Source: Pseudomonadota bacterium (GTDB lineage: Bacteria > Pseudomonadota > Gammaproteobacteria > Ga0077536). From it: DNA of 64,000 nucleotides. A program made the position numbers and the translations under genes. The stretch covers positions 35,868 through 99,867 of the forward strand of contig JAYYFI010000018.1 of assembly GCA_036158955.1 (NCBI GenBank), given 5' to 3'. Below the pieces are notes generated by a model. That model made no database searches, was not told the origin of the DNA, and worked only from the letters and a program-made list of their open reading frames with translations. How positions within the stretch are numbered: position 1 is the first letter of the stretch; every line of letters begins with the position of its first letter. This document shows, one piece after another, positions 1-64,000 of this stretch.

Positions 1-418
1 AAAATTGACATGTATAAGTTGTTTGTTTATCGGTTTGTATTTCCCATTTATTTTCGGATGCCAAGTATTTGGCTGATGTTATAGCGGTGCTAAACTCAAT
101 ATGCGGTCTTAAATTAAACCGGTCTGCGACGTGTTGCATATATTTTAACGTTTCTGGTTGAGGTGCAAAATGCTCAGACCAGTTCCAATCTTCTAATAGT
201 TCATCAGAAAAGGAATAGTGGTAGGTGTAGCTTTCTGAGTCGAATCTGCATCCAGGATATCTATTCCAATACCAAGTCCCTCCGACATCAGTTCCTTTTT
301 CAAAAGCTTTTACCGAGAACCCCAGTTTACGTAGCAAATGTAGCTGGTAAAGACCTGCAACACCTGCCCCAATAACTATAGCATCAAAATTATGACTCTT
401 TTCTCCATCAATTTTCAT
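1..418 (-). CDS. Baeyer-Villiger (type I flavin-containing) monooxygenase, N-terminal fragment; the gene continues beyond the window start
   Basis: Reverse-strand translation from the ATG at 418 gives MKIDGEKSHNFDAIVIGAGVAGLYQ...GGTWYWNRYPGCRFDSESY, i.e. the FAD-binding GxGxxG and the GGTWYWNRYPG fingerprint. It is paralogous to the full-length BVMOs at 14996-16597 and 47679-49283. The listed + ORF 163-375 is its antisense shadow. Confidence 0.8.
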   Translation of the reverse strand, partial: MKIDGEKSHNFDAIVIGAGVAGLYQLHLLRKLGFSVKAFEKGTDVGGTWYWNRYPGCRFDSESYTYHYSFSDELLEDWNWSEHFAPQPETLKYMQHVADRFNLRPHIEFSTAITSAKYLASENKWEIQTDKQTTYTCQF

Positions 419-630
419 TAACACCCACTCCTCTCAAGGCAAATAACTTATAAACTTAACCCAAATATAAAGGATAAATAAATTTATCGCTAGTAAAAGC
501 CTCAAAAATCTAAACGATATTTACGAATTCTGGCCGCTGGCAATTCTAAGTAGCCCCGGTTTTTTTCTGTTAACAAAGGGAAGATAAAATAGCTTTTATG
601 AGTTAAAATAAGGTTTTGAGTGATTAGAAC

Positions 631-1095
631 ATGAAATCTACTAATTGTCTTACATCGTCGATGATAAAAGTCGGAGACATTCTGGAAAGAAAAATATCGT
701 TTACACACCAAGATGTGGTTGACTATTGCAATTTAGCCAAAGATTTTAATGCTATTCATCATGATATAGAAGCTGCGCGGTTGCGATTCCCAAATATTAA
801 AGACATAGTAGTTCCTGGTGCATTATTACAAATATCAATAGCAGGTATTTTTGGAAGTCACTTTCCAGGCGATGGTAGTTTGGGCCTTACGTTTGAGCCG
901 GAAAGGGTAAAACGGCCAGTTTGTCCTGGAGATGAGCTTTTAGTCAAATTAGAGCTTGTTCGAAAAAAAGTTGATATGGCTGAATTTAAAATTACGATTG
1001 AAGATATGTCAGGTTTTCAGGTCAGTGGTGCAAAGTCAAGAGTGTTATTGCCTGACGATTCATATCGAAGATGGTGGGAAACTCAAAACAATTAG
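631..1095 (+). CDS. MaoC-like (R)-specific enoyl-CoA hydratase / hotdog-fold dehydratase
   Basis: A 154-aa ORF of typical MaoC dehydratase length and sequence character (I did not pick out a specific motif), sitting next to a BVMO and an LLM oxidoreductase. An alternative start at the ATG at 661 is possible. Confidence 0.6.
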   Translation: MKSTNCLTSSMIKVGDILERKISFTHQDVVDYCNLAKDFNAIHHDIEAARLRFPNIKDIVVPGALLQISIAGIFGSHFPGDGSLGLTFEPERVKRPVCPGDELLVKLELVRKKVDMAEFKITIEDMSGFQVSGAKSRVLLPDDSYRRWWETQNN

Positions 1096-1111
1096 AGGGT
1101 CAATCTACAAT

Positions 1112-1957
1112 ATGAAAATAGGACTTAATATTTTTCCCACTGACAAAGCGATCTCACCAATTGTTCTGGCAAAAGAGGCGGAGATTAGAGGTTTCGAATC
1201 ATTGTGGTTCCCGGAACATAGCCACATACCAACTAGTAGAGAAACGCCATGGGGTGGTGATCCTTCATTGCCTCCTCTTCCAGAAATGTATTGGCGAACA
1301 GTTGATCAATTTGTTGCACTTTCCGCAGTAGCTGCTTCCACAACAGAACTTAAAATTGGAACGGGTATTACCCTCGTCGCACAGCGAGATCCTATCTGGT
1401 TAGCGAAAGAAGTAGCAAGTTTAGATTATATTTCAAATGGTCGTCTTCTTTTTGGAATAGGCTATGGCTGGTGCGTTGAAGAAATGAGAAATCATGGTGT
1501 CAATTATAATGAAAGAAGGGATATTTTGAGAGAAAAAATATTATTAATGAAAGAGTTGTGGGTTAAAGATGAAGCAGAATTTAATGGAACCATACACCAG
1601 TTAGAAAAGAGTTGGGCGTGGCCGAAGCCAGTCCAAAAACCGCATCCTCCGATTATATTGGGAGGTGCGGTAGGAAAGAAAACAGCCCGACATATCGCTG
1701 AGTTTTGTGATGGTTGGATGCCATTAGGTCGTTATGGCGATATAAAAAAAGGGATAAGCCTGATTCAAGATGCAGCTGCTGAAATTGGCAGAGACTTAAG
1801 CAATTTTGAAACAAGTATGTTTTGCGTTACGCCAATTAAGAAAGACAAAATTGCGAAATTATCAGAGCAAGGTTTAACTAGACTTATCCTGCCTTTACCA
1901 GCTGAAGATGAAATTAGCGTCCTGCCCATATTGGATGAATATTCCGCTCTGATTTAA
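1112..1957 (+). CDS. LLM-class (luciferase-like) flavin-dependent oxidoreductase
   Basis: The six-frame ORF 956-1957 is N-terminally over-extended. The likely start is the ATG at 1112 (MKIGLNIFPTDK...), where the luciferase-like TIM-barrel profile begins (EAEIRGFESLWFPEHSH). It is paralogous to 13913-14953. Confidence 0.8.
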   Translation: MKIGLNIFPTDKAISPIVLAKEAEIRGFESLWFPEHSHIPTSRETPWGGDPSLPPLPEMYWRTVDQFVALSAVAASTTELKIGTGITLVAQRDPIWLAKEVASLDYISNGRLLFGIGYGWCVEEMRNHGVNYNERRDILREKILLMKELWVKDEAEFNGTIHQLEKSWAWPKPVQKPHPPIILGGAVGKKTARHIAEFCDGWMPLGRYGDIKKGISLIQDAAAEIGRDLSNFETSMFCVTPIKKDKIAKLSEQGLTRLILPLPAEDEISVLPILDEYSALI

Positions 1958-3155
1958 TCGTTGCCCATGTAAAAATGGGTTTTTCAAAAACATTTTTATT
2001 TTTTTCTTTGTCAAAACCTACTTTAAGATTTGTAGTCTCACTTCCGGCGCCATCAGGTCTGAACACGACTGATTTAAGTTTACGACAAACAAGCCTATTA
2101 ATTTTTTTAGTTCCTCCTATGCCTTCTATTGGTCTTGAGGATTTTACTTTTCCATTCTTTTGCAAAGATATTTGGCATGTTATGTGGAAGTTTACGGGCT
2201 TGGATTGAAAGTGATTTAAAAGTTTAAAATAACTGAATTCATATAAGTTTGTTGTTTGATCGAGTCCTATATTGTTACTCTGATTGGTATATTCTTTAAA
2301 TTTGCGATAATTACCATGTAGTAGATGCCAATCTGCTTTTATTCTAAGAGTAATTTGCAAAAGATTGTTGGCGTTTTCTTTTTTCAGCAGATCGATAGCT
2401 TCTTTAAGGTATCTCTCTCCCAACATTCTGAAGTTTAGAATTGAGTTTTTTCTAGATAATTTCTCAATCGGATCCGTTTGTCTATCTGAGTATATTTTTT
2501 CTTCTTCGATTCCAAAGATAGGCTCACCTTTCCAAAGCAAAAAGTGTTGTTCGATTGCAAAAGTGATAGCCGAGCGTAGCCAGAGTGCTTCTGCTACTAT
2601 TTTTGGGCATATTGTAATTATTGTCTGTTCTAATATATTACCCAATGTTTCGTCAGCTTGAAGAAGATTTTGGTATGGTGCAGTCGATTCATCGTAAAAG
2701 GCTAAATTTAAATAAGAAAGCGCACTCCACATCGAATACTGAATTTTATGAATTGGGTGTATTTCCTTTGATCTTAAAATAAGGTTATTGAAAATGTTCT
2801 GATATTTGTAATAGCGAGAGAAATCTTTTTCAGAAAGAGTTAGCTCCATCAATGGTACTAAAGCTTTAATTTGTGTTGGGGAGTATAAGCCGTAGTTTCC
2901 TCGCATCATTCTTAATGCTTTCTCAAAAGAATTATACCCACTTTTATATTTTTTATCGTGGAAATTTTCAAGTCCGGTAGTTAATAATGTATTTATCTCT
3001 TTTGAAATTGTGACATTAACTTCAGTATGCAGTTGATTATTTAAAGATTTTTTACTAAAAAGAAATGAGTCTGAGGTATCTGAACAGTCCACTTTCTCGA
3101 TTGAAAAACATTTCAAAGAGCAGATCAATAGTAATAAAAAGGCTATGTATTTCAT
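1914..3155 (-). CDS. hypothetical secreted protein (signal peptide), unknown function
   Basis: A long ORF. The plausible start is MKYIAFLLLLICSLKC (N-terminal signal peptide) at 3155. I recognise no family. The 3' end overlaps the LLM gene by about 44 nt, so the C-terminus may be mis-called. Confidence 0.35.
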   Translation of the reverse strand: MKYIAFLLLLICSLKCFSIEKVDCSDTSDSFLFSKKSLNNQLHTEVNVTISKEINTLLTTGLENFHDKKYKSGYNSFEKALRMMRGNYGLYSPTQIKALVPLMELTLSEKDFSRYYKYQNIFNNLILRSKEIHPIHKIQYSMWSALSYLNLAFYDESTAPYQNLLQADETLGNILEQTIITICPKIVAEALWLRSAITFAIEQHFLLWKGEPIFGIEEEKIYSDRQTDPIEKLSRKNSILNFRMLGERYLKEAIDLLKKENANNLLQITLRIKADWHLLHGNYRKFKEYTNQSNNIGLDQTTNLYEFSYFKLLNHFQSKPVNFHITCQISLQKNGKVKSSRPIEGIGGTKKINRLVCRKLKSVVFRPDGAGSETTNLKVGFDKEKNKNVFEKPIFTWATIKSERNIHPIWAGR

Positions 3156-3171
3156 TACTCTCTCAACCATC

Positions 3172-4575
3172 TTATATTCGGTTAATTGATCTAAGGTTTT
3201 CGTTATGTGTTTGTCTAGAGATATTATAGAAAAACAACAAAGATACAGCTATAAAATAAATAATGGCCAAGCAAATTAGGCTAGTTAAAACTAATTCATT
3301 TACTATGGACCCAGGGATACTTTTTTCTGTGGAATCTTGAGGGAATTCTACAAACTTAAGAATCTGGCCGGCTAAAAGGATTCCAAGACTGTTTAGAGCT
3401 TTTTGAGTAAAACTGCTTGCTGCATAGTACAGACCTTCTGACCGTTGAAAATTTTTCTTTTCATTGTCTTCAACAATGTCAGCAAACATTGCAGAGAAAT
3501 AAATAGAAGCCATTATCGCTAAGCTAGTTTCAATAAAAGAAAAAATCATTAGCATAGGCAATAAAAATTCGGAATTATTTTGAGGGAACAGTCCAATAAA
3601 TCTTAAAATAAAAGGTATTGGTGCTATAAAAATACATAATACAACGCACAGGATAGCACATCGTTTTTTGTCAAGTTTTTGTGAAAATTTTGGTGCTAGT
3701 ATCGAGGCCAGAATCGCAGAAAGGAATAAAGGTAATTGCAGAATGCCAATCTCTGCTGTACTTAATTCCCAAAAATGGCGAGTGAAATAGATTCCAAGAC
3801 TCATAGTAACTCCAGCTGCCATGGCAAAGAACGAAGCAGAGCTAAATAGAGCGAGGAACTGCCTATTTGTTATCGCGTCAATTGTATAGATCAAAATTTG
3901 CTTAATAGGTTTTCTTTGTGGTGGAGGCTGAGGCAAATTAGGTATTTCGTAGTGAAGACCTATTCCACTGCAATAAATTGACGCTATGATTAAGCAGGAA
4001 GCAGTTAAACCGTAAGAGCTCCAACCTTCCAAATAATTTAAGCCTCCTTTTTCTTCAGGTAAAAAAACCAGATACACGAGGGTTGCCATAGTAAGCCCGC
4101 CCCACCAACCGAAAAGATACCTGGCGGCTGAAAGTTTTGTCCTTTTATCGTAATCTAGAGATAGTTCTGGTCCCAAAGCCACCGATGGTACTTCATAAAA
4201 TGTCATTAAAAATCTTGTTAATATAGTTAGACTGATGAAATAGATAAACAAATTGTCTTGGTCGAGCGATGGTGGACTCCATAAAAAATAATAAGAAACA
4301 GCGGCTGGCAACCCAAAAATATAAATAAATAAGTGTCGCCTACCTAATTTCGACCTAAAATTATCAGATATTGTTCCTATTAGCGGATCCGTGAAAGCAT
4401 CGATTACAAGAGCAATCGCTAATCCGAATGAAACTTTTTCAGGTGGGAGGCCCATAATCTGGCTATAAAAATAGAGAAGTAGGTAATTAAATCCATTGGC
4501 TTTTACGCCAAATGCTACAGCGCCGCTTCCGTAGAATAGAAGGTGATTTTTAAAATTGTCTTTAAAAATTTTCAT
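3172..4575 (-). CDS. MFS transporter, glycoside-pentoside-hexuronide (GPH)/cation symporter-like
   Basis: 467 aa with about 12 predicted TM helices. The N-terminal FYGSGAVAFGVK...DAFTDPLIGTISD signature resembles MelB/GPH-family symporters. Confidence 0.75.
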   Translation of the reverse strand: MKIFKDNFKNHLLFYGSGAVAFGVKANGFNYLLLYFYSQIMGLPPEKVSFGLAIALVIDAFTDPLIGTISDNFRSKLGRRHLFIYIFGLPAAVSYYFLWSPPSLDQDNLFIYFISLTILTRFLMTFYEVPSVALGPELSLDYDKRTKLSAARYLFGWWGGLTMATLVYLVFLPEEKGGLNYLEGWSSYGLTASCLIIASIYCSGIGLHYEIPNLPQPPPQRKPIKQILIYTIDAITNRQFLALFSSASFFAMAAGVTMSLGIYFTRHFWELSTAEIGILQLPLFLSAILASILAPKFSQKLDKKRCAILCVVLCIFIAPIPFILRFIGLFPQNNSEFLLPMLMIFSFIETSLAIMASIYFSAMFADIVEDNEKKNFQRSEGLYYAASSFTQKALNSLGILLAGQILKFVEFPQDSTEKSIPGSIVNELVLTSLICLAIIYFIAVSLLFFYNISRQTHNENLRSINRI

Positions 4576-4670
4576 ATAGACTCTTTTCCTGAAAGGATAG
4601 CTCCCTGGTCCAATCGATAGCCATTAAATTTCTATGGCTCAAGCTGTTTTTTGATGTTATTACTATACGT

Positions 4671-5573
4671 ATGAATTCAGTAGATATCACTAAGTTAATT
4701 ACGATGTTACGGATGAAACCGATGTTTTCTCATGAGTTCTCTGTTGCTTCCATGAGGGAAGCTGTTGATTATGCGGGCAATAAGGTTGTTCCCCTGCCAG
4801 ATATAGTAAAGGAGAAAGTTGGAAGCGAAAGCGGCTTGGAAATTTTTAAATTTAGCCCTACTATTTTAAGTCATAGAAATGCAATTTTATACTTACATGG
4901 AGGAGGTTATTGCATCGGATCGACCTCATCTCACCGTCCGATAATAGAACGTCTTTGTGCTGACTTTGGTGGGGTTGTTTATTCGTTGGATTACAGGCTA
5001 GCGCCCGAGTATAATTTTCCAGTGCCCTTAATTGATTCAACTAGAGCTTATCAATGGCTCTTGTCAGAGGGTTATTCCTCAAGTGAACTTGCGATAGTAG
5101 GTGACTCAGCCGGAGGTGGGCTTACTCTTTCAACATTGATAAATTTAAGGGAGGAGGGTATCCCACTACCAAGTAGTGGTGTGCTTATTTCCCCTTGGCT
5201 TGATCTATCCTCGAGTGGAAATTCGATCACAAAAAATGAAAGTATTGACCCCATAATTAATAGAGAAACACTTAACTCTTTTGCTTACAAATATTTAAAT
5301 GGAGCTTTGCCAACGACTCATTTAGCTTCACCATTATTTGCTGAATTAAATGATTTACCTCCTATCTTGTTGCAGGTTGGAGATATGGAAATGCTGTTCG
5401 ATGATTCGATTCGACTTAAAGAGAAGGCGGCCGATTACAATATTCAAGTAGAGTTAAAAATATGGAAAAAAATGGTTCATGTTTGGCATATATTTGCTCC
5501 AATTTTACCAGAGGGTCAAGCAGCGATTATAGAAATCTCAAGTTTCATAAAAAAAATGATGAAACTTGATTAG
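4671..5573 (+). CDS. alpha/beta hydrolase, hormone-sensitive-lipase (fold-3) family esterase/lipase
   Basis: It has the HGGGY oxyanion-hole motif and a GDSAGG nucleophile elbow, characteristic of the Aes/HSL family of carboxylesterases. Confidence 0.8.
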   Translation: MNSVDITKLITMLRMKPMFSHEFSVASMREAVDYAGNKVVPLPDIVKEKVGSESGLEIFKFSPTILSHRNAILYLHGGGYCIGSTSSHRPIIERLCADFGGVVYSLDYRLAPEYNFPVPLIDSTRAYQWLLSEGYSSSELAIVGDSAGGGLTLSTLINLREEGIPLPSSGVLISPWLDLSSSGNSITKNESIDPIINRETLNSFAYKYLNGALPTTHLASPLFAELNDLPPILLQVGDMEMLFDDSIRLKEKAADYNIQVELKIWKKMVHVWHIFAPILPEGQAAIIEISSFIKKMMKLD

Positions 5574-5579
5574 AACGAA

Positions 5580-6449
5580 TTAAAGTTGCCCTGTCGCTTT
5601 AGCAGCTGAAATATCTGACTGCTCTTGAAATTGGGGTGTTTCATCTCTTTCTTCTCTAGTATCAACACCCTCTGTTGAACTAGCTTCAACTTGCCATGTC
5701 TGTTCACCCCATTCATTATGAAGGATCCTGGGCTCTGTTTCTTTATCTTCCGATTCAAATAAATCCAGAGCACTTTTGATTATCGAAATCTGATCCTTCA
5801 CATCAAAAGGTCTGCCAGCGGAGTGGCCTAGTGGGTAGTTTGTGAATACTGCTCTTGGCGGTTTCCCACTTTGGAAAATATCAAGCGCTGAACCGACGCA
5901 GACTGTGGGCAGCTTATTCTCTTCAAGGTATCTAGCGATCAAACACACGGTTTGATGACAAACTGGTCACATCGGAACTAGCAGTGCGATGTCTACCTTT
6001 TGACGTCGGAATTCGGATAATACTGCTGGGGCTAGCTCGCTTAAAACTCGCCTCTGGGAATAAATGCCGCCCATACAGCTGAGAATTTCATTCGCTACTG
6101 ATTTAACATATCCTTTTGACTCAAGGAAATTAAGCTGATTAATTGGGAAAATACAATTTGGATCTTTTCTAGCATTAACTAAGTAATTTTCGGTTATATG
6201 TGAAAAATGTATATTTTGGGTTGCTGTTTCCTTTTTAATTTTTCTGATAGAGGTATCGTCTTTGTAATGAAACGCTTTTTGGCCGATAGCATATGCACCA
6301 GATGTTGAAAGAAGTCCAAGTTTACTTTCCTTAACTGGTAACTTTAAGTTACATTTATGTGTCTCACTATCAGCCTTGAACCATCGATAGGGTTGGTAGC
6401 CTAAATTTTGGTATCTTTGTTTTATAACATCTATATAATCGACAATCAT
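5580..6449 (-). CDS. GrdB/PrdB-family (glycine/betaine/proline reductase B-subunit-like) reductase; candidate selenoprotein with in-frame UGA (Sec) at 5967-5969
   Basis: Two same-frame ORFs (5967-6449 and 5580-5948) are separated by a single TGA. Read-through gives ...ALLVPM-U-PVCHQTVCLIARYLEE..., a UxxC redox motif, for about 290 aa in total. The downstream piece has only a GTG start and no independent RBS. A 7-bp stem / 5-nt loop hairpin with a GU-containing loop (AUCAAAC-CGUGU-GUUUGAU) begins 11 nt after the UGA, which is the geometry of a bacterial SECIS element. Confidence 0.55.
5938..5956 (-). ncRNA. SECIS-like mRNA stem-loop immediately 3' of the in-frame UGA
   Basis: mRNA sequence: UGA CCAGUUUGUC [AUCAAAC CGUGU GUUUGAU] CGC. 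It has a 7-bp stem and an apical loop containing GU. An alternative 5-bp pairing GUUUG/CAAAC also exists. Confidence 0.4.
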
Positions 6450-6570
6450 TCAAAGAGCTTACAAGAGCTAAATATGATAGTCTACAAATAAATTATAATT
6501 AATTAACAAAAAAATATTTGTTAACAAACTAATACATTGTTTCAATTTTAAAAAGGATTTAGGAGGAGAA

Positions 6571-7245
6571 ATGGGAGACATTACATTAACTAGTTCAGAT
6601 GGCCATCGTTTTGATGTGTTTGAAGCTTTGCCAGAAGGAGAAGCCAAAGGTGGTATAGTAGTTTTACAAGAAATATTTGGAGTCAATCAACATATTAGAG
6701 AAGTTGCTCAAGGATATGCTGATAAGGGTTATGCAGCACTAGCTCCAGCGATTTTTGATAGGGTGGAACGAAAAATTGAATTTGGTTATGAAGATCAAAG
6801 CGAATTTGATAGAGGGCTCGACATTGCTTTTTCTAAACTTTCGATTGGCGATGCATTGGTTGATATCCAAACTACTGTAGACGCACTTGCCAAATTTGGC
6901 AATGTAGGCGTGGTTGGTTATTGTTTCGGAGGACTACTGACATGGTTATCTGCCTGTAGTGTATCTGGATTGTCGGCAGCGTCTTGCTATTATGGTGGAG
7001 GAATATCCGATAACCTAGACCAGGAAAACAAATGTCCTACGATTATGCACTTTGGTCTGAAAGACCCGTATATACCTGTTGAGCAAATTGAAAAAATAAA
7101 AGCGAAATTATCCCATCTTGATATTTATACTTATGATTCTGATCATGGGTTTAATTGCAATCATAGGGGGAGCTATGATGAGAATAGTGCTGACCTGGCT
7201 TTGAGTCGAACCTTAACTTTTTTCGCTGATAAACTTGGTTCATAA
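6571..7245 (+). CDS. dienelactone hydrolase family protein (carboxymethylenebutenolidase-like)
   Basis: 224 aa of typical DLH length, with a strong AGGAGG RBS directly upstream of the ATG. The family call rests on overall N-terminal sequence character. Confidence 0.8.
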   Translation: MGDITLTSSDGHRFDVFEALPEGEAKGGIVVLQEIFGVNQHIREVAQGYADKGYAALAPAIFDRVERKIEFGYEDQSEFDRGLDIAFSKLSIGDALVDIQTTVDALAKFGNVGVVGYCFGGLLTWLSACSVSGLSAASCYYGGGISDNLDQENKCPTIMHFGLKDPYIPVEQIEKIKAKLSHLDIYTYDSDHGFNCNHRGSYDENSADLALSRTLTFFADKLGS

Positions 7246-7269
7246 GCCAAGAATTAAGAAGTTAGCGAG

Positions 7270-8469
7270 TTGGATAAAAATGATTATTTGAAACTTTTTT
7301 TAATTGCTACGGTTTTAGCTTTAGCGTATGGAATTTGGTATTCCTATAGTGTATTTCTAGTTGCATTTGATGAAACGTTTAATTGGTCACGGTCAACTCT
7401 CGCTGCGGGCTTCTCAATTTTTGCATTAGTTCACGGCGTTACTAATCCAGTATCGAGCGCTTTGTGCGACAGAATTAATTCAGGTATCTTGGTTGTAGCC
7501 GGTGGATTCTGTATTAGTATCAGTCTGCTATTGGTAAGTTTCATAAAGACTCCCTTCGATTTATTTTTATTTTTCGGGGTCTTTACCGCTATTTCTGTCA
7601 GTATGTGTGGTTGGGGTCCCTCTTTGGTACAAGTTCAAAGGAGTTTTAAACATAACTTAGGGTTTGCCATTGGTTTCGTAAGTTCAGGGATTGGGGTTGG
7701 GATGGTGATTGCGGTGCCGCTCATTCAGCTTTGTATTGACACTTTTGGTTGGCGGAATTGCTTTAGAATCTTATCGGTCATCACTTTTGTGGTCATCATT
7801 CCTATTGGGTTATTTTTGACTAAAAATTTCGTCGCTGGTTTGTCGTCGCAGTCGTTGGATAATAAAAACCCAAAGACATCTTCTCTTAATCTTTCGCAAG
7901 CATTTAAAACTGGTCAATTCTGGCTACTGGTTTCTTTATACTTTTTTGGAAGTATGGGGGCTCAAACTTTGCATGTTCACCAAGTCGTGTATCTGGTTGA
8001 AAAGGGAATATCACCAATTGTCGGTGCATCGGTTGTAAGTGTTGTTGGTTTATCAAGTATATTTGGCAAACTAGCCGGTGGGTATTTGTCAGATAAGGTT
8101 GAGCGCGAAAAGGTTTTTATTGCTGGAAACATAATTTTAATTGCGGGAATTTTTATATTATATTTTGCAGGAGAGAAAGCTTCGGTGCCGTTGGCTTATA
8201 TTTTTGCTATTTGTTTGGGAATAGGTTACTCGTCTACTGCAGCAATAGCCCCAGCTATAATAAGTGATCACTTCGGAGGAAGGCATTTCGGAAAAATTTT
8301 AGGAATTGGTTTATTTGGAGGAGCTTCTGGCGCTGCGGTTGGTCCTTTTGTTGCGGGCGAATTATTCGACAACTTTGGAAATTATAAGTTAGCCTTTATT
8401 TTTGCGGTAGTTTCAATTCTGATTGCTTTGTTATGTTGCACAGTGGTTAGGTTAAATAAATATAAATAA
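7270..8469 (+). CDS. MFS transporter
   Basis: 399 aa with 12 predicted TM segments and MFS-like loop motifs. The start appears to be a TTG at 7270, since there is no in-frame ATG near the N-terminus. Confidence 0.75.
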   Translation: MDKNDYLKLFLIATVLALAYGIWYSYSVFLVAFDETFNWSRSTLAAGFSIFALVHGVTNPVSSALCDRINSGILVVAGGFCISISLLLVSFIKTPFDLFLFFGVFTAISVSMCGWGPSLVQVQRSFKHNLGFAIGFVSSGIGVGMVIAVPLIQLCIDTFGWRNCFRILSVITFVVIIPIGLFLTKNFVAGLSSQSLDNKNPKTSSLNLSQAFKTGQFWLLVSLYFFGSMGAQTLHVHQVVYLVEKGISPIVGASVVSVVGLSSIFGKLAGGYLSDKVEREKVFIAGNIILIAGIFILYFAGEKASVPLAYIFAICLGIGYSSTAAIAPAIISDHFGGRHFGKILGIGLFGGASGAAVGPFVAGELFDNFGNYKLAFIFAVVSILIALLCCTVVRLNKYK

Positions 8470-8492
8470 ACAATATTATCGGAGAGAATTAA

Positions 8493-9278
8493 ATGGAATT
8501 AGATTCAGATATAACTGCGATAGTCACTGGCGGGGTTTCCGGTTTGGGAGCGGCAGTAGTTAGTGCACTGAGAGAAAGAAAAGTAAATGTATCGGTTTTC
8601 GATTTGGGTTCAGATAATTCGAGTCATAATTCCAAAGACCCCTACGTCAACTATATAAATTGTGATGTTGCTGATCAAGATAGTTGTTTATCGGCATTTA
8701 CGTCATCTCGTGAACGTTTTGGACAAGAGCGGATTCTTATAAATTGCGCTGGAATTAATTTTGCCTCAAAGACCGCGTCAGTTGGGAAGAAGGATAAAAT
8801 TATTAAAACTTTTCCAATCGACCAATTTATAAAAACAATTAATGTGAATTTGATTGGTACATTTAGATGTGCGTCATTGTCCGCTGCTGGAATGCTTGAC
8901 CTCCCAGTACTTGGTGATAGTGAGGAACGCGGGGTCATTATCAATACTGCTAGCATTGCAGCGACAGATGGACAAATCGGCCAGGCGGCTTATGCTTCTT
9001 CAAAAGCAGGGGTTGTTGGCTTAACTTTACCTGTTGCGAGAGATTTAATGGATTACGGGATCAGGATTAATACCATAATGCCGGGAATTTTTGATACACC
9101 AATGCTAGCGGCTTTGCCTGATAACGTCAGGGATGCTATCGCTGAGAATATCCCTTTCCCAAGAAGGCTAGGTCAAACTGAAGAGTTTGCGAAGCTTGCA
9201 CTTAGTATCATTAATAATAGTTATTTAAATGGAGAAAGTATTCGGTTAGATGGTGGAGTAAGACTGGCAGCAAAATAA
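8493..9278 (+). CDS. SDR-family oxidoreductase, 3-hydroxyacyl-CoA dehydrogenase type-2-like
   Basis: TGGVSGLGAA Rossmann motif, the SDR catalytic YASSK (YxxxK) motif, and a C-terminal substrate region like HSD17B10/FadB2-type enzymes. Confidence 0.8.
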   Translation: MELDSDITAIVTGGVSGLGAAVVSALRERKVNVSVFDLGSDNSSHNSKDPYVNYINCDVADQDSCLSAFTSSRERFGQERILINCAGINFASKTASVGKKDKIIKTFPIDQFIKTINVNLIGTFRCASLSAAGMLDLPVLGDSEERGVIINTASIAATDGQIGQAAYASSKAGVVGLTLPVARDLMDYGIRINTIMPGIFDTPMLAALPDNVRDAIAENIPFPRRLGQTEEFAKLALSIINNSYLNGESIRLDGGVRLAAK

Positions 9279-10904
9279 CTAGTTATTTTGAAGAATTTTT
9301 ATAGCATCTTTCCTTAATTCTACTTTCCTTATTTTACCGCTTGAAGTCATGGGAAATTCGTCAACTATAATTGTATGTCTGGGAATTTTGAAGCTAGCTA
9401 TTTTCCCGGTCATTGCATTGATAATAAATTCAGAATCGATGGAACTGTCTTTTTCGGTTATTATGAACGCTACTGGGACTTCTGCCATTCTTTCATCTGG
9501 ATATCCTACTACTGCAGCATCTTTTATTTCAGTAAATTTCCTGAGATAGACTTCAATTTCTGCAGGCGAAACATTTTCTCCTCCAACCTTTAGCATGTCT
9601 TTGTATCGACCCATGAATACGAGCATCCCATCTTTTCGAATCATAGCCATATCGCCGCTATGGATCCAACCATTTGCGTCAATGGTTGCCGCGGTCGCTT
9701 CGGGTTTTTTCCAGTACTCCTGCATATTTGCATATCCTTTTATCAAGAGTTCGCCTGGAACGCCTTCAGCTTGATCTTTGCCTGTTTCAGGATCGATAAT
9801 TTTAAAATGATAGTCGTTCATTGGATATCCAGAAGCATGAGTGCGTTGTTCTCGTGAGTGAGATAAATTCCCGGCAGATACAAACGCCCAAGTCTCGCTC
9901 ATACCAAACCCACTGATTGTTGGGCAAAATACATCTTGCACCTCTTCAGCAATAGGAATTGTACTTTCAACTCCGGAAGGAAGGGTTCCGAATCTGATTT
10001 GTAACTTTCTCTTCTTATTTTTTTGAGCATTAAGCAAATCCAGCCAGTGAGCTTCGAAACCATGTAAAATTGTGGCTTTCTTTTCAGAAGCTAAATCAAG
10101 AACGGTTTCCGCATCAAAAACATCCATCAAAACTTGACAAGCTCCCGTGAGCACGCAAGTCATCGTAATTTCACTGAATCCATAAATATGAAAGAGAGGT
10201 AGGTAGCTCATGTGGATATCATTACATGTTAAGCCAAAAATCTGAGCTCTTTCTGCTACGTTCCTAATTGGGATATGGGAATGAACGACGCCCTTAGGAT
10301 CACCAGTTGTTCCTGATGTGTAGGCAATCATCATTCTTTTATTCGGATCAACCGTAGCTGCTGCTTCCTTTAAGGTTTCATCTGAGGTTTGATGACCCAG
10401 CTCTATGAATTCGTCCCATTCAAGTCCTCCATCTATTAAATTTTTACCAACAACAACACTATGTTCGAGGTCAGGATAGCCTGCGCTTTTAAAACTTTGC
10501 TTTGATGAAGATTCCGTGTCACCCATGGTGGCAATTAGCATATCTTGATAATTAATTGGACCAGATTCTTCCAATAAGAAAATCATTTTGGAGTTAGATT
10601 GTTTTAATGCATATCCTAAATCATCGGTCCTATATCTGGTATTTAATGGAACTATGCAGGCGCCTATTTGGATAGCCCCATACATTATAAATATCCATTC
10701 GGGCCTATTGGTCATCCAAATGGCAATATTATCTTCGGCATTTATATCTAATGCTAGAAGAGCCTTTGATACCTTGTCCGCATGATTTTTGAAATCATCA
10801 TAGCTCCATTGGTCGTCATTAAAAATGATCGCTGTTTTGTCCCCGTGCTTTTGGCAGGTTGTGACTAAAGTATCACCTAGTGTTCTTTGCTTATACCAAT
10901 CCAT
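9279..10904 (-). CDS. AMP-dependent synthetase/ligase (acyl-CoA synthetase family)
   Basis: AMP-binding motif YTSGTTGDPKGV, and GEI/TSSGKIRK at the C-terminus. I place the start at the ATG at 10904 (MDWYKQRTLG...), so the upstream 23 codons of the six-frame ORF are probably not translated. Confidence 0.85.
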   Translation of the reverse strand: MDWYKQRTLGDTLVTTCQKHGDKTAIIFNDDQWSYDDFKNHADKVSKALLALDINAEDNIAIWMTNRPEWIFIMYGAIQIGACIVPLNTRYRTDDLGYALKQSNSKMIFLLEESGPINYQDMLIATMGDTESSSKQSFKSAGYPDLEHSVVVGKNLIDGGLEWDEFIELGHQTSDETLKEAAATVDPNKRMMIAYTSGTTGDPKGVVHSHIPIRNVAERAQIFGLTCNDIHMSYLPLFHIYGFSEITMTCVLTGACQVLMDVFDAETVLDLASEKKATILHGFEAHWLDLLNAQKNKKRKLQIRFGTLPSGVESTIPIAEEVQDVFCPTISGFGMSETWAFVSAGNLSHSREQRTHASGYPMNDYHFKIIDPETGKDQAEGVPGELLIKGYANMQEYWKKPEATAATIDANGWIHSGDMAMIRKDGMLVFMGRYKDMLKVGGENVSPAEIEVYLRKFTEIKDAAVVGYPDERMAEVPVAFIITEKDSSIDSEFIINAMTGKIASFKIPRHTIIVDEFPMTSSGKIRKVELRKDAIKILQNN

Positions 10905-10944
10905 ATTAAAAAAGTGTAACAGGTTATTTGTTTGGGTAAAGTGT

Positions 10945-11952
10945 TTACTCAAATTTGATCGATATTCTACCAATTGTTTTTTGATCTAAAATTAAGTTCA
11001 TCGCGTCACTAGCCTCGCTCAGTTTAAAAGTGTTGGATACCTTAGGATTTATTTTACCATTTAAGTACAAGTCAAAAAGTTGATTTATTAACCGATCCAT
11101 TGTTGGCTTATATTTTTCCCTATGGTCGACTGGGCCCCAACCAAAATAAAGTCCCATGTTCAAACCGCAGACAGTTATGTTTTTGACTAATAGCAAATTA
11201 GTTGGGATAGAAGGAATTCTACCGCTTGCGAAACCGATCGGTATAATTCTTCCTTCGGGCTTTAAACATCGAATTGACTCGGTAAATACGTCGCCTCCAA
11301 TTGGGTCAAAAACTGCGTCCACGCCTTCATTGTTTGTAAGAGTCATGATTTTTTTTTTGAAAAATGCAGGTTTGTTTAGAATCACTTGATCTGCTCCAAA
11401 TTCTTCTGCAGCCTTCATTTTCTTTGGGTTGCTAACCGCCGCTATTACTCTTGCTTTTTGCGCTTTTGCAATTTCAATTGCAGCCGATCCAACCCCACCA
11501 GTGGCTCCATGAACTAATAGGGTTTGGTTTTTTCTTAAATTTAGAAGGTGGCTCCACGATAGAGCTGCTAAAGAAGTAGCGTAAGTATTGGTGAAAGTGA
11601 TGGCTTTTTCATAGCTTAATTCATCTGGGATCGGAAATATATTTGTGACATGGGCACACGCATATTCCGCTAATCCACCATAATCAACGACTGCACAAAC
11701 TCTCTGCCCTTGAAAAAATTGTTTTTGATCACTATCAGTAGAAGCGATCTCCCCGGCGATTTCTGTCCCTGGAATAAAGGGGAGGGGAGGTTTGACTTGG
11801 TATTTTCCTTGAACTACCAAATTAGTGGCAAAACTTAAACCAGCGGCTCTAATCTTTATTAAATATTCATGTTTTTTGGGTTTCGGAATCGGATGCTCTT
11901 TTACTTTTAGGTTTTCAAATGGCTGCCATTTCTCTACAAGCAATGCTTTCAT
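10945..11952 (-). CDS. NADPH:quinone oxidoreductase / zinc-type alcohol dehydrogenase-like (MDR superfamily)
   Basis: GATGGVGSAAIEIAK Rossmann motif and an MDR fold layout. 335 aa. Confidence 0.8.
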   Translation of the reverse strand: MKALLVEKWQPFENLKVKEHPIPKPKKHEYLIKIRAAGLSFATNLVVQGKYQVKPPLPFIPGTEIAGEIASTDSDQKQFFQGQRVCAVVDYGGLAEYACAHVTNIFPIPDELSYEKAITFTNTYATSLAALSWSHLLNLRKNQTLLVHGATGGVGSAAIEIAKAQKARVIAAVSNPKKMKAAEEFGADQVILNKPAFFKKKIMTLTNNEGVDAVFDPIGGDVFTESIRCLKPEGRIIPIGFASGRIPSIPTNLLLVKNITVCGLNMGLYFGWGPVDHREKYKPTMDRLINQLFDLYLNGKINPKVSNTFKLSEASDAMNLILDQKTIGRISIKFE

Positions 11953-12043
11953 AAAACACGTCCGAGTTCAATTTTATTGAATGGACATATAAGCAAACAT
12001 AATTATAAAATTCAACTATGAATAAAAAATAAGAGTAATTTCT

Positions 12044-13210
12044 ATGTCCACAAATAAAAAAACACAAACCGGACCTCTAAATGGCGTTAAAGTCATTGAA
12101 ATGGCTGGGATCGGGCCAAACCCTATGTGCGCCATGTTGTTGGCCGATATGGGAGCAGAAGTGATAAGAATTGATAGAACAGTTGATGGTGGTTTGGGCA
12201 TAGCTCTGGACCGAAAATATAGAGTTTTAGACAGGAGCAGGTCTTCAGTTGCTGTTGATTTGAAAAAGCCCGAGGGGGTTGAAACAGTGCTTAAATTGAT
12301 TGCGCATGCAGATGCATTAATTGAAGGTTTTAGACCGGGCGTAATGGAAAGATTGGGTTTAGGGCCTGACAAATGCATGGAAGTTAATCCAAAACTTGTT
12401 TTTGGTAGAGTGACCGGCTGGGGACAATATGGTGCGTTAGCAAAATCTGCTGGTCATGATATAAATTATATATCGCTTGTCGGAGCATGTCATAGTATTG
12501 GACATGACGGTGAGCCACCAGTACCGCCTTTAAACTTAATAGGTGATTTTGGTGGTGGAGGCATGCTGCTTGCGGTTGGGGTCTTAGCGGCTATATTAGA
12601 ATCGAAAACCTCTGGTCAGGGGCAAGTCGTAGATGCTGCCATGACCGATGGAACTGCCACTTTAATGGCTGCACTGTATGGGCTACATGCTGCAGGTATC
12701 TGGAGTGATTCGCGGCAAAACAATATCTTGGATGGAGGCGCTCATTTTTACAATACTTATGAGACTAAAGATAAAAAGTATATTTCGATAGCGTCAATTG
12801 AGCACAAATTTTACGAAATTTTAAAAGAGTTAATTGGTTTTGAAGATCATAGAAATTCGGCTCATAAAAACAAAGAATCGTGGCCAGACAGTAAAAAGCA
12901 ATTAACAGAAATCTTCAGACAAAAAACTAGAGATGAATGGTGTAAATTGTTAGAAGGTACAGACGTTTGCTATGCTCCCGTGTTGAATCTGCGAGAAGCT
13001 CCAGAACACCCACATAATAAAGATAGGCAGACTTTCACTGAAGTTGAAGGAGTTATTCAACCATCTCCTTCTCCAAGATTCAGTAGGACACCCTCTACAA
13101 TTCAAAGTCCACCTTCAGAAAACGGGGAGAATACTGATCAAGTTTTGAAAGCATGGGGCTTTACTAATGACGATATTTCAAAATTAAAAGATAAAGGAGC
13201 AATCAGCTAA
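12044..13210 (+). CDS. CaiB/BaiF family-III CoA-transferase (alpha-methylacyl-CoA racemase-like)
   Basis: N-terminal LNGVKVIEMAGIGPNPMCAMLLADMGAEVIRIDR plus a conserved Asp-containing core. It is paralogous to 24881-26089. Confidence 0.85.
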   Translation: MSTNKKTQTGPLNGVKVIEMAGIGPNPMCAMLLADMGAEVIRIDRTVDGGLGIALDRKYRVLDRSRSSVAVDLKKPEGVETVLKLIAHADALIEGFRPGVMERLGLGPDKCMEVNPKLVFGRVTGWGQYGALAKSAGHDINYISLVGACHSIGHDGEPPVPPLNLIGDFGGGGMLLAVGVLAAILESKTSGQGQVVDAAMTDGTATLMAALYGLHAAGIWSDSRQNNILDGGAHFYNTYETKDKKYISIASIEHKFYEILKELIGFEDHRNSAHKNKESWPDSKKQLTEIFRQKTRDEWCKLLEGTDVCYAPVLNLREAPEHPHNKDRQTFTEVEGVIQPSPSPRFSRTPSTIQSPPSENGENTDQVLKAWGFTNDDISKLKDKGAIS

Positions 13211-13244
13211 TGTGGTTTAATGCTTTATTCTCTCGTAATCAAAA

Positions 13245-13901
13245 TCAAATTCCTCTCATTTTTGTTTTCTCGCTATCAGCGTGATAAGTACTTTTGGCGC
13301 TTTCCCGATTATGCATTTTTTCAAACCATGCATTAATATGATTAAGCTCTGTTGGAATGGTTTGGTTTACACCTGCACCAAAGTCTAGTGCGCAATATAA
13401 AATTATATCTACTAATTTCATATCTTTTCCGGTTATGTATTCCTTACCTTCCATCTGAGCATCGAGCCATTTGAGTTTTGTTTGAACTATTGTTGATAGT
13501 CCGTCCACCGCTTCCGGGATTACCGTCATTCTTTCTTTGAATATGTCTATTCCCACACTATACCTGAAAGCATTATAGAGATGTTCGGTGATGTTTAACT
13601 CTATTCTTCTTTGCCATTGTCGATGGTCAGCTCTTTCTTGAGGAGTGCTTCCTATCAGAGCTGGTTCTGGATAATGTTCTTCAAGGTACTCACAAATTAC
13701 TACTGTTTCCCCAATTACCGTGCCATCATCTAGCTCGAGTGCTGGGATTTGGCCGCCTGGATTTTTATCCAGATAGTCTTTTTTACGGTTTTCAGCCCCA
13801 AGCAACATATCATATTCAACGAATTCTATGTCTAACCCTTTCTCTTTTAAAAACATTCTTACTTTTCTAGGATTAGGTCCTAGTGAATTATAAAGTTTCA
13901 T
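13245..13901 (-). CDS. glutathione S-transferase family protein
   Basis: 218 aa with an N-terminal thioredoxin-like GST domain followed by an alpha-helical C-terminal domain. It is the last gene of a co-directional BVMO-LLM-GST set on the minus strand. Confidence 0.75.
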   Translation of the reverse strand: MKLYNSLGPNPRKVRMFLKEKGLDIEFVEYDMLLGAENRKKDYLDKNPGGQIPALELDDGTVIGETVVICEYLEEHYPEPALIGSTPQERADHRQWQRRIELNITEHLYNAFRYSVGIDIFKERMTVIPEAVDGLSTIVQTKLKWLDAQMEGKEYITGKDMKLVDIILYCALDFGAGVNQTIPTELNHINAWFEKMHNRESAKSTYHADSEKTKMRGI

Positions 13902-13912
13902 TTTCTCTCCTA

Positions 13913-14953
13913 TTATTTTTTAAATGCTGGTAGTACGTTTTTAGCAAAGATATCCATGCTTTTGTGAATGAGGTTAGGTGCAAGGCCTGGTAACGCCATT
14001 TGTAATACCATATGGGTAATCCTTCCTCTGCCGACATACTCAGAAATCATTTGCTTCGCGTCATCTGGAGTTCCAACGATGGCGTCTTCCCCAAAAAAGT
14101 TGAAAGATTGTGCTTTTATCATCTCTTCAACAGTAGGTAGGTTTTTTAAAGCCTGATCATCACCCTCTTGGTCGTTTGCCTCTGCAAACCATTTTGCATA
14201 ACACTCGGTCAAATAGTGTAAACTTTGGGCGCATTCTTCCCAAGCTTGAGATCGGCTTTTAGCAACATATACTGCCCTTTGTGCTGCAATGTTATATTCT
14301 TTTGGGTCTCTGCCTGCTGCGGTTAAGGCACCGTCATAGGCAGCATTGAGCTCGGCGGGACCGACGCTTTGAAAATGAAAACCCATCTTTGCGGCTCTTT
14401 CGATTGCTTTAGGAGCAATAGCTCCTAACCAAATCGGAGGATGGGGTCTTTGAAGTGCGGGTGGAGATATTTTAATGTCTTTTAGATAATAATATTTTCC
14501 TTCGTGTGTGACTGACTCACCAGCCAACAGTTTCTGCACTATTGCCATTCCTTCTTGCAACCTGCCACCTCTCTCAGTATGCGAGATCCCTTGATCGGAG
14601 AATTCTTTCCTTCGATATCCTAAACCAACACCTAGGTCAAACCGTCCGTTTGACATTAAGTCCACCGTAGCCGTGTCTTCGGCTAATCGAATTGGATTAT
14701 GAAGAGGTGCAAGCACTAAAAAGGTGCCAATACGCAAATTCGTTGTTCTTTGAGATAAAGCGGCCGCAATAGCTAACAGTGAGGGAGAATATCCATCGTC
14801 AACAAAATGATGCTCTGTGAGCCAAGCATCGTCGTATCCTAACCCCTCTGAAGCGGATATTAAATCTAGATGGGAACGATAAAGTTGCTCCCAGGGAACT
14901 TTGTTAAAAGCAGGATTTCTAAAAGGCCAAAGGACGCCAAATCTTAAATTCAT
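13913..14953 (-). CDS. LLM-class flavin-dependent oxidoreductase (luciferase-like monooxygenase)
   Basis: 346 aa with a luciferase-like TIM-barrel profile (GYDDAWLTEHHF..., HPPIWLGA). It lies 9 nt downstream of the BVMO gene on the same strand. Confidence 0.85.
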   Translation of the reverse strand: MNLRFGVLWPFRNPAFNKVPWEQLYRSHLDLISASEGLGYDDAWLTEHHFVDDGYSPSLLAIAAALSQRTTNLRIGTFLVLAPLHNPIRLAEDTATVDLMSNGRFDLGVGLGYRRKEFSDQGISHTERGGRLQEGMAIVQKLLAGESVTHEGKYYYLKDIKISPPALQRPHPPIWLGAIAPKAIERAAKMGFHFQSVGPAELNAAYDGALTAAGRDPKEYNIAAQRAVYVAKSRSQAWEECAQSLHYLTECYAKWFAEANDQEGDDQALKNLPTVEEMIKAQSFNFFGEDAIVGTPDDAKQMISEYVGRGRITHMVLQMALPGLAPNLIHKSMDIFAKNVLPAFKK

Positions 14954-14995
14954 TTCACTCTCCCCAATAAATTAAGTTTTCATTTAAACAAAATT

Positions 14996-16597
14996 CTAGG
15001 AAAAAGCAAATCCTTTATAGTCTGATTCAACAATGGCCTTAACTTTTTCAGCATATTTGGGGAAGCCGCCTATGTAAGGCATAAAGACCCTGGGCTTACC
15101 TGGAATATTTGAACCTAGATACCAGTTATTACAAGTGGTGTATAGAGTCCTGTTAGCTACTTCGTTAACATGAGTTACCCACTCTTCCTCAGCTTCTTTG
15201 AGTACCTCCACGTTCTTGTAACCATTTTTTTCAATATAATGCACGCAATCTCCTATCCAATTAACATGGTGCTCTATTCCAACTACCATATTGGCCAAAA
15301 CTGACGGACTACCGGGACCCGTGATGATGAAAAAATTCGGAAAACCTGCTGTACCTACTCCGAGATAAGTTTTTGGCCCTTCCTCCCATTTTTTCTTTAA
15401 CTTCAGGCCGTTTTTCCCAATTATATTAACTTTGTCTAAAGAGCCGGTCATTGCGTCGAAGCCAGTTGCAAAGACTACTGCGTCTAGCTTGTAATCTTTT
15501 GCAGAAGTTGCTATTCCATATGGAGTAAATCCGGTAATTTGCTCATCTCTAGCATCTATCAATTCCACATTTTTCCTATTAAAAGTTTCATAATAACCCG
15601 TATCTGAACATGGTCTCTTACAGCCAACATGATGATCTGGAATCAGTTTTTCTAGAAGTTTGTCGTTTTTAACTATACTCTTAATTTTATTAATTATGAA
15701 ATCTTTCGCGGTAGCGTTGGCGTCTGGGTTGGTTGGAATGTCTCTGAACGCCCCTAAGAAAGATAGCCCTCCGATTTCCCAAAATTTTTCGTAAGTCTCC
15801 ACGCGAGAACGATTATCAACATCGAATGCCGATTGTCTATTCGGCGCCCTCTGTGCCGCAAGAGGTAATTTTAATTGAAATTGTCTTAGTTCCTGATATT
15901 TGGATTTAATTTCGTCTGACTTTGTCTTTGTTAACGGTTCGTTATGCGCAGGTATCGACCAATTTGGAGTTCTTTGAAAGACATAAAGATGTTTGGCTTC
16001 TTTGGCAATTATCGGAGTTGCTTGGATGGATGAAGAACCTGTCCCTATCACTCCAACGATCTTATCTTTAAAAGAAATTGGCTCGTGAGGCCAATTTCCA
16101 GTATGAAAAGTCTGGCCGGTGTATTCATCTAGGCCATCAAACTTGGGAATATTAGTAGAAGACAAGCAACCTGTGGCCATCACGAAGTATTTTGCCGTGT
16201 AAGTTTTTTGCGAATCAGTTTCTATTTCCCATTTCGCAGTTTCTTCGTTAAATGTTCCAGACTTCACTCTTGTGTTGAAGGAAACGTGTTTCTTGAGATT
16301 AAATTTTTTAGCAACGTACTTTAAATATTCTAGTATTTCGGGTTGTGCGGAGTAGCGTTCTGACCATGTCCATTCTTGCTCAAGCTCTGTCGAAAAACCA
16401 AAGGAGTATTCCCAGCTTTCTACATCACATCTCGCGCCAGGATAGCGATTCCAATACCAAGTACCTCCAACATCCTCACCAGCTTCGAAAGTCTTTACTG
16501 TTAATCCCTGTTGCTTGAATTTATGTGTCATATAAAGGCCAGCAAAGCCTGCTCCCACGACTATTGCATCGAACTGATTGGATGATTGCTCTGTCAT
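14996..16597 (-). CDS. Baeyer-Villiger monooxygenase (cyclohexanone-monooxygenase type flavoprotein)
   Basis: GAGFAGLY FAD motif, GGTWYWNRYPG, the BVMO fingerprint FTGQTFHTGNWP (FxGxxxHxxxWP), and a second Rossmann motif GTGSSS. 533 aa. Confidence 0.9.
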   Translation of the reverse strand: MTEQSSNQFDAIVVGAGFAGLYMTHKFKQQGLTVKTFEAGEDVGGTWYWNRYPGARCDVESWEYSFGFSTELEQEWTWSERYSAQPEILEYLKYVAKKFNLKKHVSFNTRVKSGTFNEETAKWEIETDSQKTYTAKYFVMATGCLSSTNIPKFDGLDEYTGQTFHTGNWPHEPISFKDKIVGVIGTGSSSIQATPIIAKEAKHLYVFQRTPNWSIPAHNEPLTKTKSDEIKSKYQELRQFQLKLPLAAQRAPNRQSAFDVDNRSRVETYEKFWEIGGLSFLGAFRDIPTNPDANATAKDFIINKIKSIVKNDKLLEKLIPDHHVGCKRPCSDTGYYETFNRKNVELIDARDEQITGFTPYGIATSAKDYKLDAVVFATGFDAMTGSLDKVNIIGKNGLKLKKKWEEGPKTYLGVGTAGFPNFFIITGPGSPSVLANMVVGIEHHVNWIGDCVHYIEKNGYKNVEVLKEAEEEWVTHVNEVANRTLYTTCNNWYLGSNIPGKPRVFMPYIGGFPKYAEKVKAIVESDYKGFAFS

Positions 16598-16684
16598 TAG
16601 TGTAATTTTCCTAAAATTTTTTATGGTGGTTAATCAATTAACATCTTGTTGATTACGATTGTAAACTAAATTTAAGGCAATAAA

Positions 16685-16722
16685 AAACCCCGGACCACTC
16701 TAGTGGGCCGAGGTTTTTTTTA
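16685..16722 (-). terminator. rho-independent terminator (bidirectional-looking) downstream of the OMP gene
   Basis: On the + strand: AAAAAACCC-CGGACCACT-CT-AGTGGGCCG-AGGTTTTTTTTT. This is a 9-bp stem (one mismatch) flanked by an A-run and a T-run, with a G+C-rich stem in an AT-rich background. Confidence 0.6.
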
Positions 16723-16729
16723 AATCGGC

Positions 16730-17527
16730 TTACCAGCTGCTGGAGATTCCAAATACGACTCCGTCTCGGCCAGAGCCTGAACCACCCGCATCGTTACCTT
16801 CTTCGGCATCAAACCAATGTAAGTCCAGTGTAAACTGGCCGATGTCATAGCTCGCTCCGACGGTGTAGTAGACATAGTCATACCCTGCTGGAGTTGTCTT
16901 ATCGCCATCGACGTCTAAATATCCGACGGTTGCATAAGGTGAGATTCCACCCAGAGACAATCCAAATTCACCATAAACATAAATGCTATCACCATCTGAC
17001 CCATAGTAGTCAGGTGAGTAAGCAAAGCCCGCTGTGACGGAAGGCTCATACGCCATGTCAAAGGTTGTACCGAGAGAGCCGTAGACTTCCCATAGGTCTT
17101 GCTCTCCTAACCCCGAGCCAGGCTCATCAGCGTCTTCTTCAGGATAGTAGTAATACAAGAATCCTATATCATAGTCTATCTTGCCCATTGAGCCGCCATA
17201 TCCCGTATAAAAATTTGTTTCGAGTTGCGTGGCATTTGGTCCATCATTAAATTCTACACTGGAGGCCCAAAACCCGACGTAAAGGCCGGACGCATGTGCG
17301 TAGTCGATTCCAACTTGGATAGCTGGATCTTCGTTACTTTGGGTGATTCCTCTAAACTGATATTCAGTTAGAACCGCCATGTTGGCACTCCATTCATGTG
17401 GTGATGCCTCAGCGGATTCGTGACCGCCAGCAGTTACACTGCTAGCAAAGAAAATAGCACCAAATAGTGAAAGTAGTATCGAGCCTTTCAATAAGTTCGA
17501 TAATTTGTTTACAAAAATGTTATTCAT
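16730..17527 (-). CDS. outer-membrane beta-barrel protein (gcw_chp/TorF-like small porin family), signal peptide
   Basis: N-terminal signal peptide, alternating amphipathic beta-strand pattern rich in Y/G/D, and a C-terminal aromatic residue (...GISSSW). 265 aa. Confidence 0.55.
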   Translation of the reverse strand: MNNIFVNKLSNLLKGSILLSLFGAIFFASSVTAGGHESAEASPHEWSANMAVLTEYQFRGITQSNEDPAIQVGIDYAHASGLYVGFWASSVEFNDGPNATQLETNFYTGYGGSMGKIDYDIGFLYYYYPEEDADEPGSGLGEQDLWEVYGSLGTTFDMAYEPSVTAGFAYSPDYYGSDGDSIYVYGEFGLSLGGISPYATVGYLDVDGDKTTPAGYDYVYYTVGASYDIGQFTLDLHWFDAEEGNDAGGSGSGRDGVVFGISSSW

Positions 17528-17877
17528 TCATTTGCCCCTTTTTAGACTTTTTAGTTTTACGTAAAACAATGAATCAGCGATCACCGCTTGGTTCACACCG
17601 CATTTAGGTGATTCAACTTTTATTGTTTTAGCAATAAGCGCGCCATCATAATCCAGAATTGAATATTTTTCAATAATACTAAAATACTAATAAAAATCAA
17701 TAATTTATATTGATAAAAAAGGTTAAACTTTCTTGGGGTTTTCGGTAAGGGGGTCTATTTTGCTTTTCTGATTTTGTTTTTGCACCTTTCTGGAGCGTTA
17801 CATCTTATTTTCGCACTGATTTGATGCACGATGAATCCATTAAGCTAGTTTGATCGGGTGAGATGCGTAAGTTCCTC

Positions 17878-18273
17878 TCACCTCCTGTTCATCAATCTTT
17901 CATTTCCTTTTTTGCGCTCGGAGCTCCCAAAGTTAATTCCCAGAAAAGACCTTTTCTTTTCTTTGGAATCATTAATCTTTTCGGGCACAGGAGACCTAGT
18001 ATCTAACTTGGTGGTGTTTGCCATCGAGACACACATTTTCATAGCAGCACTTTTGGCAAACTCAATGGTTTCATTTGGTATTTGGTCACTATAACCAGCT
18101 TTTACTTTGGCCACCACATAGGCAGTTTTAGATCTACAATCAAGCTGAGAGCCAAAGGATGAAATGGAAAAAAGTAAAACCGCAGAAAAGAGGCCAAGTT
18201 GGAGATTAGTATTGGTTGCCAAAGAAACTCCCTCAAAAATTGACATTATCACCGATTTGATGACGTTCATCAA
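17878..18273 (-). CDS. hypothetical small secreted/membrane protein
   Basis: The ORF has an internal hydrophobic, signal-like segment. I recognise no family. It sits downstream of chrR on the same strand and could belong to the same regulon. Confidence 0.3.
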   Translation of the reverse strand: MMNVIKSVIMSIFEGVSLATNTNLQLGLFSAVLLFSISSFGSQLDCRSKTAYVVAKVKAGYSDQIPNETIEFAKSAAMKMCVSMANTTKLDTRSPVPEKINDSKEKKRSFLGINFGSSERKKGNERLMNRR

Positions 18274-18292
18274 ACAGAGCGTTCCTTGCCTA

Positions 18293-18985
18293 TTATATCC
18301 CCAACATAGGTTGAATTAATCTGAGGAAAGGGTTGTCAAACTTAAGATTTCCTTCTGTTGCAACCAAAGAAATACAATCGACTTCCCCCACAATGATAGG
18401 TTGGTGAGTATTTTCATCATCACATTCATGCAAATCTCCGGGTTGGTAAATGTTTGATGAACACGCATACGCGCCCTTAAGCACTAATGTTAACTCTTGC
18501 CCCCTGTGGCTGTGTTTGGGTAGTTTTGCGCCAGGCTTCCCCTTGATCATCCAAAGTCGTGAGTTACCGTCTTCTCTGAGCTTGCAAAGTTGTATATCTT
18601 TTCCCGCCGACTTCCACGGTAAGGCGTCGAAACTACAATCAAGGTAGCTCGGAAATAAACAATCAAGGCTATCGTCCAATTCAAAGTCATCCGCTTTGGA
18701 TTTTGACAAGTTCAGGGATTTTGCGCTATTTCGGTCACAAGATGAATCATAGCCTTCCACTATTTCATCGACTTTCGAATCGATATCTTCTGAAAAAGAT
18801 CCAAGATGATCGTGAAATTCATTCATTAAGAGGTCTGAGCCTATCGTTTCAATTTCTCTAATCTTTGTTCTGCAGTGCCGACACGCACTTATGTGAGCTC
18901 TCAGCACTATTTCAGAAGTAGAGAAGCCATTTCCAAAGCTGAAATCGGCTAAAGTGGCTGAACTTGGGCAATGATTTAGGTCCAC
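18293..18985 (-). CDS. chrR: anti-sigma factor ChrR (zinc-binding anti-sigma domain plus cupin)
   Basis: N-terminal zinc anti-sigma motif H-x3-C-x2-C (AHISACRHCRT) and a C-terminal cupin fold with conserved His. Its start overlaps the stop of the ECF sigma gene by 10 nt. Confidence 0.85.
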   Translation of the reverse strand: MDLNHCPSSATLADFSFGNGFSTSEIVLRAHISACRHCRTKIREIETIGSDLLMNEFHDHLGSFSEDIDSKVDEIVEGYDSSCDRNSAKSLNLSKSKADDFELDDSLDCLFPSYLDCSFDALPWKSAGKDIQLCKLREDGNSRLWMIKGKPGAKLPKHSHRGQELTLVLKGAYACSSNIYQPGDLHECDDENTHQPIIVGEVDCISLVATEGNLKFDNPFLRLIQPMLGI

Positions 18986-19569
18986 TGGTTTTCCCCTATA
19001 TTGCGTCTCAACCTTTGAAAAGCTAATCGGGTTCTTGATTTTACTGTGCCTATAGGAAGCCCCAAAGTCTCAGAAACTTCCCTATGAGACATTCCCATGC
19101 TGTAAAGCATATATAAAATCTGTTTCTGTTCTTTTGGTAGGGTTGAAATTATGTCGTTTACTGGGCGAGTGGTCGAAATTACGTCGGTGGCATCTACAAA
19201 CTCGTCAATATTATTTAGTAATTCATATTTTTGAAGACCGGTCTTTTTTCTGGTAGTTGACCGGTATTCGTCAATCATTTTGTTTCTAATCAGAGTATAA
19301 ATCCATGTTCTGGCAGCGGCTTTATTTTCGTCGAACAAATAAGGCTTGGTCCAAACAATTATCATTACTTCCTGTAAAACGTTTTCTGCGAGCGACCGTT
19401 CCATACCTTGTGCACACAACCAGGCGGTTAATTTGGGAGCCATTAATTTGTAAAGCTCTCTGTAAGCGCTTTTGTCAGCATTATCTCTTACTGACTTAAG
19501 TAATTTGGTCTCACGACTTCTTTCTAATTCGTTAGAGTCTGGTTCTTTTTTCGCCAATTTTATAGACAT
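18976..19569 (-). CDS. rpoE: RNA polymerase ECF sigma factor (RpoE/sigma-E of the ChrR-regulated, ECF11-like group)
   Basis: Sigma-70 regions 2 and 4 (…VMIIVWTKPYLFD…, …LPIGTVKSRTRLAFQRLR). It is co-transcribed with a ChrR-type anti-sigma. Confidence 0.85.
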   Translation of the reverse strand: MSIKLAKKEPDSNELERSRETKLLKSVRDNADKSAYRELYKLMAPKLTAWLCAQGMERSLAENVLQEVMIIVWTKPYLFDENKAAARTWIYTLIRNKMIDEYRSTTRKKTGLQKYELLNNIDEFVDATDVISTTRPVNDIISTLPKEQKQILYMLYSMGMSHREVSETLGLPIGTVKSRTRLAFQRLRRNIGENQWT

Positions 19570-19597
19570 TTGTAAACCTTTATTAATTTCAAAGGTT

Positions 19598-19623
19598 TAC
19601 GCTATGTTCTCCCTGTCGGATCA
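19598..19623 (-). promoter_or_regulatory. putative sigma-E(ChrR-type)-dependent autoregulatory promoter: TGATCC-N16-CGTA
   Basis: The minus strand reads TGATCC-gacagggagaacatag-CGTAAAC, ending about 28 nt upstream of the rpoE ATG. It matches what I recall as the ECF11/RpoE-ChrR target promoter consensus (-35 TGATCC, -10 CGTA, 16-17 nt spacer). Confidence 0.4.
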
Positions 19624-19731
19624 TTTATCCTATTTTTAAGGTTTAATTTTTGCTTATTGGGTAAGAATAGCTACGTTTTTTTTAAAACTCAATTATCTCG
19701 AGATTCATAGATGTAACCTTATACTGTAGAA

Positions 19732-21072
19732 TTGACTAAAATTCTTAGTTTTCTTTTTAGTGAGTTTGGTTTCGTGGTTTATAAAATAGCAGTTATTGGT
19801 TCTGGTATCTCGGGTCTGAGTGCAAGCTGGGCGTTAGCCAAGCACCATAACGTGACATTGTTTGAAAAAAACTCCCGACTTGGTGGTCACGCTAACACAG
19901 TTACAATAGATATTGATGGTGGTTTACCAGTAGACACAGGTTTCATTGTTTATAATCAACAAAATTATCCATTTTTAACCGATTTTTTTGATTTTCTGAA
20001 TGTGAATACACAAAAAAGTAATATGTCTTTTTCGGTGTCGCTCGACGATCGTGACTTTGAATATTCCTCCAATTTACTAGAGTTAGTTTTTGATAGGAAA
20101 AAATGGTTTAGTCGTCGATACAGGAATCTATTTTTTGGTCTGGTGAAGTTTTATACCTCCAGTTTACATTCTGCTGACTACGATGATTCGACAAGCTTGT
20201 ATGAATATTTAAAAACAAGGCAATTTAATGACCAATTCATTTGGGATCATATTGTTCCAATGTGCTCCGCTATTTGGTCGTGTGATTTTAATTCTGTGAA
20301 AAACAGTCCCGCTGCCTCCTTTGTGTCTTTTTTTTCAAACCATCAATTAGCTAAACTATTCGGCAGGCCAAGATGGCGTACAGTGTCTGGTGGGAGTCAG
20401 GAATATATAGCCAAAATTTTAGAAGACTCTGATAACTTAGTTGTAAAAACCAGTATGAATCTAGAAACCGTTCAGAGAGGCAAAGAGGGTATTACTTTGT
20501 GTTTCAGAAATGGAGAAAAAAAGAGTTTTGATAAGTTAATTTTTGCTACTCATTTTGATGAGGCTTTGAATTTACTTCAAAATCCTACGCTTGAAGAACA
20601 AGAAATTCTTTCGGGCATCAATTACTCTAGAAATCTTGCGGTCTTGCATGAAGATGACAGAGAAATGCCGATGAGGAAAAGCACTTGGTCTGCGTGGAAT
20701 TTTATCGGGTCTGGTAACGATTCTTTTGAAAAAGTAAGGGTGAGTTATTGGATGAATAAGTTACAAAATCTTCCAACAAAACGGCAACTCTTTGTAACTC
20801 TTAATCCCCAATCCGAGTTAAACGAGATCCATTATCAAACTCATTACACGCATCCAATTTTTGATGTAAACGCGAATGAGATAAAAATTAGATCTATAGA
20901 GATTCAAGGAAAAAATAATACGTGGTTTTGTAGCGCCTGTCTCGGCGATGGATTTCATGAGGATGGTCTTCAGGCAGGGTTGTGGGTGGCAAAACAAATT
21001 ATAAACAAGCTTCCGTTAACGAGAAACAAAAAATTTAATCGGTTGCCTAAATCGTATCAAAAGAGTTATTAA
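19732..21072 (+). CDS. FAD-dependent oxidoreductase (amine-oxidase-like; RSP1090-type member of the singlet-oxygen regulon)
   Basis: KIAVIGSGISGLS dinucleotide-binding motif and the amine-oxidase flavoprotein family. The likely true start is the in-frame GTG at 19774 (VYKIAVIG...). Confidence 0.8.
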   Translation: MTKILSFLFSEFGFVVYKIAVIGSGISGLSASWALAKHHNVTLFEKNSRLGGHANTVTIDIDGGLPVDTGFIVYNQQNYPFLTDFFDFLNVNTQKSNMSFSVSLDDRDFEYSSNLLELVFDRKKWFSRRYRNLFFGLVKFYTSSLHSADYDDSTSLYEYLKTRQFNDQFIWDHIVPMCSAIWSCDFNSVKNSPAASFVSFFSNHQLAKLFGRPRWRTVSGGSQEYIAKILEDSDNLVVKTSMNLETVQRGKEGITLCFRNGEKKSFDKLIFATHFDEALNLLQNPTLEEQEILSGINYSRNLAVLHEDDREMPMRKSTWSAWNFIGSGNDSFEKVRVSYWMNKLQNLPTKRQLFVTLNPQSELNEIHYQTHYTHPIFDVNANEIKIRSIEIQGKNNTWFCSACLGDGFHEDGLQAGLWVAKQIINKLPLTRNKKFNRLPKSYQKSY

Positions 21073-21848
21073 TGGAAATATCTGCCATATACAATGGGAC
21101 AGTGATGCACGAACGTCATGAAGAAAAGCACCATAGGTTCAAATATCCTTTAACCTACTTTTCACTCGCTTTAAAAGAGCTTCCAAATTTAAGTAAAGTT
21201 TCCCCCTTTTTCGCATGGAACAAATCTGCTTGGTTTAGCTTTCATGATTGCGATCATGGATTAGGAGACAGCTATAGGCTCGAAAATTTTTTTCAAATGT
21301 GCCTAAGTCGGGCCGGCTTTGAAATTGATGGATTTGAATTTGTGATAATGGGACTCCCAAGAGTTTTAGGCTACACATTCAGTCCAATTTCTTTTATCTA
21401 CTGTTACAAAAATGGACGAATAGAATCTATGATTTATGAGGTTAATAATACTTTCAACGAACGAATATTTTATGTCCTTCCTGTTTTGGAACAACCAATT
21501 CGACAAACTTGCAATAAAAAAATGACAGTTTCACCATTTTTCGACGTATCAGGGTTTTATAAATTCCGAATTTCCTCGTTAGGTGAGAAGATTTCAAATG
21601 CGATTGAATATTCCGATGGGCAAAATTTAAAAATGAGAGCCTTATTTAGGGGGGAAAGACGTCCATTTAATTCAAGACAAATTCTAAAAATGCTGGTAAG
21701 TTATCCTTTCCAGTCATATAAGATAATAGCATCAATTCATTTTGAGGCTTTGTTACTTTGGTTAAAAGGATTGCCTGTTATTAAAAGACAATCTATGGGC
21801 TCTGTTGGAATCGTAGTTAATGAACAACTAGAAATAATTAAACGATAA
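21072..21848 (+). CDS. DUF1365-family protein (conserved partner of cyclopropane-fatty-acid-synthase-like genes)
   Basis: 258 aa. Its start overlaps the upstream stop (ATG/TAA overlap). DUF1365 is the conserved partner of the amine oxidase and CFA synthase in sigma-E/ChrR regulons. Confidence 0.75.
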   Translation: MEISAIYNGTVMHERHEEKHHRFKYPLTYFSLALKELPNLSKVSPFFAWNKSAWFSFHDCDHGLGDSYRLENFFQMCLSRAGFEIDGFEFVIMGLPRVLGYTFSPISFIYCYKNGRIESMIYEVNNTFNERIFYVLPVLEQPIRQTCNKKMTVSPFFDVSGFYKFRISSLGEKISNAIEYSDGQNLKMRALFRGERRPFNSRQILKMLVSYPFQSYKIIASIHFEALLLWLKGLPVIKRQSMGSVGIVVNEQLEIIKR

Positions 21849-23035
21849 TGTTAGCAGAAAAATTAACAATCTTTCTATTAAAAAAATTTTTCGCAAAACT
21901 CGAGAATGGTGAATTAATTGTTGAATTGCCTTCTGGGCAAAAGGTATTGCTAGCTAGCAAAAATGCAACTACAACGCGCGTCTCAATTAGGTTAAATAGT
22001 TACAAACTGGTTCCCTTACTACTTTTTAAAGGTGGCCTAGGGGCAGGTGAGTCTTATATAAAAGGCTATTGGTGTACACCCGATTTAAAAAAAATCCTAG
22101 AATTTGCTGCAACCAACCGAAGTCCTCTTTCAAAGGAGTTTAGAGGATACAATACAGCAAAATTTTTCGATAAGGCTTTGCACTTTTTTAGGCAGAATTC
22201 CATTAACAAGGCAAAAAAAAACATCGCCGCACACTACGATTTAGGGAATAATTTCTATGGCCAATGGTTAGATGAGTCGATGACTTATTCCTCAGCTATT
22301 TTTGATGATTTTTCAGATAACTTGCAGCAAGCTCAGAATAATAAGTATGCGAGATTGTGCGATTTAGTGGAGTTAGCATCGGATGATAGTGTGTTGGAAA
22401 TTGGGTGTGGATGGGGTGGTCTTATCAATTATATAAAAAGAAGGTATTCTTGCGATACCAAGGCGATCACTATTTCAGAAGAACAATATAAATTTGTTAC
22501 CAAAAAAAATACTGCTCTGGGTAGCAATGATAAAAGTGTGGTGAGCCTTTGCGATTATCGTGATTTGCGGGGTGAGTTTGATAAAATTCTATCGATTGAA
22601 ATGATCGAGGCTGTGGGCGCTAAATATTGGCCAGTTTTTTTCGGCAAACTGAAAAGTTCACTTAAAGATGGTGGGGTTATAGGGCTGCAGGCAATTACCA
22701 TCGCGGAAGATTATTATGAGGATTATGAAAAGAATACTGATTTTATTCAACGCTATATATTCCCAGGGGGGATGCTTCCGACTTTACAAATTATTAAGCT
22801 ACTGAGTAAGGGGGCTGGCTTACAAGTGGTTACAGGTTGTGATTATGCTCAGCACTACGCTGCCACTTTAGAGCATTGGAGAGATAGATTCCATAAAGCT
22901 TGGCCTAGACTGAAGAAGCAGGGGTTCGATGACCGGTTTCGAAGGACATGGGATTATTACCTAGCTTACTGTCAAGCGGGCTTTTCTCAGGGTATGCTTA
23001 ACGTATGGCAACTAAGGCTTGAGCATGATGCTTAG
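21848..23035 (+). CDS. cyclopropane-fatty-acyl-phospholipid synthase-like SAM-dependent methyltransferase
   Basis: SAM-binding motif VLEIGCGWGG and the CMAS-family core. Its start overlaps the previous stop. Confidence 0.85.
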   Translation: MLAEKLTIFLLKKFFAKLENGELIVELPSGQKVLLASKNATTTRVSIRLNSYKLVPLLLFKGGLGAGESYIKGYWCTPDLKKILEFAATNRSPLSKEFRGYNTAKFFDKALHFFRQNSINKAKKNIAAHYDLGNNFYGQWLDESMTYSSAIFDDFSDNLQQAQNNKYARLCDLVELASDDSVLEIGCGWGGLINYIKRRYSCDTKAITISEEQYKFVTKKNTALGSNDKSVVSLCDYRDLRGEFDKILSIEMIEAVGAKYWPVFFGKLKSSLKDGGVIGLQAITIAEDYYEDYEKNTDFIQRYIFPGGMLPTLQIIKLLSKGAGLQVVTGCDYAQHYAATLEHWRDRFHKAWPRLKKQGFDDRFRRTWDYYLAYCQAGFSQGMLNVWQLRLEHDA

Positions 23036-23039
23036 ATGA

Positions 23040-23492
23040 TTAATTTGAGGTATCTTTGATTCTTTTCCTGACAAAATCGACAGCAGAACCTAGGAGTGGA
23101 ATTATGCGATAAATGCTCGAGCTGGGATCCCAAAAATCTTCGTGCCGAGTTATAAGACCCTGTTGCGACAGTTCTACTAAAGTCATTCCATCTATTTGAA
23201 CTGGTTTGAAAGACTTTTTATGTCGCATTTTTAACCTCCAGTTGAATGAAGAGAAATTATTTCCGGCAGTAGCGTTATAAAAAATTTTTTTTGTTTTGAA
23301 ATCTATTTGGTCAAACGTTAAAAACATCGTGTCAAGAATTGCGGTATACTTTTCAATTCCTTTTGTTTGATGGAATGGGTCCGAAAAGATTATATTTTGA
23401 TCAACAAATTGATTAAGAGCTCTTAGACTATTCGGAGTCAGTTTTTCTAAAAAATTGCAGTATGAGATAGTTGATTTTTCAAATGTATTCAT
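23040..23492 (-). CDS. hypothetical protein, possibly NTF2/SnoaL-like fold
   Basis: 150 aa with no clear motif. Size and composition are consistent with a small alpha+beta protein. It is convergent with the CFA-synthase-like gene, 4 nt apart. Confidence 0.3.
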   Translation of the reverse strand: MNTFEKSTISYCNFLEKLTPNSLRALNQFVDQNIIFSDPFHQTKGIEKYTAILDTMFLTFDQIDFKTKKIFYNATAGNNFSSFNWRLKMRHKKSFKPVQIDGMTLVELSQQGLITRHEDFWDPSSSIYRIIPLLGSAVDFVRKRIKDTSN

Positions 23493-23509
23493 TCGAGTGT
23501 ACTTTTTGT

Positions 23510-23553
23510 CTTTGAAAAATAAGAGGTGCAGAGGCTGAACACCGCGGCCTGCA
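23510..23553 (-). terminator. possible intrinsic terminator downstream of the Fe-ADH gene, inside a local GC-rich island
   Basis: The minus strand reads TGCAGGC-cgcggtgttca-GCCTCTGCA followed by CCUCUUAUUUUUC. The stem is imperfect. Next to it is a G8 homopolymer at 23556-23563. Confidence 0.3.
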
Positions 23554-23645
23554 AAGGGGGGGGAGGAAAGCTAGTCGAGATGTACAGCTTCTGCTATAAG
23601 AGTGTACGGAGTTCGGAGTTTTCCGGATCATAGGTTAATATCAAC

Positions 23646-24785
23646 TCACCAGGCTTGCAAAAGGATCTTTTCAATTTCGCTAGCGTCAGTTAGCGGGATG
23701 GGATTTGTCTCCAGCCATTTATCGTTGAGGCATTCCTGCGCCAAACTGGGTAATAAATTTCTCGGGATGTTGCAGTCCCTTAAACGAGTGGGCAGCCCAA
23801 GTAAACTAACCAATCCACTAATTGCTTCATGTAACTTTCCCCCCTTTCTTTCAATCTGTTGACTAAGTTCACCCTGTCTTTTTGCTGTGACTGAGAAGTT
23901 ATAGGCTAAAACATGCGGAAGCATTACGCAGGAGGTTTCACCATGTGGCATCCCAGCGCTTCCGCCAAGAATATGTCCAATACCGTGGCTTGCGCCTAAA
24001 TCAAGACCACCAGCGACTCCTTGGACTGAGAGCCAAGCTCCAATCTGACAATCTCGTCTTGCTTTTAAAGAATGCTTGTCAGATTTAACTTGTTCCAATG
24101 AGTGCATTAAAATTTTAAATCCCCGAAGCGCCATTGCCGCATGTGTTGGTGCTGCTTCGAAGGAGCACCATGTTTCTACCGCATGGTCGATAGCTCTTAC
24201 TCCGGTACCAAAAAAGAGTCTGTTAGGAGTATCGAGAGTGAGCCATGGATCCAGTATTATCACCGACGGAGGTAATTGTTTGTTGAAAAAAACTTCCTTT
24301 GTTGGAACTCTTTCATCAGTGATTCCGGCAAAGCAAGTGAATTCTCCTGCGGACAAGGTAGTAGGGAGTGCAATTAGTTTGGATTGAGGTGGTCGAAATT
24401 GTTTTTCCTCTTTAAGTTGGTCTATGTCCTCTATGCAGTTAAATCCATTTGTTGCTCCGATATTCGCTACTTTAAGAGTGTCACATACTGAACCACCGCC
24501 TAATCCTAGAGTAATATTGATATTATTTTCCCTCAGAATTTTTGAGACTTTTATCACGTCATTGCGAGGAGAATGGGCTTTTAATCCTGTGCATATAATG
24601 ACGTTTTGGGGTTTGAGAATATTTTTTATACGCTGCATAGCTGCTGAATCTGCTAGAGAAGTATTCGTAGCCACGAGTATATTGAGTTCTTTCAATTCAC
24701 ATAGAACGTGATTGAGACTTTGCTCTAAAGTTTCTTCAAAATAAACCTGATGCGGATGGGATGACTCAAAAATACCTTTTCTCAT
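23646..24785 (-). CDS. iron-containing alcohol dehydrogenase family protein (maleylacetate-reductase-like)
   Basis: Fe-ADH family GGGS motif (GLGGGSVCD) plus the conserved His cluster for metal binding. 379 aa. Confidence 0.8.
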   Translation of the reverse strand: MRKGIFESSHPHQVYFEETLEQSLNHVLCELKELNILVATNTSLADSAAMQRIKNILKPQNVIICTGLKAHSPRNDVIKVSKILRENNINITLGLGGGSVCDTLKVANIGATNGFNCIEDIDQLKEEKQFRPPQSKLIALPTTLSAGEFTCFAGITDERVPTKEVFFNKQLPPSVIILDPWLTLDTPNRLFFGTGVRAIDHAVETWCSFEAAPTHAAMALRGFKILMHSLEQVKSDKHSLKARRDCQIGAWLSVQGVAGGLDLGASHGIGHILGGSAGMPHGETSCVMLPHVLAYNFSVTAKRQGELSQQIERKGGKLHEAISGLVSLLGLPTRLRDCNIPRNLLPSLAQECLNDKWLETNPIPLTDASEIEKILLQAW

Positions 24786-24880
24786 AAATTTCCCCCAAGT
24801 AATGTTATCTGTGATTTGATCGTTGCTAAAATACTGTATTATACATATAAATTAAGTCGGATTTTTCGAGGACCAATAGA

Positions 24881-26089
24881 TTGCAAATACTTGAAGGAAT
24901 AAAAGTTCTTGATATTACCCAGTACCTTGCTGGTCCCACTGTAGGGAGATTAATGGCAGAACTTGGGGCAGAGGTGGTTAAGATTGAGATTGCACCAGAC
25001 GGAGATCCATCGAGGTCCTTGCCCGTGTCAAAAAAGGGAACGAGTGGATATTTCGTTCAGCAGAATAGGGGTAAAAAAAGTGTAGGGCTCGACATAAAAA
25101 AACCCGGCTCTAATCAAATCATTGAAAGACTATTAAAGCATGCTGACGTGTTTGTGGAAAACTTGGGTCCCGGTGTGCTAGAAAAAAGGAAATGGGATTG
25201 GAAAAATGTAAGGAAACTGAATGATAAGCTGATTATGGCCTCAATCTCAATGTACGGAAAAACCAGTCAACTATCACATAAAACAGGGTATGATTGGGCG
25301 GCTCAAGCATTTTCTGGTCTAATGCATATGACTGGTGAAAGAAATGGTCCTCCCACTCCGGTGGGTATCGGAATCGCTGATGTGGGAGCCGGCGTGCACG
25401 CATTTGCTGGGATAGGGATGGCTTTATTTCATCGAATGAGAACGGGTAAGGGTCAGTTTATCGATATAAGTATGGTGGATGCTCTTTTTCATATGCATGA
25501 TCTATCTATACAAGGTTCATCACTATCCGAGGAAAACTGGAAACCAAAGCGGTGTGGAACGCATCATGAATTGATAGCTCCGTTTGGAGTATTTGAAGGT
25601 CCAACCGGATTTTTAGTTATCTTATCGTTGCAACGCCAGTGGCCTCTTGTGTGTGAGGCGATGAATAAACCTGAGCTAATCGACGACACCAGATTCTATG
25701 ACTTAAAGTCAAGAGCGCAAAATCAGGAAAGTTTAAAAGTAATTATTGAAAGTTGGGCAAAAGGCTTTAGCCATAACGATGAGGTGCTTGAAATATTTGA
25801 AAGCTACAGAGTTCCAGCAGCGCCAGTCTTAGAACCTGATGAAGCTATTAACCACCCTTACTTTAAGTCACGAGAACAGGTTAGAGAAATCTATGATGAC
25901 ACCTTGGGAAAATTTTTGATTCCTGGGTTTCCATTTAAATTTTCTGATCAAACTACTTCTTTGTCACTCAAAGCGCCATATCTTGGTCAGCACAACCGCG
26001 AGGTGGTAATAGAACAACTTGGGTTTTCTGAAAGTGAATTTATGATGTTTGAAAAGGATAACATTTTGGTTTCTAAAATGAATAAGTGA
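24881..26089 (+). CDS. CaiB/BaiF family-III CoA-transferase
   Basis: KVLDITQYLAGPTVGRLMAELGAEVVKIE N-terminal signature. It is paralogous to 12044-13210. Confidence 0.85.
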   Translation: MQILEGIKVLDITQYLAGPTVGRLMAELGAEVVKIEIAPDGDPSRSLPVSKKGTSGYFVQQNRGKKSVGLDIKKPGSNQIIERLLKHADVFVENLGPGVLEKRKWDWKNVRKLNDKLIMASISMYGKTSQLSHKTGYDWAAQAFSGLMHMTGERNGPPTPVGIGIADVGAGVHAFAGIGMALFHRMRTGKGQFIDISMVDALFHMHDLSIQGSSLSEENWKPKRCGTHHELIAPFGVFEGPTGFLVILSLQRQWPLVCEAMNKPELIDDTRFYDLKSRAQNQESLKVIIESWAKGFSHNDEVLEIFESYRVPAAPVLEPDEAINHPYFKSREQVREIYDDTLGKFLIPGFPFKFSDQTTSLSLKAPYLGQHNREVVIEQLGFSESEFMMFEKDNILVSKMNK

Positions 26090-26099
26090 GAAATCAGTA

Positions 26100-26876
26100 G
26101 TGGCAAGTATATTCAATCTTAATGGAAAAACAGCAATAGTAACGGGATCTAGTCGTGGTATTGGAAAGGAGATCGCAAGGCATCTTGTTTTTTATGGAGC
26201 AAATGTTGTCATAAGTAGTAGGGATCTTGTGGCGTGCGAAAATACAGCTTCGGAAATAAACTTCGAAAAAAAACAGGAAAATGGCCTCGCTTTTCCCATA
26301 GCTGCTCATATCGGGAAACATGAAGATTTAAAAAAATTAGTTAGGTTAACAACGGAAAGATTTGGGCCTCCCGATATCCTTGTTACTAATGCAGCTATCA
26401 ATCCAGTTTATGGACCAATGTTATCTATGAAAGATGAAGAATTTTCAAAGATTTTGAATACAAACGTGGTTGCAAATTTTCATCTCATTAAGTTAGTAGC
26501 TGCGGGAATGAAAAAGAAAAAATCAGGTTCGATAATTGTTGTCTCTTCAATAGGAGGAATAAGAGCAGATGATAATATTGGTGGTTATTGTGTGTCAAAA
26601 GCCGCTGATTTACAGATGGTCAGAAATCTTGCTTCGGAATTTGGAAAGTTTGGTATTAGGGTAAATGCAATTTCACCTGGTTTGGTCAAGACCGAATTTG
26701 CTCGTAAGTTATGGGAAGATAAGGAAGTAACTTCTGTAATTGAGAAAAAAACCCCATTAGGGCGTTTGGGTAGACCGGAAGAATTCGGAGGAATTGCTGT
26801 ATTTTTGGCTTCCGAAGCCTCTAGTTTTGCGACCGGGCAGAATTTTATTATTGATGGTGGTGCTTCCATTATTTAA
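26100..26876 (+). CDS. SDR-family oxidoreductase (FabG-like)
   Basis: TGSSRGIGKEIA Rossmann motif, catalytic S-Y-K (YCVSK) and a NAA motif. It has a GTG start directly after the upstream stop. Confidence 0.85.
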   Translation: MASIFNLNGKTAIVTGSSRGIGKEIARHLVFYGANVVISSRDLVACENTASEINFEKKQENGLAFPIAAHIGKHEDLKKLVRLTTERFGPPDILVTNAAINPVYGPMLSMKDEEFSKILNTNVVANFHLIKLVAAGMKKKKSGSIIVVSSIGGIRADDNIGGYCVSKAADLQMVRNLASEFGKFGIRVNAISPGLVKTEFARKLWEDKEVTSVIEKKTPLGRLGRPEEFGGIAVFLASEASSFATGQNFIIDGGASII

Positions 26877-26902
26877 TAATCGTCTTTAATTGAGAGCAAA
26901 CT

Positions 26903-29467
26903 ATGTTAAATACTATTGAGGAATTAAAATCAACGAGAAAAGAGATTTTACACGTTTGTGAAAAAAGATTAGACGGTCGAAATAATGGACGAGCTATCGT
27001 TAAAAACTTTTCGTCCTCTGTTGATGATTTTATTATTTCAGTGTGGCAAGACTGCGCCAAATCATTAATTGAAGATGTGGACTTAATAGCGATCGGAGGT
27101 TTTGGTCGCTCGGAATTATGTCCTCACTCAGATTGGGATTTGTTAGTACTAGTTGGTGATGACTTGTCGCATGAATTGAAAAAATTACTTTCAAGATTCG
27201 CACAAATGATTTGGGACTCTGGGGCAAATTTTTCTCATTCTGTTAGGAGTGTTAAGGAGGCTAAGGCTTTTTTCGAAATAGATCACCATGCTAGAACAGC
27301 ATTTTTAGAATCAAGACTATTAGCAGGGGAGGGACGGCTATATAGTGAATTATCTAGAACTGAAGCGGTAGAAAATTGGGACTTGCACAGACAAAAAAAC
27401 TTTTGCTTGCAAAAACTAGAGGAGTCAAAAGTTCGAAGAGCAAAATTTGGAAATACAGCCTTTTGCATGGAGCCAAATGTTAAAAATGGTAAGGGAGGTT
27501 TAAGAGATGTAAGCACCATATTTTGGTTATCAATGGTTTGGTATCGTGTTTCGGCGGCCCGTAAACTAATAAATGAAAAAATTGTAAGCGAAACAGAATT
27601 TGATGGTTTTGTAAAAGCGAGAGATTTTCTTTGGAGAGTACGTACTGCCCTACATCTGGAATCAGGTAGAGAGAATGACATATTAAGTTTTGAGTACCAA
27701 CTCAAATTAGCAAGGCGTTTACGCTACAGGGGAACAAATGATTCTCAAACAGCGGAAAGATTCTTAAAAAATTATTTTTTAAAAGTAAAAACCATAGCTG
27801 AATTAACTGATATATTTTTGCTTCATTTCGAAGAGAGGATTAATCCAAGCCCACCGACTAAGTCTCATATATTAGGTGGTTGTATTAAAATATCTGGCGG
27901 AGTTTTATCGGTAATTGATGAGGAGAAATTTTTAACAAATGCAGCCAACTTAATGGAAGTTTTTCGTTTGTCGCAGATTTATGATGTTGCTCTTAACAGC
28001 AACACATTACGCCTCATCCGATTAAATAAAAATCTACTTAACTCTAGCTCGAAAACAAAGTCAAAGCTTGGTGCATTATTTTTATCCATCCTTCAATCAG
28101 ACCTACATGTCTCTAGAAGTCTACAACTTATGCACGAAACAGGAGTTCTAGGTAGATTTTGTTTAGATTTTCAAAAAATTACCGGCTTCGGGCAATTCGA
28201 TCGATACCACCATTTTACTGTCGATGCCCATACTATCAGAGGCATTTCTTTCATGAATAACTTTAATCTGATTGAAGAAGGTAAGATGAATTTGGCTTTC
28301 TTGTCGAACTTGAAAATGTCGCTAGAAAAACCAGAATTACTTTACATCGCGGTTCTTTACCATGATATCGCTAAAGGTCGGGGGGGTGACCATTCAAAAA
28401 TCGGGGCGGATCTTGCTCAAAAATTTTGTAAAAGATTAGGTTTAACTGACTATGACGCCGAACTAGTCTCTTGGCTAGTTTTGAATCACTTGGTTCTTTC
28501 TAAAACAGCTCAACACTTTGATATTAATGATAGAAATATTGTTGAGGAATTTGCCGTTTTTGTCGGAGAAAGGGAGAGATTAATAGCATTGTTTTTGCTA
28601 ACAATTGTTGATGTGGCGGCAGTGGGTCCCGGAACTCTTACTGAATGGAAAAAACATCTTTTTTTTCAACTTTTTCACTCAACAGATAATTTAATGCGGA
28701 CGGGACAAATGCCATCAAGCTCACAAGAGCTGCGGATAAAATCTAGGAAAAAAGCTGTCATTTCTTTGTCGGCAGCTGAAAAAAGTAAGGCAATTGAATC
28801 GGTGTTAGATATTCTACCAGGTTCGTTAATTCTAAATAGTTCGCCAGTTATTACTCTTGAATTCTGTACTATGCTAAATAATTATTCTGGCGTAAAAATC
28901 ATTTCTGAAGAGGAACGAGGATTTACCAAAATATTAGCTTGGGGTGAGGACCGGAGTGGATTATTTGCCTCTTTAGCCGCGGGTTTGGCTGATCTCAACG
29001 TTAAAATTGTTACCGCTAACGCATACACTTTGAAAGATAGCAGGGTTATGGATGTGTTTCATATCACGGACCACAATGATCAAGCCTTGTTGGAAAAAAA
29101 TCATCTTAATCGTATTAAAGCGCAATTGAACAAAATATTGACTAATACCTTAGATGTAAACGTTGAGAATACAATCAACCCTGATATTTTAATGAGGGCA
29201 TTGCCAGTTTCTGTCAAACAACATGAAAGTGCCGGCCATAACGTAACTGCGATAGAAGTGGTAGCTGCCGACCGAAAAGGTTTGCTTGCAACCCTGGCAA
29301 GCGCTTTATTATCAGAGGAGTTAGTTTTAAAAGGAGTAAGCGCTAGTACTTTTGGAGAAAAAGCGGTGGACATGTTTTTCTTAGTTTCTAAAAATGGAGC
29401 ACGACTTAGTGCCCAGCAAACCAGCGGAGTTATAGACAGGCTGAAAGCTGTAGCCCGTATTGATTAG
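26903..29467 (+). CDS. glnD: bifunctional [protein-PII] uridylyltransferase / uridylyl-removing enzyme GlnD
   Basis: 854 aa with a nucleotidyltransferase domain (GGFGRSELCPHSDWDL), a central HD domain (HDIAKGRGGDHS) and two C-terminal ACT domains. Confidence 0.9.
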   Translation: MLNTIEELKSTRKEILHVCEKRLDGRNNGRAIVKNFSSSVDDFIISVWQDCAKSLIEDVDLIAIGGFGRSELCPHSDWDLLVLVGDDLSHELKKLLSRFAQMIWDSGANFSHSVRSVKEAKAFFEIDHHARTAFLESRLLAGEGRLYSELSRTEAVENWDLHRQKNFCLQKLEESKVRRAKFGNTAFCMEPNVKNGKGGLRDVSTIFWLSMVWYRVSAARKLINEKIVSETEFDGFVKARDFLWRVRTALHLESGRENDILSFEYQLKLARRLRYRGTNDSQTAERFLKNYFLKVKTIAELTDIFLLHFEERINPSPPTKSHILGGCIKISGGVLSVIDEEKFLTNAANLMEVFRLSQIYDVALNSNTLRLIRLNKNLLNSSSKTKSKLGALFLSILQSDLHVSRSLQLMHETGVLGRFCLDFQKITGFGQFDRYHHFTVDAHTIRGISFMNNFNLIEEGKMNLAFLSNLKMSLEKPELLYIAVLYHDIAKGRGGDHSKIGADLAQKFCKRLGLTDYDAELVSWLVLNHLVLSKTAQHFDINDRNIVEEFAVFVGERERLIALFLLTIVDVAAVGPGTLTEWKKHLFFQLFHSTDNLMRTGQMPSSSQELRIKSRKKAVISLSAAEKSKAIESVLDILPGSLILNSSPVITLEFCTMLNNYSGVKIISEEERGFTKILAWGEDRSGLFASLAAGLADLNVKIVTANAYTLKDSRVMDVFHITDHNDQALLEKNHLNRIKAQLNKILTNTLDVNVENTINPDILMRALPVSVKQHESAGHNVTAIEVVAADRKGLLATLASALLSEELVLKGVSASTFGEKAVDMFFLVSKNGARLSAQQTSGVIDRLKAVARID

Positions 29468-29835
29468 GGCTCCTGTTTCCTCATAGAATTTTTAAGCGCT
29501 ATTTTCCCATTTCTGAATGTGTAAACATCACACCCACGTGCTCGCACTTTTTTCCCGTCACTTTTCCTTGTTCCCGTAAAAATCCATTCGCAACAACCTC
29601 TATCGCCACTAAAAAAATCTTCTCCTACTGGCTCAAACTTGGCATCAGGATAACCCTCCCAGAGACTAGCAAAGCCTTTTTTAACCTCATCCCATCCCAC
29701 GCATTTTGTTCCTTCTTCGTCGAAACCAACTGATGCATAAAAAGCACAATCTGAATCCATGTGCTCCATTAATTTATCCACATCATGATCATTCCAGGCT
29801 TGGGTAAAAGTGGCCAAAAATTCTTTAGAGGTCAT
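29464..29835 (-). CDS. SnoaL/NTF2-like (ketosteroid-isomerase-like) small protein
   Basis: 123 aa with an NTF2-like alpha+beta cone pattern (WNDHDVDKLMEHM...). It is convergent with glnD and overlaps it by 4 nt. Confidence 0.55.
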   Translation of the reverse strand: MTSKEFLATFTQAWNDHDVDKLMEHMDSDCAFYASVGFDEEGTKCVGWDEVKKGFASLWEGYPDAKFEPVGEDFFSGDRGCCEWIFTGTRKSDGKKVRARGCDVYTFRNGKIALKNSMRKQEP

Positions 29836-29911
29836 TTTATATTCCTTGAAAATTTTGTTAAGTTAGAATTAATGATAACAGAAAAGAGATTATTTTGAGA
29901 AGGAGTACTTA

Positions 29912-31411
29912 GTGCCAGTAGACAAAATCGATGATGACCAACTTAAGGCAGTTTCAAAATCTTTGAACATGAATTTATCCGAGGGACAGATTTCTGATTA
30001 TAAAGAACTGGTGAATGGAACCCTCCAGGCTTACGACCTAGTAGATGAGTTAGAAAACTTTCTACCGTCGTCAAAGTATCCTCGAAACAAAGGGCGTCCG
30101 CCGTCAGAGCACGAAAATCCTAACAATGCCTGGTATTGGTTAACCGATATTAAGGGCTCGAAAGAAGGGGTTTTAAAAGGAAAGTCGGTAGCTTTTAAAG
30201 ATAATATCATGGTCCAGGATGTGCCTATGATGAATGGTTCTTCAACACTAGAGGGTTTCGTGCCTGAAGTTGATGCAACTGTTGTAAAAAATGTTTTAGA
30301 TGCAGGGGGTGTTATAAAAGGCAAGGCTAGTTGCGAATATTTTTGCACTTCTGGAGGAAGTCATACCAATGCCAAAGGTCCGGTTCATAACCCAATAAAG
30401 AGGGGATACTCGTCCGGTGGCTCATCGAGTGGTTGTGGTTCTCTTATCGCGTCAGGTGATGTTGACTTAGCAGTAGGTACTGATCACGGGGGGTCATGCA
30501 GGATCCCTGCCTCTTTTTGTGGAATAGTAGGCATGAAAGCGACATACGGTCTTGTTTCCTGTGATGGTATCATGCCAATCGAGGCTACGGTTGACTATGT
30601 GGGACCGATGAGTAAAACAGTTGAGGACTGTGCTCTATTACTGGAGGTTTTGGTTCGAGAAGATCAAGATTCAGGAAGTATTCCTAGGGCATTTAAAGGA
30701 GATGGGTATTTGTCCCAACTTAAAAATGGATGTGATAATTTGAAGATCGGGATCTTAAAGGAAGGGTTTAATTGCGAAAATTCTGAGCCAGAAGTTGACA
30801 AAGCTGTGCTTGAGGCCGCCAATCAGTTCAAGAAGATGGGCGCTATTGTTGAGTCTATTTCTATTCCCAATCATAGGTTTGCTACAGCTATTTGGACACC
30901 GATATATCTTGAGGGATTGGTTTGTTCATCAATGCAAGGGAATGGATATGGTAAAAATGCTGAAGGATATTTCTCTCCTTCGTTGATACAAGCTCACAAA
31001 GATTGGCGTAATCTTACTGATAGATTTGGCCCGCAAACCGAGTTAATAATGTTAGTCGGAGAGTATATTACTCAAAAATATAATTCTTATTTTTACGCTA
31101 AATCTCAGAATTTGCGCCGACTTTTAAGGAGAGATTATGAGATAAAATTCAAAGATTATGATCTGATCTTGATGCCAACTTTGCCGATGGTTGCAACAAA
31201 GCTTCCAAAAAAAGATGCAAAGGCGTCAGAAATAGTATCAAAATCGTTAGAAATGGCGATTAATACGCCGGCAGCAGACTTAACGGGGCATCCTTCAATT
31301 TCAATTCCCTGCGGCTATTCGAATGGATTGCCAGTGGGTTTAATGTTGACGGGTAGATTTTTTGAAGAGGGCAAGTTATTGGCAGCTGCTTATGCGTTTG
31401 AAAATAAGTAA
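29912..31411 (+). CDS. amidase (amidase-signature family, GatA-like)
   Basis: AS-family signature GGSSSGCGSLIASGDVDLAVGTDHGGSCRIPASFCG with the Ser-cisSer-Lys catalytic triad context. Confidence 0.85.
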   Translation: MPVDKIDDDQLKAVSKSLNMNLSEGQISDYKELVNGTLQAYDLVDELENFLPSSKYPRNKGRPPSEHENPNNAWYWLTDIKGSKEGVLKGKSVAFKDNIMVQDVPMMNGSSTLEGFVPEVDATVVKNVLDAGGVIKGKASCEYFCTSGGSHTNAKGPVHNPIKRGYSSGGSSSGCGSLIASGDVDLAVGTDHGGSCRIPASFCGIVGMKATYGLVSCDGIMPIEATVDYVGPMSKTVEDCALLLEVLVREDQDSGSIPRAFKGDGYLSQLKNGCDNLKIGILKEGFNCENSEPEVDKAVLEAANQFKKMGAIVESISIPNHRFATAIWTPIYLEGLVCSSMQGNGYGKNAEGYFSPSLIQAHKDWRNLTDRFGPQTELIMLVGEYITQKYNSYFYAKSQNLRRLLRRDYEIKFKDYDLILMPTLPMVATKLPKKDAKASEIVSKSLEMAINTPAADLTGHPSISIPCGYSNGLPVGLMLTGRFFEEGKLLAAAYAFENK

Positions 31412-31429
31412 ATCATAGGGGGTAATTTT

Positions 31430-32203
31430 ATGGTACTAGCTCACGAACTTTTCGGTTCTGGAAATGAGGGCGTGATTGTTATGCATGATTTTTATGGATG
31501 TAAAGATACTTGGTCTTTTACGAGAAATTTTTTCAACACTAAGGATTTTACTTTCGCGTTTACTGAAGTCAGAGGCTATGGTCAATCAAGACACATTCCA
31601 GGAGAATATTCCCCAGCAGAAGCATCTGCTGACATTTTAAATTTAGCCGATAATTTGGGGTGGGCTAACTTCCATGTAATGGGTCATTCAATGAGTGGAA
31701 TGCTCGCCCAAAGGGTGATGTTGGATGGAAAAGACAGAGTTCTATCTGCCATTTTAAATACTCCTGTGGCAGCCTCTGGCCTGAGTTTTTCTCCTGAAGG
31801 TTTTGCTTTGATCGAAGAATCGATTACTTGTAACGAAGCGCTTGCAAGAGCATTCAACGCATTAGCAGGCGAAAGGCTAGGAAAAGAGTGGGCAGAATTT
31901 AAAATGCGGCAAACCAGAACTAATCGGCTTAAAAAAGCCCAATCCGAATATTTTAAAAATTGTAGAGATCAGGGATTTTTAAGCGAAATAAATGGGATAA
32001 AAACGCCAACTCTAGTAGTGATAGGTGAACACGATATGGAACCTTTTACTCTATCAACCGCCCGCGAGACCTTTGGTAAATGGTATCCAAACTCCGAGAT
32101 CGTAGTTTGTAATAATGCTGCGCATTATCCCCAGCAGGAGACCCCAGTCTATTTTGCTAAACTGGTTAATGAATTTTTAATTAAACAACTATTAAAAAGT
32201 TAA
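31430..32203 (+). CDS. alpha/beta-fold hydrolase
   Basis: GHSMSG nucleophile elbow and an HGxxG-like oxyanion region near the N-terminus. 257 aa. Confidence 0.8.
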   Translation: MVLAHELFGSGNEGVIVMHDFYGCKDTWSFTRNFFNTKDFTFAFTEVRGYGQSRHIPGEYSPAEASADILNLADNLGWANFHVMGHSMSGMLAQRVMLDGKDRVLSAILNTPVAASGLSFSPEGFALIEESITCNEALARAFNALAGERLGKEWAEFKMRQTRTNRLKKAQSEYFKNCRDQGFLSEINGIKTPTLVVIGEHDMEPFTLSTARETFGKWYPNSEIVVCNNAAHYPQQETPVYFAKLVNEFLIKQLLKS

Positions 32204-32847
32204 ACTGGAATTATTGCTCCAGAAATACATGATGAGCTTTCTGAACAAAGAAAGCTTATAACTTCAGCGATTTCTTCTGGTTTTGTCCATGAACTTGAAT
32301 CCGCTTCTGGCATTTCCAATCTGTTTACAGGAGTATCTATTATACTTGGGCAAATCGCATTTACTGTGATGTTTGAATTTTTTAGCTCTGCTGCTAAAGT
32401 CTCGGTGATTCTCATTACTGCACTTTTTGCACAGACATAGCTACATAGCTTGGGCGAACCCTTTAGTGCACTTGTGGCCCCGATGTTAATGATACTCCCT
32501 TTTTTTTGGTTAATTAATTTAGGAATGATTACTTGTGAAATGTTTGTTAATGTTGTCACGTTGAGCCTAAACATTTTTTCCCAATTCTTCTCGCAAGGAC
32601 CGAATGGTGATTCGTCGAGGGCAAATCCGCCCGCAATGTTAACTAATGCATCTGGATGAATGTTACGGCATGCTTTTTCAATGCTTTCAACAGAGCAAAG
32701 GTCGGCTTTTAAAACCTTGAAAGGTTCATCCTGTTGCGATAGATCTAAACCGTAAACGTTGGCGCCATGCTCAGAGAGTATCTTACAAGTTGCAGTTCCT
32801 AAATGACCAAGGGCTCCTGTAACTATTATATTTTTTTGAATAAGCAT
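32200..32847 (-). CDS. NAD(P)-dependent oxidoreductase, SDR/NmrA-like
   Basis: N-terminal TGALGHLGTATCK Rossmann motif. It is a short atypical SDR (215 aa). Its stop overlaps the stop of the convergent hydrolase gene by 4 nt. Confidence 0.65.
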   Translation of the reverse strand: MLIQKNIIVTGALGHLGTATCKILSEHGANVYGLDLSQQDEPFKVLKADLCSVESIEKACRNIHPDALVNIAGGFALDESPFGPCEKNWEKMFRLNVTTLTNISQVIIPKLINQKKGSIINIGATSALKGSPKLCSYVCAKSAVMRITETLAAELKNSNITVNAICPSIIDTPVNRLEMPEADSSSWTKPEEIAEVISFLCSESSSCISGAIIPV

Positions 32848-32855
32848 TTTTAACC

Positions 32856-33152
32856 TTAAGTAATTTTTTCTTTAATTCTCCGCTTTTTGTATAAGAAGTA
32901 TTCTCTCCTGATGTCTTGGTAAGAATTTGCTAAAATTTCGCAAGTTGCTCCATTATCGATAAAAAATCTAGTTAATCTCTTTAAAAGTTTGTCTGTTGTT
33001 TCAGTAGCTAAATCCTCTTTGACGGCTTTTGTTATATCAATCAAATACAACTGATAGTACCATTCCAACGAATTTAACCCGGCTGGTATTTTGTCGATTG
33101 ATTTGCTTGTTTTTTTTAAAATATCTAAAAAATTGCGTTTTGAGTCGTCCAT
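32856..33152 (-). CDS. hypothetical protein
   Basis: A 98-aa ORF directly upstream of, and co-directional with, the SDR gene. No recognisable domain. Confidence 0.3.
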   Translation of the reverse strand: MDDSKRNFLDILKKTSKSIDKIPAGLNSLEWYYQLYLIDITKAVKEDLATETTDKLLKRLTRFFIDNGATCEILANSYQDIRREYFLYKKRRIKEKIT

Positions 33153-33212
33153 CAGTCAGAATATAGCAGACTTCAACTTATTTTTCGCATACAATGAAAC
33201 CAACTAGGAAAA

Positions 33213-33638
33213 ATGGAAAATCATATGAAATCATTACTTGTCAAAATAATGCCAAAAATCACCTTCTTTAATATTCTGTTACTGATCGGAATTATGTCCG
33301 CTTCTCCGGTATTTTCTCATGGGGTCACGCTAGCGGACTATGAAGGGCCTGTTGTGGTAAATGTCTTGTTTCCAATTGGGGATGGAGGAAAAGATTATTC
33401 TGCTTTTGTGAAAGTTTTGGAAAAGTCAGTTCCTAAATATGATGGTTTAGACGGTTTAATTCGTAAATATTATCTTGTGACTGGAGACAATACAAAAGCA
33501 GGTGGTGTTTATTTTTGGGAATCTATTGATAAAGCTAATGCTTGGTTCACGCCAGAATGGTTTGACTATATCAAAACAAAATTTGGCGAGTCTCCAAGCG
33601 TTGAATATTTTAAGGCACCAGTAATAGTAAATAACTAA
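33213..33638 (+). CDS. YdhR-like putative monooxygenase (dimeric alpha+beta barrel) with N-terminal signal/TM segment
   Basis: The C-terminal part (…TKAGGVYFWESIDKANAWF…) resembles the E. coli YdhR family. It is preceded by a hydrophobic N-terminus (ITFFNILLLIGIMSASPVFS). Confidence 0.5.
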   Translation: MENHMKSLLVKIMPKITFFNILLLIGIMSASPVFSHGVTLADYEGPVVVNVLFPIGDGGKDYSAFVKVLEKSVPKYDGLDGLIRKYYLVTGDNTKAGGVYFWESIDKANAWFTPEWFDYIKTKFGESPSVEYFKAPVIVNN

Positions 33639-33639
33639 T

Positions 33640-33668
33640 ATTGACTAATTGGATTAGCTGGTTTTAAT
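33640..33668 (+). promoter_or_regulatory. putative sigma-70 promoter for the AOR gene (TTGACT-N17-TTAATT)
   Basis: -35 TTGACT (33640-33645), 17-nt spacer, -10 TTAATT (33663-33668). This lies about 35 nt upstream of the ATG at 33703. Confidence 0.3.
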
Positions 33669-33702
33669 TAGTCCTGATAGGCCAAATTAATTGGAGTAAA
33701 AA

Positions 33703-35424
33703 ATGCGTGAATATTTAAAAATCAATTTAAATGATAAAAAAATTGAGCGGGAGACTTTCGCGGGAGAAAGGTTAGCAAGAGCAGGTCGTTACTTTATCGC
33801 CGAACAATTAGTTGCGGCCGGTGCGGCTAAAGCGGACCCACTCGGACCAGATAATCCATTAATATTTTCTGCTGGCCCATTTGCTGGGAGTAATTTTTCG
33901 AATGCTAATAGAACAAGTGTTGGATGTAAAAGCCCACTGACTGGTGGAATAAAAGAGTCTAACGCTGGTGGTTCCTTTGGTCTTGCTTTAGGCCAACTGA
34001 GTATAGCTGGTTTCACATTAAACGGCTCTTCTGAGGAATGGACCGTTATTCACATCAAGAAAGATAGTAAAGTAGAATGGCACGGAGCTGAAGATTTGAT
34101 GGGAAAAGGAAATTTTGAGGCCGCAAAACTATTACATGAAAAATTCGGGGATAAGGTCAGTTTGGCTATCTGTGGCCCCGTAGGAGAATATGGGGGTCTG
34201 CTTGCTGGTATTGCGATGAGTGACACTGACAAAAGACCGACAAGATTAGCTGCAAGAGGTGGCGTTGGGGCAGTTATGGGCTCAAAGAGAGTAAAAGCGA
34301 TCGTTGTTGATTTGGATCGAATGCCAGAATTCAGTGATAGAAAAGGCTTATTAAAGGGTATCAAAGACTACGGAAAATTATTACAGGCAGATGAAGCTAT
34401 TACGGCGCTTAAAGATTATGGCACAGCGATGATGGCTGATTATACTAATTATGTGGGTGGTTTGCCGGTAAATAATTTTAGCTCTGGTCACCAGAAGCCT
34501 GATGACGAGGATAACTTCAAGATGGGTGGGCAATTTATTCGTAATCAAAACTTACAACGCGGTGGTGAGACTAGTCATGCGTGTATGCCTGGTTGTAGGA
34601 TTGAATGTAGCAATGTCTATGCTGACGAAGATGGTAATGAGATTGCTTCCCCCGTTGAATATGAAACGTTAGGGCTGATGGGTACAAATTGTGGTATATC
34701 AGATCCAGACGAACTTGCCAGATTAAATTGGTTTGCTAATGACCTTGGAATAGACACCATTGAAGCTGGAGCAATGATGGGTGTTCTATTAGATGCAGGC
34801 CTTGCCGAGTTTGGCGATGTGAAGTTCTTGACTCAGGTCCTCCAAGAAATTCGAGAGGGAACTGAAAGTGGAAAACTTTGGGCACAGGGTACCGGAATTG
34901 TTGGCAAACACTATAAAATAAATAGGGTGCCTGTTATAAAAAATCAGGGTATCAGTGCTTATGACCCAAGAGTGATAGAGGTAACGGGTATATCAATGAT
35001 GTTGACGGCTCAAGGAGCTGATCACACCACCGGCAATGTCGCCAAATACGAATCGATTGATAAAGACGTTGATGAATTGGTTTCAACTAGCCTTGAGACG
35101 CAGGTTGTATGCGCGACTGCAGATTCACTAGGGCTCTGTGTGTTTGGGCGCTCGGTCACTAATACCAATGTTGAAATGATAGTCGACCTAATTAACAAAG
35201 CCACAGGTTCTGAGCTTGAATCTAATTTCTTTTTTAAGCTTGGTCAAGAAACACTTAGACTCGAGGCGCAGTTCAATAAAGAGGCTGGTTTTCAGGTAGA
35301 AGACGATGATCTTCCGCAGTTTTTCTACGATGAGCCTCTCGCTCCATCTGAACAAGTTGCGCGATTCAAAGCGCAAGAGGTAAATGATGCTGCTAGTAAA
35401 TGGTGGAAATCACAAGGGTATTAA
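33703..35424 (+). CDS. aldehyde:ferredoxin oxidoreductase (AOR) family tungsten/molybdenum pterin enzyme
   Basis: AFOR N-terminal domain (MREYLKINLNDKKIERE...SAGPFAG...GCKSPLTGG) and a C-terminal domain with the 4Fe-4S Cys cluster (ACMPGCRIEC). 573 aa. Confidence 0.8.
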   Translation: MREYLKINLNDKKIERETFAGERLARAGRYFIAEQLVAAGAAKADPLGPDNPLIFSAGPFAGSNFSNANRTSVGCKSPLTGGIKESNAGGSFGLALGQLSIAGFTLNGSSEEWTVIHIKKDSKVEWHGAEDLMGKGNFEAAKLLHEKFGDKVSLAICGPVGEYGGLLAGIAMSDTDKRPTRLAARGGVGAVMGSKRVKAIVVDLDRMPEFSDRKGLLKGIKDYGKLLQADEAITALKDYGTAMMADYTNYVGGLPVNNFSSGHQKPDDEDNFKMGGQFIRNQNLQRGGETSHACMPGCRIECSNVYADEDGNEIASPVEYETLGLMGTNCGISDPDELARLNWFANDLGIDTIEAGAMMGVLLDAGLAEFGDVKFLTQVLQEIREGTESGKLWAQGTGIVGKHYKINRVPVIKNQGISAYDPRVIEVTGISMMLTAQGADHTTGNVAKYESIDKDVDELVSTSLETQVVCATADSLGLCVFGRSVTNTNVEMIVDLINKATGSELESNFFFKLGQETLRLEAQFNKEAGFQVEDDDLPQFFYDEPLAPSEQVARFKAQEVNDAASKWWKSQGY

Positions 35425-35980
35425 TTCTTTAAGATATCGCCAGCTAGTTCTATTTTTTTCCTTCAGCTGCCTCTGCTCCGTATATGGCCAGTCTCTTCCT
35501 GAAATAGAAACTGTTGAGAATCTAAATATCGGAAAGTATCTAGGAGTTTGGCATCAGATAGCGTTAATCCCTAACTATTTCCAGAAAGATTGCGTTGATG
35601 ACACTCAGGCTGAATATGAGGTTTTGTCGGACGACTCAATTACTATCCTTAACTCTTGTCTATCACTCGGTGGAGAGAGACTATTAGCTGCCGGGATAGG
35701 AAGAGCTACAGGGGAACCCCGTAACTTTGCGAGGCTCAAAGTATCTTTTGCGCCAAAATGGTTAGCTTGGATTCCTTTTGTCTGGGGTGATTATTGGATT
35801 TTATCAATAGACGACGAATATAATTCAGTTCTTATTGGTTCCCCTGATCGAAGATATCTATGGATATTATCAAGGCAAAAATTTATTCAAAAAGAGATTT
35901 TTGCTGACTATTTAGAAAAGGCAAAAAAGAATGAATTCGACACGTCTTTGTTGATTTATAAATTATCTTCCCTCCGTTAG
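35384..35980 (+). CDS. blc: bacterial lipocalin (Blc-like), probable lipoprotein/secreted
   Basis: Lipocalin SCR1 motif GKYLGVWHQIA and overall Blc length. The start as listed overlaps the AOR 3' end by 41 nt, so the true start is uncertain. Confidence 0.7.
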   Translation: MMLLVNGGNHKGINSLRYRQLVLFFSFSCLCSVYGQSLPEIETVENLNIGKYLGVWHQIALIPNYFQKDCVDDTQAEYEVLSDDSITILNSCLSLGGERLLAAGIGRATGEPRNFARLKVSFAPKWLAWIPFVWGDYWILSIDDEYNSVLIGSPDRRYLWILSRQKFIQKEIFADYLEKAKKNEFDTSLLIYKLSSLR

Positions 35981-37276
35981 GGTTGAAACAGCAAACACTC
36001 TTTTTATTTCTTTTGGCTTCATCACAGGGTGAAGGGTAGGTGTCTTAGCACGTACAACAGTGGCGTTATTTGCTTTAAGGTCAACAGTTATTTGTCCTCT
36101 CCAACTAGGCACCGATTTTTCGATCTCCGTCGTAGACGAAGGGCTCGAAGTTACGGTTTGCATAACTTTCCAAAGCTTATCATCATGATCAAAAATGAGC
36201 GAAACTGGGATGTTAAATGTTTCTTTGTCGATGAATAAGATTCTTCTTTTATAAGGGTGGCCTGCCCAAACAGATTTTACCTCAGTAACGTAACAATCTC
36301 TCAGCTGGTATTTGTGTTGCAGGGCTCTGCTGTTTGGACCGTAGACATTAATCAATTCCTTCTCCATATTTGAGACTGCAAGTATCTTTCGAGAACCGAT
36401 AAAGCTCCAAGTGTAATCTAGTACTCTTCCAGAGAATCCCTCAAAGTCGTCTAAGGTTACATTTGATCCCATAAAACTATCCGCTCTCTCTTTTGCTGAA
36501 AACCGTCTTACCCGTCGCTCTGTTGGTAAATAGGTGTTTACTTGATCGTCTGCGTGAGGATCTAACATGCGCTCAACCACAAATTTTGTGCCTTTCACAT
36601 CTCTCGGTTCTAAAAACTCCATAAAATCTTTATAGAATCTTGTATTACTATCTTTTAGATTAACCTTGTAATTATTTTGAGGGAGCATTGCAAGCTTATT
36701 TAAGTAAACTCGATGGTAGGACTGACTTAGGAGTCGATCTAATTTTCCACCCCCTAATAGCCCTTCGTTTTCATTCAGCGGTCCATCGTTATTTGACCCA
36801 CTTACATAGGCCATGGTGATAATGTCAATTTGATAACCAAAATGTTGCCAGCGATGTATGTTGTTCCATCCAATCATAAATCCTCCGACGTCGTTCGTTG
36901 CATTTTTTATCTCTTTATCGGAGAAAGGTTGCCCCGCAGTATAATTAATAAGACTTCCGTCTGTATCAATACTTGCCGTGTAAGCCCATTTTTTGGTTGC
37001 CGAGATATAGGACGAGTGCGGCTTTTCTACTTTTGTTTCTTGGATAACTAGTTTTAGTTCTGGAAATTTGAATTCCTCTATCATTCCGGGAGGAATCCAC
37101 TTGTTTAAAACTTCCGTATCGCCATTTGTCAGTATAGTTCCAGCCGTTGGCGCATCAGATTTCGGTTCATTTTTAACCCAGCCGTAGATTTCTGTATAAT
37201 TGACAGAAGCACTTACTGAGTGGGTCAACATAGAAAAAACGACTATAAAAGGTAGGATGTAAGAGGATAATTTCAT
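35963..37276 (-). CDS. DUF1329-family protein (predicted outer-membrane-associated, LolA-like fold; hydrophobic-substrate uptake partner)
   Basis: 437 aa with a signal peptide. Conserved stretches (ERRVRRFSAKERADSFMGSNVTLDDF) are typical of DUF1329 proteins, which are usually paired with outer-membrane DUF1302 proteins. Confidence 0.55.
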   Translation of the reverse strand: MKLSSYILPFIVVFSMLTHSVSASVNYTEIYGWVKNEPKSDAPTAGTILTNGDTEVLNKWIPPGMIEEFKFPELKLVIQETKVEKPHSSYISATKKWAYTASIDTDGSLINYTAGQPFSDKEIKNATNDVGGFMIGWNNIHRWQHFGYQIDIITMAYVSGSNNDGPLNENEGLLGGGKLDRLLSQSYHRVYLNKLAMLPQNNYKVNLKDSNTRFYKDFMEFLEPRDVKGTKFVVERMLDPHADDQVNTYLPTERRVRRFSAKERADSFMGSNVTLDDFEGFSGRVLDYTWSFIGSRKILAVSNMEKELINVYGPNSRALQHKYQLRDCYVTEVKSVWAGHPYKRRILFIDKETFNIPVSLIFDHDDKLWKVMQTVTSSPSSTTEIEKSVPSWRGQITVDLKANNATVVRAKTPTLHPVMKPKEIKRVFAVSTLTEGR

Positions 37277-37347
37277 CTATTACTCTGTCTCGCAAAATTC
37301 ATGATTAATTTGATGATACCATTATTGAAAGTATAAAAGCCAAAAAG

Positions 37348-37950
37348 TTGAAAACTATGAGTGAAAAATCAAAAAATACAGATCCCACTTTTTATAATTC
37401 GCTTGATGAGTCTGAGAAAAATGCTTGGTGGTTATTTGAAGCTGGAATTAAAGACAGGAAATCTTACTTTCATACTCCTGTAGTTGTCTCAAAAACTGAA
37501 ACGGGCAATGTTAACCCGAGAACAATGGTTTTGCGAGCAGTGAATAAATCCGCATTAGAGTTACAATTTCATACTGATAAACGCAGTAATAAGATTAATG
37601 AATTTGCTGCGAATAAATCAGGAGCAGTCTTAGTCTATGATATGGTAACCAAAGTGCAAGTTAGAATCGATGCCGAATTCCGGATAATCGATGACCTTGT
37701 TATTCTTGAGGATCGTTGGTCTAAAATGAAAAGCATGAGTAAAGAATGTTACGCTGTTTCTAAACCTCCAGGAGCCGAGTTGAAAGATCCAATTAATGTA
37801 GACTTCGATGTTGATGGTGAATCTAACTTTATAATTCTATCAGCTAAGGTGTTACAGTTGGAGTGGCTCTATTTGTGCTATAAAGGAAACAGGAGAGCAC
37901 TTTTTGATTACCGTACTGAACAACCAGTAAAAAGTTGGCTAGTTCCTTGA
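37348..37950 (+). CDS. pyridoxamine 5'-phosphate oxidase-like FMN-binding protein
   Basis: Split-barrel PNPOx-like N-terminus (…RTMVLRAV…VLVYD…). 200 aa. Confidence 0.65.
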   Translation: MKTMSEKSKNTDPTFYNSLDESEKNAWWLFEAGIKDRKSYFHTPVVVSKTETGNVNPRTMVLRAVNKSALELQFHTDKRSNKINEFAANKSGAVLVYDMVTKVQVRIDAEFRIIDDLVILEDRWSKMKSMSKECYAVSKPPGAELKDPINVDFDVDGESNFIILSAKVLQLEWLYLCYKGNRRALFDYRTEQPVKSWLVP

Positions 37951-37960
37951 ATATTGGTCT

Positions 37961-38407
37961 ATGAACTATTCTGTAATTCGAACATGTAAATTTTGGTTCG
38001 ATCTGCGACTGTGGAGCATCGCTTCGAAAAATACTTTATTTTGTTTGGTTGGGTGTTCTATTGGTGACTTGGGCACGATTCTATTTTTTCAGCTAAACAA
38101 TATTTATTGGCCAACCCTTTTAATTATGGGTTTGGCTGTAATTAACGGCTTGCTAACATCGATATTACTTGAAACGGTAATACTTTCGTTTCAAATGACG
38201 TTTAAAGACGCTATTCAATTAGCAATCAAAATGTCACTTTTGTCTATGGTAGCTATGGAAGTTGCAATGAATAGTACTGATTTTATACTAGTTGGTGGCG
38301 CCGAATTGAATTGGAAGGTTTTGCCCTATGTACTGCTTGCTGGTTTTTTCACTCCGCTTCCTTACAACTATTATAAACTTAAATTTTACGGTAAATCATG
38401 TCATTAA
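37961..38407 (+). CDS. hypothetical integral membrane protein
   Basis: 148 aa with 3-4 predicted TM helices. I recognise no family. Confidence 0.4.
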   Translation: MNYSVIRTCKFWFDLRLWSIASKNTLFCLVGCSIGDLGTILFFQLNNIYWPTLLIMGLAVINGLLTSILLETVILSFQMTFKDAIQLAIKMSLLSMVAMEVAMNSTDFILVGGAELNWKVLPYVLLAGFFTPLPYNYYKLKFYGKSCH

Positions 38408-38417
38408 GGAGGGCATT

Positions 38418-39203
38418 ATGATACCAGTTAACCCAGATCGCAAGACGGTTTTAATCACCGGGGGAAACAAAGGGATTGGATTTGCAATTGCAAAAAAATT
38501 TGCGACTGAAGGATTTAATATAGTTATTTCAGGTCGAGACGAAAAAGCTTTAAAAAGTGCAAGCACGCAATTGGCTGAATATAGTGATGTACCTTCTAAC
38601 TATTTCACATGTGATGTTACAAACCAAAACGATATTAAATCTATGATTGATCAAATCACAAACGTTACTACAATTGACGTCTTGATTAATAACGCAGGTA
38701 TTCATGAAACTAAATCGTTCATGGATTATGAATTACAGGACTTCAAACGAGTCATTGAAACCAATCTTTATAGTGTGTTTCTTATTTCAAAATTAGTAGC
38801 TGGCAATATGTTAAAGAATAAATCGGGGTGTATTGTTAATATAGCCTCGACTGCAGGCAAATGGGGTTCAAAAAACCAGTCTGCCTACAATGCCTCTAAG
38901 CATGCTGTGGTAGGACTCACGAGGTGTATGGCTTTAGAGCTCGCCAGCTATAAAATAAATGTCAACGCTATCTGCCCTTGGATAGTAGAAACTGAGATGG
39001 GATCAAGGCTTTTAGCTGACCATGCAACCATCAAAGAGGATAGCGTCGAAAACTTACTTGAGGGGCTCAAAAACAGTAATCCTTTGGGTAGACTGATAAT
39101 GCCTGAGGAAGTAGCTTCCTTGGCCTTTTATTTGGCAGGAGATCACGCGGCTGCCGTCACTGGTCAATCATGGTCAGTGGATGGGGGTTATACAATGATA
39201 TGA
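38418..39203 (+). CDS. SDR-family oxidoreductase (FabG-like 3-oxoacyl reductase)
   Basis: I call the start at the ATG at 38418 (MIPVNPDRKTVLITGGNKGIGFAIA), which is preceded by an AAGGAGGG RBS. Catalytic S...YNASK is present. The six-frame ORF from 38328 is over-extended. Confidence 0.85.
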   Translation: MIPVNPDRKTVLITGGNKGIGFAIAKKFATEGFNIVISGRDEKALKSASTQLAEYSDVPSNYFTCDVTNQNDIKSMIDQITNVTTIDVLINNAGIHETKSFMDYELQDFKRVIETNLYSVFLISKLVAGNMLKNKSGCIVNIASTAGKWGSKNQSAYNASKHAVVGLTRCMALELASYKINVNAICPWIVETEMGSRLLADHATIKEDSVENLLEGLKNSNPLGRLIMPEEVASLAFYLAGDHAAAVTGQSWSVDGGYTMI

Positions 39204-39215
39204 TTTACCCACAAA

Positions 39216-39995
39216 TTAAGAATTGATTATTGCGACTGCCCGAGTCCAGCCAGCAGAAGCTCCTCTTATTTTCACGGGAAAGCAACTTACCGTGAAACCT
39301 TTACTAGGTAACACTTCTAAATTATGCAGTTTTTCAAGGTGACAGTACCCAATCTCTTTACCTGCTTTGTGACCCTCCCATATAAGGGAGTTGTCCCCTG
39401 TTTCCTCGAATCGTTCTTTTGTATGGACAAATGGAGCATCCCATGACCATCCGTCTGTTCCAGTTAATCTCACGCCCCTTTCTAGCAGGTAAAGAGTTGC
39501 CTCTCTACCCATGCCACAACCACTAGCAACATAATCGTCATAACCATAACGTTTACCGGCTTTGGTGTTGACTAATACAATTTCTAGCTCTTTTAAATCA
39601 TGTTCTATTCTTTCTAATTCTCTTTTTACATCGTCTGGAGTCACAACATAGCCATCTTCAAATTCGGTAAAGTCAAGCTTTATGCCTGGCTGGAAACACC
39701 ACTCAAGAGGCACCTCATCAATCGTGATCGCGCGCTCTCCTTTATTCATTGTTGAATGAAAGTGATAAGGCGCATCTAAATGAGTTCCATTATGGGTCAT
39801 TAGATGAATCCATTCTAGAGCCCAACCTTCCCCTTCAGGTAGATCCTCTTTCTCGAGACCGGGGAAAAATTTTACTACATCTTCAGCAGAATCGTTATGA
39901 TTTAAATAATCTATTTTAGGCCTATACCCTGGAGGGTCACTTATAACGTCGTTTTCTAGGTGCATTGAGATATCAATAAAATTTTTGTTTGCCAT
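39216..39995 (-). CDS. cyclase-family protein (kynurenine-formamidase-like metal hydrolase)
   Basis: HxGTHxDxPxH motif ([13 protein letters not shown]) typical of the putative cyclase family. It lies downstream of the Mo-hydroxylase genes on the same strand. Confidence 0.8.
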
Positions 39996-40014
39996 TTTAC
40001 CTCTCCTTTAGAAT

Positions 40015-42894
40015 TCAGCTTTTACAATTTTCGATAATCTGTCTTAAATTTTTTGGGCTGAGATCACTAGATGTTATTTTAACGCCTATCGGTCTGAGCG
40101 CATCCTCAACGGCCCCCATTATGGCCGTACTGGTAGCTATACATCCATCTTCGCCCCCTCCTTTTGCTCCCACCTCCGTTGACGGTGATTTGGTTTCAAG
40201 ATGATGTATTTCGATTTCAGGGGTTGACCAAATGTTTGGAATTCCATATTCCTTGAGAGTTTTTTGTAACGGCCTGCCTTCTGAATCATAATCAAGTTTT
40301 TCGTAAAGGGTGCCACCAAGTTGTTGCATGATACCTCCAGTGATTTGTCCTTTTAGTAAAAGTGGGTTCAGAATTTTCCCATGATCTGCCACTATCCAAA
40401 TTTTTAATACCTCAACTTTTCCTGTACTTGGTTCAACCTCTACTAATGCTCCTTCCGCGCCATTTGAATGAGCAGGGTAAAACTGAGCTCTTCCGAGCTC
40501 ATCTGCTTTCCAATTTACCTGAGGATGTCTGTAGGTTCCCATTGCTTCAAGGGATGGCTCATCAGCTTGATCTAGGATAATTTCTGCCCCTGGATTGACA
40601 TAGACCGCGTATGCTAATTCTTTAAAAGTGATGGACTGATTTGTGATTTTATTTATAATTTTCCCATTGTCAAATAAAAGGGCTCCTTCGTCGCATTCCA
40701 AAAGAATAGCTGAGGCTATTTCTATTCGTTTTTTTATTTTTTTTGCAGCTTTTATTATAGCACCTACGGCAAACATTGCTCCTCGCGATGAAAAGGTTCC
40801 TGAACCCCAGGGTGTAACATTGGTATCGCCCCAACTAACTCCCACGTCTTCGACGCTGCATCCTAAGTATTCGGCTGTTACTTGGGCATAGACCGTCTCT
40901 ATCCCTTGTCCAATGCTTTGAATACCTGTCTGTACTCGTACGGAACCATCAGCGGCTAAACGAACGTTAACCGATTCATAATTTTGAAAAGCGGAGCTTG
41001 GGAAGGTTGCTCCAGCCGGTTCAATATAGGGAATAAGACTGATACCTAAAAATCGATTATTCGCTAACGCTTGTGATTGTTTTTCTCGGAGTGTCGATAT
41101 ATCCATAATTTTTTCAAGTTTTTCTAAGCATTCTCGTTGAGTTCCATTTTCTAGGATTGGCCCTGTTACTATTTGGTGTGGGTAAGACTTAAGAAGATTT
41201 TTCTTTCTAATTAAGATTTGATCCATTTCGAGTCTATCTGCGGCTAAATCTAATGTTCTTTCTATCAGCATATTAGCTAGGTCCTTGCCAAATCCGCGAT
41301 AAGCATTATAGGGCGCTTTATTGGTTACAACGCATCTTACCCTTGTTTTATAGTTTTCACATACGTAAGGTCCTAATGCAAAAGTACCGCCGTTCAAAGG
41401 CATTCCTAATCCGCAAGCTCTCTCTGCTCCATCGCATCCCATGTCAGCAATTATATCGGTTTCTAGAGCTTTCAATTGTCCGCTTTTGTCAAAAGCACCT
41501 TTAACTTTTGCGGTATAGTCTCGCGCTCCAAATCCTGCTTGAATCCATTCTGATCTTGACTCATGCCATCTGACGGGTTTATCCAGAATAATGCTTCCAA
41601 GTATGGGCAAGTATTCCGTGTCCATAGAAAGTTTGCTTCCAAATCCACCACCAACATCCCCAGCTATTATTTGTATTGAGTTCTCTCTAAGGCCAAAAAC
41701 TCTCGACAGGTAAATCCTGAATTGATGCGGTACTTGCGTTGATGCGTGGATAACCAGACTTTTTTCAAAGCTATCATATTCAGCTCTTACAGCTCTTGTT
41801 TCCATTGGCATAGCGCCAAATCGGTGAGAATCTATTGTTTCCTCTACAATCAGGTCGGCAGAGCTGAAAATGTTTTCAAGTTTGCCGTTTTCGAAGTTAA
41901 AATCTACTTGTACGTTATTGTCCCATGTGTCATAAAGTATTCCGTCTTCTTTTGCTTTAAGTGAATCACACGCTTTCGTATTGACAGGCAGATCCAAATA
42001 TTTAATTTTTACTTTTTCACCTGCAAGGTGAGCTGCGTCTAAACTCTTCGCTATGATTAAAACAACAGGCTCTCCAATAAAAACCACCTTATCGGTGGCT
42101 AATGGATACCTTTTTGGAAGTTTTAGGTCGAGTAAGTCCATGGTAGGTGAGATGGGTTCCCAGTAGTCCTGAGCTTCTCGCCCGGTTAATATTAACTCAA
42201 TATCTGGTTGCTGTTTCGCCTCTTGTGTATCTATTTCAACAATGGTGGCGTGAGCCCTATCCGAACGAAGAATATATGCAAAAAGATCATCATTTTTGAA
42301 AAAATTGTCGGTAAATTTTCCCCGCCCACTCATCAGTCGGCCATCTTCAATTCTAGTTACAGCTTCCCCTATTTTACCTTTTATGTTGGTTTCTTGATTT
42401 TCGAGTTCAACCAATGATTTAGCTTTGCCTGCCGCATGCATAACCGCGTGAATAATATTTTTGTAGCCAGTACATCTACAAATATTTCCAACTAAACCGT
42501 CTTTAATCGAGGGCTCTGTAACTTTATCTCCGTGTTTTTTTAACACATTACGAGCGCTCATAATCATCCCAGCAGTACAGTAACCACATTGAAGGGCATG
42601 ACAATTTGTGAATGAAGATTTTAGCTTTGATGTAAGAGGATCAGATTCAAGCCCTGCAATGGTTGTAATTTCTGATTGACTACATGTGTTAGTGAGTTTC
42701 AGACACGATTTTGTCAACAAACCATCTATCTCAACCGTGCAAGCACCACATGCACCTTCTTCGCAACCTATTCGTACACTTTTATCGCCTAGCTCTTTCA
42801 AAGTGTCGCATAAGTAAGCTCCCGCTGGAAAAGTTTTTTCTATTTTTTTACCATTTAAGGTGAACGAAATAGTTTCTTCTGTTTTGTTTTTCAA
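40015..42894 (-). CDS. xanthine-dehydrogenase/aldehyde-oxidase-family molybdenum hydroxylase with N-terminal fused 2x[2Fe-2S] domains (MOP/CoxS-CoxL fusion)
   Basis: N-terminal plant-type and four-helix 2Fe-2S cysteine clusters (C-x4-C-x2-C…C; CGYCTAGM…CRCTGY), followed by a large MoCo-binding aldehyde-oxidase/xanthine-dehydrogenase domain. 959 aa. Confidence 0.85.
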   Translation of the reverse strand: MKNKTEETISFTLNGKKIEKTFPAGAYLCDTLKELGDKSVRIGCEEGACGACTVEIDGLLTKSCLKLTNTCSQSEITTIAGLESDPLTSKLKSSFTNCHALQCGYCTAGMIMSARNVLKKHGDKVTEPSIKDGLVGNICRCTGYKNIIHAVMHAAGKAKSLVELENQETNIKGKIGEAVTRIEDGRLMSGRGKFTDNFFKNDDLFAYILRSDRAHATIVEIDTQEAKQQPDIELILTGREAQDYWEPISPTMDLLDLKLPKRYPLATDKVVFIGEPVVLIIAKSLDAAHLAGEKVKIKYLDLPVNTKACDSLKAKEDGILYDTWDNNVQVDFNFENGKLENIFSSADLIVEETIDSHRFGAMPMETRAVRAEYDSFEKSLVIHASTQVPHQFRIYLSRVFGLRENSIQIIAGDVGGGFGSKLSMDTEYLPILGSIILDKPVRWHESRSEWIQAGFGARDYTAKVKGAFDKSGQLKALETDIIADMGCDGAERACGLGMPLNGGTFALGPYVCENYKTRVRCVVTNKAPYNAYRGFGKDLANMLIERTLDLAADRLEMDQILIRKKNLLKSYPHQIVTGPILENGTQRECLEKLEKIMDISTLREKQSQALANNRFLGISLIPYIEPAGATFPSSAFQNYESVNVRLAADGSVRVQTGIQSIGQGIETVYAQVTAEYLGCSVEDVGVSWGDTNVTPWGSGTFSSRGAMFAVGAIIKAAKKIKKRIEIASAILLECDEGALLFDNGKIINKITNQSITFKELAYAVYVNPGAEIILDQADEPSLEAMGTYRHPQVNWKADELGRAQFYPAHSNGAEGALVEVEPSTGKVEVLKIWIVADHGKILNPLLLKGQITGGIMQQLGGTLYEKLDYDSEGRPLQKTLKEYGIPNIWSTPEIEIHHLETKSPSTEVGAKGGGEDGCIATSTAIMGAVEDALRPIGVKITSSDLSPKNLRQIIENCKS

Positions 42895-42899
42895 TATAG

Positions 42900-43703
42900 T
42901 TAATCCGCTCTGATTGTGTTACTCAAAATGCTCTCAAGAATATTTAATCTATGATCGAAATCGGCAAACTGATTTGTCATTTTAGTTATTTTGGTTGTTT
43001 TCACAAGATTCATTATAGTGGTTTTCATTCCACTTTTTTCTACTTTTTTAAATTCAAAAGGATAGTTAAACAATCCTCCGATGCAACCGCTTATAAGATC
43101 ACCTTTCTCAATGAGCGCCAAATTTACTAGTGCCAGATCATTTTTCTGTCTTGAAAATTCCTGATATGAGCTGGTTGTAATATCGTTTAAATTAGCTTCT
43201 GCCGATAAAAGCACGAAATCTTTAATGCCTCGAGATATTTTTTGTTCATACAAGGTTTTCAGTGAGATTTTTTTGATTTTCATCGATTTATCAACCAACT
43301 CAACTGTGGTTGACGCGGCAATTAGAGCAATAAGAAGGTTAGCTCTGGGCTCTCCCCAGCATAAATTTCCACCGAGAGTCGCTGAGTTCCTTACTTGGCA
43401 GTCTCCTAAACTATGGGCAGCTTCTATGAGAAATTTTGCATTACCCTGTACATTTTGGTCTTCAATAAGCTCCCTGATTGTTATCCCCGCTCCGATTGAT
43501 AAGATGCTGTTTTTCAGGCTGGTTTTCGAGTTGATTTCAGTTAAGTTTGATATATCGATCAAGTCGGTAATTTTTTTGCGGTAATTACCTTGGCGTATTT
43601 CAGGCACTAACGCTTGACCGCCACTCAATATAAGCCCCCCATTGCTTATAAGCTTGAGTGTCTCTCCGATGTCTTTAGGTGTTAATATTCTCGATATTGG
43701 CAT
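42900..43703 (-). CDS. FAD-binding subunit of molybdenum hydroxylase (CoxM/XdhB-like)
   Basis: FAD_binding_5-type motifs (LSGGQALVPEIRQG…AGITIREL…ATLGGNL). It sits immediately upstream of the Mo subunit on the same strand. Confidence 0.8.
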   Translation of the reverse strand: MPISRILTPKDIGETLKLISNGGLILSGGQALVPEIRQGNYRKKITDLIDISNLTEINSKTSLKNSILSIGAGITIRELIEDQNVQGNAKFLIEAAHSLGDCQVRNSATLGGNLCWGEPRANLLIALIAASTTVELVDKSMKIKKISLKTLYEQKISRGIKDFVLLSAEANLNDITTSSYQEFSRQKNDLALVNLALIEKGDLISGCIGGLFNYPFEFKKVEKSGMKTTIMNLVKTTKITKMTNQFADFDHRLNILESILSNTIRAD

Positions 43704-44020
43704 TTATTTATGTATAGTATTCGGATAAACTAATGTTTTCTAGTCTTGAACTTCAATTTAGGTGGTTCTCTAACTTTTTTTATTGAAATATTAGTTTAAA
43801 AGACGCTAATTTCCAATATAAGTGGCTATCTTTATACACACCGCGAATAAAACATATCGCCAGTTGAAAAATAAGTGTAACTTAGCGCGCAAATCCATAA
43901 TAACACTTTGTAAATTTTATATAAGTTATTGTTTTATATAATGTTATTTATAAGTGGTTAAAAATTAATCAAAATGACAAATTTTGTTTTATTCAGCCCA
44001 GATAATGAAAGGATGAGCTG

Positions 44021-44057
44021 TTAATCCACAAGGTTGTCCACAGCTTTTGTGGGTAAA
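44021..44057. promoter_or_regulatory. cluster of DnaA-box-like 9-mers (TTAATCCACA, TTGTCCACA, and TTACCCACA on the opposite strand)
   Basis: Three near-consensus matches to TTATNCACA fall within 37 bp, inside a 634-bp AT-rich spacer between divergent genes. Confidence 0.3.
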
Positions 44058-44204
44058 AATAATTTGTGTATAAATATGGTGAAAAGGAAATGATAAATTC
44101 CTTAAAAGACGGCTAATTTAATTTATTTTTAGGTATATTTGACTAGATTATCTAAATATACCCTAGTTTGATTGTCTTAAATATGATTGTAAGGTTAAAT
44201 GCAT

Positions 44205-44251
44205 TCGGTTGGTTCAAAAAAATATCGTCCCCCGACGTTTGAACCAACCGA
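44205..44251. promoter_or_regulatory. perfect 14-bp inverted repeat (TCGGTTGGTTCAAA-N19-TTTGAACCAACCGA) upstream of the thioesterase gene; operator or 5'-UTR hairpin
   Basis: The repeat was read directly from the sequence. Its loop contains a nested CGTC-ccc-GACG hairpin. It ends 87 nt upstream of the ATG at 44338 and is embedded in a possible 19-codon uORF (44183-44242). Confidence 0.45.
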
Positions 44252-44337
44252 TTCCTTACCCGCGTTTATACAGTTATAGTATCGACAGCAAGCGGTAGTA
44301 CTTTAATTACTTATTAAGCGAGGTAGATAATTCACAT

Positions 44338-45219
44338 ATGAGAAATGCCGAAAAAATGGCTAATTTAGTCAAAACTAGCAAGGTGGGCGAGTTAGCATTC
44401 GAAGGAACCGCCTCTTTTGATGATGGTAGTGATACCACATACGGAGGGCATTTATTAGCCCAAGCGAGTTATTCAGCGAGTCAAACAGTGACTGATTCGG
44501 GAAAAAGGCTTCACGCTATCACTGCAAATTTTTTGCAGGCTGGTGTATCTGGAAAGAATTATTTATATAAGGTAGAGAAATTAAGTGACGGAAAATCGTT
44601 CTCCCGTCGAAATGTACGGGCTTTTCAGGACAATAGATTGATACTCCAACTTGTCGCATCTTTTTCTAGAGAGAGCGCTGGACTTCAATTCAAAGCTATA
44701 TCTCCACCAGATTTTTCATCTATTCCATCGCCAGAATCACTTCCTACTTACAATGTTTTAATGCGTAGCCTGGATAAAGTTCCGTTTAGAGAGGATTGGG
44801 CGTTTCGACAGCACGGTTTTGATCGTCGTATTATCAAGGCCCCCTGGACAAATGATCAACTTGACTTTTCAGATGGAATAAAAATGTGGATTAAGGCAGA
44901 TGGTCATGTGAATAAATTAAAAAACTTGCATGAGGCCCTACTTATTTATCAAAGTGATGAGTCTCTAGCGGATAATATCCTGATTCCCTTTGGACTTACT
45001 TGGAGCTCGCCAGAGGTATTTATGGTGAGTCTTGATCACTCAATGTGGATCCATCAACCAATTGACGTTAATGAATGGCTTTATATAGAGCAGGAGCCTT
45101 TAATTGCAATTTTTGAAAGAGGTTTAGCCAAAGCTCATGTCTGGAATCCCGAGGGCATTTTGGTAGCTACTTTTTTGCAGGAGGCGCTTTTTAGAGAAAC
45201 CAAAAAACGTTTAGTTTAA
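44338..45219 (+). CDS. tesB: acyl-CoA thioesterase II (TesB-like, double hotdog)
   Basis: 293 aa, the length of TesB-type double-hotdog thioesterases. The product call is by overall N-terminal sequence character and length. An alternative start is at M7 (44356). Confidence 0.75.
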   Translation: MRNAEKMANLVKTSKVGELAFEGTASFDDGSDTTYGGHLLAQASYSASQTVTDSGKRLHAITANFLQAGVSGKNYLYKVEKLSDGKSFSRRNVRAFQDNRLILQLVASFSRESAGLQFKAISPPDFSSIPSPESLPTYNVLMRSLDKVPFREDWAFRQHGFDRRIIKAPWTNDQLDFSDGIKMWIKADGHVNKLKNLHEALLIYQSDESLADNILIPFGLTWSSPEVFMVSLDHSMWIHQPIDVNEWLYIEQEPLIAIFERGLAKAHVWNPEGILVATFLQEALFRETKKRLV

Positions 45220-45887
45220 AATCCATGAAAATGTGCTACGTCTAATAATTCTTCCCTTCTCGTTTGCAATGTATTTTCAATAGCCTCTTTATTTTCATAG
45301 CCCATTGCCATACCTGATACAAGCACTTGGTCAGAAGGTATATTGAGATGTTCAAAAATTGGTTGTTGATAATTTATCCAAGCAGCTTGTGGGCACGTGT
45401 GCAGATTATATTTTCTAGCTGCAAGCATAACCGTTTGCATGAATAAACCAACATCTGACCAGCTTCCTTTGCCTAGATATGAATCGGTAGTAAAAAATAA
45501 TCCTACTGGAGCATCAAAAAAACAAAAGTTTCGCCTGTGTTGTTTGTGGGACTTTTCCCTATCACCTTTTTTTATTCCTAAAAGGCCGTATAAATCCCAA
45601 CCTATGCCCCTTCTACGGTTTCGATGAATTTCTTTCCATTCCGAGGGGTAATAATCATATTTGTCGTAATCGGTAAATTCTCCAAGGTCAAACATCCTTT
45701 GAACGTCCGTTACGATATTGTTTCTTGTCTCACCGGTGCAAATGTAGACATGCCAGGGTTGGGTATTCGTTCCACTAGGAGCTCGCTGTGCAATTGTTAG
45801 GATTTTGGTGATTGTATCTTTTGGAACAGGTGTATCCAAAAAAGCTCTTATAGAACGACGACTTTCAATGGCCTCTATCACATCCAT
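45216..45887 (-). CDS. nitroreductase-family flavoprotein
   Basis: N-terminal RRSIRAF motif and a nitroreductase fold. Its ATG (45885-45887) overlaps the TAA of the upstream Sir2 gene (TAATG). Confidence 0.8.
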   Translation of the reverse strand: MDVIEAIESRRSIRAFLDTPVPKDTITKILTIAQRAPSGTNTQPWHVYICTGETRNNIVTDVQRMFDLGEFTDYDKYDYYPSEWKEIHRNRRRGIGWDLYGLLGIKKGDREKSHKQHRRNFCFFDAPVGLFFTTDSYLGKGSWSDVGLFMQTVMLAARKYNLHTCPQAAWINYQQPIFEHLNIPSDQVLVSGMAMGYENKEAIENTLQTRREELLDVAHFHGF

Positions 45888-46654
45888 TATTTATTCTCCT
45901 GAAGATTGATGTATGCATTTGCAGTAATTTTAAGGTATTTAACATTTTCATAATTTACATTTTTCGGCTCTGGGTCAACGATTATAACTTTGGCTTCGTT
46001 TTGTTTAGCGATATCTAGAGCTATCTGTGTGAAGCCTACACTAAACGATGTACCTAAAAAAACGAATTCAGTAGCTTCACTCATTTTTTTTATAGCCTCT
46101 GAAATCCGATAGGATTCAGTGTAATATTCATCAAACAATAAGACAAACGGCTTTAAGCTGATTCCCAACTCAGGAGTTTTGGTGATATGAGATATCTTAA
46201 ATGCATCTAGTAGTTGATGTTTCAGTTTTTGTTCCGAAAGCTCACTATTGATTTTTTGCCATGGCGCCTCTAAAAGGTTTCCTAATGACTCATTTTCCCC
46301 TAAAAATCTTGAAACTTTGTCAAGTCTTCCGTGGATCGGGATATATTCTTTATTTCCAGCTTTGAAATCTAGAGTGTCGATATTTTGAGTGATTAAAGGC
46401 TTATTGGCTAACCATTTATGAACAGGATTGGGGTTAAGATTTCTGTATGTTGCAAACCTTTTAAAATACCAAAGCAAGAATTCGTCTGGTTGACTAAGAA
46501 ACATCGCTCTTGTTGCCATCTGCTGTGGAGTATAATTACTACTACCAATGGTCCAGAAGCCATCTTGTCCTCTGAAGGTCGGGATTCCGCTTTCCGCACT
46601 AACCCCTGCTCCAGTTATAAAAACTTTCTGTTTCGTTTTTTCTCCGAGTTCCAT
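45887..46654 (-). CDS. Sir2-family NAD-dependent deacylase / ADP-ribosyltransferase-like protein lacking the zinc-ribbon
   Basis: Canonical sirtuin motifs GAGVSAESGIPTFRG, QNIDTL, the catalytic H of IPIHG, FDE and GTSFSV. The Cys4 zinc module between HG and the FDE motif is absent. 255 aa. Confidence 0.75.
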   Translation of the reverse strand: MELGEKTKQKVFITGAGVSAESGIPTFRGQDGFWTIGSSNYTPQQMATRAMFLSQPDEFLLWYFKRFATYRNLNPNPVHKWLANKPLITQNIDTLDFKAGNKEYIPIHGRLDKVSRFLGENESLGNLLEAPWQKINSELSEQKLKHQLLDAFKISHITKTPELGISLKPFVLLFDEYYTESYRISEAIKKMSEATEFVFLGTSFSVGFTQIALDIAKQNEAKVIIVDPEPKNVNYENVKYLKITANAYINLQENK

Positions 46655-46808
46655 TTATAGAGTTGTTTTTTAAATAGAGTTTGAAATTTTTAATCTTTAA
46701 GTTATAGTTTATTAGACTGAAATCATGCTTGTAAAGTTCGGATTATATTAATAAATAATATGTAGGTTGATAATTTAATGTCTTAATTGCCATAAAGCGA
46801 GTACTGAG

Positions 46809-47648
46809 TTGCATAAGATAAATTTCAGAAAAAATGTAATTATATCCACTTGGACATTTACTTTATTGTGGTTAGCGCTTTCCTGTTTTACGTTCCCGGC
46901 ATTAAGTTTGACTCTCAATGAGGCAGCATCTGGAAAGCACCGATCGGCCAAAAATATCGCTCGTAATGATTTCCGTAATCCCGTTAAAACTCTTGATTTT
47001 TTTCAACTGAGAAAAGATATGACCGTGGTTGAATTGTGGCCGGGAAGCTCTGGTTGGTATACCGAGATTCTCGCCCCTTACCTTAAAGACAACGGATTAC
47101 TTTATACTGCTAATTTTGATGGGAGCACTGGTTTAGATTACTTCGAAAGGGGTGCGAGGCGTTTTCAAGAAATGCTTGATTCAAATTCATCAATATTTGA
47201 AAAGGTAATAAATCTACCACTTATGCCTCCAAAAGTAATTCCGTCAATACAGCCAGGTACGGTTGACCTAGTTTTGACATTCAGAAATATGCATAATTGG
47301 TTAATGCGAGATATGGAGGAAGAAGTTCTATCTTTCGCTTATTCTGTATTGAAGCCAAATGGTATTTTTGGTGTGGTAGCTCACCGTTCCAAGGATGATC
47401 AACTTGGAGAGTCAGGCGCTAGCACCGGCTACTTGGGGCAGTCCTTCGTAATTGACTTAGTAGAGAGTTCTGGTTTTAAATTGGTGGAGACATCAGATAT
47501 TAATTCAAATTTAAAAGATAGTACGGACCACCCTAAAGGAGTTTGGAGTTTGCCTCCTAGATTAAGAGAGGGCGACGGAAGTAAAGAATACTATACAAAG
47601 ATCGGTGAGAGTAATCGTATGACATTAAAATTTGTGAAGCTTAAATAG
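46809..47648 (+). CDS. putative class-I SAM-dependent methyltransferase with N-terminal signal peptide
   Basis: Hydrophobic N-terminus (TFTLLWLALSCFTFPALS) and a methyltransferase-like core (VVELWPGSSGWYTEILAPYL). A non-ATG (TTG) start is implied. Confidence 0.45.
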   Translation: MHKINFRKNVIISTWTFTLLWLALSCFTFPALSLTLNEAASGKHRSAKNIARNDFRNPVKTLDFFQLRKDMTVVELWPGSSGWYTEILAPYLKDNGLLYTANFDGSTGLDYFERGARRFQEMLDSNSSIFEKVINLPLMPPKVIPSIQPGTVDLVLTFRNMHNWLMRDMEEEVLSFAYSVLKPNGIFGVVAHRSKDDQLGESGASTGYLGQSFVIDLVESSGFKLVETSDINSNLKDSTDHPKGVWSLPPRLREGDGSKEYYTKIGESNRMTLKFVKLK

Positions 47649-47678
47649 TTCTCTTACATTAAAAAAAATTTTTTATTT

Positions 47679-49283
47679 CTAATATATTACGCAGTCGATG
47701 AAATTATTAGCTGCAACCTCGTCGCACTTAATTTTATATTCTCCAACACCTCCACAATAAGGGATAACTCTTCTAGCTTTGCCTTTAACGTTAGTTCCTG
47801 TGTACCACGAATCTGTTTTATGAACCAATGTTGATTCTGCAACTTCATCATGGTGTTCACCCCATTTTTGTTCAGATTGTTTTGAGGGTTCAATGGCATT
47901 TTTCCCCCTGCTGACAACGTGTTTAATGCAGTTTTCTATCCATGTCACTTGCTGGTCAACGCATGTAGGTACGTTACAAAAAGCAGCCCCGGGTGACATA
48001 GGGGCGTTAACCAGAAACATGTTTGGATAACCGTGAACTTGCATTCCTAAAAATGTACTTACACCGTTTTTCTGCCAGTCATCGCGGAGTAATCGCCTAT
48101 CTTTCCCATACAGATCTATAGCATTTAGGGCTCCTGTTCCCGCATCAAACCCAGTAGCAAGTATTAAAATGTCAAGATTAATGTCTTGGTCATTTAAAAT
48201 AACTGTCTGCCCCTCTATTTTTTTTATTGCATTCGTCCTAACATCAACCAAACTAACATTAGGTTGGTTGTACACTTCGTAATAATTAGTTTCCAGAGGA
48301 ACACGACGAGTTCCAAATCCGTAATCTTTAGGGACTAGTTTTTCCGCAGTTATTGGGTCTTTAACTCTTGACCTAATTTTGTCTCTTACAAATTGTGAAA
48401 TTTCCTTATTAGCCTCTTCCTCAAAAAATATTTCCGGAAACTGCCCGATCCAAAAACTTAGTGAACCTTCTTTCCAGTACTTTTCCATACAAGTCAATCG
48501 TTCCTCTTGGCTTAATTCATGAAAAGAACTTTCAAAGTCATAGAAGAACCCTGCGAAGGTATTCTGTCGAGTCTCCTTGATCTTGGGATACTGGCTCTTT
48601 AACTCTTTCATTTTGTTCTCGGTAAATTTTGGATTATTCATAGGAATCGTATAATTTGGAGTTCTTTGAAATACGGTAAGGTGCTTAACTTTGGGAGCAA
48701 TCGATTGTATTACTTGAATTCCCGTCGCACCTGTTCCGATTATCCCTACATTTTTTCCGTCGAGACTCAATCCTTTTTTTGGCCAGTGGCTTGTGTGGAG
48801 AATTTTTCCAGTAAATTCATTAATTCCTTCAATATCTGGTAACTGGGCTTTCGAAAGTAACCCGCTTCCCATCAGAAGAAACTGACTTTGTATTTCAAAA
48901 CCATCTTCTGTTACGACTTTCCAGGAATTCAATTTTTCTAAAAATTCCGCCTTAACTACTTTTGATTTAAACCGCATGAATTTTTTAAGATCGAATTTTT
49001 CGGCAACAAAATTAAGGTATCTTTCGGTTTCCTCTTGAGCTGGAAATTTTTCTTTCCAATTCCATTCTTCTAAAAGTTCTTCTGAAAAGAAGTATTGATA
49101 AACATAGGATTCAGAATCGGTGCGAGCACCAGGGTATCGATTCCAGTACCAAGTTCCACCAATTCCATCACCAGCTTCGAGGGTTTGCACAGAATACCCT
49201 AAACTAGTAAATTTGTGCGTTGCAAAAACTCCCGTAAAACCTGCTCCAACTATCGTTATATCAACTTGTTTGCTTTTTTTCAT
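47679..49283 (-). CDS. Baeyer-Villiger monooxygenase (second full-length paralog)
   Basis: GAGFTGVF, GGTWYWNRYPG, the BVMO fingerprint FTGKILHTSHWP, and a second GTGATG Rossmann motif. 534 aa. Confidence 0.9.
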   Translation of the reverse strand: MKKSKQVDITIVGAGFTGVFATHKFTSLGYSVQTLEAGDGIGGTWYWNRYPGARTDSESYVYQYFFSEELLEEWNWKEKFPAQEETERYLNFVAEKFDLKKFMRFKSKVVKAEFLEKLNSWKVVTEDGFEIQSQFLLMGSGLLSKAQLPDIEGINEFTGKILHTSHWPKKGLSLDGKNVGIIGTGATGIQVIQSIAPKVKHLTVFQRTPNYTIPMNNPKFTENKMKELKSQYPKIKETRQNTFAGFFYDFESSFHELSQEERLTCMEKYWKEGSLSFWIGQFPEIFFEEEANKEISQFVRDKIRSRVKDPITAEKLVPKDYGFGTRRVPLETNYYEVYNQPNVSLVDVRTNAIKKIEGQTVILNDQDINLDILILATGFDAGTGALNAIDLYGKDRRLLRDDWQKNGVSTFLGMQVHGYPNMFLVNAPMSPGAAFCNVPTCVDQQVTWIENCIKHVVSRGKNAIEPSKQSEQKWGEHHDEVAESTLVHKTDSWYTGTNVKGKARRVIPYCGGVGEYKIKCDEVAANNFIDCVIY

Positions 49284-49390
49284 TCGGCTAAATTCCTTTT
49301 AAATCATATCTTCTAAAATATTTTCAGTAAAATAAAAATAATTCAAGAGTGTTTCACTACTAATTATGTGATTTAGTTTAATATATGTAA

Positions 49391-50692
49391 ATGCATAAAA
49401 TAATTTTTATTGCTATTTTGATGTTAGGGAGTGGGGCGGCGTCCTCATACAATGCTAGTTTAATTGATCGAACTGAATTTGACCCATCAATTCAGCTTCT
49501 ACTTGGTCTTCAATATGGCTCGGGAATAAACTATGGTTTTGGGGCCATAGATTCGACTGATGAAAAGAGCCGATCAACGTTGTCGATAGCCGCAAAGCCT
49601 AGCTTGAAAACGCAAATAAATCTCCCAAGTTCAAATGTTTATAGTGGTATCTCTGTAGTTGCTGCTACAACCTCCCTGGATGGTGAAATTAGCGGTCAAG
49701 TTGCAAAATCCGGTGACCAAGCACTGGACTTTGATCATTCTTACATCGGATGGAAAAATTCAATTTTAGATATTTCAGTGGGGGCACAGGACTTTACTAT
49801 TGGTGATGGTTTCATAATAGGTGATGGAAATTATAACCAGGGGGCAGAAAATGGTCAGTATTGGATTGGTGCTTTCTCGGCGTGGCGAAATTCTTTAGTA
49901 GTTAGATTAAATTTAAATCAATTTTTAACAGAGTTTTTTTGGCTGAGAACTGATAATGATTTTCGGGATGGCAGAATAATTGGTGTCAATTTTGAGTATT
50001 TAGACGATATTTATGGTGAGTTGGGGTTTTCAACTGTTCACGTTTTAGAAGGTGACGCATTTAACCTAAGGGGCATGCAAGCTTGGAGCTTCCGAGTAGC
50101 AGACTTTCGTCCAGTTCAAATAGAAGGGCTAAAATTTTTTGGTGAATGGGTTTTACAAACAGGCGTGGATGATCAAGGCGGGGGTCGAAAAAATCAAGCG
50201 TTTGGTTGGTATATTGAGAATGAATACGAAATTCCTTTTGGTTCTTATAAACCTGTCATTAACTATCGCTATTCAAACTTGTCGGGGGATGATTTGGGTA
50301 CAGAGAAAAATGAGGGTTATCGCGGACTCTATTATACTATTTTTAAGAGAGGATGGGATACTTGGTATCAAGGTGAAATAGCCGGTGAATATCATCTTTT
50401 TAATAGCAATCAGATAACGCAGATGTTTAAATTGAAACTGCCTTTATCAAAAAATTCGTTTGCTGTGATTTACTATTATGACCACGAATTAAATGAAAAA
50501 CACTATTTTGGCCAAAGGGTGAATTCAAAGAAATGGTCTAGTGAATTAAACGTGGGGGTAGAACAAATGAAGTCCACTGGTTTTTACGGTTATTTTGGCC
50601 TTGCCCTTTCGAGGCCACGATCTGCTGCAAAGGAAATCTTTGGCGATGATGATTTTTTTGTAGTGCAGACTTTCTTATCATATAATTTTTAA
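49391..50692 (+). CDS. putative outer-membrane beta-barrel protein (porin / alginate-export-like), signal peptide
   Basis: Signal peptide, pervasive alternating aromatic/Gly-rich beta-strand pattern, and a C-terminal ...LSYNF (terminal Phe). 433 aa. It is divergent from a BVMO gene. Confidence 0.45.
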   Translation: MHKIIFIAILMLGSGAASSYNASLIDRTEFDPSIQLLLGLQYGSGINYGFGAIDSTDEKSRSTLSIAAKPSLKTQINLPSSNVYSGISVVAATTSLDGEISGQVAKSGDQALDFDHSYIGWKNSILDISVGAQDFTIGDGFIIGDGNYNQGAENGQYWIGAFSAWRNSLVVRLNLNQFLTEFFWLRTDNDFRDGRIIGVNFEYLDDIYGELGFSTVHVLEGDAFNLRGMQAWSFRVADFRPVQIEGLKFFGEWVLQTGVDDQGGGRKNQAFGWYIENEYEIPFGSYKPVINYRYSNLSGDDLGTEKNEGYRGLYYTIFKRGWDTWYQGEIAGEYHLFNSNQITQMFKLKLPLSKNSFAVIYYYDHELNEKHYFGQRVNSKKWSSELNVGVEQMKSTGFYGYFGLALSRPRSAAKEIFGDDDFFVVQTFLSYNF

Positions 50693-50696
50693 ACAA

Positions 50697-51023
50697 ATGA
50701 AGTATCACGCTCATATCTATTGGACTAGTGAATTTGAAAAAGAGATAGCACTTGGACTGCGGATACCTTTACATAATAATAAGTGCGGGCTGGGAAAAAT
50801 TCACGATACGCAAGTTGGGCCGCATAATTTTCCTATGTATCAAGTGAGCTACGATGATTCTAATAAAAACTTTGTAGAAGCATTCCTCAAAACACACAGA
50901 AATGGACTGAGTATTCTTTTGCATAAAATAACGAAAGAAGGTGATCTTTATGACCATACATTCGGGGCAAGGTGGTTAGGGAATAAGTTGAAACTTAATC
51001 TGGAAATTTTCGAAGAAGAATGA
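50697..51023 (+). CDS. DOPA 4,5-dioxygenase-family protein (YgiD-like)
   Basis: The N-terminal MKYHAHIYW motif is characteristic of the small (~110 aa) DOPA-dioxygenase-like family. Confidence 0.65.
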   Translation: MKYHAHIYWTSEFEKEIALGLRIPLHNNKCGLGKIHDTQVGPHNFPMYQVSYDDSNKNFVEAFLKTHRNGLSILLHKITKEGDLYDHTFGARWLGNKLKLNLEIFEEE

Positions 51024-51250
51024 AAGAGAAAACACAAGATATTTTTTTGGATGAAATTAATTTTAGTAAAGATGAAATTATTCAAATGGCGCTTTCAGAT
51101 GATGTTTCCTTTGCTAGTATAAAAAATAGGTTTGGGCTCAGTGAACACGAGGTCAAGAAATTAATGAGAAAAAGTATATCGCCTAAGAGCTACAGAAGAT
51201 GGCGAAAAAGAGTAAGGGATTTTTCTGACAGAAGAGAATTTTACAAATAA
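51020..51250 (+). CDS. small conserved hypothetical protein (DUF2805/TIGR03643-like), basic C-terminus
   Basis: 76 aa. Its ATG overlaps the upstream TGA (ATGA), suggesting translational coupling with the dioxygenase-like gene. Confidence 0.35.
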   Translation: MKEKTQDIFLDEINFSKDEIIQMALSDDVSFASIKNRFGLSEHEVKKLMRKSISPKSYRRWRKRVRDFSDRREFYK

Positions 51251-51262
51251 TATTAGGAATGA

Positions 51263-52744
51263 ATGATGAATGAATATTTACACTTTATAGGTAATGAATG
51301 GGTCACCTCAGCTTCGGGACAATGGTTTGAATCTGAAAACCCTTATACGGGAGAGCAGTGGGCACGTGTATCGAAAGGTAGCTCCGAAGAAGTTGATAAT
51401 GCGGTGGCGCAAGCCAAGGCTGCTTTGGATGGCGAATGGGGTGAGTATACTCCGACTGAACGAGGAAAGATATTGGTTAAACTATCCGAACTAATTGAAA
51501 GAGAATCGGAAGCATTGGGGCGTATAGAAACAAAGGATAACGGCAAGCTGTTTGCGGAGATGAGTGCCCAAACAAGAGTTATGGCAGAGTGGTATAGATA
51601 TTATGGCGGCCTTGCCGACAAAATTGAGGGTTCTGTTCTTCCTGCAACTAAAAAAGGAATTTTTAACTACACGCGATATGAACCTCTTGGCGTAATTGGG
51701 CTTATTACTGCATGGAATTCACCACTATTACTTTTGGCTTTTAAACTCGCACCTGCTCTAGCAGCTGGTAATACTGTGGTCATTAAGCCCTCCGAATATA
51801 CCTCGGCCTCTACGTTAGAATTTATGAAATTAATCCTGGAGGTTGGAATGCCAAAAGGGGTCGTTAATACCGTTGCCGGTTTTGGCAATGATGTAGGTCA
51901 ATCTTTGGTAGAGCATCCTGACGTTGCGAAGATAGCATTCACTGGTTCGGATGTTTCTGGTGCTAAGATTAAGGAACTTGCAGCAAAAAAAATTATGCCT
52001 GTAACATTGGAGTTGGGTGGGAAATCACCGAACATAGTTTTTGATGATGCTGATTTCGAAGCTGCAATCATTGGTGCTATCTCGGGTATATTTGCGGCTA
52101 CGGGTCAAACATGTATCGCGGGTTCCAGATTGCTGGTTCAGAAAAATATTCATGATAAATTCGTCAAGAGACTTGTAGAGATCGCTAGTGAGGCCAAAAT
52201 TGGGGACCCAATGTTAGCAGACACGCATGTTGGCCCTGTCACTACTCCCCCTCAATTTCAAAAAGTTTTGGAATATATAGATATCGCAAAGGAGGAAGGG
52301 GCAAAATGTGTACTAGGAGGTAAGAAATATGAAGGACCAAACGTATCAGGAGACAGATTCGTGGAGCCAACAATTTTTACTGGTGTTTCTAATGATATGA
52401 GGATCGCGCAGGAAGAAGTTTTTGGACCCATACTGTCTATCATTCCCTTTGAGGATGAAGCTGAAGCGGTGAAAATAGGGAATGATATTGTTTATGGCTT
52501 AGCAGCTGGCGTGTGGACTAATGATATTGGCAGAGCACTTCGTATGTCAGAAAAACTGCGAGCAGGAACCGTATGGGTGAATACATATAGAGCGTTGAGT
52601 TATACCGCACCATTTGGTGGATTTAAGCGAAGTGGGGAGGGTCGAGAAAATGGGAAAGAAGCGATCAAAGAATTTTTAGAAGTTAAGTCGGTTTGGATCA
52701 ATCATGAATTGTCTAAAGAAAATCCTTTTATCATGAAGTTATGA
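51263..52744 (+). CDS. NAD(P)-dependent aldehyde dehydrogenase
   Basis: ALDH Glu active-site motif ELGGKSP and the catalytic Cys motif GQTCIAGSRL. 493 aa. Confidence 0.9.
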   Translation: MMNEYLHFIGNEWVTSASGQWFESENPYTGEQWARVSKGSSEEVDNAVAQAKAALDGEWGEYTPTERGKILVKLSELIERESEALGRIETKDNGKLFAEMSAQTRVMAEWYRYYGGLADKIEGSVLPATKKGIFNYTRYEPLGVIGLITAWNSPLLLLAFKLAPALAAGNTVVIKPSEYTSASTLEFMKLILEVGMPKGVVNTVAGFGNDVGQSLVEHPDVAKIAFTGSDVSGAKIKELAAKKIMPVTLELGGKSPNIVFDDADFEAAIIGAISGIFAATGQTCIAGSRLLVQKNIHDKFVKRLVEIASEAKIGDPMLADTHVGPVTTPPQFQKVLEYIDIAKEEGAKCVLGGKKYEGPNVSGDRFVEPTIFTGVSNDMRIAQEEVFGPILSIIPFEDEAEAVKIGNDIVYGLAAGVWTNDIGRALRMSEKLRAGTVWVNTYRALSYTAPFGGFKRSGEGRENGKEAIKEFLEVKSVWINHELSKENPFIMKL

Positions 52745-52747
52745 TTA

Positions 52748-54010
52748 TCAATTATTTTTTTTTTCGGGGAGAGCTTTGATATTTCCTTCGGTTTTTTTGG
52801 TTAACGTCTCCAAAGGATCTGGAAGTTTTTTCTTAACTTTTGCACCAAGTTGTCTTAATTTTTCAGCTTTGTCCATCAGGTTGCCGCGGCCAGAAATAAG
52901 CCGATTATGTATTTTATCGAAACTCTCATTTGTTTTATTAAAATAGTTTTGAGCTTGTCTTAATCCCTCAATAAGTAAAACAATTTGATCGTGAATTTTC
53001 CCACCAGTCTCAGCTATTTTGAGGACGTTTTGATCTTGCCTATATTCGCGAAGAATGGAGCTAAACATCACAGTTAAGTACATAAAATTATTTGGTCCGG
53101 TGAGCATTACGTTATTATCGATTGCAAATTGGGAGAGGTCTAAGTCGTGACTTAGAGCGATATTTAATGCGGGTTCTATCGGAACGAACATTACGACATG
53201 GTGAAATGAGCCGAATTGACTGTAATCCTTACCTGATAACTCTTTTATGTGTCTCTTCAATGATACGATGTGACTCTTGAGTGCTTTTTGTTTTGTGGTA
53301 TCATCATCACCGTTATGGTAGTTAAAGTAATCTACTAGCGAAACTTTTGAATCAACTATGATCTTTCTGTTTCCAGGCAGGTTTATAATGATGTCAGGAA
53401 TTTTTCTTTTTCCTTGTTCGTCCTCATAGCCTGTCTGTTTAGTATAATCGAGTCCTTCTTGCAGGCCGTGGAAGTCAAGTATTAATTCAAGTTTTTCCTC
53501 TCCCCAGTTACCTCTTATTTTACTGTCGCCTAGTAGAGCTTTAGAGAGTGACTCAGCCTGTTCGTTCATTTGAAGGTTTAGATCTTTAAGACCATCGATT
53601 TGAGTCTTTAATTCCACTCGAAGGTCTTGATTTTGTCTGTTAAAGCCGTCAACTGATTGTTTAAACTCCTTTAATTGTTTTTCATAGGGCTCTATTAATG
53701 AGGAGACTGTTTTTTTACTTCGCGTTTCAAAAATATCTTGATTTTCATTAAATATTTGTTTTGTTAGTTGCGACCATTTTTCTTTAAATTGCTTGTCTTG
53801 TTCCTCTAGAAAGTTGATTTTTGCCTGTGCGAATTCAGTGTCTTTTTTTGATTCCACTGATAATTGTAAATTTTGTTTTTCGAGTTTTCGGATTACTTCT
53901 TCTTTTTCCTTAATCTCATTTTGTTTTATTGTAAAAATTTTATAAAACGCTATTCCACCAGCGAGTAGCAGAGAAGTGAACAAAACCGACAGAGTTATTA
54001 TTGTTTCCAT
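52748..54010 (-). CDS. rmuC: DNA recombination protein RmuC
   Basis: N-terminal TM helix, long coiled-coil, and a conserved C-terminal RmuC domain. It is convergent with the ALDH gene, with only 3 nt between the stops. Confidence 0.8.
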   Translation of the reverse strand: METIITLSVLFTSLLLAGGIAFYKIFTIKQNEIKEKEEVIRKLEKQNLQLSVESKKDTEFAQAKINFLEEQDKQFKEKWSQLTKQIFNENQDIFETRSKKTVSSLIEPYEKQLKEFKQSVDGFNRQNQDLRVELKTQIDGLKDLNLQMNEQAESLSKALLGDSKIRGNWGEEKLELILDFHGLQEGLDYTKQTGYEDEQGKRKIPDIIINLPGNRKIIVDSKVSLVDYFNYHNGDDDTTKQKALKSHIVSLKRHIKELSGKDYSQFGSFHHVVMFVPIEPALNIALSHDLDLSQFAIDNNVMLTGPNNFMYLTVMFSSILREYRQDQNVLKIAETGGKIHDQIVLLIEGLRQAQNYFNKTNESFDKIHNRLISGRGNLMDKAEKLRQLGAKVKKKLPDPLETLTKKTEGNIKALPEKKNN

Positions 54011-54093
54011 GAAGACAGTATGCTTAAAAACAGCATATTTTTAAAGCGATGGGTTGGAAGGAGGTAAAAACCTCCTTCCTCTGTACTTTAACC

Positions 54094-54549
54094 TCAGTTT
54101 ATAGAAATTTTTCTAGGCTTGCGTTCATCAGGAATGACTCTTTCCAAATTAATACAAAGCATTCCGTCTTTGATCGATGCCTCTTTAACTACTATGTCGT
54201 CCGCTAGACTAAAACGTTTTGTAAATTGTCGTTTAGCAATTCCCTGATATAATGCACTAACGTTTGGTTCATTTTCAGCTGATTTGTTGACAGAACTAAT
54301 TGACAGTATCCCATCTGATACTTCGATATCTAAATCTGATCTACTGAAACCGGCCAATGCTATTTCGATCACAAATTTATTGTTTTCGTGTTTTTTGACA
54401 TTATACGGGGGGTAATTCGTAGTTGAATTACTGTGGTTTGCGTAATCCCAGAGTCTGTCGAAAGTTCGGTCAAACCCTACTGTGAAGGGACTAAGTAATT
54501 CTGAGTCAAAAGACTCAAGTGCGTTTCTAAAAGTTCTTATTGTGTTCAT
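54094..54549 (-). CDS. Hsp20/alpha-crystallin family small heat-shock protein (IbpA-like)
   Basis: Alpha-crystallin domain (…YPPYNVKKHENNKFVIEIALAGFSRSDLDIEVSDGILSIS…). 151 aa. Confidence 0.85.
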   Translation of the reverse strand: MNTIRTFRNALESFDSELLSPFTVGFDRTFDRLWDYANHSNSTTNYPPYNVKKHENNKFVIEIALAGFSRSDLDIEVSDGILSISSVNKSAENEPNVSALYQGIAKRQFTKRFSLADDIVVKEASIKDGMLCINLERVIPDERKPRKISIN

Positions 54550-54638
54550 ATTATAATCTCCTTATTAAGCAAGATGTTTTCAATAGCGTTGTCCGCTATT
54601 TACTTATATGGGGATTAAAATAAAAAACTCAATCCATT

Positions 54639-55826
54639 TTAAAAATTTTTTTCGGTTAAGGGCGCGATCCTTAAAAGTTTAGCGTTTGGTCCATCTGTCA
54701 ATACATAAATAAATCCGTTTGAATCTGTGGTAACAAGTCTTAGTCTTCCGTATTTTCCATCGAGTAATCGTTCCTCAGATCCAACGGTTGCGCCATTGAA
54801 TTCTAGTCTGGTTATAACGTTATAAGTGAGCGATGTAACAAAAAAGCTACCTTTCCATTTTGGAAAGGTATTCTTATGATATATCATGAGGCTAGAAGGT
54901 GCGTTCGATGGTGTCCATTGATAAATTGGGTTTTCGATACCCTCTTTACTTTCAATGCCTAAACCGATTTTTGTACCAGTTACATAGTTTCTTCCGTAAG
55001 TTACATCTGCCCAGCCGTAATTTTTACCGGGGTGTATCAAATTTAATTCGCAACCGCCCATTGGACCGTGTTCTACCGCCCAAATGGAATTTCCTTGAAG
55101 TGCAACCCCTTGCACGTTTCGATGCCCCCAAGAAAATACTTTCCGTACGTCAAGATTTTCTGATTTTGAGAAGGGATTATCTTCGACTGCACTTCCGTCG
55201 TCATTAACACGAATGATGGAACCCGGGTGAGTCTTGATATCTTGTCCGTTAGGGCGATGCCCTCTATCTCCCAGCGTGATTATTAAAGTTCTATCTTGTA
55301 AGAATAAAAGTCTGGATCCAAAGTGTCTCGGGTCTTTGTTTTTACTGTTGGCTATAAAGATTGTTTCGGGATTTTCCAGGCCGTTTCCAGTAAGCTTAGC
55401 CCGCGCTACCTCGGTCCCGCAATTTCCAGCACGTCTTTTACTAAAGCTAAAATAAACCATCTGGTTCGTCTCAAAATCTGGATGTAAGACTATATCCATT
55501 AACCCACCTTGCCCACATTTAAAAACTTCGATGGGAACAGAGAGTCTGGTAAGTTGATTTGTCAGTAAGTCGAGCTTTACAATTTCACCGTTTTTTTGTG
55601 AAATTAAAGCGACATCAGGATTTAAAAAAGCAAGCCCCCAAGGGTTGTCCAAGTTGTTTACTATTGTTTTAACGCTAAAGTCGTGATGTTTACTTGTAAA
55701 TACATTTGTTTCGGTTAATGCACCGTGGCAAGTAGTTGCAAACAGTAGCGTTGATAACCACAGTACAAGACCTTTGTTCAATAACTTAGTCCTTATGTGG
55801 CGCCTTTTGATATCGTATCTTTTCAT
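54639..55826 (-). CDS. PQQ-dependent sugar dehydrogenase (soluble glucose/sorbosone dehydrogenase, YliI-like beta-propeller)
   Basis: Signal peptide, the NPWGLAFL motif and conserved His of the sGDH family. 395 aa. Confidence 0.8.
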   Translation of the reverse strand: MKRYDIKRRHIRTKLLNKGLVLWLSTLLFATTCHGALTETNVFTSKHHDFSVKTIVNNLDNPWGLAFLNPDVALISQKNGEIVKLDLLTNQLTRLSVPIEVFKCGQGGLMDIVLHPDFETNQMVYFSFSKRRAGNCGTEVARAKLTGNGLENPETIFIANSKNKDPRHFGSRLLFLQDRTLIITLGDRGHRPNGQDIKTHPGSIIRVNDDGSAVEDNPFSKSENLDVRKVFSWGHRNVQGVALQGNSIWAVEHGPMGGCELNLIHPGKNYGWADVTYGRNYVTGTKIGLGIESKEGIENPIYQWTPSNAPSSLMIYHKNTFPKWKGSFFVTSLTYNVITRLEFNGATVGSEERLLDGKYGRLRLVTTDSNGFIYVLTDGPNAKLLRIAPLTEKNF

Positions 55827-56119
55827 AGCTTCAACATTTCAATTGTATTGTTATCAAGGTCGCTTATGTAAACAGACTTGGTTCCATCCCTGTGTCTTGT
55901 CTCTTCGCCAAACTCTGATATGGAATCTCGCTCTATTGCGTAGTGAGGTGGATGTTCGTTTTTTGTCACTAACGCCAAGGATATGTTGGCAAACTTTAAG
56001 AGTGCCCAACTTGAGTCGACATACTCCACTTCACAAGAAAATTTGGTTTTATACCATTCCACAGATTTACTTATGTCCGCTACTTGCACCGCAATGTGGT
56101 GTATTTTATCTAAATTCAT
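55823..56119 (-). CDS. VOC-family (glyoxalase/bleomycin-resistance fold) protein
   Basis: Glyoxalase-like N-terminus (IHHIAVQVADISKSVEWY). 98 aa. It overlaps the upstream gene end by 4 nt. Confidence 0.65.
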   Translation of the reverse strand: MNLDKIHHIAVQVADISKSVEWYKTKFSCEVEYVDSSWALLKFANISLALVTKNEHPPHYAIERDSISEFGEETRHRDGTKSVYISDLDNNTIEMLKL

Positions 56120-56227
56120 AAAAACCCCCGAATAAACTACATAATTATTACGATTTTTTTGTTTAATTAGATCCTATTTAAAGCCGCTTGTATATTTGAA
56201 CTCGTAAAATGATAGAGAGTAGTTAAA

Positions 56228-57193
56228 ATGACATTAATTTCTATGACTGACAACGGTCTTTTTTGCCCTATTGGCAAATTTTATATAGACCCTTATCGTG
56301 GTGTCGGGACGGCTATTATTACCCATGCGCACGCAGATCATGCCAAAATCGGCAGTGCAAACTATATCACTAACACTTTAGGAGTTCCTATTCTCAAGAA
56401 AAGATTAGGCTCAAAAATCAAAATTTTAGGCCTGGACTATGGTGAATCTATTATAATTAATAATGTAAAAGTAAGTTTGCACCCTGCGGGACATATATTA
56501 GGGTCATCACAAGTTCGTGTGGAGTTCGAAAATGAGGTTGTGGTTGTAACGGGAGATTATAAAAGAGCGCTTGATCAAACATGTGAAGGTTTTCAAAGTC
56601 TGCAATGTGATACATTGATAACAGAATCAACATTTGCTCATCCGATATATAATTGGCCTAGCTTTGATAGCGTGATCGCAGATATTTACGATTGGTGGCT
56701 TTGCAATCGAAAAAAAAAGATAACTAGCATACTTTTCGCGTATTCGCTTGGTAAAACTCAAAGAATATTGGCTGGCTTATCAGAATTTACTAATGACACG
56801 GCGCTTCTTCACGGCGCTTCGGTGGAGTTGACTCAGATCTACAGAGAAGCTGGAGTTAGAATGTTGCCAACCGTCCCAGTTTCACAATTAAAAAATAACA
56901 GCAAATTTGATGAGAGTTTGGTCATTGCTCCACCCAGTGCTTTTCGTTCGGCATGGCTCAAAAAATTTAAGGAATATAGAACGGGGTTTTGCTCGGGATG
57001 GATGTTGGTGAGAGGCAATCGTAGAAGAAATGGTTACGACCGTGGTTTTGTGATCAGCGATCATGCCGATTGGAATGGTTTGGTCCAAACGATAAAAGAA
57101 TCCAAAGCTGAAAATATTGTGGTAACACATGGTAGATCAGACATATTGATTCGATATCTGAAGGATATCAACTTAAAAGCAAACCATTTTTGA
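56228..57193 (+). CDS. ligase-associated DNA damage response exonuclease (metallo-beta-lactamase fold)
   Basis: MBL motif HAHADH, plus its position as the first gene of the Exo-Lig-Lhr-PdeM cassette. Confidence 0.8.
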   Translation: MTLISMTDNGLFCPIGKFYIDPYRGVGTAIITHAHADHAKIGSANYITNTLGVPILKKRLGSKIKILGLDYGESIIINNVKVSLHPAGHILGSSQVRVEFENEVVVVTGDYKRALDQTCEGFQSLQCDTLITESTFAHPIYNWPSFDSVIADIYDWWLCNRKKKITSILFAYSLGKTQRILAGLSEFTNDTALLHGASVELTQIYREAGVRMLPTVPVSQLKNNSKFDESLVIAPPSAFRSAWLKKFKEYRTGFCSGWMLVRGNRRRNGYDRGFVISDHADWNGLVQTIKESKAENIVVTHGRSDILIRYLKDINLKANHF

Positions 57194-57228
57194 TCTAGTC
57201 ATACAACGTACACATCCATTGGAAGCAA

Positions 57229-58842
57229 ATGAAAACATTTTCCCTGTTATACACAAAGTTGGACCAAACAAACTCGACGTTAGATAAGGTCGAAATTCTT
57301 TCTAATTTTTTTAAGAACGCTGACCATGAGGATGCTGCTTGGACAATATATATTATGATGGGCAAGCAGAAGAAACGTCTTGTTAAAAGATCAACTCTTG
57401 TGAAAGTTCTAGAGGATATTTCTGGGTATGAGAATTGGCTAATATCAGATGCTTATGCGACTGTAGGCGATTTTGCTGAAACGGTAGCGCTATTGTTGGG
57501 TCCAGATCGAATTGCGTTGAGTTCAGAATATAGTAATTCTATTGCTTACTGGATGAAAAACGAAATAGCCCCTTTGAATAAACAGCCAGAGCAAGAGCAT
57601 ATAAGAAAGGTTGGTTATTGGTGGAAAACTTTATCTCAGAATGATTGTTTTGTGGTCACAAAATTATTAACAGGCGGTCTTCGAGTTGGAGTTTCAAATA
57701 ATATTTTGGCAAGAGCGTTATCAGAATCTTTCGGGATTGCCAAAGACGTTATTATTCATAGACTGATGGGAGATTGGGAGCCTAGTAGTAATTTCTTTGG
57801 TGCGCTTATTAATCCAAGCAGTCAGTCGGATTATGTCTCTTTACCTTACCCATTTTTTTTAGCCTCGCCGTTGCAAATCGATCCAAATCAACTTGGAGTC
57901 CTGGAGAATTTTTCATTTGAATGGAAATGGGATGGAATACGTGCCCAGATAGTAAAACGAAACGAGTCACCCATAATTTGGTCAAGGGGGGAGGAGGTTA
58001 TTACGGATCAATATCCTGAGGTCATCGCGGATGTATTAAAACTCAAAAACTGTGTGATTGATGGTGAGATCGTAGCTTGGGGAAAAGACATTCTCCCTTT
58101 TTCAGAGTTGCAACGAAGATTAGGTAGGAAGAAAGTAACACAAAAAATCCTAGATGAAATTCCTATTAAATTTTTAGCCTTTGATTGTTTAGAGTTCGAA
58201 GGAATTGATATTCGTCGTGAGTCATATGAAGTTAGGAGAAAAAAATTACAAGACTTGCTTGGTTTAACCCGTTTAGATCGGTTAGAGATAGCGTCGAAAA
58301 TAGAAGCCTTAGACTGGAATGATGTAATCGAAGCGCGTGCTAAATCTAGATCAAGAAAAGTTGAAGGTGTGATGATTAAAAGTAAGTCTTCCCCATATTT
58401 AACAGGCAGAAAAAAAGGGTATTGGTGGAAGTGGAAGGTAGACCCCCTAACAGTTGATGCGGTTATGATTTATGCTCAAGCCGGTAGTGGCCGAAGGGCC
58501 TCGTTATTTACCGACTATACATTCGCCGTTTGGGATGATGAAAAGCAAAAACAAACACTACTGCCGATCGCTAAAGCTTATTCTGGCCTTACTCATACTG
58601 AGATAGAAGAATTAGATAAATGGATACGAAAAAATACTATAGAGAAATTTGGTCCTGTTCGTTCTGTCAAACCTTATCAAGTGTTTGAACTTTCGTTTGA
58701 TTCTGTTTCTCTTTCGTCAAGACATAAAAGTGGCTTTGCCCTTCGATTTCCAAGAATTTCCCGTTGGAGAAAAGATAAGGGGTTGAGGGATGTTAATCCT
58801 ATTCAAGTGATAAAAGACATTTTTGTTACTAACCAATCATGA
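57229..58842 (+). CDS. ATP-dependent DNA ligase (ligase-associated DNA damage response type)
   Basis: Adenylation motif I KWDGIR (EWKWDGIRAQIV) and an OB-fold C-terminal region. 537 aa. Confidence 0.9.
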   Translation: MKTFSLLYTKLDQTNSTLDKVEILSNFFKNADHEDAAWTIYIMMGKQKKRLVKRSTLVKVLEDISGYENWLISDAYATVGDFAETVALLLGPDRIALSSEYSNSIAYWMKNEIAPLNKQPEQEHIRKVGYWWKTLSQNDCFVVTKLLTGGLRVGVSNNILARALSESFGIAKDVIIHRLMGDWEPSSNFFGALINPSSQSDYVSLPYPFFLASPLQIDPNQLGVLENFSFEWKWDGIRAQIVKRNESPIIWSRGEEVITDQYPEVIADVLKLKNCVIDGEIVAWGKDILPFSELQRRLGRKKVTQKILDEIPIKFLAFDCLEFEGIDIRRESYEVRRKKLQDLLGLTRLDRLEIASKIEALDWNDVIEARAKSRSRKVEGVMIKSKSSPYLTGRKKGYWWKWKVDPLTVDAVMIYAQAGSGRRASLFTDYTFAVWDDEKQKQTLLPIAKAYSGLTHTEIEELDKWIRKNTIEKFGPVRSVKPYQVFELSFDSVSLSSRHKSGFALRFPRISRWRKDKGLRDVNPIQVIKDIFVTNQS

Positions 58843-61289
58843 GTATTACATTACCTACCAGTGTCAAAAATTTCTTTTTGCAGAAATCATGGAAGCCATC
58901 ATCATTTCAACAGAAAGCGTGGGATGCCTATCTAAAAGGATATTCTGGTCTGATCCATGCACCGACTGGGACTGGAAAAACGTTAGCTGCTTGTTTGGGC
59001 CCATTTATAGAAAATCTCAATAATTTTTCAACAGTAAAAACTGGACCCAGATTAATCTGGATAACGCCTATGCGAGCTTTAGCCAGCGATACAGAAAAAT
59101 CGTTGCGCGAAATATGCGAAGGAATCGGGTTACCGTGGGAAATAAAAAGACGAACTGCAGACACTAGTAGTAGAGATCGATTAAACATTAGAAAAAAGCC
59201 TCCTCAGTTACTTATTACCACACCCGAATCTTTATCATTGATGCTTAGTTATGAAGATTTTGAAAAACGACTTAAAACCACACAGTGCGTTATAGTCGAT
59301 GAATGGCATGAGTTGTTAGGCTCAAAAAGGGGAGTGCAACTTGAGTTGTGTCTGGCTCGAATTAGGGGTGTAAATAAAAATTTAAAAACCTGGGGTTTGT
59401 CCGCAACTCTTGGAAACGTAACAGAAGCTTTGGACGTTCTTTTAGGTATGAAGCAAATAAAGCAAAAAAAAATAATCAGCTGTGATCAATACAAAAAGAT
59501 AGACATTGTTTCCTTGATACCAAAAAAAATAGAGCGTTTTCCATGGGCTGGACATCTTGGTTTGCGTTTACTCCCCGATATACTCGAAAAATTAGGATCA
59601 GCAAAAAGCACCTTAATCTTTACAAATACAAGAGCACAAGCGGAACTTTGGTTCGAGGCATTGCTGAAGTCACAACCGGAATTAGTTGGTCGAATTGCCT
59701 TGCATCACGGTTCTTTAGACAAAAGTATTAGGCGCCGTGTCGAGGAAGGTTTAAAGTCAGGCGAATTTAGATGTGTAGTTTGTACTTCATCTCTAGACCT
59801 CGGGGTTGATTTCAGTCCCGTAGAGCAAGTAATACAAATTGGTTCTCCAAAAGGGATCGCCAGGCTTTTACAAAGAGCGGGTCGATCGGGCCATCGGCCA
59901 GGAGTCGCGAGTAAAATTATTTGCGCTCCAACCAATGCCCTAGAATTAGTTGAGATTGCAGCAGCACGTTTAGCCTTTGAAAAAAATTTAATTGAAAAAC
60001 GAGTTCCGTTGCGTCTATGCCTTGATGTTTTAGCGCAACACTGTGTCACGTTAGCTACCGGTTCCGGTTTTGAAGAGAAGCAGCTTTTTAATGAAATCCA
60101 AAAAACCCATGCTTTTTCAAATCTGACTGAAAAGCAATGGAGATGGATGCTCAATTTTATTACTAGTGGTGGACCAGCTTTAAATAACTACCCCGATTTT
60201 GAAAAAGTAGTTAAGAGTAATAAATTGTATAAAATTAAAAGTGTGAAATGTGCAAGGTTACACCGGATGTCGATAGGCACAATTGTTAGCGATTCGCTCA
60301 TGGAATTGAAATGGATTCGAGGACAAAAGATAGGCTCTATCGAGGAGACTTTTATAGGCAAACTCAAAAAAAATGATTGTTTTTTATTTAACGGAAAGTA
60401 TTTGCAATTGGTACGTGTCAGGGAGATGACGGCTTATGTAAAAAAAGCAGGAAATAAAGGAAGATTTGTTCCTAGATGGTTAGGAGGAAGGGCGCCGTTG
60501 TCCACCGAGTTATCTTCATTTACACAAGCGTTATTAAGTGAGCCAATTGACTATACTATTGAGGAAATAGAGGCAATTACTGATATTTTAAAGACTCAAA
60601 AGAAAATTTCAGTCTTACCTAGTTCGGACGAATTATTGATTGAAAGTTGTTCATCAAAGGAAGGTAGGCATTCATTTGTTTTTAGTTTTGCTGGTAGGCA
60701 TATAAATGAGGGTCTTGCTATTTTAAGCGCATGGCGTTTGTCTCGAACGCAAAAAGATACATTCAAAGTATGGGCGAATGATTATGGATTTGAGATTCTA
60801 TCCCTCGGGCAAAAAGCGATTGATATCCGAGAGTTGGTGCAAGCCCTTAGTATTGATTCGTTATTAAAAGATTTAATTGCAAGTATTAATAGTGCGGAGA
60901 CAAGCAAAAGACATTTTAGAGAAATTGCTCAAATATCAGGGCTAATATTCACAGGTTACCCTGGGCGCGGAAAATTGACTCGACATCTTCAAGCCTCGAG
61001 TGGAATAATCTATGACGTATTGCAGAAGTATGATGGAGATAACCTTTTAATTGAGCAGGCGCTGGAAGAGGTTCTGGTAAGTGAATTTGAGTACAAGCGT
61101 TTAAAAAAATGCTTAACTGATATTGCAAGTAAAAAAGTGAAAATCATTGAAACATCAAATTTCTCACCGTTTGCGGTTCCGATATGGTCAGAAAGGATAC
61201 GGTCTCAGACCGTTAGTTCCGAAAGTTGGGAGGCTCGTATTAAGCGTATGATTAATAGAATGGAAAAAAAGCTTACCTATAATGAATAA
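58839..61289 (+). CDS. Lhr-like DEXH-box ATP-dependent helicase (ligase-associated)
   Basis: Walker A APTGTGKT, DEXH (VIVDEWHEL) and helicase C motifs (QRAGRSGHR). Its start overlaps the ligase stop by 4 nt. Confidence 0.85.
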   Translation: MSITLPTSVKNFFLQKSWKPSSFQQKAWDAYLKGYSGLIHAPTGTGKTLAACLGPFIENLNNFSTVKTGPRLIWITPMRALASDTEKSLREICEGIGLPWEIKRRTADTSSRDRLNIRKKPPQLLITTPESLSLMLSYEDFEKRLKTTQCVIVDEWHELLGSKRGVQLELCLARIRGVNKNLKTWGLSATLGNVTEALDVLLGMKQIKQKKIISCDQYKKIDIVSLIPKKIERFPWAGHLGLRLLPDILEKLGSAKSTLIFTNTRAQAELWFEALLKSQPELVGRIALHHGSLDKSIRRRVEEGLKSGEFRCVVCTSSLDLGVDFSPVEQVIQIGSPKGIARLLQRAGRSGHRPGVASKIICAPTNALELVEIAAARLAFEKNLIEKRVPLRLCLDVLAQHCVTLATGSGFEEKQLFNEIQKTHAFSNLTEKQWRWMLNFITSGGPALNNYPDFEKVVKSNKLYKIKSVKCARLHRMSIGTIVSDSLMELKWIRGQKIGSIEETFIGKLKKNDCFLFNGKYLQLVRVREMTAYVKKAGNKGRFVPRWLGGRAPLSTELSSFTQALLSEPIDYTIEEIEAITDILKTQKKISVLPSSDELLIESCSSKEGRHSFVFSFAGRHINEGLAILSAWRLSRTQKDTFKVWANDYGFEILSLGQKAIDIRELVQALSIDSLLKDLIASINSAETSKRHFREIAQISGLIFTGYPGRGKLTRHLQASSGIIYDVLQKYDGDNLLIEQALEEVLVSEFEYKRLKKCLTDIASKKVKIIETSNFSPFAVPIWSERIRSQTVSSESWEARIKRMINRMEKKLTYNE

Positions 61290-61932
61290 CCTTCAAATAA
61301 AAATTTTTGGCGAAGATTTAATTTTAGATCCTAGGCGAGCTATGGTTTGGCCATCTGAAGAATCAATATTTATCTCTGATACTCATTTTGGTAAAAGTTC
61401 TATATTTAGAAAGTATGGCTTGCAAATACCCGAGGGCAGCGATGAAGAGATGTTGATATCTATCTCTAATTTGATAAAAGATTACCAGTTAAAAAGGTTG
61501 TTTATTCTAGGTGATTTTGTACACGGAGCCCTGCCTGAAGGAGATAAGTTTTTTGAACTTTTTAATACATGGAGGAGAGCTCATAACCATATTTCGGTGG
61601 TACTAATTCGGGGTAATCATGATGTGGATTTGCAAGATCTTTGCTTGAATAGATTAGAGATTTATGATCGATATATGGTTAAGTCTGCTGAGTTGGTCCA
61701 CGATCCTGCAAGCGCCACCAAAAACGTTTATGTATCAGGCCATATTCATCCTCACTTGAAATTCCGGTCCTCGCAAGAATCTGTAAGAATGCCGATTTTT
61801 TGGTGTTCTAGCAAAATGCTTATTCTGCCAGCATTTGGTTTGTTCACCGGCGGTAAAAATATAGAATTATCGTATGATGAGGTTGCGTACGCAATTTTTC
61901 CAGATGGTTCTGATATAATCAAGATTTCATAA
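61282..61932 (+). CDS. pdeM: ligase-associated DNA damage response endonuclease PdeM (calcineurin-like metallophosphoesterase)
   Basis: Metallophosphoesterase motifs (ISDTHFG…GDFVHG…GNHD). It overlaps the helicase stop by 8 nt. Confidence 0.8.
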   Translation: MNNLQIKIFGEDLILDPRRAMVWPSEESIFISDTHFGKSSIFRKYGLQIPEGSDEEMLISISNLIKDYQLKRLFILGDFVHGALPEGDKFFELFNTWRRAHNHISVVLIRGNHDVDLQDLCLNRLEIYDRYMVKSAELVHDPASATKNVYVSGHIHPHLKFRSSQESVRMPIFWCSSKMLILPAFGLFTGGKNIELSYDEVAYAIFPDGSDIIKIS

Positions 61933-61985
61933 GTTTAGCAAAATATTCTAAATTAGATTAACATTTTCTAAAGTCACTAGCGATA

Positions 61986-64000
61986 GCGAGCTAGATGAAA
62001 ACTGAGTCAAAATCAGCGGACAAATTGATGAATTTACGAAAGCAATGGGAAGATAAGTTAAAAACTCTGCGAGAGCAAGGGATGTCTATCACTGATATAA
62101 ATCCGGTCTCAGCACTGGCTGAAATGATCGATGATGATATTTATGAAGAAAGAGTCTCAAGAAAAGATATCGAAATTGTTTTAAATGATATTTCTGAGGA
62201 ACTTTGGCGGAATAAGGCATTTAGTTTGCGATATCAGGCTGGTCTTGAAAGCGTTAAAGATAATCAATTTTCTATCGCAGGACTTGATATTACTCAGCCC
62301 CTTTATCGAGCGGTTTTTACTGCGCACCCAACTTTCGCCTTAAAAAAAGATGTGTCCCAAGCTGTGGTTTATGATGCGGTAACTGAAGAAATATCAAAGC
62401 CGTTAGATGCTTTTTCCTCAAGAGAGTCAATTAGTCTTCAAGAGGAACATCTTGAAGCGATGGCAGCTCTGCGAAACGGCAGAACTGCGGTTAATTTAAT
62501 TAATGAATCAATAATTAATCAAAACACTAAGAGTAATCCGGAGTCTTGGCAAGATGAAATACCTAATGTTATAGGCGTGGCGACGTGGGTTGGTTATGAT
62601 CTTGATGGACGTACTGATATAAGCTGGATTGACAGTTTTAGCTTTCGTCTTTATGAAAAAATTGAGTCACTAAAAAATTATAAAGATGCTATGGAAAAAA
62701 TATCACATCCAGAAGTCAGTAAAATAAAATTAAAAATTGAGAAAGAATTAATCCGAAACGAAAAAATTTTTAGTAAATTTAAGGACCTGAAGAAGAAAAA
62801 AAATGATTTCAATGAAGTGATGAATCTCATTACCGATGGTGGCGAAAGATTATTATCAAGTAAAAAGTTAGCTGACCAGCTTCATTACATCGCAAAACAA
62901 AACGTTTCGTTGAAAGAAAAAATTGAAATTATGGTTTTAGTTGCAGATTTATATACGCATGGTTTTGGAATGGGTGAGATTCATTTGCGAATAAACGCGG
63001 CGCAGATTAGGAATGCGATGAGACCGGTGGATGGAAGAACTCTATCGATTAGTGACGGAGAAAATTCTGCAAGACTTCTTGTTGAACGGTTAGCTTTAAG
63101 AATAAAAAACGAGAGCAGCTGGTCAACTAATTTCAAAAATCTGGATCAAGAAACCGCCTTAGCCAGACGACAGATGATGCTAGCTCGGCAAATAATTAAA
63201 CATATTGATAGTGATCAAAAAGTTAAACTTCTGATAGCGGAATGTGAAAGACCACTGACTATTATGTCCGCTCTTTACTTGGCCCATAAATTTGGAATCG
63301 CCGACTCACTTGATATTTCCCCGCTTTTTGAAACAAGTTATGGTTTAGAGCACGGTGAGAAACTGATCGACCAGCTCTTGCAACAGGAAGTGTTTGTTAA
63401 TTATTTAAGGAAACGAAAAATACTCACCATACAAACTGGGTTTTCAGATGCTGGCAGGTTTATCGGTCAGATTGCGGCAAATATGGCAATCGAGAGATTA
63501 CAAACTAAAATTATTAATTGTTTAAAAAATCGAATGGGCAAAGCGGTTGACCTCTTAGTATTTAACACACATGGTGAATCCTTTGGAAGAGGTGGCATTC
63601 AATCAAATATGAATGATAGACAGTCTTACATTATGACTCCATTCGTTAGAAATCATGCAAAGGAAAATGGAATAAGGTTGTATCATCAGTCTAGTTTTCA
63701 AGGAGGGGATGGATATCGGTTATTTGGTTCTTTTGAAGTTGCAGTCTCAACACTAAAAAACATCTTTATAGCTGAAATAAATTTGGCCAGTCAGGTAGAT
63801 AAAACTGACGCTTTTTATCAACAAACAGATTTTTCTCTTGATTTGTTTTCCGGATTAAAAGACTGGCATGAAAAACTCTTGAATGACCCAAGTTATTCAG
63901 ATTTAGTAGATATATTTGATAATAATTTGTTGCCCGTGACTGGTTCACGCCCAACTCGAAGGGTGGTTGGTGCGGGTAATGAAAGACGGGGACCATCGAA
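61986..64000 (+). CDS. phosphoenolpyruvate-carboxylase-like protein, 5' portion (the ORF runs past the window end); divergent catalytic motifs
   Basis: The open frame from the ATG at 61986 has no stop before 64000. It contains PEPC-like motifs FTAHPTF (compare VLTAHPTE), TGFSDAGRFIG (compare GYSDSxKDxG) and HGESFGRGG (compare FHGRGGxxGRGG). It is absent from the ORF track because it is unterminated. Confidence 0.45.

Follow-up and report, generated by a model that had tools for sequence, protein, structure and literature searches.

An in-frame UGA probably read as selenocysteine in a stand-alone proteobacterial branch of the PrdB/GrdB superfamily

Within the 64-kb stretch of DNA analysed here (the window), two neighbouring hypothetical ORFs on the minus strand very probably form one gene, which would encode a 289-residue cytoplasmic selenoprotein of a stand-alone proteobacterial branch of the PrdB/GrdB superfamily (Table 1). 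Reading the UGA between them as selenocysteine (Sec) restores a 289-residue enzyme from two hypothetical ORFs of 160 and 122 aa. The upstream ORF runs for 160 codons from its ATG (6449-6447) to position 5970 and is followed directly by the TGA, after which the frame stays open for 128 codons up to the TAA at 5582-5580. The read-through peptide, LLVPM-U-PVCHQTVC, places Sec at residue 161 of 289, and the tryptic peptide across this residue would be VDIALLVPM-U-PVCHQTVCLIAR. These coordinates agree with the original prediction of two same-frame ORFs split by a single TGA, with Sec near residue 161 of about 290.

Table 1. Features of the predicted selenoprotein gene, in window positions
Feature	Position	Strand	Details or basis
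Complete read-through CDS, predicted PrdB-like selenoprotein	5580..6449	-	289 codons plus TAA stop; single frame
In-frame UGA, codon 161, predicted to be read as selenocysteine	5967..5969	-	Codon conservation, Cys homologues, PrdB alignment, six assemblies
U-P-V-C redox motif: Sec161, Cys164, then invariant His165 and Gln166	5958..5969	-	Homologue alignment
SECIS core hairpin	5938..5956	-	5' arm AUCAAAC 5956-5950, loop CGUGU 5949-5945, 3' arm GUUUGAU 5944-5938
122-aa 'downstream ORF' from GTG	5580..5948	-	Separate gene according to gene callers

Comparison among homologues, rather than the single sequence, is decisive for the predicted selenocysteine. Across 165 homologous loci, which comprise representative genomes, metagenome loci and six assemblies of the same organism (L081-L086), the codon at the UGA column was TGA in 152 and TGC or TGT in 13, and never TAA or TAG; a Cys codon at this place in relatives was one of the checks that the original prediction proposed. 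The 152 TGA loci span alpha-, beta-, and gammaproteobacteria, and the representative genomes alone gave 75 TGA against 5 TGC/TGT. One TGA form comes from a cultured carrier, Rhodospirillaceae bacterium SYSU D60007 (QOCQ01000010.1, locus L038). At the protein level, Cys occupies the Sec column, within CPVCHQ, in 73 of 74 full-length homologues, and the full-length Cys homologues (288-300 aa) align end to end as single continuous proteins. The annotated in-frame TGA of the Terrisporobacter and Peptoclostridium prdB genes aligns to the window UGA column, which puts the predicted Sec in the annotated Sec column of PrdB. Of the 45 long ORFs in the window, 10 end in TGA; the codon thus keeps its ordinary meaning as a stop, and genome-wide UGA reassignment was rejected on this ground. 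Two scans of the window, for TGA-interrupted ORFs or TGAs in redox motifs, gave no credible further selenoprotein candidate.

The sequence after the UGA can form a hairpin with a 7-bp stem and a 5-nt loop, which lies inside the CDS, its first base being the 11th nucleotide past the UGA. The UGA-to-loop spacing is 17 nt, the second loop position is G followed by U, and two more pairs (5959-5958 with 5936-5935) may extend the helix across a 1x1 internal loop. The minimal E. coli fdhF SECIS element must also sit 11 nt after its UGA. Of 125 distinct TGA forms, 113 have all seven stem pairs and the other 12 have six of seven, whereas the Cys forms retain three to six pairs and the complete stem occurs in none of the 13 (TGA versus Cys, Fisher p = 9e-12), the only Cys-form DNA sequences available as a control. 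The Cys forms also fold less well despite a higher GC content in the compared 45 nt. The hairpin claimed in the original prediction, with SECIS geometry and loop CGUGU, stands in its coordinates, with a stem that is complete in TGA forms only. The extended helix has 12 pairs, six of which are invariant among 73 distinct sequences, and compensatory changes occur at pairs 15-31 (CG in 41, UA in 25) and 18-28 (GC in 62, AU in 10), which, counted from the U of the UGA, correspond to window positions 5955/5939 and 5952/5942. Part of this covariation (CAA/TTG versus CAG/CTG) could track genome GC content. SelB-dependent recoding leaves just such a mark, namely a hairpin of bSECIS geometry that the TGA forms keep and the Cys forms lose.

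On single-sequence folding, the window hairpin is not more than expected by chance. A 76-nt fold of the window sequence gave a z-score of -1.94 with a different hairpin as its minimum-energy structure, and the local 63-nt MFE of -11.9 kcal/mol is reached via another structure as well. The core hairpin alone is A/U-rich and weak, at -6.5 kcal/mol against a published model limit of -7.5, and homologous TGA forms average -11.0 kcal/mol. No Rfam match was obtained for the whole window at gathering thresholds, nor for 5800-6100 at E values up to 10; bacterial SECIS elements are not usefully modelled in Rfam.

The thermodynamic weakness of the hairpin in the window lineage would suit a reading in which the UGA is passed without Sec, through near-cognate Trp or Cys or through Cys carried on tRNA(Sec), with the full Sec pathway absent or unused. 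We regard this as very unlikely, as the hairpin with bSECIS geometry and a conserved loop G-U follows the TGA forms and not the Cys forms, and TGA is a normal stop elsewhere in the window. Furthermore, the homologous TGA of PrdB is an experimentally established Sec site (Kabisch et al. 1999, cited through PMC1088965 and PMC13188914). Conserved geometry and comparison together point to Sec insertion, in which SelB carrying Sec-tRNA(Sec) would bind the hairpin and recode the UGA at codon 161.

The joined translation gave its best score among curated models with NCBIfam PrdB (TIGR04483), whose match spans the UGA (residues 34-241; E = 2.6e-33) and reaches 115.4 bits, below the equivalog cut-off of 300 bits. 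GrdB-type models scored lower, with 13.4 bits for PF07355 (cut-off 22) and 17.2 for TIGR01918 (cut-off 65.45); overall, the GrdB/GrdF/GrdH models gave 13-27 bits against cut-offs of 22-800, and only the C-terminal third aligned. Some homologues carry a precomputed PF07355 match, so membership of the superfamily, which counts roughly 2,800 representatives, stands. The original prediction of a GrdB/PrdB-like selenoprotein with a UxxC motif, whose homology continues seamlessly past the UGA, is thus upheld by a match that spans the codon, by the shared PrdB Sec column, and by the end-to-end alignment of the Cys homologues. In an alignment of 42-43 homologues, C/U161, P162, C164, H165, and Q166 are invariant, and the AlphaFold structure predicted for a Cys homologue with 53% identity places the motif between a strand (154-158) and a helix (162-177). 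The protein also keeps many PrdB residues that are invariant or near-invariant in its own family, namely Asp65, Arg69, His84, Pro102, Met-Gly-Gly126-128, U-x-x-C-H, Arg173, Pro-Arg198-199, Gly208, and Gly212.

These similarities raise the question of whether the protein is in fact PrdB, the B subunit of a D-proline reductase, with its PrdA partner encoded at a distance in the genome. The best curated model is indeed that of PrdB, the Sec column and many residues are held in common, several homologues bear the JGI name 'D-proline reductase (dithiol) PrdB', and the literature files the family under PrdB (PMC1088965, PMC2398784). However, the score of 115 bits lies far below 300, identity to real PrdB reaches only 28-31%, and both termini carry extensions peculiar to the family. 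A tblastn search with Terrisporobacter PrdA found no homologue in the window or at about 166 homologous loci (6-10 kb, less on short contigs), whereas the real prdB of one locus (L089) lies directly after prdA. The hosts also carry oxygen-dependent monooxygenases, unlike the Stickland-fermenting anaerobes that use Prd. We therefore find a genuine PrdB very improbable. As it misses the PrdB equivalog cut-off, has its own terminal extensions and never lies beside a PrdA/GrdE-type pyruvoyl partner, the window protein is probably not a D-proline reductase, as far as its sequence and gene context indicate. For the same lack of an accompanying PrdA partner, the 'PrdB' label given by the literature and by JGI probably misstates the function.

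Public assemblies annotate 160-aa and 122-aa products at this locus, exactly the split expected if the UGA were a true stop, leaving either two polypeptides (the second from GTG 5948) or a pseudogene created by a nonsense mutation. Single-sequence folding is unremarkable, as described above, and the Sec machinery was not seen in the window: ARAGORN found no tRNA in the 64 kb, and hence no tRNA-Sec, and tblastn with E. coli SelA, SelB, and SelD found no selA, selB, or selD there, a result that bears neither way on the genome. Among the homologous loci, the only SelA/SelB/SelD match by tblastn was a SelD-fusion gene adjoining one homologue (locus L011), which counts for the Sec reading. Several observations nevertheless make a true stop highly improbable. 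The column holds TGA in all 152 stop-bearing loci, and the Cys homologues each form one uninterrupted protein. With a true stop, the invariant PVCHQT codons, which are located between the TGA and the GTG, would go untranslated. GTG 5948 is the sole start codon in the downstream piece and falls within the hairpin loop, and no Shine-Dalgarno-like sequence precedes it (30 nt upstream: GTTCCGATGTGACCAGTTTGTCATCAAACC), just as the original prediction had noted a GTG start without a ribosome-binding site. Purifying selection acts on both sides of the UGA, with dN/dS of 0.09 before it and 0.10-0.21 after, and amino-acid identity to the relative L001 is 88% before and 89% after. Six independent assemblies of the same organism all keep the TGA, with 3-11 nucleotide differences and at most one amino-acid change, and the gene shows no frameshifts or extra stops in any of the six. 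The identical gene is also present on near-complete ENA contigs, namely ERZ28548091 north_1__contig_43365_pilon (1.89 Mb), ERZ28548078 hoskyn_2__contig_38031_pilon (1.90 Mb), and ERZ28548069 erskine_4__contig_30250_pilon (1.90 Mb). The 122-aa downstream ORF is an artefact of gene calling halted at the UGA; 44 database products stop exactly at ...LLVPM, at the Sec column, which shows that this mis-call is common in the family. That the TGA is a misread or misassembled TGC or TGT, from which it differs by one base, is a negligible prospect, given that 115 blocks of the sequence collection index a 160-aa product of identical sequence, that the TGA is present in all six assemblies despite their 3-11 differences elsewhere in the gene, and that the closest species-level relatives, L001 and L002, carry TGA too.

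The predicted selenoprotein gene is monocistronic and sits among hydrolase genes, as originally described, with a convergent Abhydrolase_3 esterase-type gene (4671-5573, plus strand) on one side and a divergent dienelactone hydrolase gene (6571-7245, plus strand) on the other. Hydrolases, MFS transporters, an SDR, an acyl-CoA ligase, and a CoA-transferase lie in the wider neighbourhood, and no grd or prd genes were found in the 64-kb window. Scans for promoters and terminators did no better than on shuffled sequence. Across the neighbourhoods of 80 genome loci there was no universal partner gene; a CoA-transferase III gene lies within 6.5 kb in 22 of them, and DLH, MFS, and SDR genes each occur near 11-13 homologues, in related marine lineages only. 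At 13 marine gammaproteobacterial loci the PrdB-like gene is the last in a methylamine-dehydrogenase-like cluster with a heavy chain, MauE, a MauD-like redoxin, a light chain, and a c-type cytochrome-like ORF, which hints that the protein may help to break down amines or to process what this breakdown yields.

Selenenyl-sulfide chemistry is established for the B subunits of D-proline and glycine reductases. By analogy with PrdB and GrdB, Sec161 would act as the nucleophile and Cys164 as the resolving thiol, and the selenenyl-sulfide formed between them would then be re-reduced by a cellular dithiol system. With low confidence, and again by analogy, we suggest that the enzyme could reductively split a small organic molecule at a C-N or C-X bond beside a carboxyl or carbonyl group, which would fit the surrounding catabolic gene island. 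Every characterised member of the PrdB/GrdB superfamily needs, to our knowledge, a pyruvoyl partner subunit. None was seen around the window gene or its homologues. A tentative proposal, which we would not yet favour over its opposite, is that the stand-alone 'uPVCHQ' branch is a self-contained selenoenzyme, whose extensions replace the pyruvoyl partner and which, in aerobic alpha-, beta-, and gammaproteobacteria, carries out an unfamiliar type of reduction.

The window gene is a member of the marine 'PrdB' selenoprotein family and not a new one, as this family has been in print since 2005. It is listed as 'Proline reductase PrdB' (UxxC) in the selenoproteomes of the Sargasso Sea in 2005 (PMC1088965) and of GOS in 2008 (PMC2398784), and ranks among the most abundant selenoprotein families in both data sets. 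The original prediction is thus correct yet not novel, and its description of marine GrdB/PrdB-like selenoproteins as poorly characterised holds in part: neither paper gives a function beyond the PrdB label, but the family is abundant and was already catalogued in 2005 and 2008. No experimental evidence for the uPVCHQ family was found in the selenoproteome literature cited here. In the surface ocean, the family counts as one of the most abundant selenoproteins, and the excess of Sec over Cys in the representative genomes (75 versus 5) implies that streamlined marine bacteria have a genuine need for selenium.

Compared with the published marine 'PrdB' family (Zhang, Fomenko & Gladyshev 2005; Zhang & Gladyshev 2008), the window protein and its homologues share the UxxC motif, the marine metagenomic origin, and the predominance of Sec over Cys forms, which in GOS number 235 and 110 (PMC2398784). 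The same uPVCHQTV motif and hairpin appear in the 2005 supplement (PMC1088965), for example in AACY01491494 (TGACCAGTCTGCCACCAAACCGTGAGTTTGGTT). The uPVCHQ sequences there are 40-50% identical to the window protein, and no identical or near-identical sequence was found in the supplement text searched. The published set is heterogeneous, as it includes uPFCTRAV, uPICTGAV, and other types with different C-terminal domains. With regard to the hairpin, the bSECISearch consensus, as summarised in PMC13188914, allows the loop at 16-37 nt from the UGA and sets a stability limit of -7.5 kcal/mol. The window hairpin resembles this model in its place in the CDS just past the UGA, its stem, its loop G-U, and its 17-nt spacing, but the core hairpin of this AT-rich lineage is weaker, at -6.5 kcal/mol.

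GrdB, GrdF, and GrdH (PF07355, TIGR01918) belong to the same superfamily, and the window protein aligns with model positions ~278-400 of 435, so that it lacks the ~275-residue N-terminal part of the ~430-aa GrdB architecture. By HMM coordinates, the window Sec column maps near model position 349-350, and the Sec of GrdB lies near residue 350. The window motif is UxxCxxxC where GrdB is reported to have UxxCxxC, and no grdA, grdE, grdC, or trx genes lie near the window gene. Another close known system is PrdB of Peptostreptococcales (TIGR04483), for example in Terrisporobacter (pTPHSE2) and Peptoclostridium acidaminophilum. It differs in having U-G-T-C-H in the columns where the window protein has U-P-V-C-H, and the window gene has no prdA or prd operon beside it. 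The window protein is longer by ~20 N-terminal and ~50 C-terminal residues, which hold family-specific invariant Trp, Arg, and Asp, and it comes from proteobacteria that appear to be aerobic, not from anaerobes that ferment amino acids. Even so, both proteins are short compared with GrdB, and they have in common ~200 homologous residues, the same Sec column within a U-x-x-C-H motif, and Asp65, Arg69, Ser-His83-84, Pro102, Met-Gly-Gly, Arg173, Pro-Arg198-199, and Gly208.

As the original prediction stated, two ORFs in the same minus-strand frame are split by a single TGA at 5969–5967; once joined, they translate as ...VDIALLVPM-U-PVCHQTVCLIARYLEE..., the UGA being codon 161 of 289. The sole possible start of the downstream piece is GTG 5948, which, also as described, has no Shine–Dalgarno-like sequence ahead of it. 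As 10 of the 45 long ORFs of the window terminate with TGA, this codon is not reassigned. The curated PrdB model TIGR04483 spans the UGA (residues 34–241, E = 2.6e-33). The 120 best database homologues include 74 full-length proteins (about 290 aa), in 73 of which a Cys, part of an invariant CPVCHQ, aligns with the UGA; the remaining one (P0013, LLVAM-R-PVCHQ) has an Arg, possible explanations being mutation of TGA to CGA, an error, or loss of activity in this variant. Another 44 products are 160 aa long and terminate exactly at ...LLVPM, and were therefore truncated at the UGA codon by gene callers.

A DNA scan with one genome per species gave 80 alpha-, beta- and gammaproteobacterial loci, nearly all metagenome-assembled, with TGA at column 161 in 75 and TGC/TGT in five. 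The totals rise to 152 TGA versus 13 Cys codons when metagenome loci (80) and assemblies of the source organism (six) are counted as well; neither TAA nor TAG was found at this column among the counted loci, and PVCHQ follows in frame in every one. In reference prdB genes from plasmid records of Terrisporobacter (pTPHSE2, adjoining prdA) and Peptoclostridium acidaminophilum, the annotated in-frame TGA (LLTAG-U-GTCHRS) occupies exactly the same alignment column as the window UGA. Together with the 73 Cys proteins, this places the predicted Sec on the known Sec/Cys column.

A sequencing error is ruled out, since all six assemblies of the source organism keep TGA at codon 161 and the identical 160-aa product recurs in 115 blocks of the public assembly collection, some on contigs of 1.26–1.90 Mb. 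A recent pseudogene is likewise excluded by the intact frame, as the six assemblies differ from the window by 3–11 nt in the gene and by at most one conservative amino acid change (R241K), with no frameshift. In the same assemblies (ENA ERZ285480xx contigs), the 870-nt gene has no indel, and the neighbouring acyl-CoA ligase, SDR, esterase and FTHFS genes are fragmented by apparent frameshifts that vary by assembly and look like assembly errors (contig names end '_pilon'). Purifying selection downstream of the UGA is indicated by dN/dS ratios of 0.21 between the window and L001, the 88% identical locus of 'Methylococcaceae bacterium TMED69' (0.09 upstream), 0.13 between the window and a second homologous locus, L002, and 0.10 between L001 and L002. 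The pS between the window and L001 is 0.26 downstream (5580–5966) versus 0.45 upstream; the lower value may be due to constraint from RNA structure near the SECIS or, given how short the region is, to chance.

The 7-bp stem with its CGUGU loop was found as predicted. In the window sequence alone the hairpin is not statistically convincing, with z = –1.94 for single-sequence folding of 76 nt, a minimum-energy local structure that uses another hairpin, and an energy of only –6.5 kcal/mol. When 75 TGA forms, 73 of them distinct, are aligned without gaps, the stem is nearly always paired. Counting columns from the U of the UGA, pair 15–31 is C–G in 41, U–A in 25 and U–G in 2, and pair 18–28 is G–C in 62, A–U in 10 and G–U in 1, with the caveat that the latter joins synonymous sites (Gln CAA/CAG, Leu TTG/CTG), both of which could track genome GC. 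An extended 12-pair helix has 91.7% of cells paired, compared to 21–46% when the 3′ arm is shifted by 1–3 columns. As the covariation of pair 18–28 could follow GC content, the Cys forms serve as a control: among 125 distinct TGA forms all seven pairs are present in 113 and six in 12, while the 13 Cys forms have 3–6 pairs and none a complete stem (Fisher p = 9e-12), despite being GC-richer over the compared 45 nt. The usual loop among TGA forms is CGUGU, CGUGA, CGUGG or CGGGU. The window hairpin agrees with the published bacterial SECIS model (summarised in PMC13188914) in its 5-nt loop, whose second and third bases are G and U, its 7-bp stem and the 17 nt between UGA and loop, inside the permitted 16–37 nt, but its AT-rich core falls about 1 kcal/mol short of the energy limit of –7.5 kcal/mol; GC-richer homologous hairpins have a mean of –11 kcal/mol. 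The TIGR04483 match across the UGA, the Sec-column alignment and the conserved hairpin support a GrdB/PrdB-superfamily selenoprotein with a UxxC motif, and the window gene very probably encodes Sec. The descriptive statements of the original prediction were all correct.

Features of the window and of homologous loci (window coordinates unless a locus is named)
Feature	Coordinates	Strand	Remark
Upstream ORF, 160 codons	ATG at 6449 to TGA 5969–5967	minus	frame translation
Downstream continuation, 128 codons	to TAA 5582–5580	minus	same frame; frame translation
Hairpin AUCAAAC / CGUGU / GUUUGAU	5956–5950 / 5949–5945 / 5944–5938	minus	starts at eleventh nt past UGA
Abhydrolase_3 gene	4671–5573		converges with selenoprotein gene
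Dienelactone hydrolase (DLH) gene	6571–7245		diverges from selenoprotein gene
Luciferase-like monooxygenases, two	956–1957, 13913–14953		catabolic island
Family III CoA-transferase (CoA-transferase III)	12044–13210		catabolic island
GST	13245–13901		catabolic island
FMO/Baeyer–Villiger-type monooxygenase	14996–16597		catabolic island
Two MFS transporters, SDR, acyl-CoA ligase, Zn-alcohol dehydrogenase, two hydrolases	within 956–16597		catabolic island
Aldehyde:ferredoxin oxidoreductase, full length	33703–35424	plus	AFOR_N + AFOR_C
Molybdenum hydroxylase, xanthine-dehydrogenase/aldehyde-oxidase type	40015–42894	minus	959 aa; fused [2Fe-2S] domain
Cytochrome-c-like ORF and PrdB-like gene, 13 loci	L005 (6655–10483), L006, L008, L019, L024, L035, L040, L042, L044, L045, L054, L057, L071		
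Pyr_redox_2 (NADH-dehydrogenase-like) + SelD-type AIRS/AIRS_C fusion	L011: 7657–9876	minus	739 aa

The predicted esterase and dienelactone-hydrolase neighbours are present, within a catabolic island around the gene. Context varies across the homologous loci, and no universal partner gene was found among them. At 13 loci from marine gammaproteobacteria, the PrdB-like gene comes directly after a small CxxCH cytochrome-c-like ORF on the same strand, and in about 10 of these the ORF closes a methylamine-dehydrogenase-like cluster (Me-amine-dh_H, MauE, a MauD-like redoxin and Me-amine-dh_L); the PrdB-like gene may be functionally linked to amine catabolism. The window lineage has flanking DLH, MFS and SDR genes in common with those loci, without the cluster. 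The 64-kb window contains neither a tRNA gene nor homologues of SelA, SelB or SelD, an absence that tells nothing about a genome of some 1.9 Mb. The sole direct link to selenium metabolism is a fusion gene in L011, a locus from a groundwater gammaproteobacterium. Its product shares 35% identity with E. coli SelD, and the gene, located directly upstream of the PrdB-like gene and transcribed divergently from it, is the only selenium-pathway gene seen beside any homologue. Some molybdenum hydroxylases of the type in the window use a labile selenium cofactor, and if the 959-aa protein did so, the organism would possibly use selenium in a second way. Aldehyde:ferredoxin oxidoreductase, normally a tungsten enzyme of anaerobes, here shares a genome with oxygen-dependent monooxygenases.

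The window gene is correctly identified, and the selenoprotein family to which it belongs has been described before: 'Proline reductase PrdB' (UxxC) ranked third in abundance among selenoprotein families of the Sargasso Sea (42 Sec, 1 Cys; PMC1088965) and was among the top GOS families (235 Sec and 110 Cys forms, 38 samples; PMC2398784), and the 2005 supplement (PMC1088965) includes entries that have the uPVCHQTV motif and the same hairpin and are 40–50% identical to the window protein. That Sargasso Sea set (supplementary file 1, part 7) is mixed, with uPFCTRAV, uPICTGAV and uPMCPRTV forms beside uPVCHQ; the former have a long unrelated C-terminal domain (about 230–260 residues past Sec), thus the 'PrdB' label covers at least two C-terminal architectures. 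Later reviews keep the family under D-proline reductase, and our literature search yielded no paper dedicated to the stand-alone branch in proteobacteria. A family profile search recovers 2,797 of the 50%-identity representatives with E up to 1e-3, and 162 with E up to 1e-30. The name 'PrdB' probably misdescribes what the family does.

The window protein belongs to the PrdB/GrdB superfamily, yet none of its scores reaches the curated threshold for membership (TIGR04483, 115 bits versus 300; TIGR01918, 17 versus 65; PF07355, 13 versus 22). In a confident AlphaFold model (pLDDT 92.5), made for a Cys homologue sharing 53% identity, the motif is flanked by a beta-strand and the N-terminal end of a helix, as is typical of a redox CxxC, and no solved structure is similar beyond a generic three-layer alpha/beta fold. 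By analogy, PrdB-like selenolate chemistry appears most likely, though held with much lower confidence than the Sec gene itself; it would proceed via a Sec161–Cys164 selenenyl-sulfide, which would be re-reduced by a thiol system. D-proline is an unlikely substrate. Real prdB directly follows prdA, whereas tblastn found no PrdA match in the window or in about 166 homologous loci (6–10 kb flanks where the contig allowed). The window protein is only 28–31% identical to PrdB, with the U-x-x-C-H motif common to both, as well as many invariant or nearly invariant residues (Asp65, Arg69, Ser-His83–84, Pro102, Met-Gly-Gly126–128, Arg173, Pro-Arg198–199, Gly208 and Gly212). Compared to PrdB, it has about 20 extra N-terminal and about 50 extra C-terminal residues; within these extensions, Tyr13, Gly17, Tyr21, Trp247, Trp252, Arg268 and Asp279 are invariant.

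Follow-up and report, generated by a model that had tools for sequence, protein, structure and literature searches.

An AOR/WOR-family aldehyde oxidoreductase with a re-spaced [4Fe-4S] motif, from a clade of aerobic, mostly marine Proteobacteria, and its lineage-specific gene block

Introduction

Enzymes of the AOR/WOR family are recognised by two domains, AFOR_N (IPR013983) and AFOR_C (IPR001203), in a single large subunit, and identity among the recognised subfamilies is 27-34% (PMC6365974, Table 5). AOR sensu stricto (WOR clade 87, Class I) is represented by the enzymes of the anaerobes P. furiosus (1aor) and C. autoethanogenum (9g7j). A Class I WOR consists of WorL alone, with no gene for a WorS polyferredoxin or other subunit adjacent, and the second-shell residues of aldehyde-oxidising AOR are Thr243, Glu313, Tyr427 and His448 in PfAOR numbering (PMC13328260). 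The view of AORs as enzymes of anaerobes, which the initial annotation of the DNA analysed here had adopted, is outdated. BmWOR from an obligate aerobe is an air-active, single-subunit WOR using ferredoxin (PMC9424855), and it forms with Haloferax WOR83 (9q1t) the characterised aerobic WORs of clade 83, also Class I. AorABC-type enzymes are present in aerobic and denitrifying bacteria (PMC6365974), and for Cycloclasticus, which is marine and aerobic, an 'aor' has been proposed (PMC12510462). In the proteobacterial, reportedly relatively oxygen-tolerant AorABC of Aromatoleum (8c0z, Class III), AorB needs the AorA polyferredoxin and the AorC FAD subunit, and uses NAD+. A further member of the superfamily, E. 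coli YdhV (Class V, clade 41), has the partners YdhY/X/W/U/T and a YdhR-family gene within a few kb. To our knowledge, E. coli YdhR (1wd6) has no demonstrated function.

In this study, we analysed a 64-kb stretch of DNA from a Pseudomonadota bacterium (hereafter the window), which encodes a 573-aa AOR behind a small YdhR-like gene. Public databases already list the enzyme as an AOR, and it probably carries out conventional chemistry. The AOR family and aerobic AORs are already known.

Results

The 573-aa gene encodes a true member of the AOR/WOR family

The AOR and its predicted cluster ligands are located as follows.

33703..35424, + strand: AOR/WOR-family aldehyde oxidoreductase, stand-alone (Class I-type), predicted cytoplasmic, 573 aa (ORF, Pfam, fold)
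34582..34608, + strand: clade-specific [4Fe-4S] motif C294-MPG-C298-RIE-C302 (invariant in 120/120)
35137-35139, + strand: fourth predicted [4Fe-4S] ligand, C479 (conservation, alignment to canonical Cys)

Both open reading frames exist as first described, with 141 and 573 codons' worth of protein, and the larger one contains AFOR_N and AFOR_C together with invariant 4Fe-4S cysteines. The gene is intact, is under strong purifying selection (dN/dS 0.018) and belongs to the AOR/WOR family, both Pfam profiles scoring far over their cut-offs (AFOR_N 180 bits, AFOR_C 190 bits). P. furiosus AOR aligns to it end to end (E 9e-51; profile alignment E 4e-65). The AlphaFold2 model (pTM 0.88) superposes over its full length on all solved AOR-family structures (nine chains) with TMq 0.80-0.88, and the predicted fold, compared with solved AORs, is a complete three-domain fold (TM 0.85-0.88; TMq 0.88 for 1aor/9g7j). 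Its pLDDT falls to 50-70 at residues ~230-330 and below 50 at 438-443, around the cofactor loops, as expected because the model is apo. No signal or Tat motif was found in the protein.

The predicted cofactor and active-site residues are those of aldehyde-oxidising AORs. T241, E319, Y420 and H441 correspond to Pf T243, E313, Y427 and H448 and are, like the pterin-binding D351 and D474, 100% conserved in 120 clade members; the same catalytic residues occur in AorABC. C294, C298, C302 and C479 are likewise invariant in 120/120 and correspond to the canonical ligands of one [4Fe-4S] cluster. All of these positions stay invariant across 58-99% identity, by which the enzyme is apparently functional as judged from its sequence. 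The spacing of the first three cysteines is C-x3-C-x3-C (C-MPG-C-xIx-C) and does not match the canonical C-x2-C-x3-C, which a multiple sequence alignment (MSA) shows in all six references, YdhV and WOR83 included. Profile alignment and MSA pair the canonical cysteines 1:1 and add one inserted residue. Pairwise alignments had suggested a ligand swap, in which Ser stands at the position of the first cluster ligand and another Cys assumes its role; this was rejected, as both the profile alignment and the MSA give a simple insertion.

An uncharacterised clade distinct from YdhV

The enzyme belongs to a large, deep-branching, uncharacterised clade in aerobic, mostly marine, Gamma- and Alphaproteobacteria, which is monophyletic in 200/200 neighbour-joining (NJ) bootstraps. 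Clade members are 28-30% identical to characterised AORs, whereas the latter are 39-57% identical among themselves, a divergence that by sequence is of subfamily level. The window AOR is ~30% identical to 1aor/9g7j and ~30 residues shorter, and its hosts are aerobic mesophilic marine Proteobacteria, in contrast to the anaerobic hosts of those two. It shares a single subunit, aerobic hosts and the lack of an adjacent partner with BmWOR and WOR83, but is no nearer to WOR83 than to clade 87. In an NJ tree with six references, 165 of 200 bootstraps group the clade with Haloferax WOR83, at only 29.5% identity; this sister grouping may reflect long-branch attraction. Identity to the Aromatoleum enzyme is 27.6%.

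A YdhV-type enzyme was rejected. The protein scores 69 bits against the YdhV equivalog (cut-off 868) and is 18% identical to YdhV overall, with BLASTP aligning the N-domain only (27%). The YdhV metal ligand Cys336 falls at a variable position (I314), and the AOR-type EYE/H residues are present. From its sequence, then, the enzyme is AOR-type and not YdhV-type.

No electron-transfer partner is encoded nearby

It had been noted initially that no dedicated ferredoxin or YdhY/YdhX-type partner is nearby, and this holds for the window. The window contains no 4Fe-4S ferredoxin-type ORF; at the 24 loci there is no ORF with a ferredoxin motif (C-x2-C-x2-C-x3-C) or ThiS-like ORF within -5 to +7 kb, nor a WorS neighbour, and the Pfam-annotated AOR neighbourhoods contain no Fer4 gene. 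The YdhY/X/W/U/T partners are absent near the window AOR, no membrane-associated Tat-WorS gene of the Class V type is found near clade AORs, and AorA/AorC-type genes occur near none of the clade members examined. Since 24/24 loci lack a ferredoxin, WorS or ThiS-like neighbour and show WorL alone with no partner subunit gene adjacent, we assign the enzyme to the stand-alone, Class I-type WORs.

The AOR lies, as the initial annotation stated, in an aerobic oxidative-catabolism neighbourhood. Among its neighbours in the window are FMO/BVMO-like flavoproteins and luciferase-like monooxygenases, two of each, as well as an ALDH, a PQQ-type GSDH, and a Mo-hydroxylase accompanied by its FAD subunit. 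O2-dependent enzymes are found around the AOR both here and in other genomes, with P450, PhyH and GMC oxidoreductase at locus L029 and RPE65 at L030.

40015-42894: Mo-hydroxylase, in the window neighbourhood of the AOR

The Mo-hydroxylase family requires molybdopterin, so its presence in the window implies molybdopterin synthesis by the host. Of the two findings that the initial annotation named as counting against its reading, the intact cofactor residues speak against an inactive or cofactor-less homologue, and the Mo-hydroxylase speaks against a genome devoid of pterin-cofactor biosynthesis.

The upstream gene encodes a predicted exported YdhR-like protein

33213..33638, + strand: predicted exported YdhR-like (dimeric alpha+beta-barrel / ABM-like) protein, 141 aa (ORF, homologues, fold)
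33213..33317, + strand: predicted Sec-type signal peptide, residues 1-35, cleavage between ...PVFS and HG (hydropathy, low pLDDT)

The true start of the small gene (dN/dS 0.04) is probably the second ATG at 33225 (MKSLL...), because close homologues have 137-138 aa. Its assignment to the YdhR family, made initially, stands at the level of remote homology and not by direct profile score: the protein reaches only 20.4 bits against PF08803, under the Pfam gathering threshold of 27.1 (its L030 homologue, 23.3 bits), although 47/54 representatives of its family match this profile. Alignment to E. coli YdhR by hhalign gives 91% probability (E 9e-7), and the best PDB fold match is E. coli YdhR itself (1wd6; TMt 0.75, rmsd 2.1 A), with pLDDT above 93 at residues 46-141 and low at 1-45. 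The two proteins share the beta-alpha-beta-beta-alpha-beta fold and the core motif GL-RK...AGGVY-W at 19% identity. Sequence intermediates and the model thus indicate a remote YdhR-like alpha+beta-barrel. This match gives no mechanism, since no function has been demonstrated for E. coli YdhR.

The N-terminal segment, seen before as a signal or membrane segment, is indeed signal-peptide-like, with a K-rich n-region and a hydrophobic core at F18-A30 (hydropathy maximum 2.59). Small residues at -3/-1 followed by a conserved HG are found in the window and at L001, L024, L028 and L030, and the predicted mature N-terminus HG, a difference from E. coli YdhR like the signal peptide itself, is invariant in homologues ~50% identical. 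It was considered unusual for the family, which it is not, as exported forms are common across the wider YdhR-like family.

A five-gene block is conserved in one lineage

33639..33702, + strand: 64-nt spacer with Shine-Dalgarno GGAG 8 nt upstream of the AOR start (sequence)
35384..35980, + strand: Blc-like lipocalin, predicted exported/lipoprotein N-terminus (Lipocalin_2, 127 bits)
35963..37276, - strand: DUF1329 / LolA-like protein, predicted to be exported, with signal peptide (Pfam, block conservation)
37348..37950, + strand: PNPOx-like (FMN-binding split-barrel) cytoplasmic protein (Pfam, block conservation)

Between the small gene and the AOR only the Shine-Dalgarno sequence is conserved. 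The spacer contains no terminator, and no Moco/Tuco riboswitch or other RNA element was matched by Rfam upstream. An inverted repeat in the spacer, GACTAATT...AATTAGTC, was considered as an operator and rejected, as it is not conserved. The lipocalin gene overlaps the 3' end of the AOR gene by 41 nt; its product scores under the Blc subfamily cut-off (86.6 vs 267), and lipocalin N-termini are lipobox or signal-like in five lineages. Found downstream of the AOR at L001, L014, L018, L019, L028, L029 and L030, the lipocalin is the most persistent neighbour of the enzyme.

The order YdhR-like, AOR, lipocalin, DUF1329, PNPOx-like is found only at loci whose AOR is at least 75% identical; 16 more remote loci lack this block. 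Of the AOR loci examined, 17, with 58-75% identity, do not show the YdhR-like/AOR adjacency. Three sub-lineages that differ in their upstream flanks have kept the block. P0129, L028 and L030 show it at 75-77% AOR identity next to different flanks, and for this reason we dropped the idea that the adjacency is mere inherited synteny of near-identical relatives. It persists at ~50% identity of the small protein with the upstream flank wholly replaced, and within the small protein's immediate subfamily every member with visible context is followed by an AOR. The proposed pairing is therefore partly supported: the adjacency is beyond chance inside one lineage, but there is no general enzyme pair, because the small gene accompanies the AOR in one lineage only. 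In that lineage, the AOR gene would probably be part of an operon, between the predicted exported YdhR-like protein and the predicted exported Blc-like lipocalin. A search with PADLOC for membership in defence systems gave no matches.

Discussion

Sequence conservation, the structural model and the gene neighbourhoods together favour, with a probability of roughly 0.72, a functional cytoplasmic Class I-type AOR/WOR of an aerobic, mostly marine clade, which sits in a lineage-specific block and not in an obligate pair. Such an enzyme would carry one [4Fe-4S] cluster and a bis-pyranopterin cofactor with W (or Mo), and would oxidise aldehydes to carboxylic acids. Electrons would pass to a small soluble carrier whose gene lies elsewhere, with a housekeeping ferredoxin as the likeliest candidate. 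The block may perhaps be linked to hydrophobic or lipid-derived aldehydes of the envelope, a suggestion that comes solely from the identity of the neighbours.

The proposal of a dedicated two-component unit for aldehyde detoxification, made up of the YdhR-like protein and the AOR in the manner of E. coli ydhR/ydhV, gains from their adjacent and co-directional genes with no terminator between, from the persistence of this arrangement in three sub-lineages with diverged small proteins and different upstream genes, and from the AOR following in every subfamily member whose context is visible. We nonetheless consider it improbable, and as a general rule it is largely refuted by the 17 loci at which AORs of this clade lack the adjacency. 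A physical pair is also unlikely, since a conserved signal peptide predicts export of the small protein, whereas the AOR, which has none, is predicted to be cytoplasmic. As for the parallel in E. coli, ydhR does lie near ydhV (4.7 kb), but the two genes run in opposite directions and belong to separate transcription units; with the window AOR not of YdhV type and the small protein only remotely YdhR-like, the parallel is coincidental.

The remaining alternatives concern the chemistry of the enzyme. Seawater contains far more Mo than W (roughly 100 nM vs tens of pM), and the host already has a Mo enzyme in the Mo-hydroxylase of the window. A bis-Mo-MPT AOR as in YdhV could be expected in the Mo-richer open ocean on these grounds, and the YdhV subclade of AOR/WOR prefers Mo (PMC12096430). 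Use of Mo instead of W is nevertheless unlikely: the characterised aldehyde-oxidising members are all described as obligately W-dependent (PMC12096430), the active-site residues of the clade are of AOR type and not of YdhV type, and tupABC tungstate transporters are reported to be frequent among marine bacterioplankton with an aerobic lifestyle (PMC8269220, PMC12262181). The non-canonical cysteine spacing and the lack of accessory genes nearby could point to a cofactor-less or catalytically inactive homologue kept for another role, a reading that the initial annotation had allowed for. This is very improbable given the invariant cluster cysteines, pterin-binding Asp and second-shell residues, the low dN/dS and the complete three-domain fold predicted. 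Finally, AORs can reduce acids when given very low-potential donors (PMC6365974, PMC9295118), but to run in reverse in vivo and turn carboxylic acids into aldehydes at the expense of reduced ferredoxin, the enzyme would need a strongly reducing ferredoxin pool; such a pool, we infer, is not known from aerobic heterotrophs. As the neighbourhood is in addition oxidative and catabolic, reverse operation seems hardly credible.

Within the preferred reading of a functional, forward-running Class I-type enzyme, a wider picture can be drawn, speculative as it is and with rather poor odds of holding as a whole. The clade would be an oxygen-compatible AOR subfamily, kept even in a genome of ~1.9 Mb, in which the re-spaced motif would be adaptive (for example through altered potential or O2 tolerance); the enzyme would be either a destination for tungstate, for the import of which aerobic bacterioplankton seem equipped, or the first Mo-using aldehyde-oxidising AOR, and in the window's lineage it would form an envelope-aldehyde module with the YdhR-like protein, the lipocalin and DUF1329. 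Large, strongly conserved and partner-less as it is, the clade would bring pyranopterin aldehyde oxidation by aerobic marine Proteobacteria into the carbon cycling of the oxic ocean. It also raises a trace-metal question, namely which metal the enzyme uses where Mo vastly exceeds W, and whether the enzyme accounts for the frequency of tupABC in aerobic bacterioplankton. The C-x3-C-x3-C motif offers a clean target for mutagenesis.

Identity and placement of the AOR-family enzyme

Both ORFs lie where the initial annotation had put them:

33213-33638, + strand: small YdhR-like ORF, 141 aa
33703-35424, + strand: AOR-family ORF, 573 aa

The AFOR N- and C-domain assignment of the large protein was borne out by the Pfam domain search (AFOR_N 180 bits, AFOR_C 190 bits) and by a full-length alignment to Pyrococcus furiosus AOR (PfAOR; E 9e-51, or 4e-65 with the clade profile). 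Its AlphaFold model (pTM 0.88) gave TMq values of 0.80-0.88 against every solved AOR-family chain, a Shine-Dalgarno sequence precedes the gene, and inspection of the N-terminus revealed a hydrophilic sequence and no Tat motif. In comparison with two relatives, with synonymous sites near saturation, dN/dS was 0.018 for the AOR gene and ~0.04 for the small gene. Judged by these sequence features, both ORFs are real, functional genes under strong purifying selection. Public records already label the large protein as aldehyde ferredoxin oxidoreductase, and AOR-family enzymes, which had been viewed as typical of anaerobes, are already documented in aerobes, including BmWOR and clade 83 (PMC9424855), AorABC of aerobic/denitrifying bacteria (PMC6365974), and the 'aor' invoked for aerobic marine Cycloclasticus (PMC12510462). 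The enzyme adds a further member to a family already known.

Its clade is uncharacterised, deep and widespread, and is distinguished by its cluster motif; a probable operon occurs in one of its lineages. The search for ~573-aa orthologues gave over 120 clusters at 65-99% identity, and orthologues from named genomes (Gammaproteobacteria, Granulosicoccaceae, Chromatiales, Rhodospirillales and Magnetovibrio labels), some of them on chromosomes of 3.5-6.3 Mb, extend down to 58%. The clade was monophyletic in 200/200 NJ bootstraps with six reference sequences. Against every characterised AOR-type enzyme its identity is 28-30%, compared with 39-57% for those enzymes among themselves; against E. coli YdhV it is 18-20%. 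AorB shares 27-34% identity with the recognised subfamilies FOR, WOR4, WOR5, XOR and BamB (PMC6365974, Table 5), which puts the divergence of the clade at subfamily level. Haloferax WOR83 was its neighbour in 165/200 replicates, although with only six references this may be long-branch attraction. The exact protein is also encoded on a 1.89-Mb contig (L017). Many genes that the window carries whole are broken up there, among them the Mo-hydroxylase (three pieces), the amidase, GlnD and DUF1329, and no lipocalin is called; the pattern looks more like frameshift errors from assembling long reads than like pseudogenes.

Catalytic residues and cluster motif

The second-shell residues of aldehyde-oxidising WOR members, Thr243, Glu313, Tyr427 and His448 in PfAOR numbering (PMC13328260), correspond to T241, E319, Y420 and H441. 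All 120 clade members keep these four residues unchanged, together with D351, D474 and the four cysteines C294, C298, C302 and C479. In the clade-profile alignment and the joint MSA, the three N-terminal cysteines pair one to one with the canonical ligands and a single extra residue lies between the first two, so that the motif is C-MPG-C-xIx-C (C-x3-C-x3-C), whereas all six references (PfAOR, C. autoethanogenum AOR, Haloferax WOR83, WOR1 (9mqx), Aromatoleum AorB and E. coli YdhV) have C-x2-C-x3-C. A Cys-to-Ser swap of the first ligand, suggested by pairwise alignments, was ruled out by the same two alignments. Varied cluster ligation has a family precedent in WOR5/ASOR, with three Cys and one Asp (PMC12096430). 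A YdhV-type identity was rejected: the score was 69 bits against an equivalog cut-off of 868 bits, BLASTP aligned only the N-domain (27% identity), and the metal ligand Cys336 of YdhV falls at a variable aliphatic position of the clade. The enzyme retains the AOR-type EYE motif.

The association with the YdhR-like gene

The small protein matches Pfam ydhR below threshold (20.4 vs 27.1 bits). An exhaustive search found 611 representatives of its family, 47 of 54 sampled matching PF08803; the family profile matched E. coli YdhR with an hhalign probability of 91%, and the confidently modelled residues 46-141 (pLDDT >93) were structurally closest to 1wd6 (E. coli YdhR), followed by ABM proteins. 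As had been proposed, its N-terminus looks like a Sec signal peptide and has a predicted cleavage-type site (...VFS|HG). This had been considered unusual, but signal-like N-termini, scored by a crude hydropathy rule, occur in 13/36 mid-length, 28/51 tandem and 1/62 short forms, which suggests that export is common across the wider family. The His-Gly directly after the site (H36-G37, 33318-33323) is invariant in the window and four related loci (L001, L024, L028, L030), even in homologues ~50% identical, and H36 is the sole conserved His of the mature protein; an N-terminal His of an exported protein can be a metal (e.g. Cu) ligand. Divergent from this gene is a conserved 98-aa ORF (32856-33152, - strand) with no Pfam, NCBIfam or PADLOC match, present in loci of the window's own lineage (L001, L014, L017-L019, L025) and absent from L028 and L030.

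The initial annotation had proposed that the YdhR-like protein and the AOR may form an aldehyde-detoxifying unit. In an initial tblastn the small gene turned up in no more than two relatives (91% and 96%), both of them fully syntenic. A more distant relative of the small protein (P0129, 52% identical) has its own signal peptide and is followed after 20 nt by an AOR that matches P0004 at 47/49 positions; P0004 in turn shares 77% identity with the window enzyme. At L028 and L030 (AOR identity 77% and 75%) the order YdhR-like, AOR, Lipocalin_2, DUF1329 (- strand), PNPOx-like is kept while the upstream genes are entirely different. Profile scans recovered this block in every locus with an AOR identity of at least 75% except L029, which retains only AOR and lipocalin, and none of its genes in 16 loci at 58-73%. 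Even L029, which lacks the YdhR-like gene, has the Blc-like lipocalin gene directly downstream; this gene is therefore the more persistent neighbour of the AOR gene. It overlaps the AOR 3' end by 31-41 nt in most lineages (35384-35424 in the window; also L018, L019, L028, L029, L030), and no terminator was found between the small gene and AOR, which makes co-transcription likely. Two short elements in the spacer before AOR (33645-33680), the 8-bp inverted repeat GACTAATT...AATTAGTC and the hexamer TTGACT, are identical in L018 but are not kept in the relatives at 91% and 96%. Export signals are predicted for the YdhR-like protein, lipocalin and DUF1329, and none for the AOR and the PNPOx-like protein. 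The block pattern and these signals point to a genuine association, but one that is restricted to a lineage, extends over two compartments and does not characterise the enzyme clade.

The likeness to E. coli ydhR/ydhV did not hold up. In K-12, ydhR (+) lies 4.7 kb from ydhV (-), with five genes between them (ydhS, ydhT, ydhU, ydhX, ydhW), in a different transcription unit. The parallel appears coincidental, because both window proteins are only remote relatives of E. coli YdhR and YdhV.

The amidase and alpha/beta-hydrolase pair upstream of AOR (29912-32203) recurs, with a SnoaL-like gene, at L021 (4745-7802), a 4.7-Mb chromosome with a 67% identical AOR; the block genes are not common to the two.

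Proposed function and metabolic context

The aerobic oxidative setting noted at the outset was confirmed: the window encodes two FMO/BVMO-like flavoproteins, two luciferase-like monooxygenases, an ALDH, a PQQ-type dehydrogenase, and a Mo-hydroxylase with its FAD subunit. Hosts of the clade clearly use O2. The remark that no dedicated ferredoxin partner is nearby also stands, as neither a ferredoxin-motif nor a credible ThiS-like ORF was found within -5 to +7 kb of AOR at 24 loci, and no Fer4 gene in the Pfam-annotated AOR neighbourhoods. The published scheme places the enzyme in Class I of the WORs, in which WorL stands alone and ferredoxin is the presumed carrier. We consider it probable (about 0.7), by analogy with PfAOR and air-active BmWOR (PMC9424855), that it would convert aldehyde and water to acid and two electrons at a W- or Mo-bis-pyranopterin site, and that the electrons would travel via the [4Fe-4S] cluster to a soluble ferredoxin with its gene elsewhere in the genome.

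The aldehydes could be supplied by the surrounding monooxygenase, hydrolase and alcohol-dehydrogenase chemistry and, in the window's lineage, also by the hydrophobic or lipid-derived molecules on which the exported lipocalin and LolA-like proteins may act, as the identity of the neighbours suggests. Possible hints to the source come from two related loci, L029 also having a GMC oxidoreductase near AOR:

L029 14208-15722: P450 and PhyH dioxygenase near AOR
L030 11502-12908: RPE65-family carotenoid/stilbene-cleaving oxygenase, an aldehyde producer, two genes past DUF1329

Molybdopterin synthesis by the host is implied by the Mo-hydroxylase, whose family has an established need for the cofactor; no Mo/W transporter or cofactor-synthesis genes were found within the 64-kb window. 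Mo far exceeds W in seawater. An obligate W dependence is described for the characterised aldehyde-oxidising AORs (PMC12096430), whereas YdhV represents one subclade with Mo preference, and tupABC is reported from the genomes of many aerobic marine bacterioplankton (PMC8269220, PMC12262181).

Elsewhere in the window, an ECF sigma factor and a ChrR-type cupin anti-sigma gene (18293-19569, - strand) are divergent from genes for an amine-oxidase-like flavoprotein, DUF1365 and cyclopropane-fatty-acid synthase (19732-23035, + strand). This cluster (18293-23035) resembles the sigmaE-ChrR singlet-oxygen stress regulon of Rhodobacter, and would fit a light-exposed aerobic lifestyle.

Follow-up and report, generated by a model that had tools for sequence, protein, structure and literature searches.

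A cysteine-free, CobB/class III-like sirtuin gene and an overlapping NfnB-type nitroreductase gene are probably chance neighbours in one marine gammaproteobacterial lineage

The locus considered here raises the question of whether a Sir2-family gene and a nitroreductase gene, which overlap by one base, make up a dedicated two-gene system or became neighbours by chance. It also raises the question of what kind of sirtuin is encoded by the upstream gene, the product of which is devoid of cysteines and has no Cys4 zinc site. Both open reading frames (ORFs) were found in the ORF list on the minus strand of the window, i.e. the whole stretch of 64,000 nucleotides that was analysed, and the preliminary description of this DNA was correct in their positions and in the TAATG overlap between them. 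The features of the locus are:

45887..46654 (including the stop codon), minus strand: Sir2-family gene of CobB/class III type, cysteine-free, 255 aa; assigned from ORF, Pfam, NCBIfam, PDB and fold
45216..45887, minus strand: NfnB-type FMN nitroreductase gene, 223 aa; assigned from Pfam and full-length PDB matches
45885..45889, minus strand: TAATG stop/start overlap from the Sir2 gene to the nitroreductase gene, read from the sequence
45896..45900 (plus-strand numbering), minus strand: AGGAG Shine-Dalgarno sequence of the nitroreductase gene, within the 3' end of the Sir2 gene, read from the sequence
46655..46808, no strand assigned: intergenic region of 154 bp between the Sir2 gene and a divergent 279-aa gene, presumed promoter of the Sir2-nitroreductase transcript

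The stop codon TAA of the Sir2 gene (45889-45887) and the ATG of the nitroreductase gene (45887-45885) have a single base in common, and the AGGAG is separated from this ATG by a spacer of 8 nt. At its 3' end, the nitroreductase gene is overlapped by a convergent tesB-like gene, which gives the pair the appearance of a closed transcript of two genes. The transcript would presumably start within the 154-bp intergenic region, where consensus-level promoter-like matches are located on the minus strand at 46784-46755 and 46735-46706, in a number that is at chance level; the scan for promoters and terminators returned no more matches than the shuffled expectation. It should be added that genes of this genome, of which approximately 91% is coding, normally overlap or lie close together: 10 of the 33 same-strand adjacent ORF pairs in the window overlap, and 20 of the 33 are not more than 20 nt apart. 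The one-base overlap would be an instance of such gene packing and not the mark of a dedicated two-component system.

A nitroreductase gene adjoins the Sir2 gene only where the Sir2 protein is at least 74% identical to that of the window, i.e. in the window's own lineage. None of the 78 loci from other species, in which the Sir2 orthologue reaches at most 64% identity, had a nitroreductase gene within 5 kb of Sir2, and no Sir2 neighbour was found at nitroreductase orthologues (64-69% identity) in three other lineages. Paired loci were always situated within one syntenic block comprising genes for a BVMO, the 279-aa protein, Sir2, the nitroreductase, tesB and a Mo-hydroxylase. At locus L011, the Sir2 and tesB-like genes are separated by an SRAP-like gene instead of a nitroreductase gene. 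Moreover, the whole 8-gene neighbourhood was syntenic in the genomes that share the pair, so that the persistence of the pair gives no additional information. Within the lineage, the pair and its stop/start overlap have been kept across approximately 26% of Sir2 divergence in two geometries, TAATG with a one-base overlap (L007 and L008, as deduced from match coordinates, and L090 and L091, as seen in called genes) and ATGA with a 4-nt overlap (L087-L089).

The pair is restricted to one bacterial lineage and its members are therefore most likely chance neighbours, with no new two-gene system to be described. We consider it probable that these are two ordinary housekeeping-type genes, encoding a CobB/class III-like deacylase and an NfnB-type nitroreductase, that came to lie side by side by chance and are transcribed together within a single lineage of marine Gammaproteobacteria; nothing new follows from their pairing as such. 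Of the two-gene unit that had been envisaged in the preliminary description, the tight coupling to a gene of nitroreductase fold was retained, and the dedicated system had to be given up, the pairing being conserved only among close relatives with full surrounding synteny. Its remark that no such pairing had been described agrees with the searched literature, in which no account of a Sir2 and nitroreductase operon was found.

The strongest competitor is a functional pair peculiar to this lineage, in which the sirtuin would, for example, regulate the nitroreductase by deacylating it, or both would take part in a joint response to redox or nitro-aromatic stress that connects the pools of NAD+ and NAD(P)H. 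It would account for a stop/start overlap that is kept in every lineage member examined, for the strong Shine-Dalgarno sequence embedded in the Sir2 gene and for the closed appearance of the transcript, and a loose precedent is provided by SirTM sirtuins, the operons of which are frequently linked to flavin oxidoreductases and to oxidative stress (PMC4518038). We nonetheless regard it as rather unlikely, in view of the synteny that extends to all eight genes in the same genomes, of the unpaired Sir2 loci in other species and unpaired nitroreductases in three lineages, and of the overall density of gene packing in the genome.

By its sequence, the downstream gene product is an ordinary NfnB-type nitroreductase, predicted to act as an NAD(P)H:FMN enzyme. 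It matched Pfam PF00881 over profile positions 1-167 of 167 (E 2.4e-31; 109.6 bits with a cut-off of 23.5), and the PDB matches were headed by 3gr3 from Bartonella (2.7e-64 over residues 2-220), with 7dp0 (3.4e-41) and NfnB of M. smegmatis, 2wzv (2e-23) also detected. These NfnB-type proteins are full-length matches and show no difference that matters. Their family is a very large one, the search for members having given at least 8000 matches.

As for the upstream gene, its product matched Pfam SIR2 (PF02146) over profile positions 1-178 of 180 (E 2.3e-24; 86.8 bits with a cut-off of 24), which was its sole Pfam match. All seven of its NCBIfam matches were to CobB-type deacylase/deacetylase models, with CobB/PRK00481 models as the best, and all were below the cut-offs (NF040867, 120.6 vs 320; NF001753, 126.1 vs 243; NF001752, 114.9 vs 221). 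In the PDB ranking obtained with phmmer and profile searches, Sir2Af1/Af2 came first, followed by SIRT5, then CobB and Sir2Tm, then SIRT4, SIRT1 and SIRT6; the profile E-values were 2.4e-27 for Sir2Af1, 8e-19 for SIRT5 and 1.4e-18 for CobB. The AF2 model had a pLDDT of 86.8, and the top 50 Foldseek matches of this model were all deacylase sirtuins (TM 0.62-0.71). The protein is, consequently, closest to CobB/class III sirtuins as judged from sequence, profile and predicted fold, and it would belong among NAD+-dependent protein lysine deacylases of canonical fold. The protein features on which the further argument is based are:

46457..46468, minus strand: YFKR (Y63...R66), YxxR motif, from translation; Y63 and R66 do not vary within the family and correspond to the Y/R of Sir2Af1 in the alignment
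46328..46333, minus strand: HG with the catalytic histidine H108, from translation; invariant in 121 family sequences
46157..46327, minus strand: cysteine-free module at the position of the Cys4 zinc ribbon, residues 110-166, from alignment and AF2 model
46127..46135, minus strand: FDE (residues 174-176) in place of the FGE substrate-binding loop, from translation; invariant in the family

All sirtuin motifs quoted in the preliminary description were located, namely GAGVSAESGIPTFRG at residues 15-29, QNIDTL at 90-95, HG at 108-109, FDE at 174-176 and GTS at 201-203. Catalytic and NAD-binding positions H108, G109, N91, D93, G15-S19 and G201-S203 were invariant in the 121 family sequences. Like class III sirtuins (CobB of E. 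coli and Salmonella, Sir2Af1 and SIRT5), which it matched best in sequence, profile and fold, the protein is a single domain of approximately 250 aa with the GAGxSAESGIPTFRG, TQNID, HG and GTS motifs and a YxxR acyl pocket. In class III sirtuins, the YxxR motif recognises acidic acyl groups (Y102/R105 in SIRT5), and the YFKR of our protein, with Y63 and R66, we take to be the same acyl-pocket motif, its role being carried over from SIRT5 and CobB. With His108, the N91/D93 nicotinamide pocket and the Y63-x-x-R66 pocket all intact, the enzyme would be expected to act on acetyl and probably on acidic acyl groups (succinyl, malonyl).

It differs from class III sirtuins, however, in the absence of the Cys4 site, replaced by a longer cysteine-free module, in four extra residues (TIGS) within the cofactor loop and in FDE for FGE, and from CobB in its scores far below the NCBIfam cut-offs. 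The canonical sirtuin motif is FGE; FDE is here a part of a WFDEYY signature common to most relatives of 33-42% identity. The invariant change of G to D in this loop, together with the sub-cut-off CobB scores (120.6 vs 320 for the first of the models named above), leaves room for a change of substrate or of reaction.

The absence of the zinc site was confirmed, as the translated protein contains zero cysteines; other family members contain 0-4, none of them at a conserved position. A substitute metal site was looked for and not found: in residues 110-170 of the 121 sequences there was no conserved set of C/H/D/E ligands, the single conserved candidate residue being D112 (88%). The outgroup alignment and the AF2 model indicate that the zinc module was not deleted, as a well-ordered segment of similar or greater length replaces the ribbon. 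In the model, residues 110-166 form two successive strands followed by a short helix and, at 141-151, another helix, with pLDDT 85-97, and the invariant hydrophobic residues of this module are A130-P131-W132, L148, L149, F152 and I154. The small domain would thus be held together by packing around APW, LL, F and I where the Cys4-Zn site stands in other sirtuins.

Zinc-free Sir2 domains are known from defence systems, as those of ThsA and DSR, as well as FAM118, are without the zinc module (PMC12700824; PMC10981675), and the preliminary description had compared the present protein with ThsA, DSR and SirTM. In the corresponding reading, the protein would serve as the NAD+-consuming effector (NADase or ADP-ribosyltransferase) in a stress-response or anti-phage system, and the replacement of FGE by FDE could affect the way in which peptides are bound. 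We hold this to be very improbable. ThsA, DSR and FAM118 are multi-domain or filament-forming defence proteins of the SIR2_2 Pfam family and were absent from the top 50 fold matches; the protein of the window, in contrast, is a single-domain PF02146 member of 255 aa that lacks a SIR2_2 match as well as a sensor domain, a partner and any conserved neighbour. Its nearest folds and sequences are those of deacylases, and the ordered segment in place of the ribbon is at odds with the loss of the module. Furthermore, the PADLOC scan gave no match for either protein at E up to 0.1, no defence genes were found in the window, which holds general metabolic and repair genes only, no compositional island was detected and the sirtuins found in viral contigs were of 38% identity or less, the family itself being absent from them; the defence reading was rejected on these grounds. 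The likeness to SirTM did not stand up either: SirTMs keep the zinc-coordinating domain, carry QG instead of HG, and are encoded next to macrodomain, GcvH-L and LplA2 genes (PMC4518038), whereas our protein, a member of the same Sir2 superfamily, retains HG, is devoid of zinc ligands and is not accompanied by genes of this kind. The Pfam scan of the window (51 ORFs of at least 150 aa and a few shorter ones) revealed no macro, GcvH or LplA domains and no cob, cbi or btu genes, and macro, GcvH and LplA domains were likewise not detected among conserved Sir2 neighbours in 80 loci.

BluB has a nitroreductase fold, and CobB was historically found as a suppressor of CobT. On these grounds, and with a weak N-terminal match to the BluB model TIGR02476 in addition, the pair could be read as a minimal cobamide lower-ligand module of a BluB-like DMB synthase and a CobB-type substitute for CobT, a proposal of next to no probability, against which the sequence evidence weighs heavily: TIGR02476 gave 42.2 bits with an equivalog cut-off of 150 and aligned only with residues 3-64, the BluB structure 2isj matched over residues 3-67 at 1.2e-4 vs 2.7e-64 for the full-length NfnB-type match, the Rfam scan of the 64 kb had no match and hence no cobalamin riboswitch, cob/cbi/btu genes were missing from the window, and the pairing is confined to one lineage.

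What remains of interest is the sirtuin family, a large natural group of canonical-type sirtuins with intact catalytic residues and no zinc ligands, spread over several hundred mostly marine species. Relatives of the window protein were found in 455 species genomes, with Pseudopelagicola sp. nBUS_19, Pseudoalteromonas luteoviolacea and HIMB11 among the carriers of the family, and the cysteine-poor family is tight (55-64% identity across phyla) and composed of stand-alone proteins of approximately 250 aa. Neighbour clustering in 80 species loci revealed no consistent partner, the best candidate being a LysE-like gene in 13 of the 80. Members are currently annotated as 'sirtuin' or 'NAD-dependent deacetylase' and no more, and the searched literature contained no biochemical study of the family.

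The closest outgroups carry RC-x3-4-C ... CPxCG at the position of the module and have the WFDEYY and GSxNYxP features as well. Among them are uncharacterised Cys4 sirtuins of Lentisphaeraceae (P0149) and Kariarchaeaceae (P0152 and P0270, 'SIR2 family NAD-dependent protein deacylase'), with 33-42% full-length identity; they share with the cysteine-free family the GSxNYxP insertion, the WFDEYY motif and CobB-type models as the best NCBIfam matches, but keep the RC-x3-4-C ... CPxCG ligands and have no APW / LL-F-I module. In the neighbour-joining tree, which is rough, has no support values and is of indicative use, the cysteine-free family formed one clade. Sequence comparison indicates that this family is derived from Cys4-bearing relatives that share WFDEYY, from which the zinc-ligand-free form would have arisen as a tight, mostly marine, stand-alone group.

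Canonical sirtuins are reported to require the zinc module for deacetylase activity (PMC12700824), and because of this the activity of the cysteine-free form is not guaranteed. We consider it possible, yet doubtful, that the family is a zinc-independent and fully active canonical deacylase, with a hydrophobic helix-containing module substituting for the Cys4 ribbon, and that it reached pelagic members of the Alpha- and Gammaproteobacteria, Bacteroidota and Spirochaetota through horizontal transfer, possibly as a zinc-sparing form in zinc-poor seawater. If true, it would contradict the textbook need of canonical sirtuins for the zinc module in deacetylation; an active family would provide a natural test of that requirement, offer enzymologists a compact scaffold free of metal and represent a candidate case of trace-metal economy in ocean bacteria. 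A specific report on zinc-free CobB-type sirtuins was not found in the searched literature, where the sole related item was an in-silico note on some sirtuins of acetic acid bacteria without zinc-binding cysteines (PMC11820453). Among the environmental sirtuins related to the present family, zinc ligands have been lost repeatedly.

The Sir2 gene and the nitroreductase gene were both found exactly where the preliminary description had placed them, with their TAATG overlap, and since the two Pfam families, all the sirtuin motifs it had quoted and the absence of the Cys4 module were verified as well, that observation is confirmed.

45887..46654, minus strand: Sir2 gene, 255 aa; Pfam SIR2 PF02146, 2.3e-24, profile positions 1-178 of 180
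45216..45887, minus strand: nitroreductase gene, 223 aa; Pfam PF00881, 2.4e-31, full length
45885-45889 in plus-strand numbering, minus strand: TAATG junction, the TAA stop of Sir2 and the ATG start of the nitroreductase having one base in common
Motifs of the Sir2 protein: GAGVSAESGIPTFRG, residues 15-29; QNIDTL, 90-95; HG, 108-109; FDE, 174-176; GTS, 201-203

Not one cysteine occurs in the Sir2 protein, whose FDE is itself no canonical motif, being a departure from the canonical FGE. As read from the sequence, an AGGAG lies within the Sir2 gene, 8 nt 5' of the nitroreductase ATG. It should be added that a tesB-like acyl-CoA thioesterase gene (44338-45219, plus strand) converges on the nitroreductase gene with a 4-nt overlap between the two 3' ends, which leaves no space for an intrinsic terminator of either gene. 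On the other side a divergent 279-aa ORF (46809-47648, plus strand) has a hydrophobic, signal-peptide-like N-terminus and a sub-threshold Methyltransf_12 match only; it adjoins the Sir2 gene across the whole lineage (76-99% identity) and not elsewhere.

All seven NCBIfam matches of the Sir2 protein were CobB-type NAD-dependent deacylase/deacetylase models, each scoring far under its curated cut-off (e.g. prot_deacyl_CobB, 120.6 bits vs 320). Sequence matches in the PDB were, in order, Sir2Af2/Af1 (~1e-21), SIRT5 (1.5e-15), Sir2Tm (1.1e-11) and E. coli CobB (2-3e-11), then PfSir2A, SIRT1, SIRT4 and SIRT6; a profile of the family kept this ranking with stronger scores (Sir2Af1 2.4e-27, SIRT5 8e-19, CobB 1.4e-18). 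An AlphaFold2 model built from a 27-sequence alignment (mean pLDDT 86.8, pTM 0.83) was compared with the PDB by Foldseek, and the best 50 matches were all deacylase sirtuins (Sir2Af2, Sir2Af1, Sir2Tm, CobB, SIRT5, PfSir2A, SIRT4) with query TM-scores of 0.62-0.71. Furthermore, Y63 and R66 (YFKR) are invariant in the family and fall opposite the Tyr/Arg pair of Sir2Af1 in the alignments; we take them to be the pocket that accepts acidic acyl groups in class III sirtuins, as in SIRT5 (Y102/R105) and CobB.

The loss of the zinc module had been read earlier as a mark of kinship with SirTM or with ThsA and DSR. The first grouping is wrong, as SirTMs have a zinc-coordinating small domain, QG in place of HG and macrodomain linkage (PMC4518038), and the Sir2 protein studied here is the opposite on all three. 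ThsA, DSR2 and FAM118 do lack the zinc module (PMC12700824; PMC10981675), but they belong to the SIR2_2 branch, to which this protein bears no resemblance: neither Pfam SIR2_2 nor the PADLOC defence-protein models matched it, and the likeness is thus superficial.

Replacement of the zinc ribbon by another metal-binding insertion, which would make the protein an ordinary CobB, also found no support, because the segment holds no conserved ligand set and its secondary structure was modelled confidently. The segment from HG to FDE is not deleted; it spans 69 residues (H108 to E176), against about 47-63 in most Cys4-bearing relatives. No conserved set of Cys, His, Asp or Glu was present in it in the 121-sequence family alignment, D112 alone reaching 88%, and the invariant positions in that alignment were A130-P131-W132, L148, L149, F152, I154, P161 and S166. 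The model places strands at 109-116 and 127-129, a short helix at 131-134 and a helix at 141-151 (pLDDT 85-97), and the module looks as if it were held together by hydrophobic packing.

With Sir2 as query, a word-indexed protein search retrieved 1958 proteins whose E-value was 1e-5 or lower; the top 120 were 57-99% identical, about 250 aa long (nearly all 238-263 aa) and, where named, called 'sirtuin' or 'NAD-dependent deacetylase'. Cysteine counts in the family range from 0 to 4, and no cysteine position is conserved. When one genome per GTDB species was scanned, relatives occurred in 455 stretches; the best 80 of these came almost throughout from marine or saline taxa, the closest being a Methylococcaceae TMED69 MAG (87% identical), and included Rhodobacteraceae, SAR116, OCS116, Porticoccaceae, Pelagibacterales, Pseudoalteromonas, Kangiella, Bermanella, Polaribacter and a Spirochaeta MAG. 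Identity between phyla within the family is 55-64%, high for sirtuins, which is suggestive of strong constraint, of horizontal spread or of the two combined.

When 50%-identity representatives were searched exhaustively, essentially one full-length entry stood for the family (P0049, 318 bits), below which scores fell to about 135-120 bits. The next full-length relatives, 33-42% identical, have the GSxNYxP insertion and WFDEYY in common with the family, likewise match CobB-type NCBIfam models best, and carry RC-x3-4-C ... CPxCG, a Cys4 ribbon. In a rough neighbour-joining tree without support values, the marine cysteine-free sequences formed one clade together with the cysteine-poor representatives P0123, P0134, P0139 and P0199, and more cysteine-free sequences were dispersed among Cys4-bearing ones; on this topology, loss of the zinc ligands looks derived and recurrent within the radiation. 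WFDEYY, not WFGE, and the GSxNYxP insertion mark the wider environmental clade (representatives P0149-P0267); Cys4 is retained by most members, its first pair being an unusual C-x3-4-C, and about a dozen of the 59 full-length representatives have at most one cysteine in the module, suggesting repeated loss of the zinc site. The cysteine-free family of CobB-like proteins is a genuine variant of an established sirtuin type, already in databases. Our search of the literature found no study of it, the sole related item being an in-silico remark that zinc-binding cysteines are absent from some sirtuins of acetic acid bacteria (PMC11820453). To a sirtuin specialist the family would be a mild surprise and simple to test; it opens no long-standing question.

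The nitroreductase had been considered as a BluB-like DMB synthase partnered with a CobB-type sirtuin in cobamide salvage. This candidate was rejected: the BluB equivalog TIGR02476 reached 42 bits where its cut-off is 150, and BluB 2isj aligned to residues 3-67 only (1.2e-4), whereas NfnB-type structures matched over the full length (Bartonella nitroreductase 3gr3, 2.7e-64; 7dp0-7dp2, about 1e-40; Mycobacterium smegmatis NfnB 2wzv, 2e-23). Its family is very large, with at least 8000 matches of ~224 aa, and relatives 62-69% identical occur in Sneathiella and many metagenomes. Moreover, Rfam gave no match over the 64 kb, hence no cobalamin riboswitch, and a Pfam scan of essentially all window ORFs of at least 150 aa revealed no macro domain or cobamide-salvage gene, a search for which had been suggested, and no recognisable defence gene.

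A dedicated two-gene system was likewise not supported by the neighbourhood survey. The adjacency occurs in every contig with an identical Sir2, in the two species genomes that come closest (L007, Sir2 87%; L008, 80%) and in metagenomic relatives whose Sir2 is as little as 74% identical (P0010, P0012), the overlap being one base in most paired loci and four (ATGA) in the P0012 group. In all paired loci, however, the entire block of BVMO, 279-aa gene, Sir2, nitroreductase, tesB-like gene and Mo-hydroxylase is syntenic, so the pair is conserved no better than its surroundings. At the 78 other species loci among the best 80 of 455 (Sir2 55-64% identical), no nitroreductase lies within 5 kb of Sir2, and across those 80 no neighbour is conserved, the commonest, a LysE-like membrane protein, appearing at 13. 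In a gammaproteobacterial MAG (L011, Sir2 61% identical) the tesB-like gene is still near Sir2, and the nitroreductase's place between them is taken by the following gene.

3323-3901 of L011, minus strand: SRAP/YedK-like gene with N-terminal MCGRF

Conversely, in Sneathiella limimaris and two further lineages the orthologue of the nitroreductase gene sits beside unrelated genes, with no Sir2 nearby. Of the 33 adjacent same-strand ORF pairs in the window, 20 lie at most 20 nt apart and 10 overlap, and about 91% of the window is coding; the overlap is therefore the general habit of this compact genome. On an ENA pilon-polished contig with an identical Sir2 (L001), an aldehyde dehydrogenase and the BVMO are called in short pieces (1-1393, 3373-4976), most likely through long-read frameshift errors rather than as pseudogenes, because both genes are intact in the window.

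Taken together, we consider it likely that the Sir2 gene encodes a zinc-independent deacylase of CobB/class III type, next to the gene of a generic nitroreductase. The enzyme would be an NAD+-dependent lysine deacylase whose small domain has become zinc-independent, probably acting on acetyl and acidic acyl groups, and stand-alone in a housekeeping role like CobB; the downstream product would be a generic NAD(P)H:FMN nitroreductase, presumably co-transcribed with it in this lineage through gene packing. The analysis shows the family assignments, the lack of zinc ligands, how the family is distributed and that the pairing is not conserved; enzymatic activity, acyl preference, metal independence and co-transcription are inferred. 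The main uncertainties include the requirement for the zinc module that is stated for canonical sirtuin activity (PMC12700824) and the invariant G-to-D change in the FGE loop.

No compositional anomaly was seen near the pair, and promoter-like and terminator-like matches showed no excess over chance. By Pfam, the window holds catabolic and oxidoreductase genes, GlnD, an ECF sigma/anti-sigma pair and a ligase-Lhr repair cluster. The genes at 39216-43703 (minus strand), syntenic with the Sir2 block in related contigs, encode an FAD_binding_5 subunit, a fused 2Fe-2S/molybdopterin subunit (a xanthine-dehydrogenase-family hydroxylase) and a putative cyclase, with gaps of 5 and 19 nt. ORFs without a Pfam match at the thresholds used lie at 1914-3170 (minus strand, 418 aa), 5967-6449 (minus, 160 aa) and 49391-50692 (plus, 433 aa). 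The region is rich in genes of oxidative catabolism, with two Baeyer-Villiger-type flavin monooxygenases (14996-16597 and 47679-49283, both minus), two luciferase-like monooxygenases (956-1957, plus; 13913-14953, minus), two family III CoA-transferases and several SDRs and hydrolases. Finally, 56228-61932 (plus strand) holds a 321-aa ORF without a Pfam match and, after it, genes for an ATP-dependent DNA ligase, an Lhr-type helicase (WH_Lhr, DEAD_assoc) and a metallophosphoesterase. Overlaps of 4 and 8 nt join these three genes, and the arrangement resembles the Lhr-ligase repair cluster known already.
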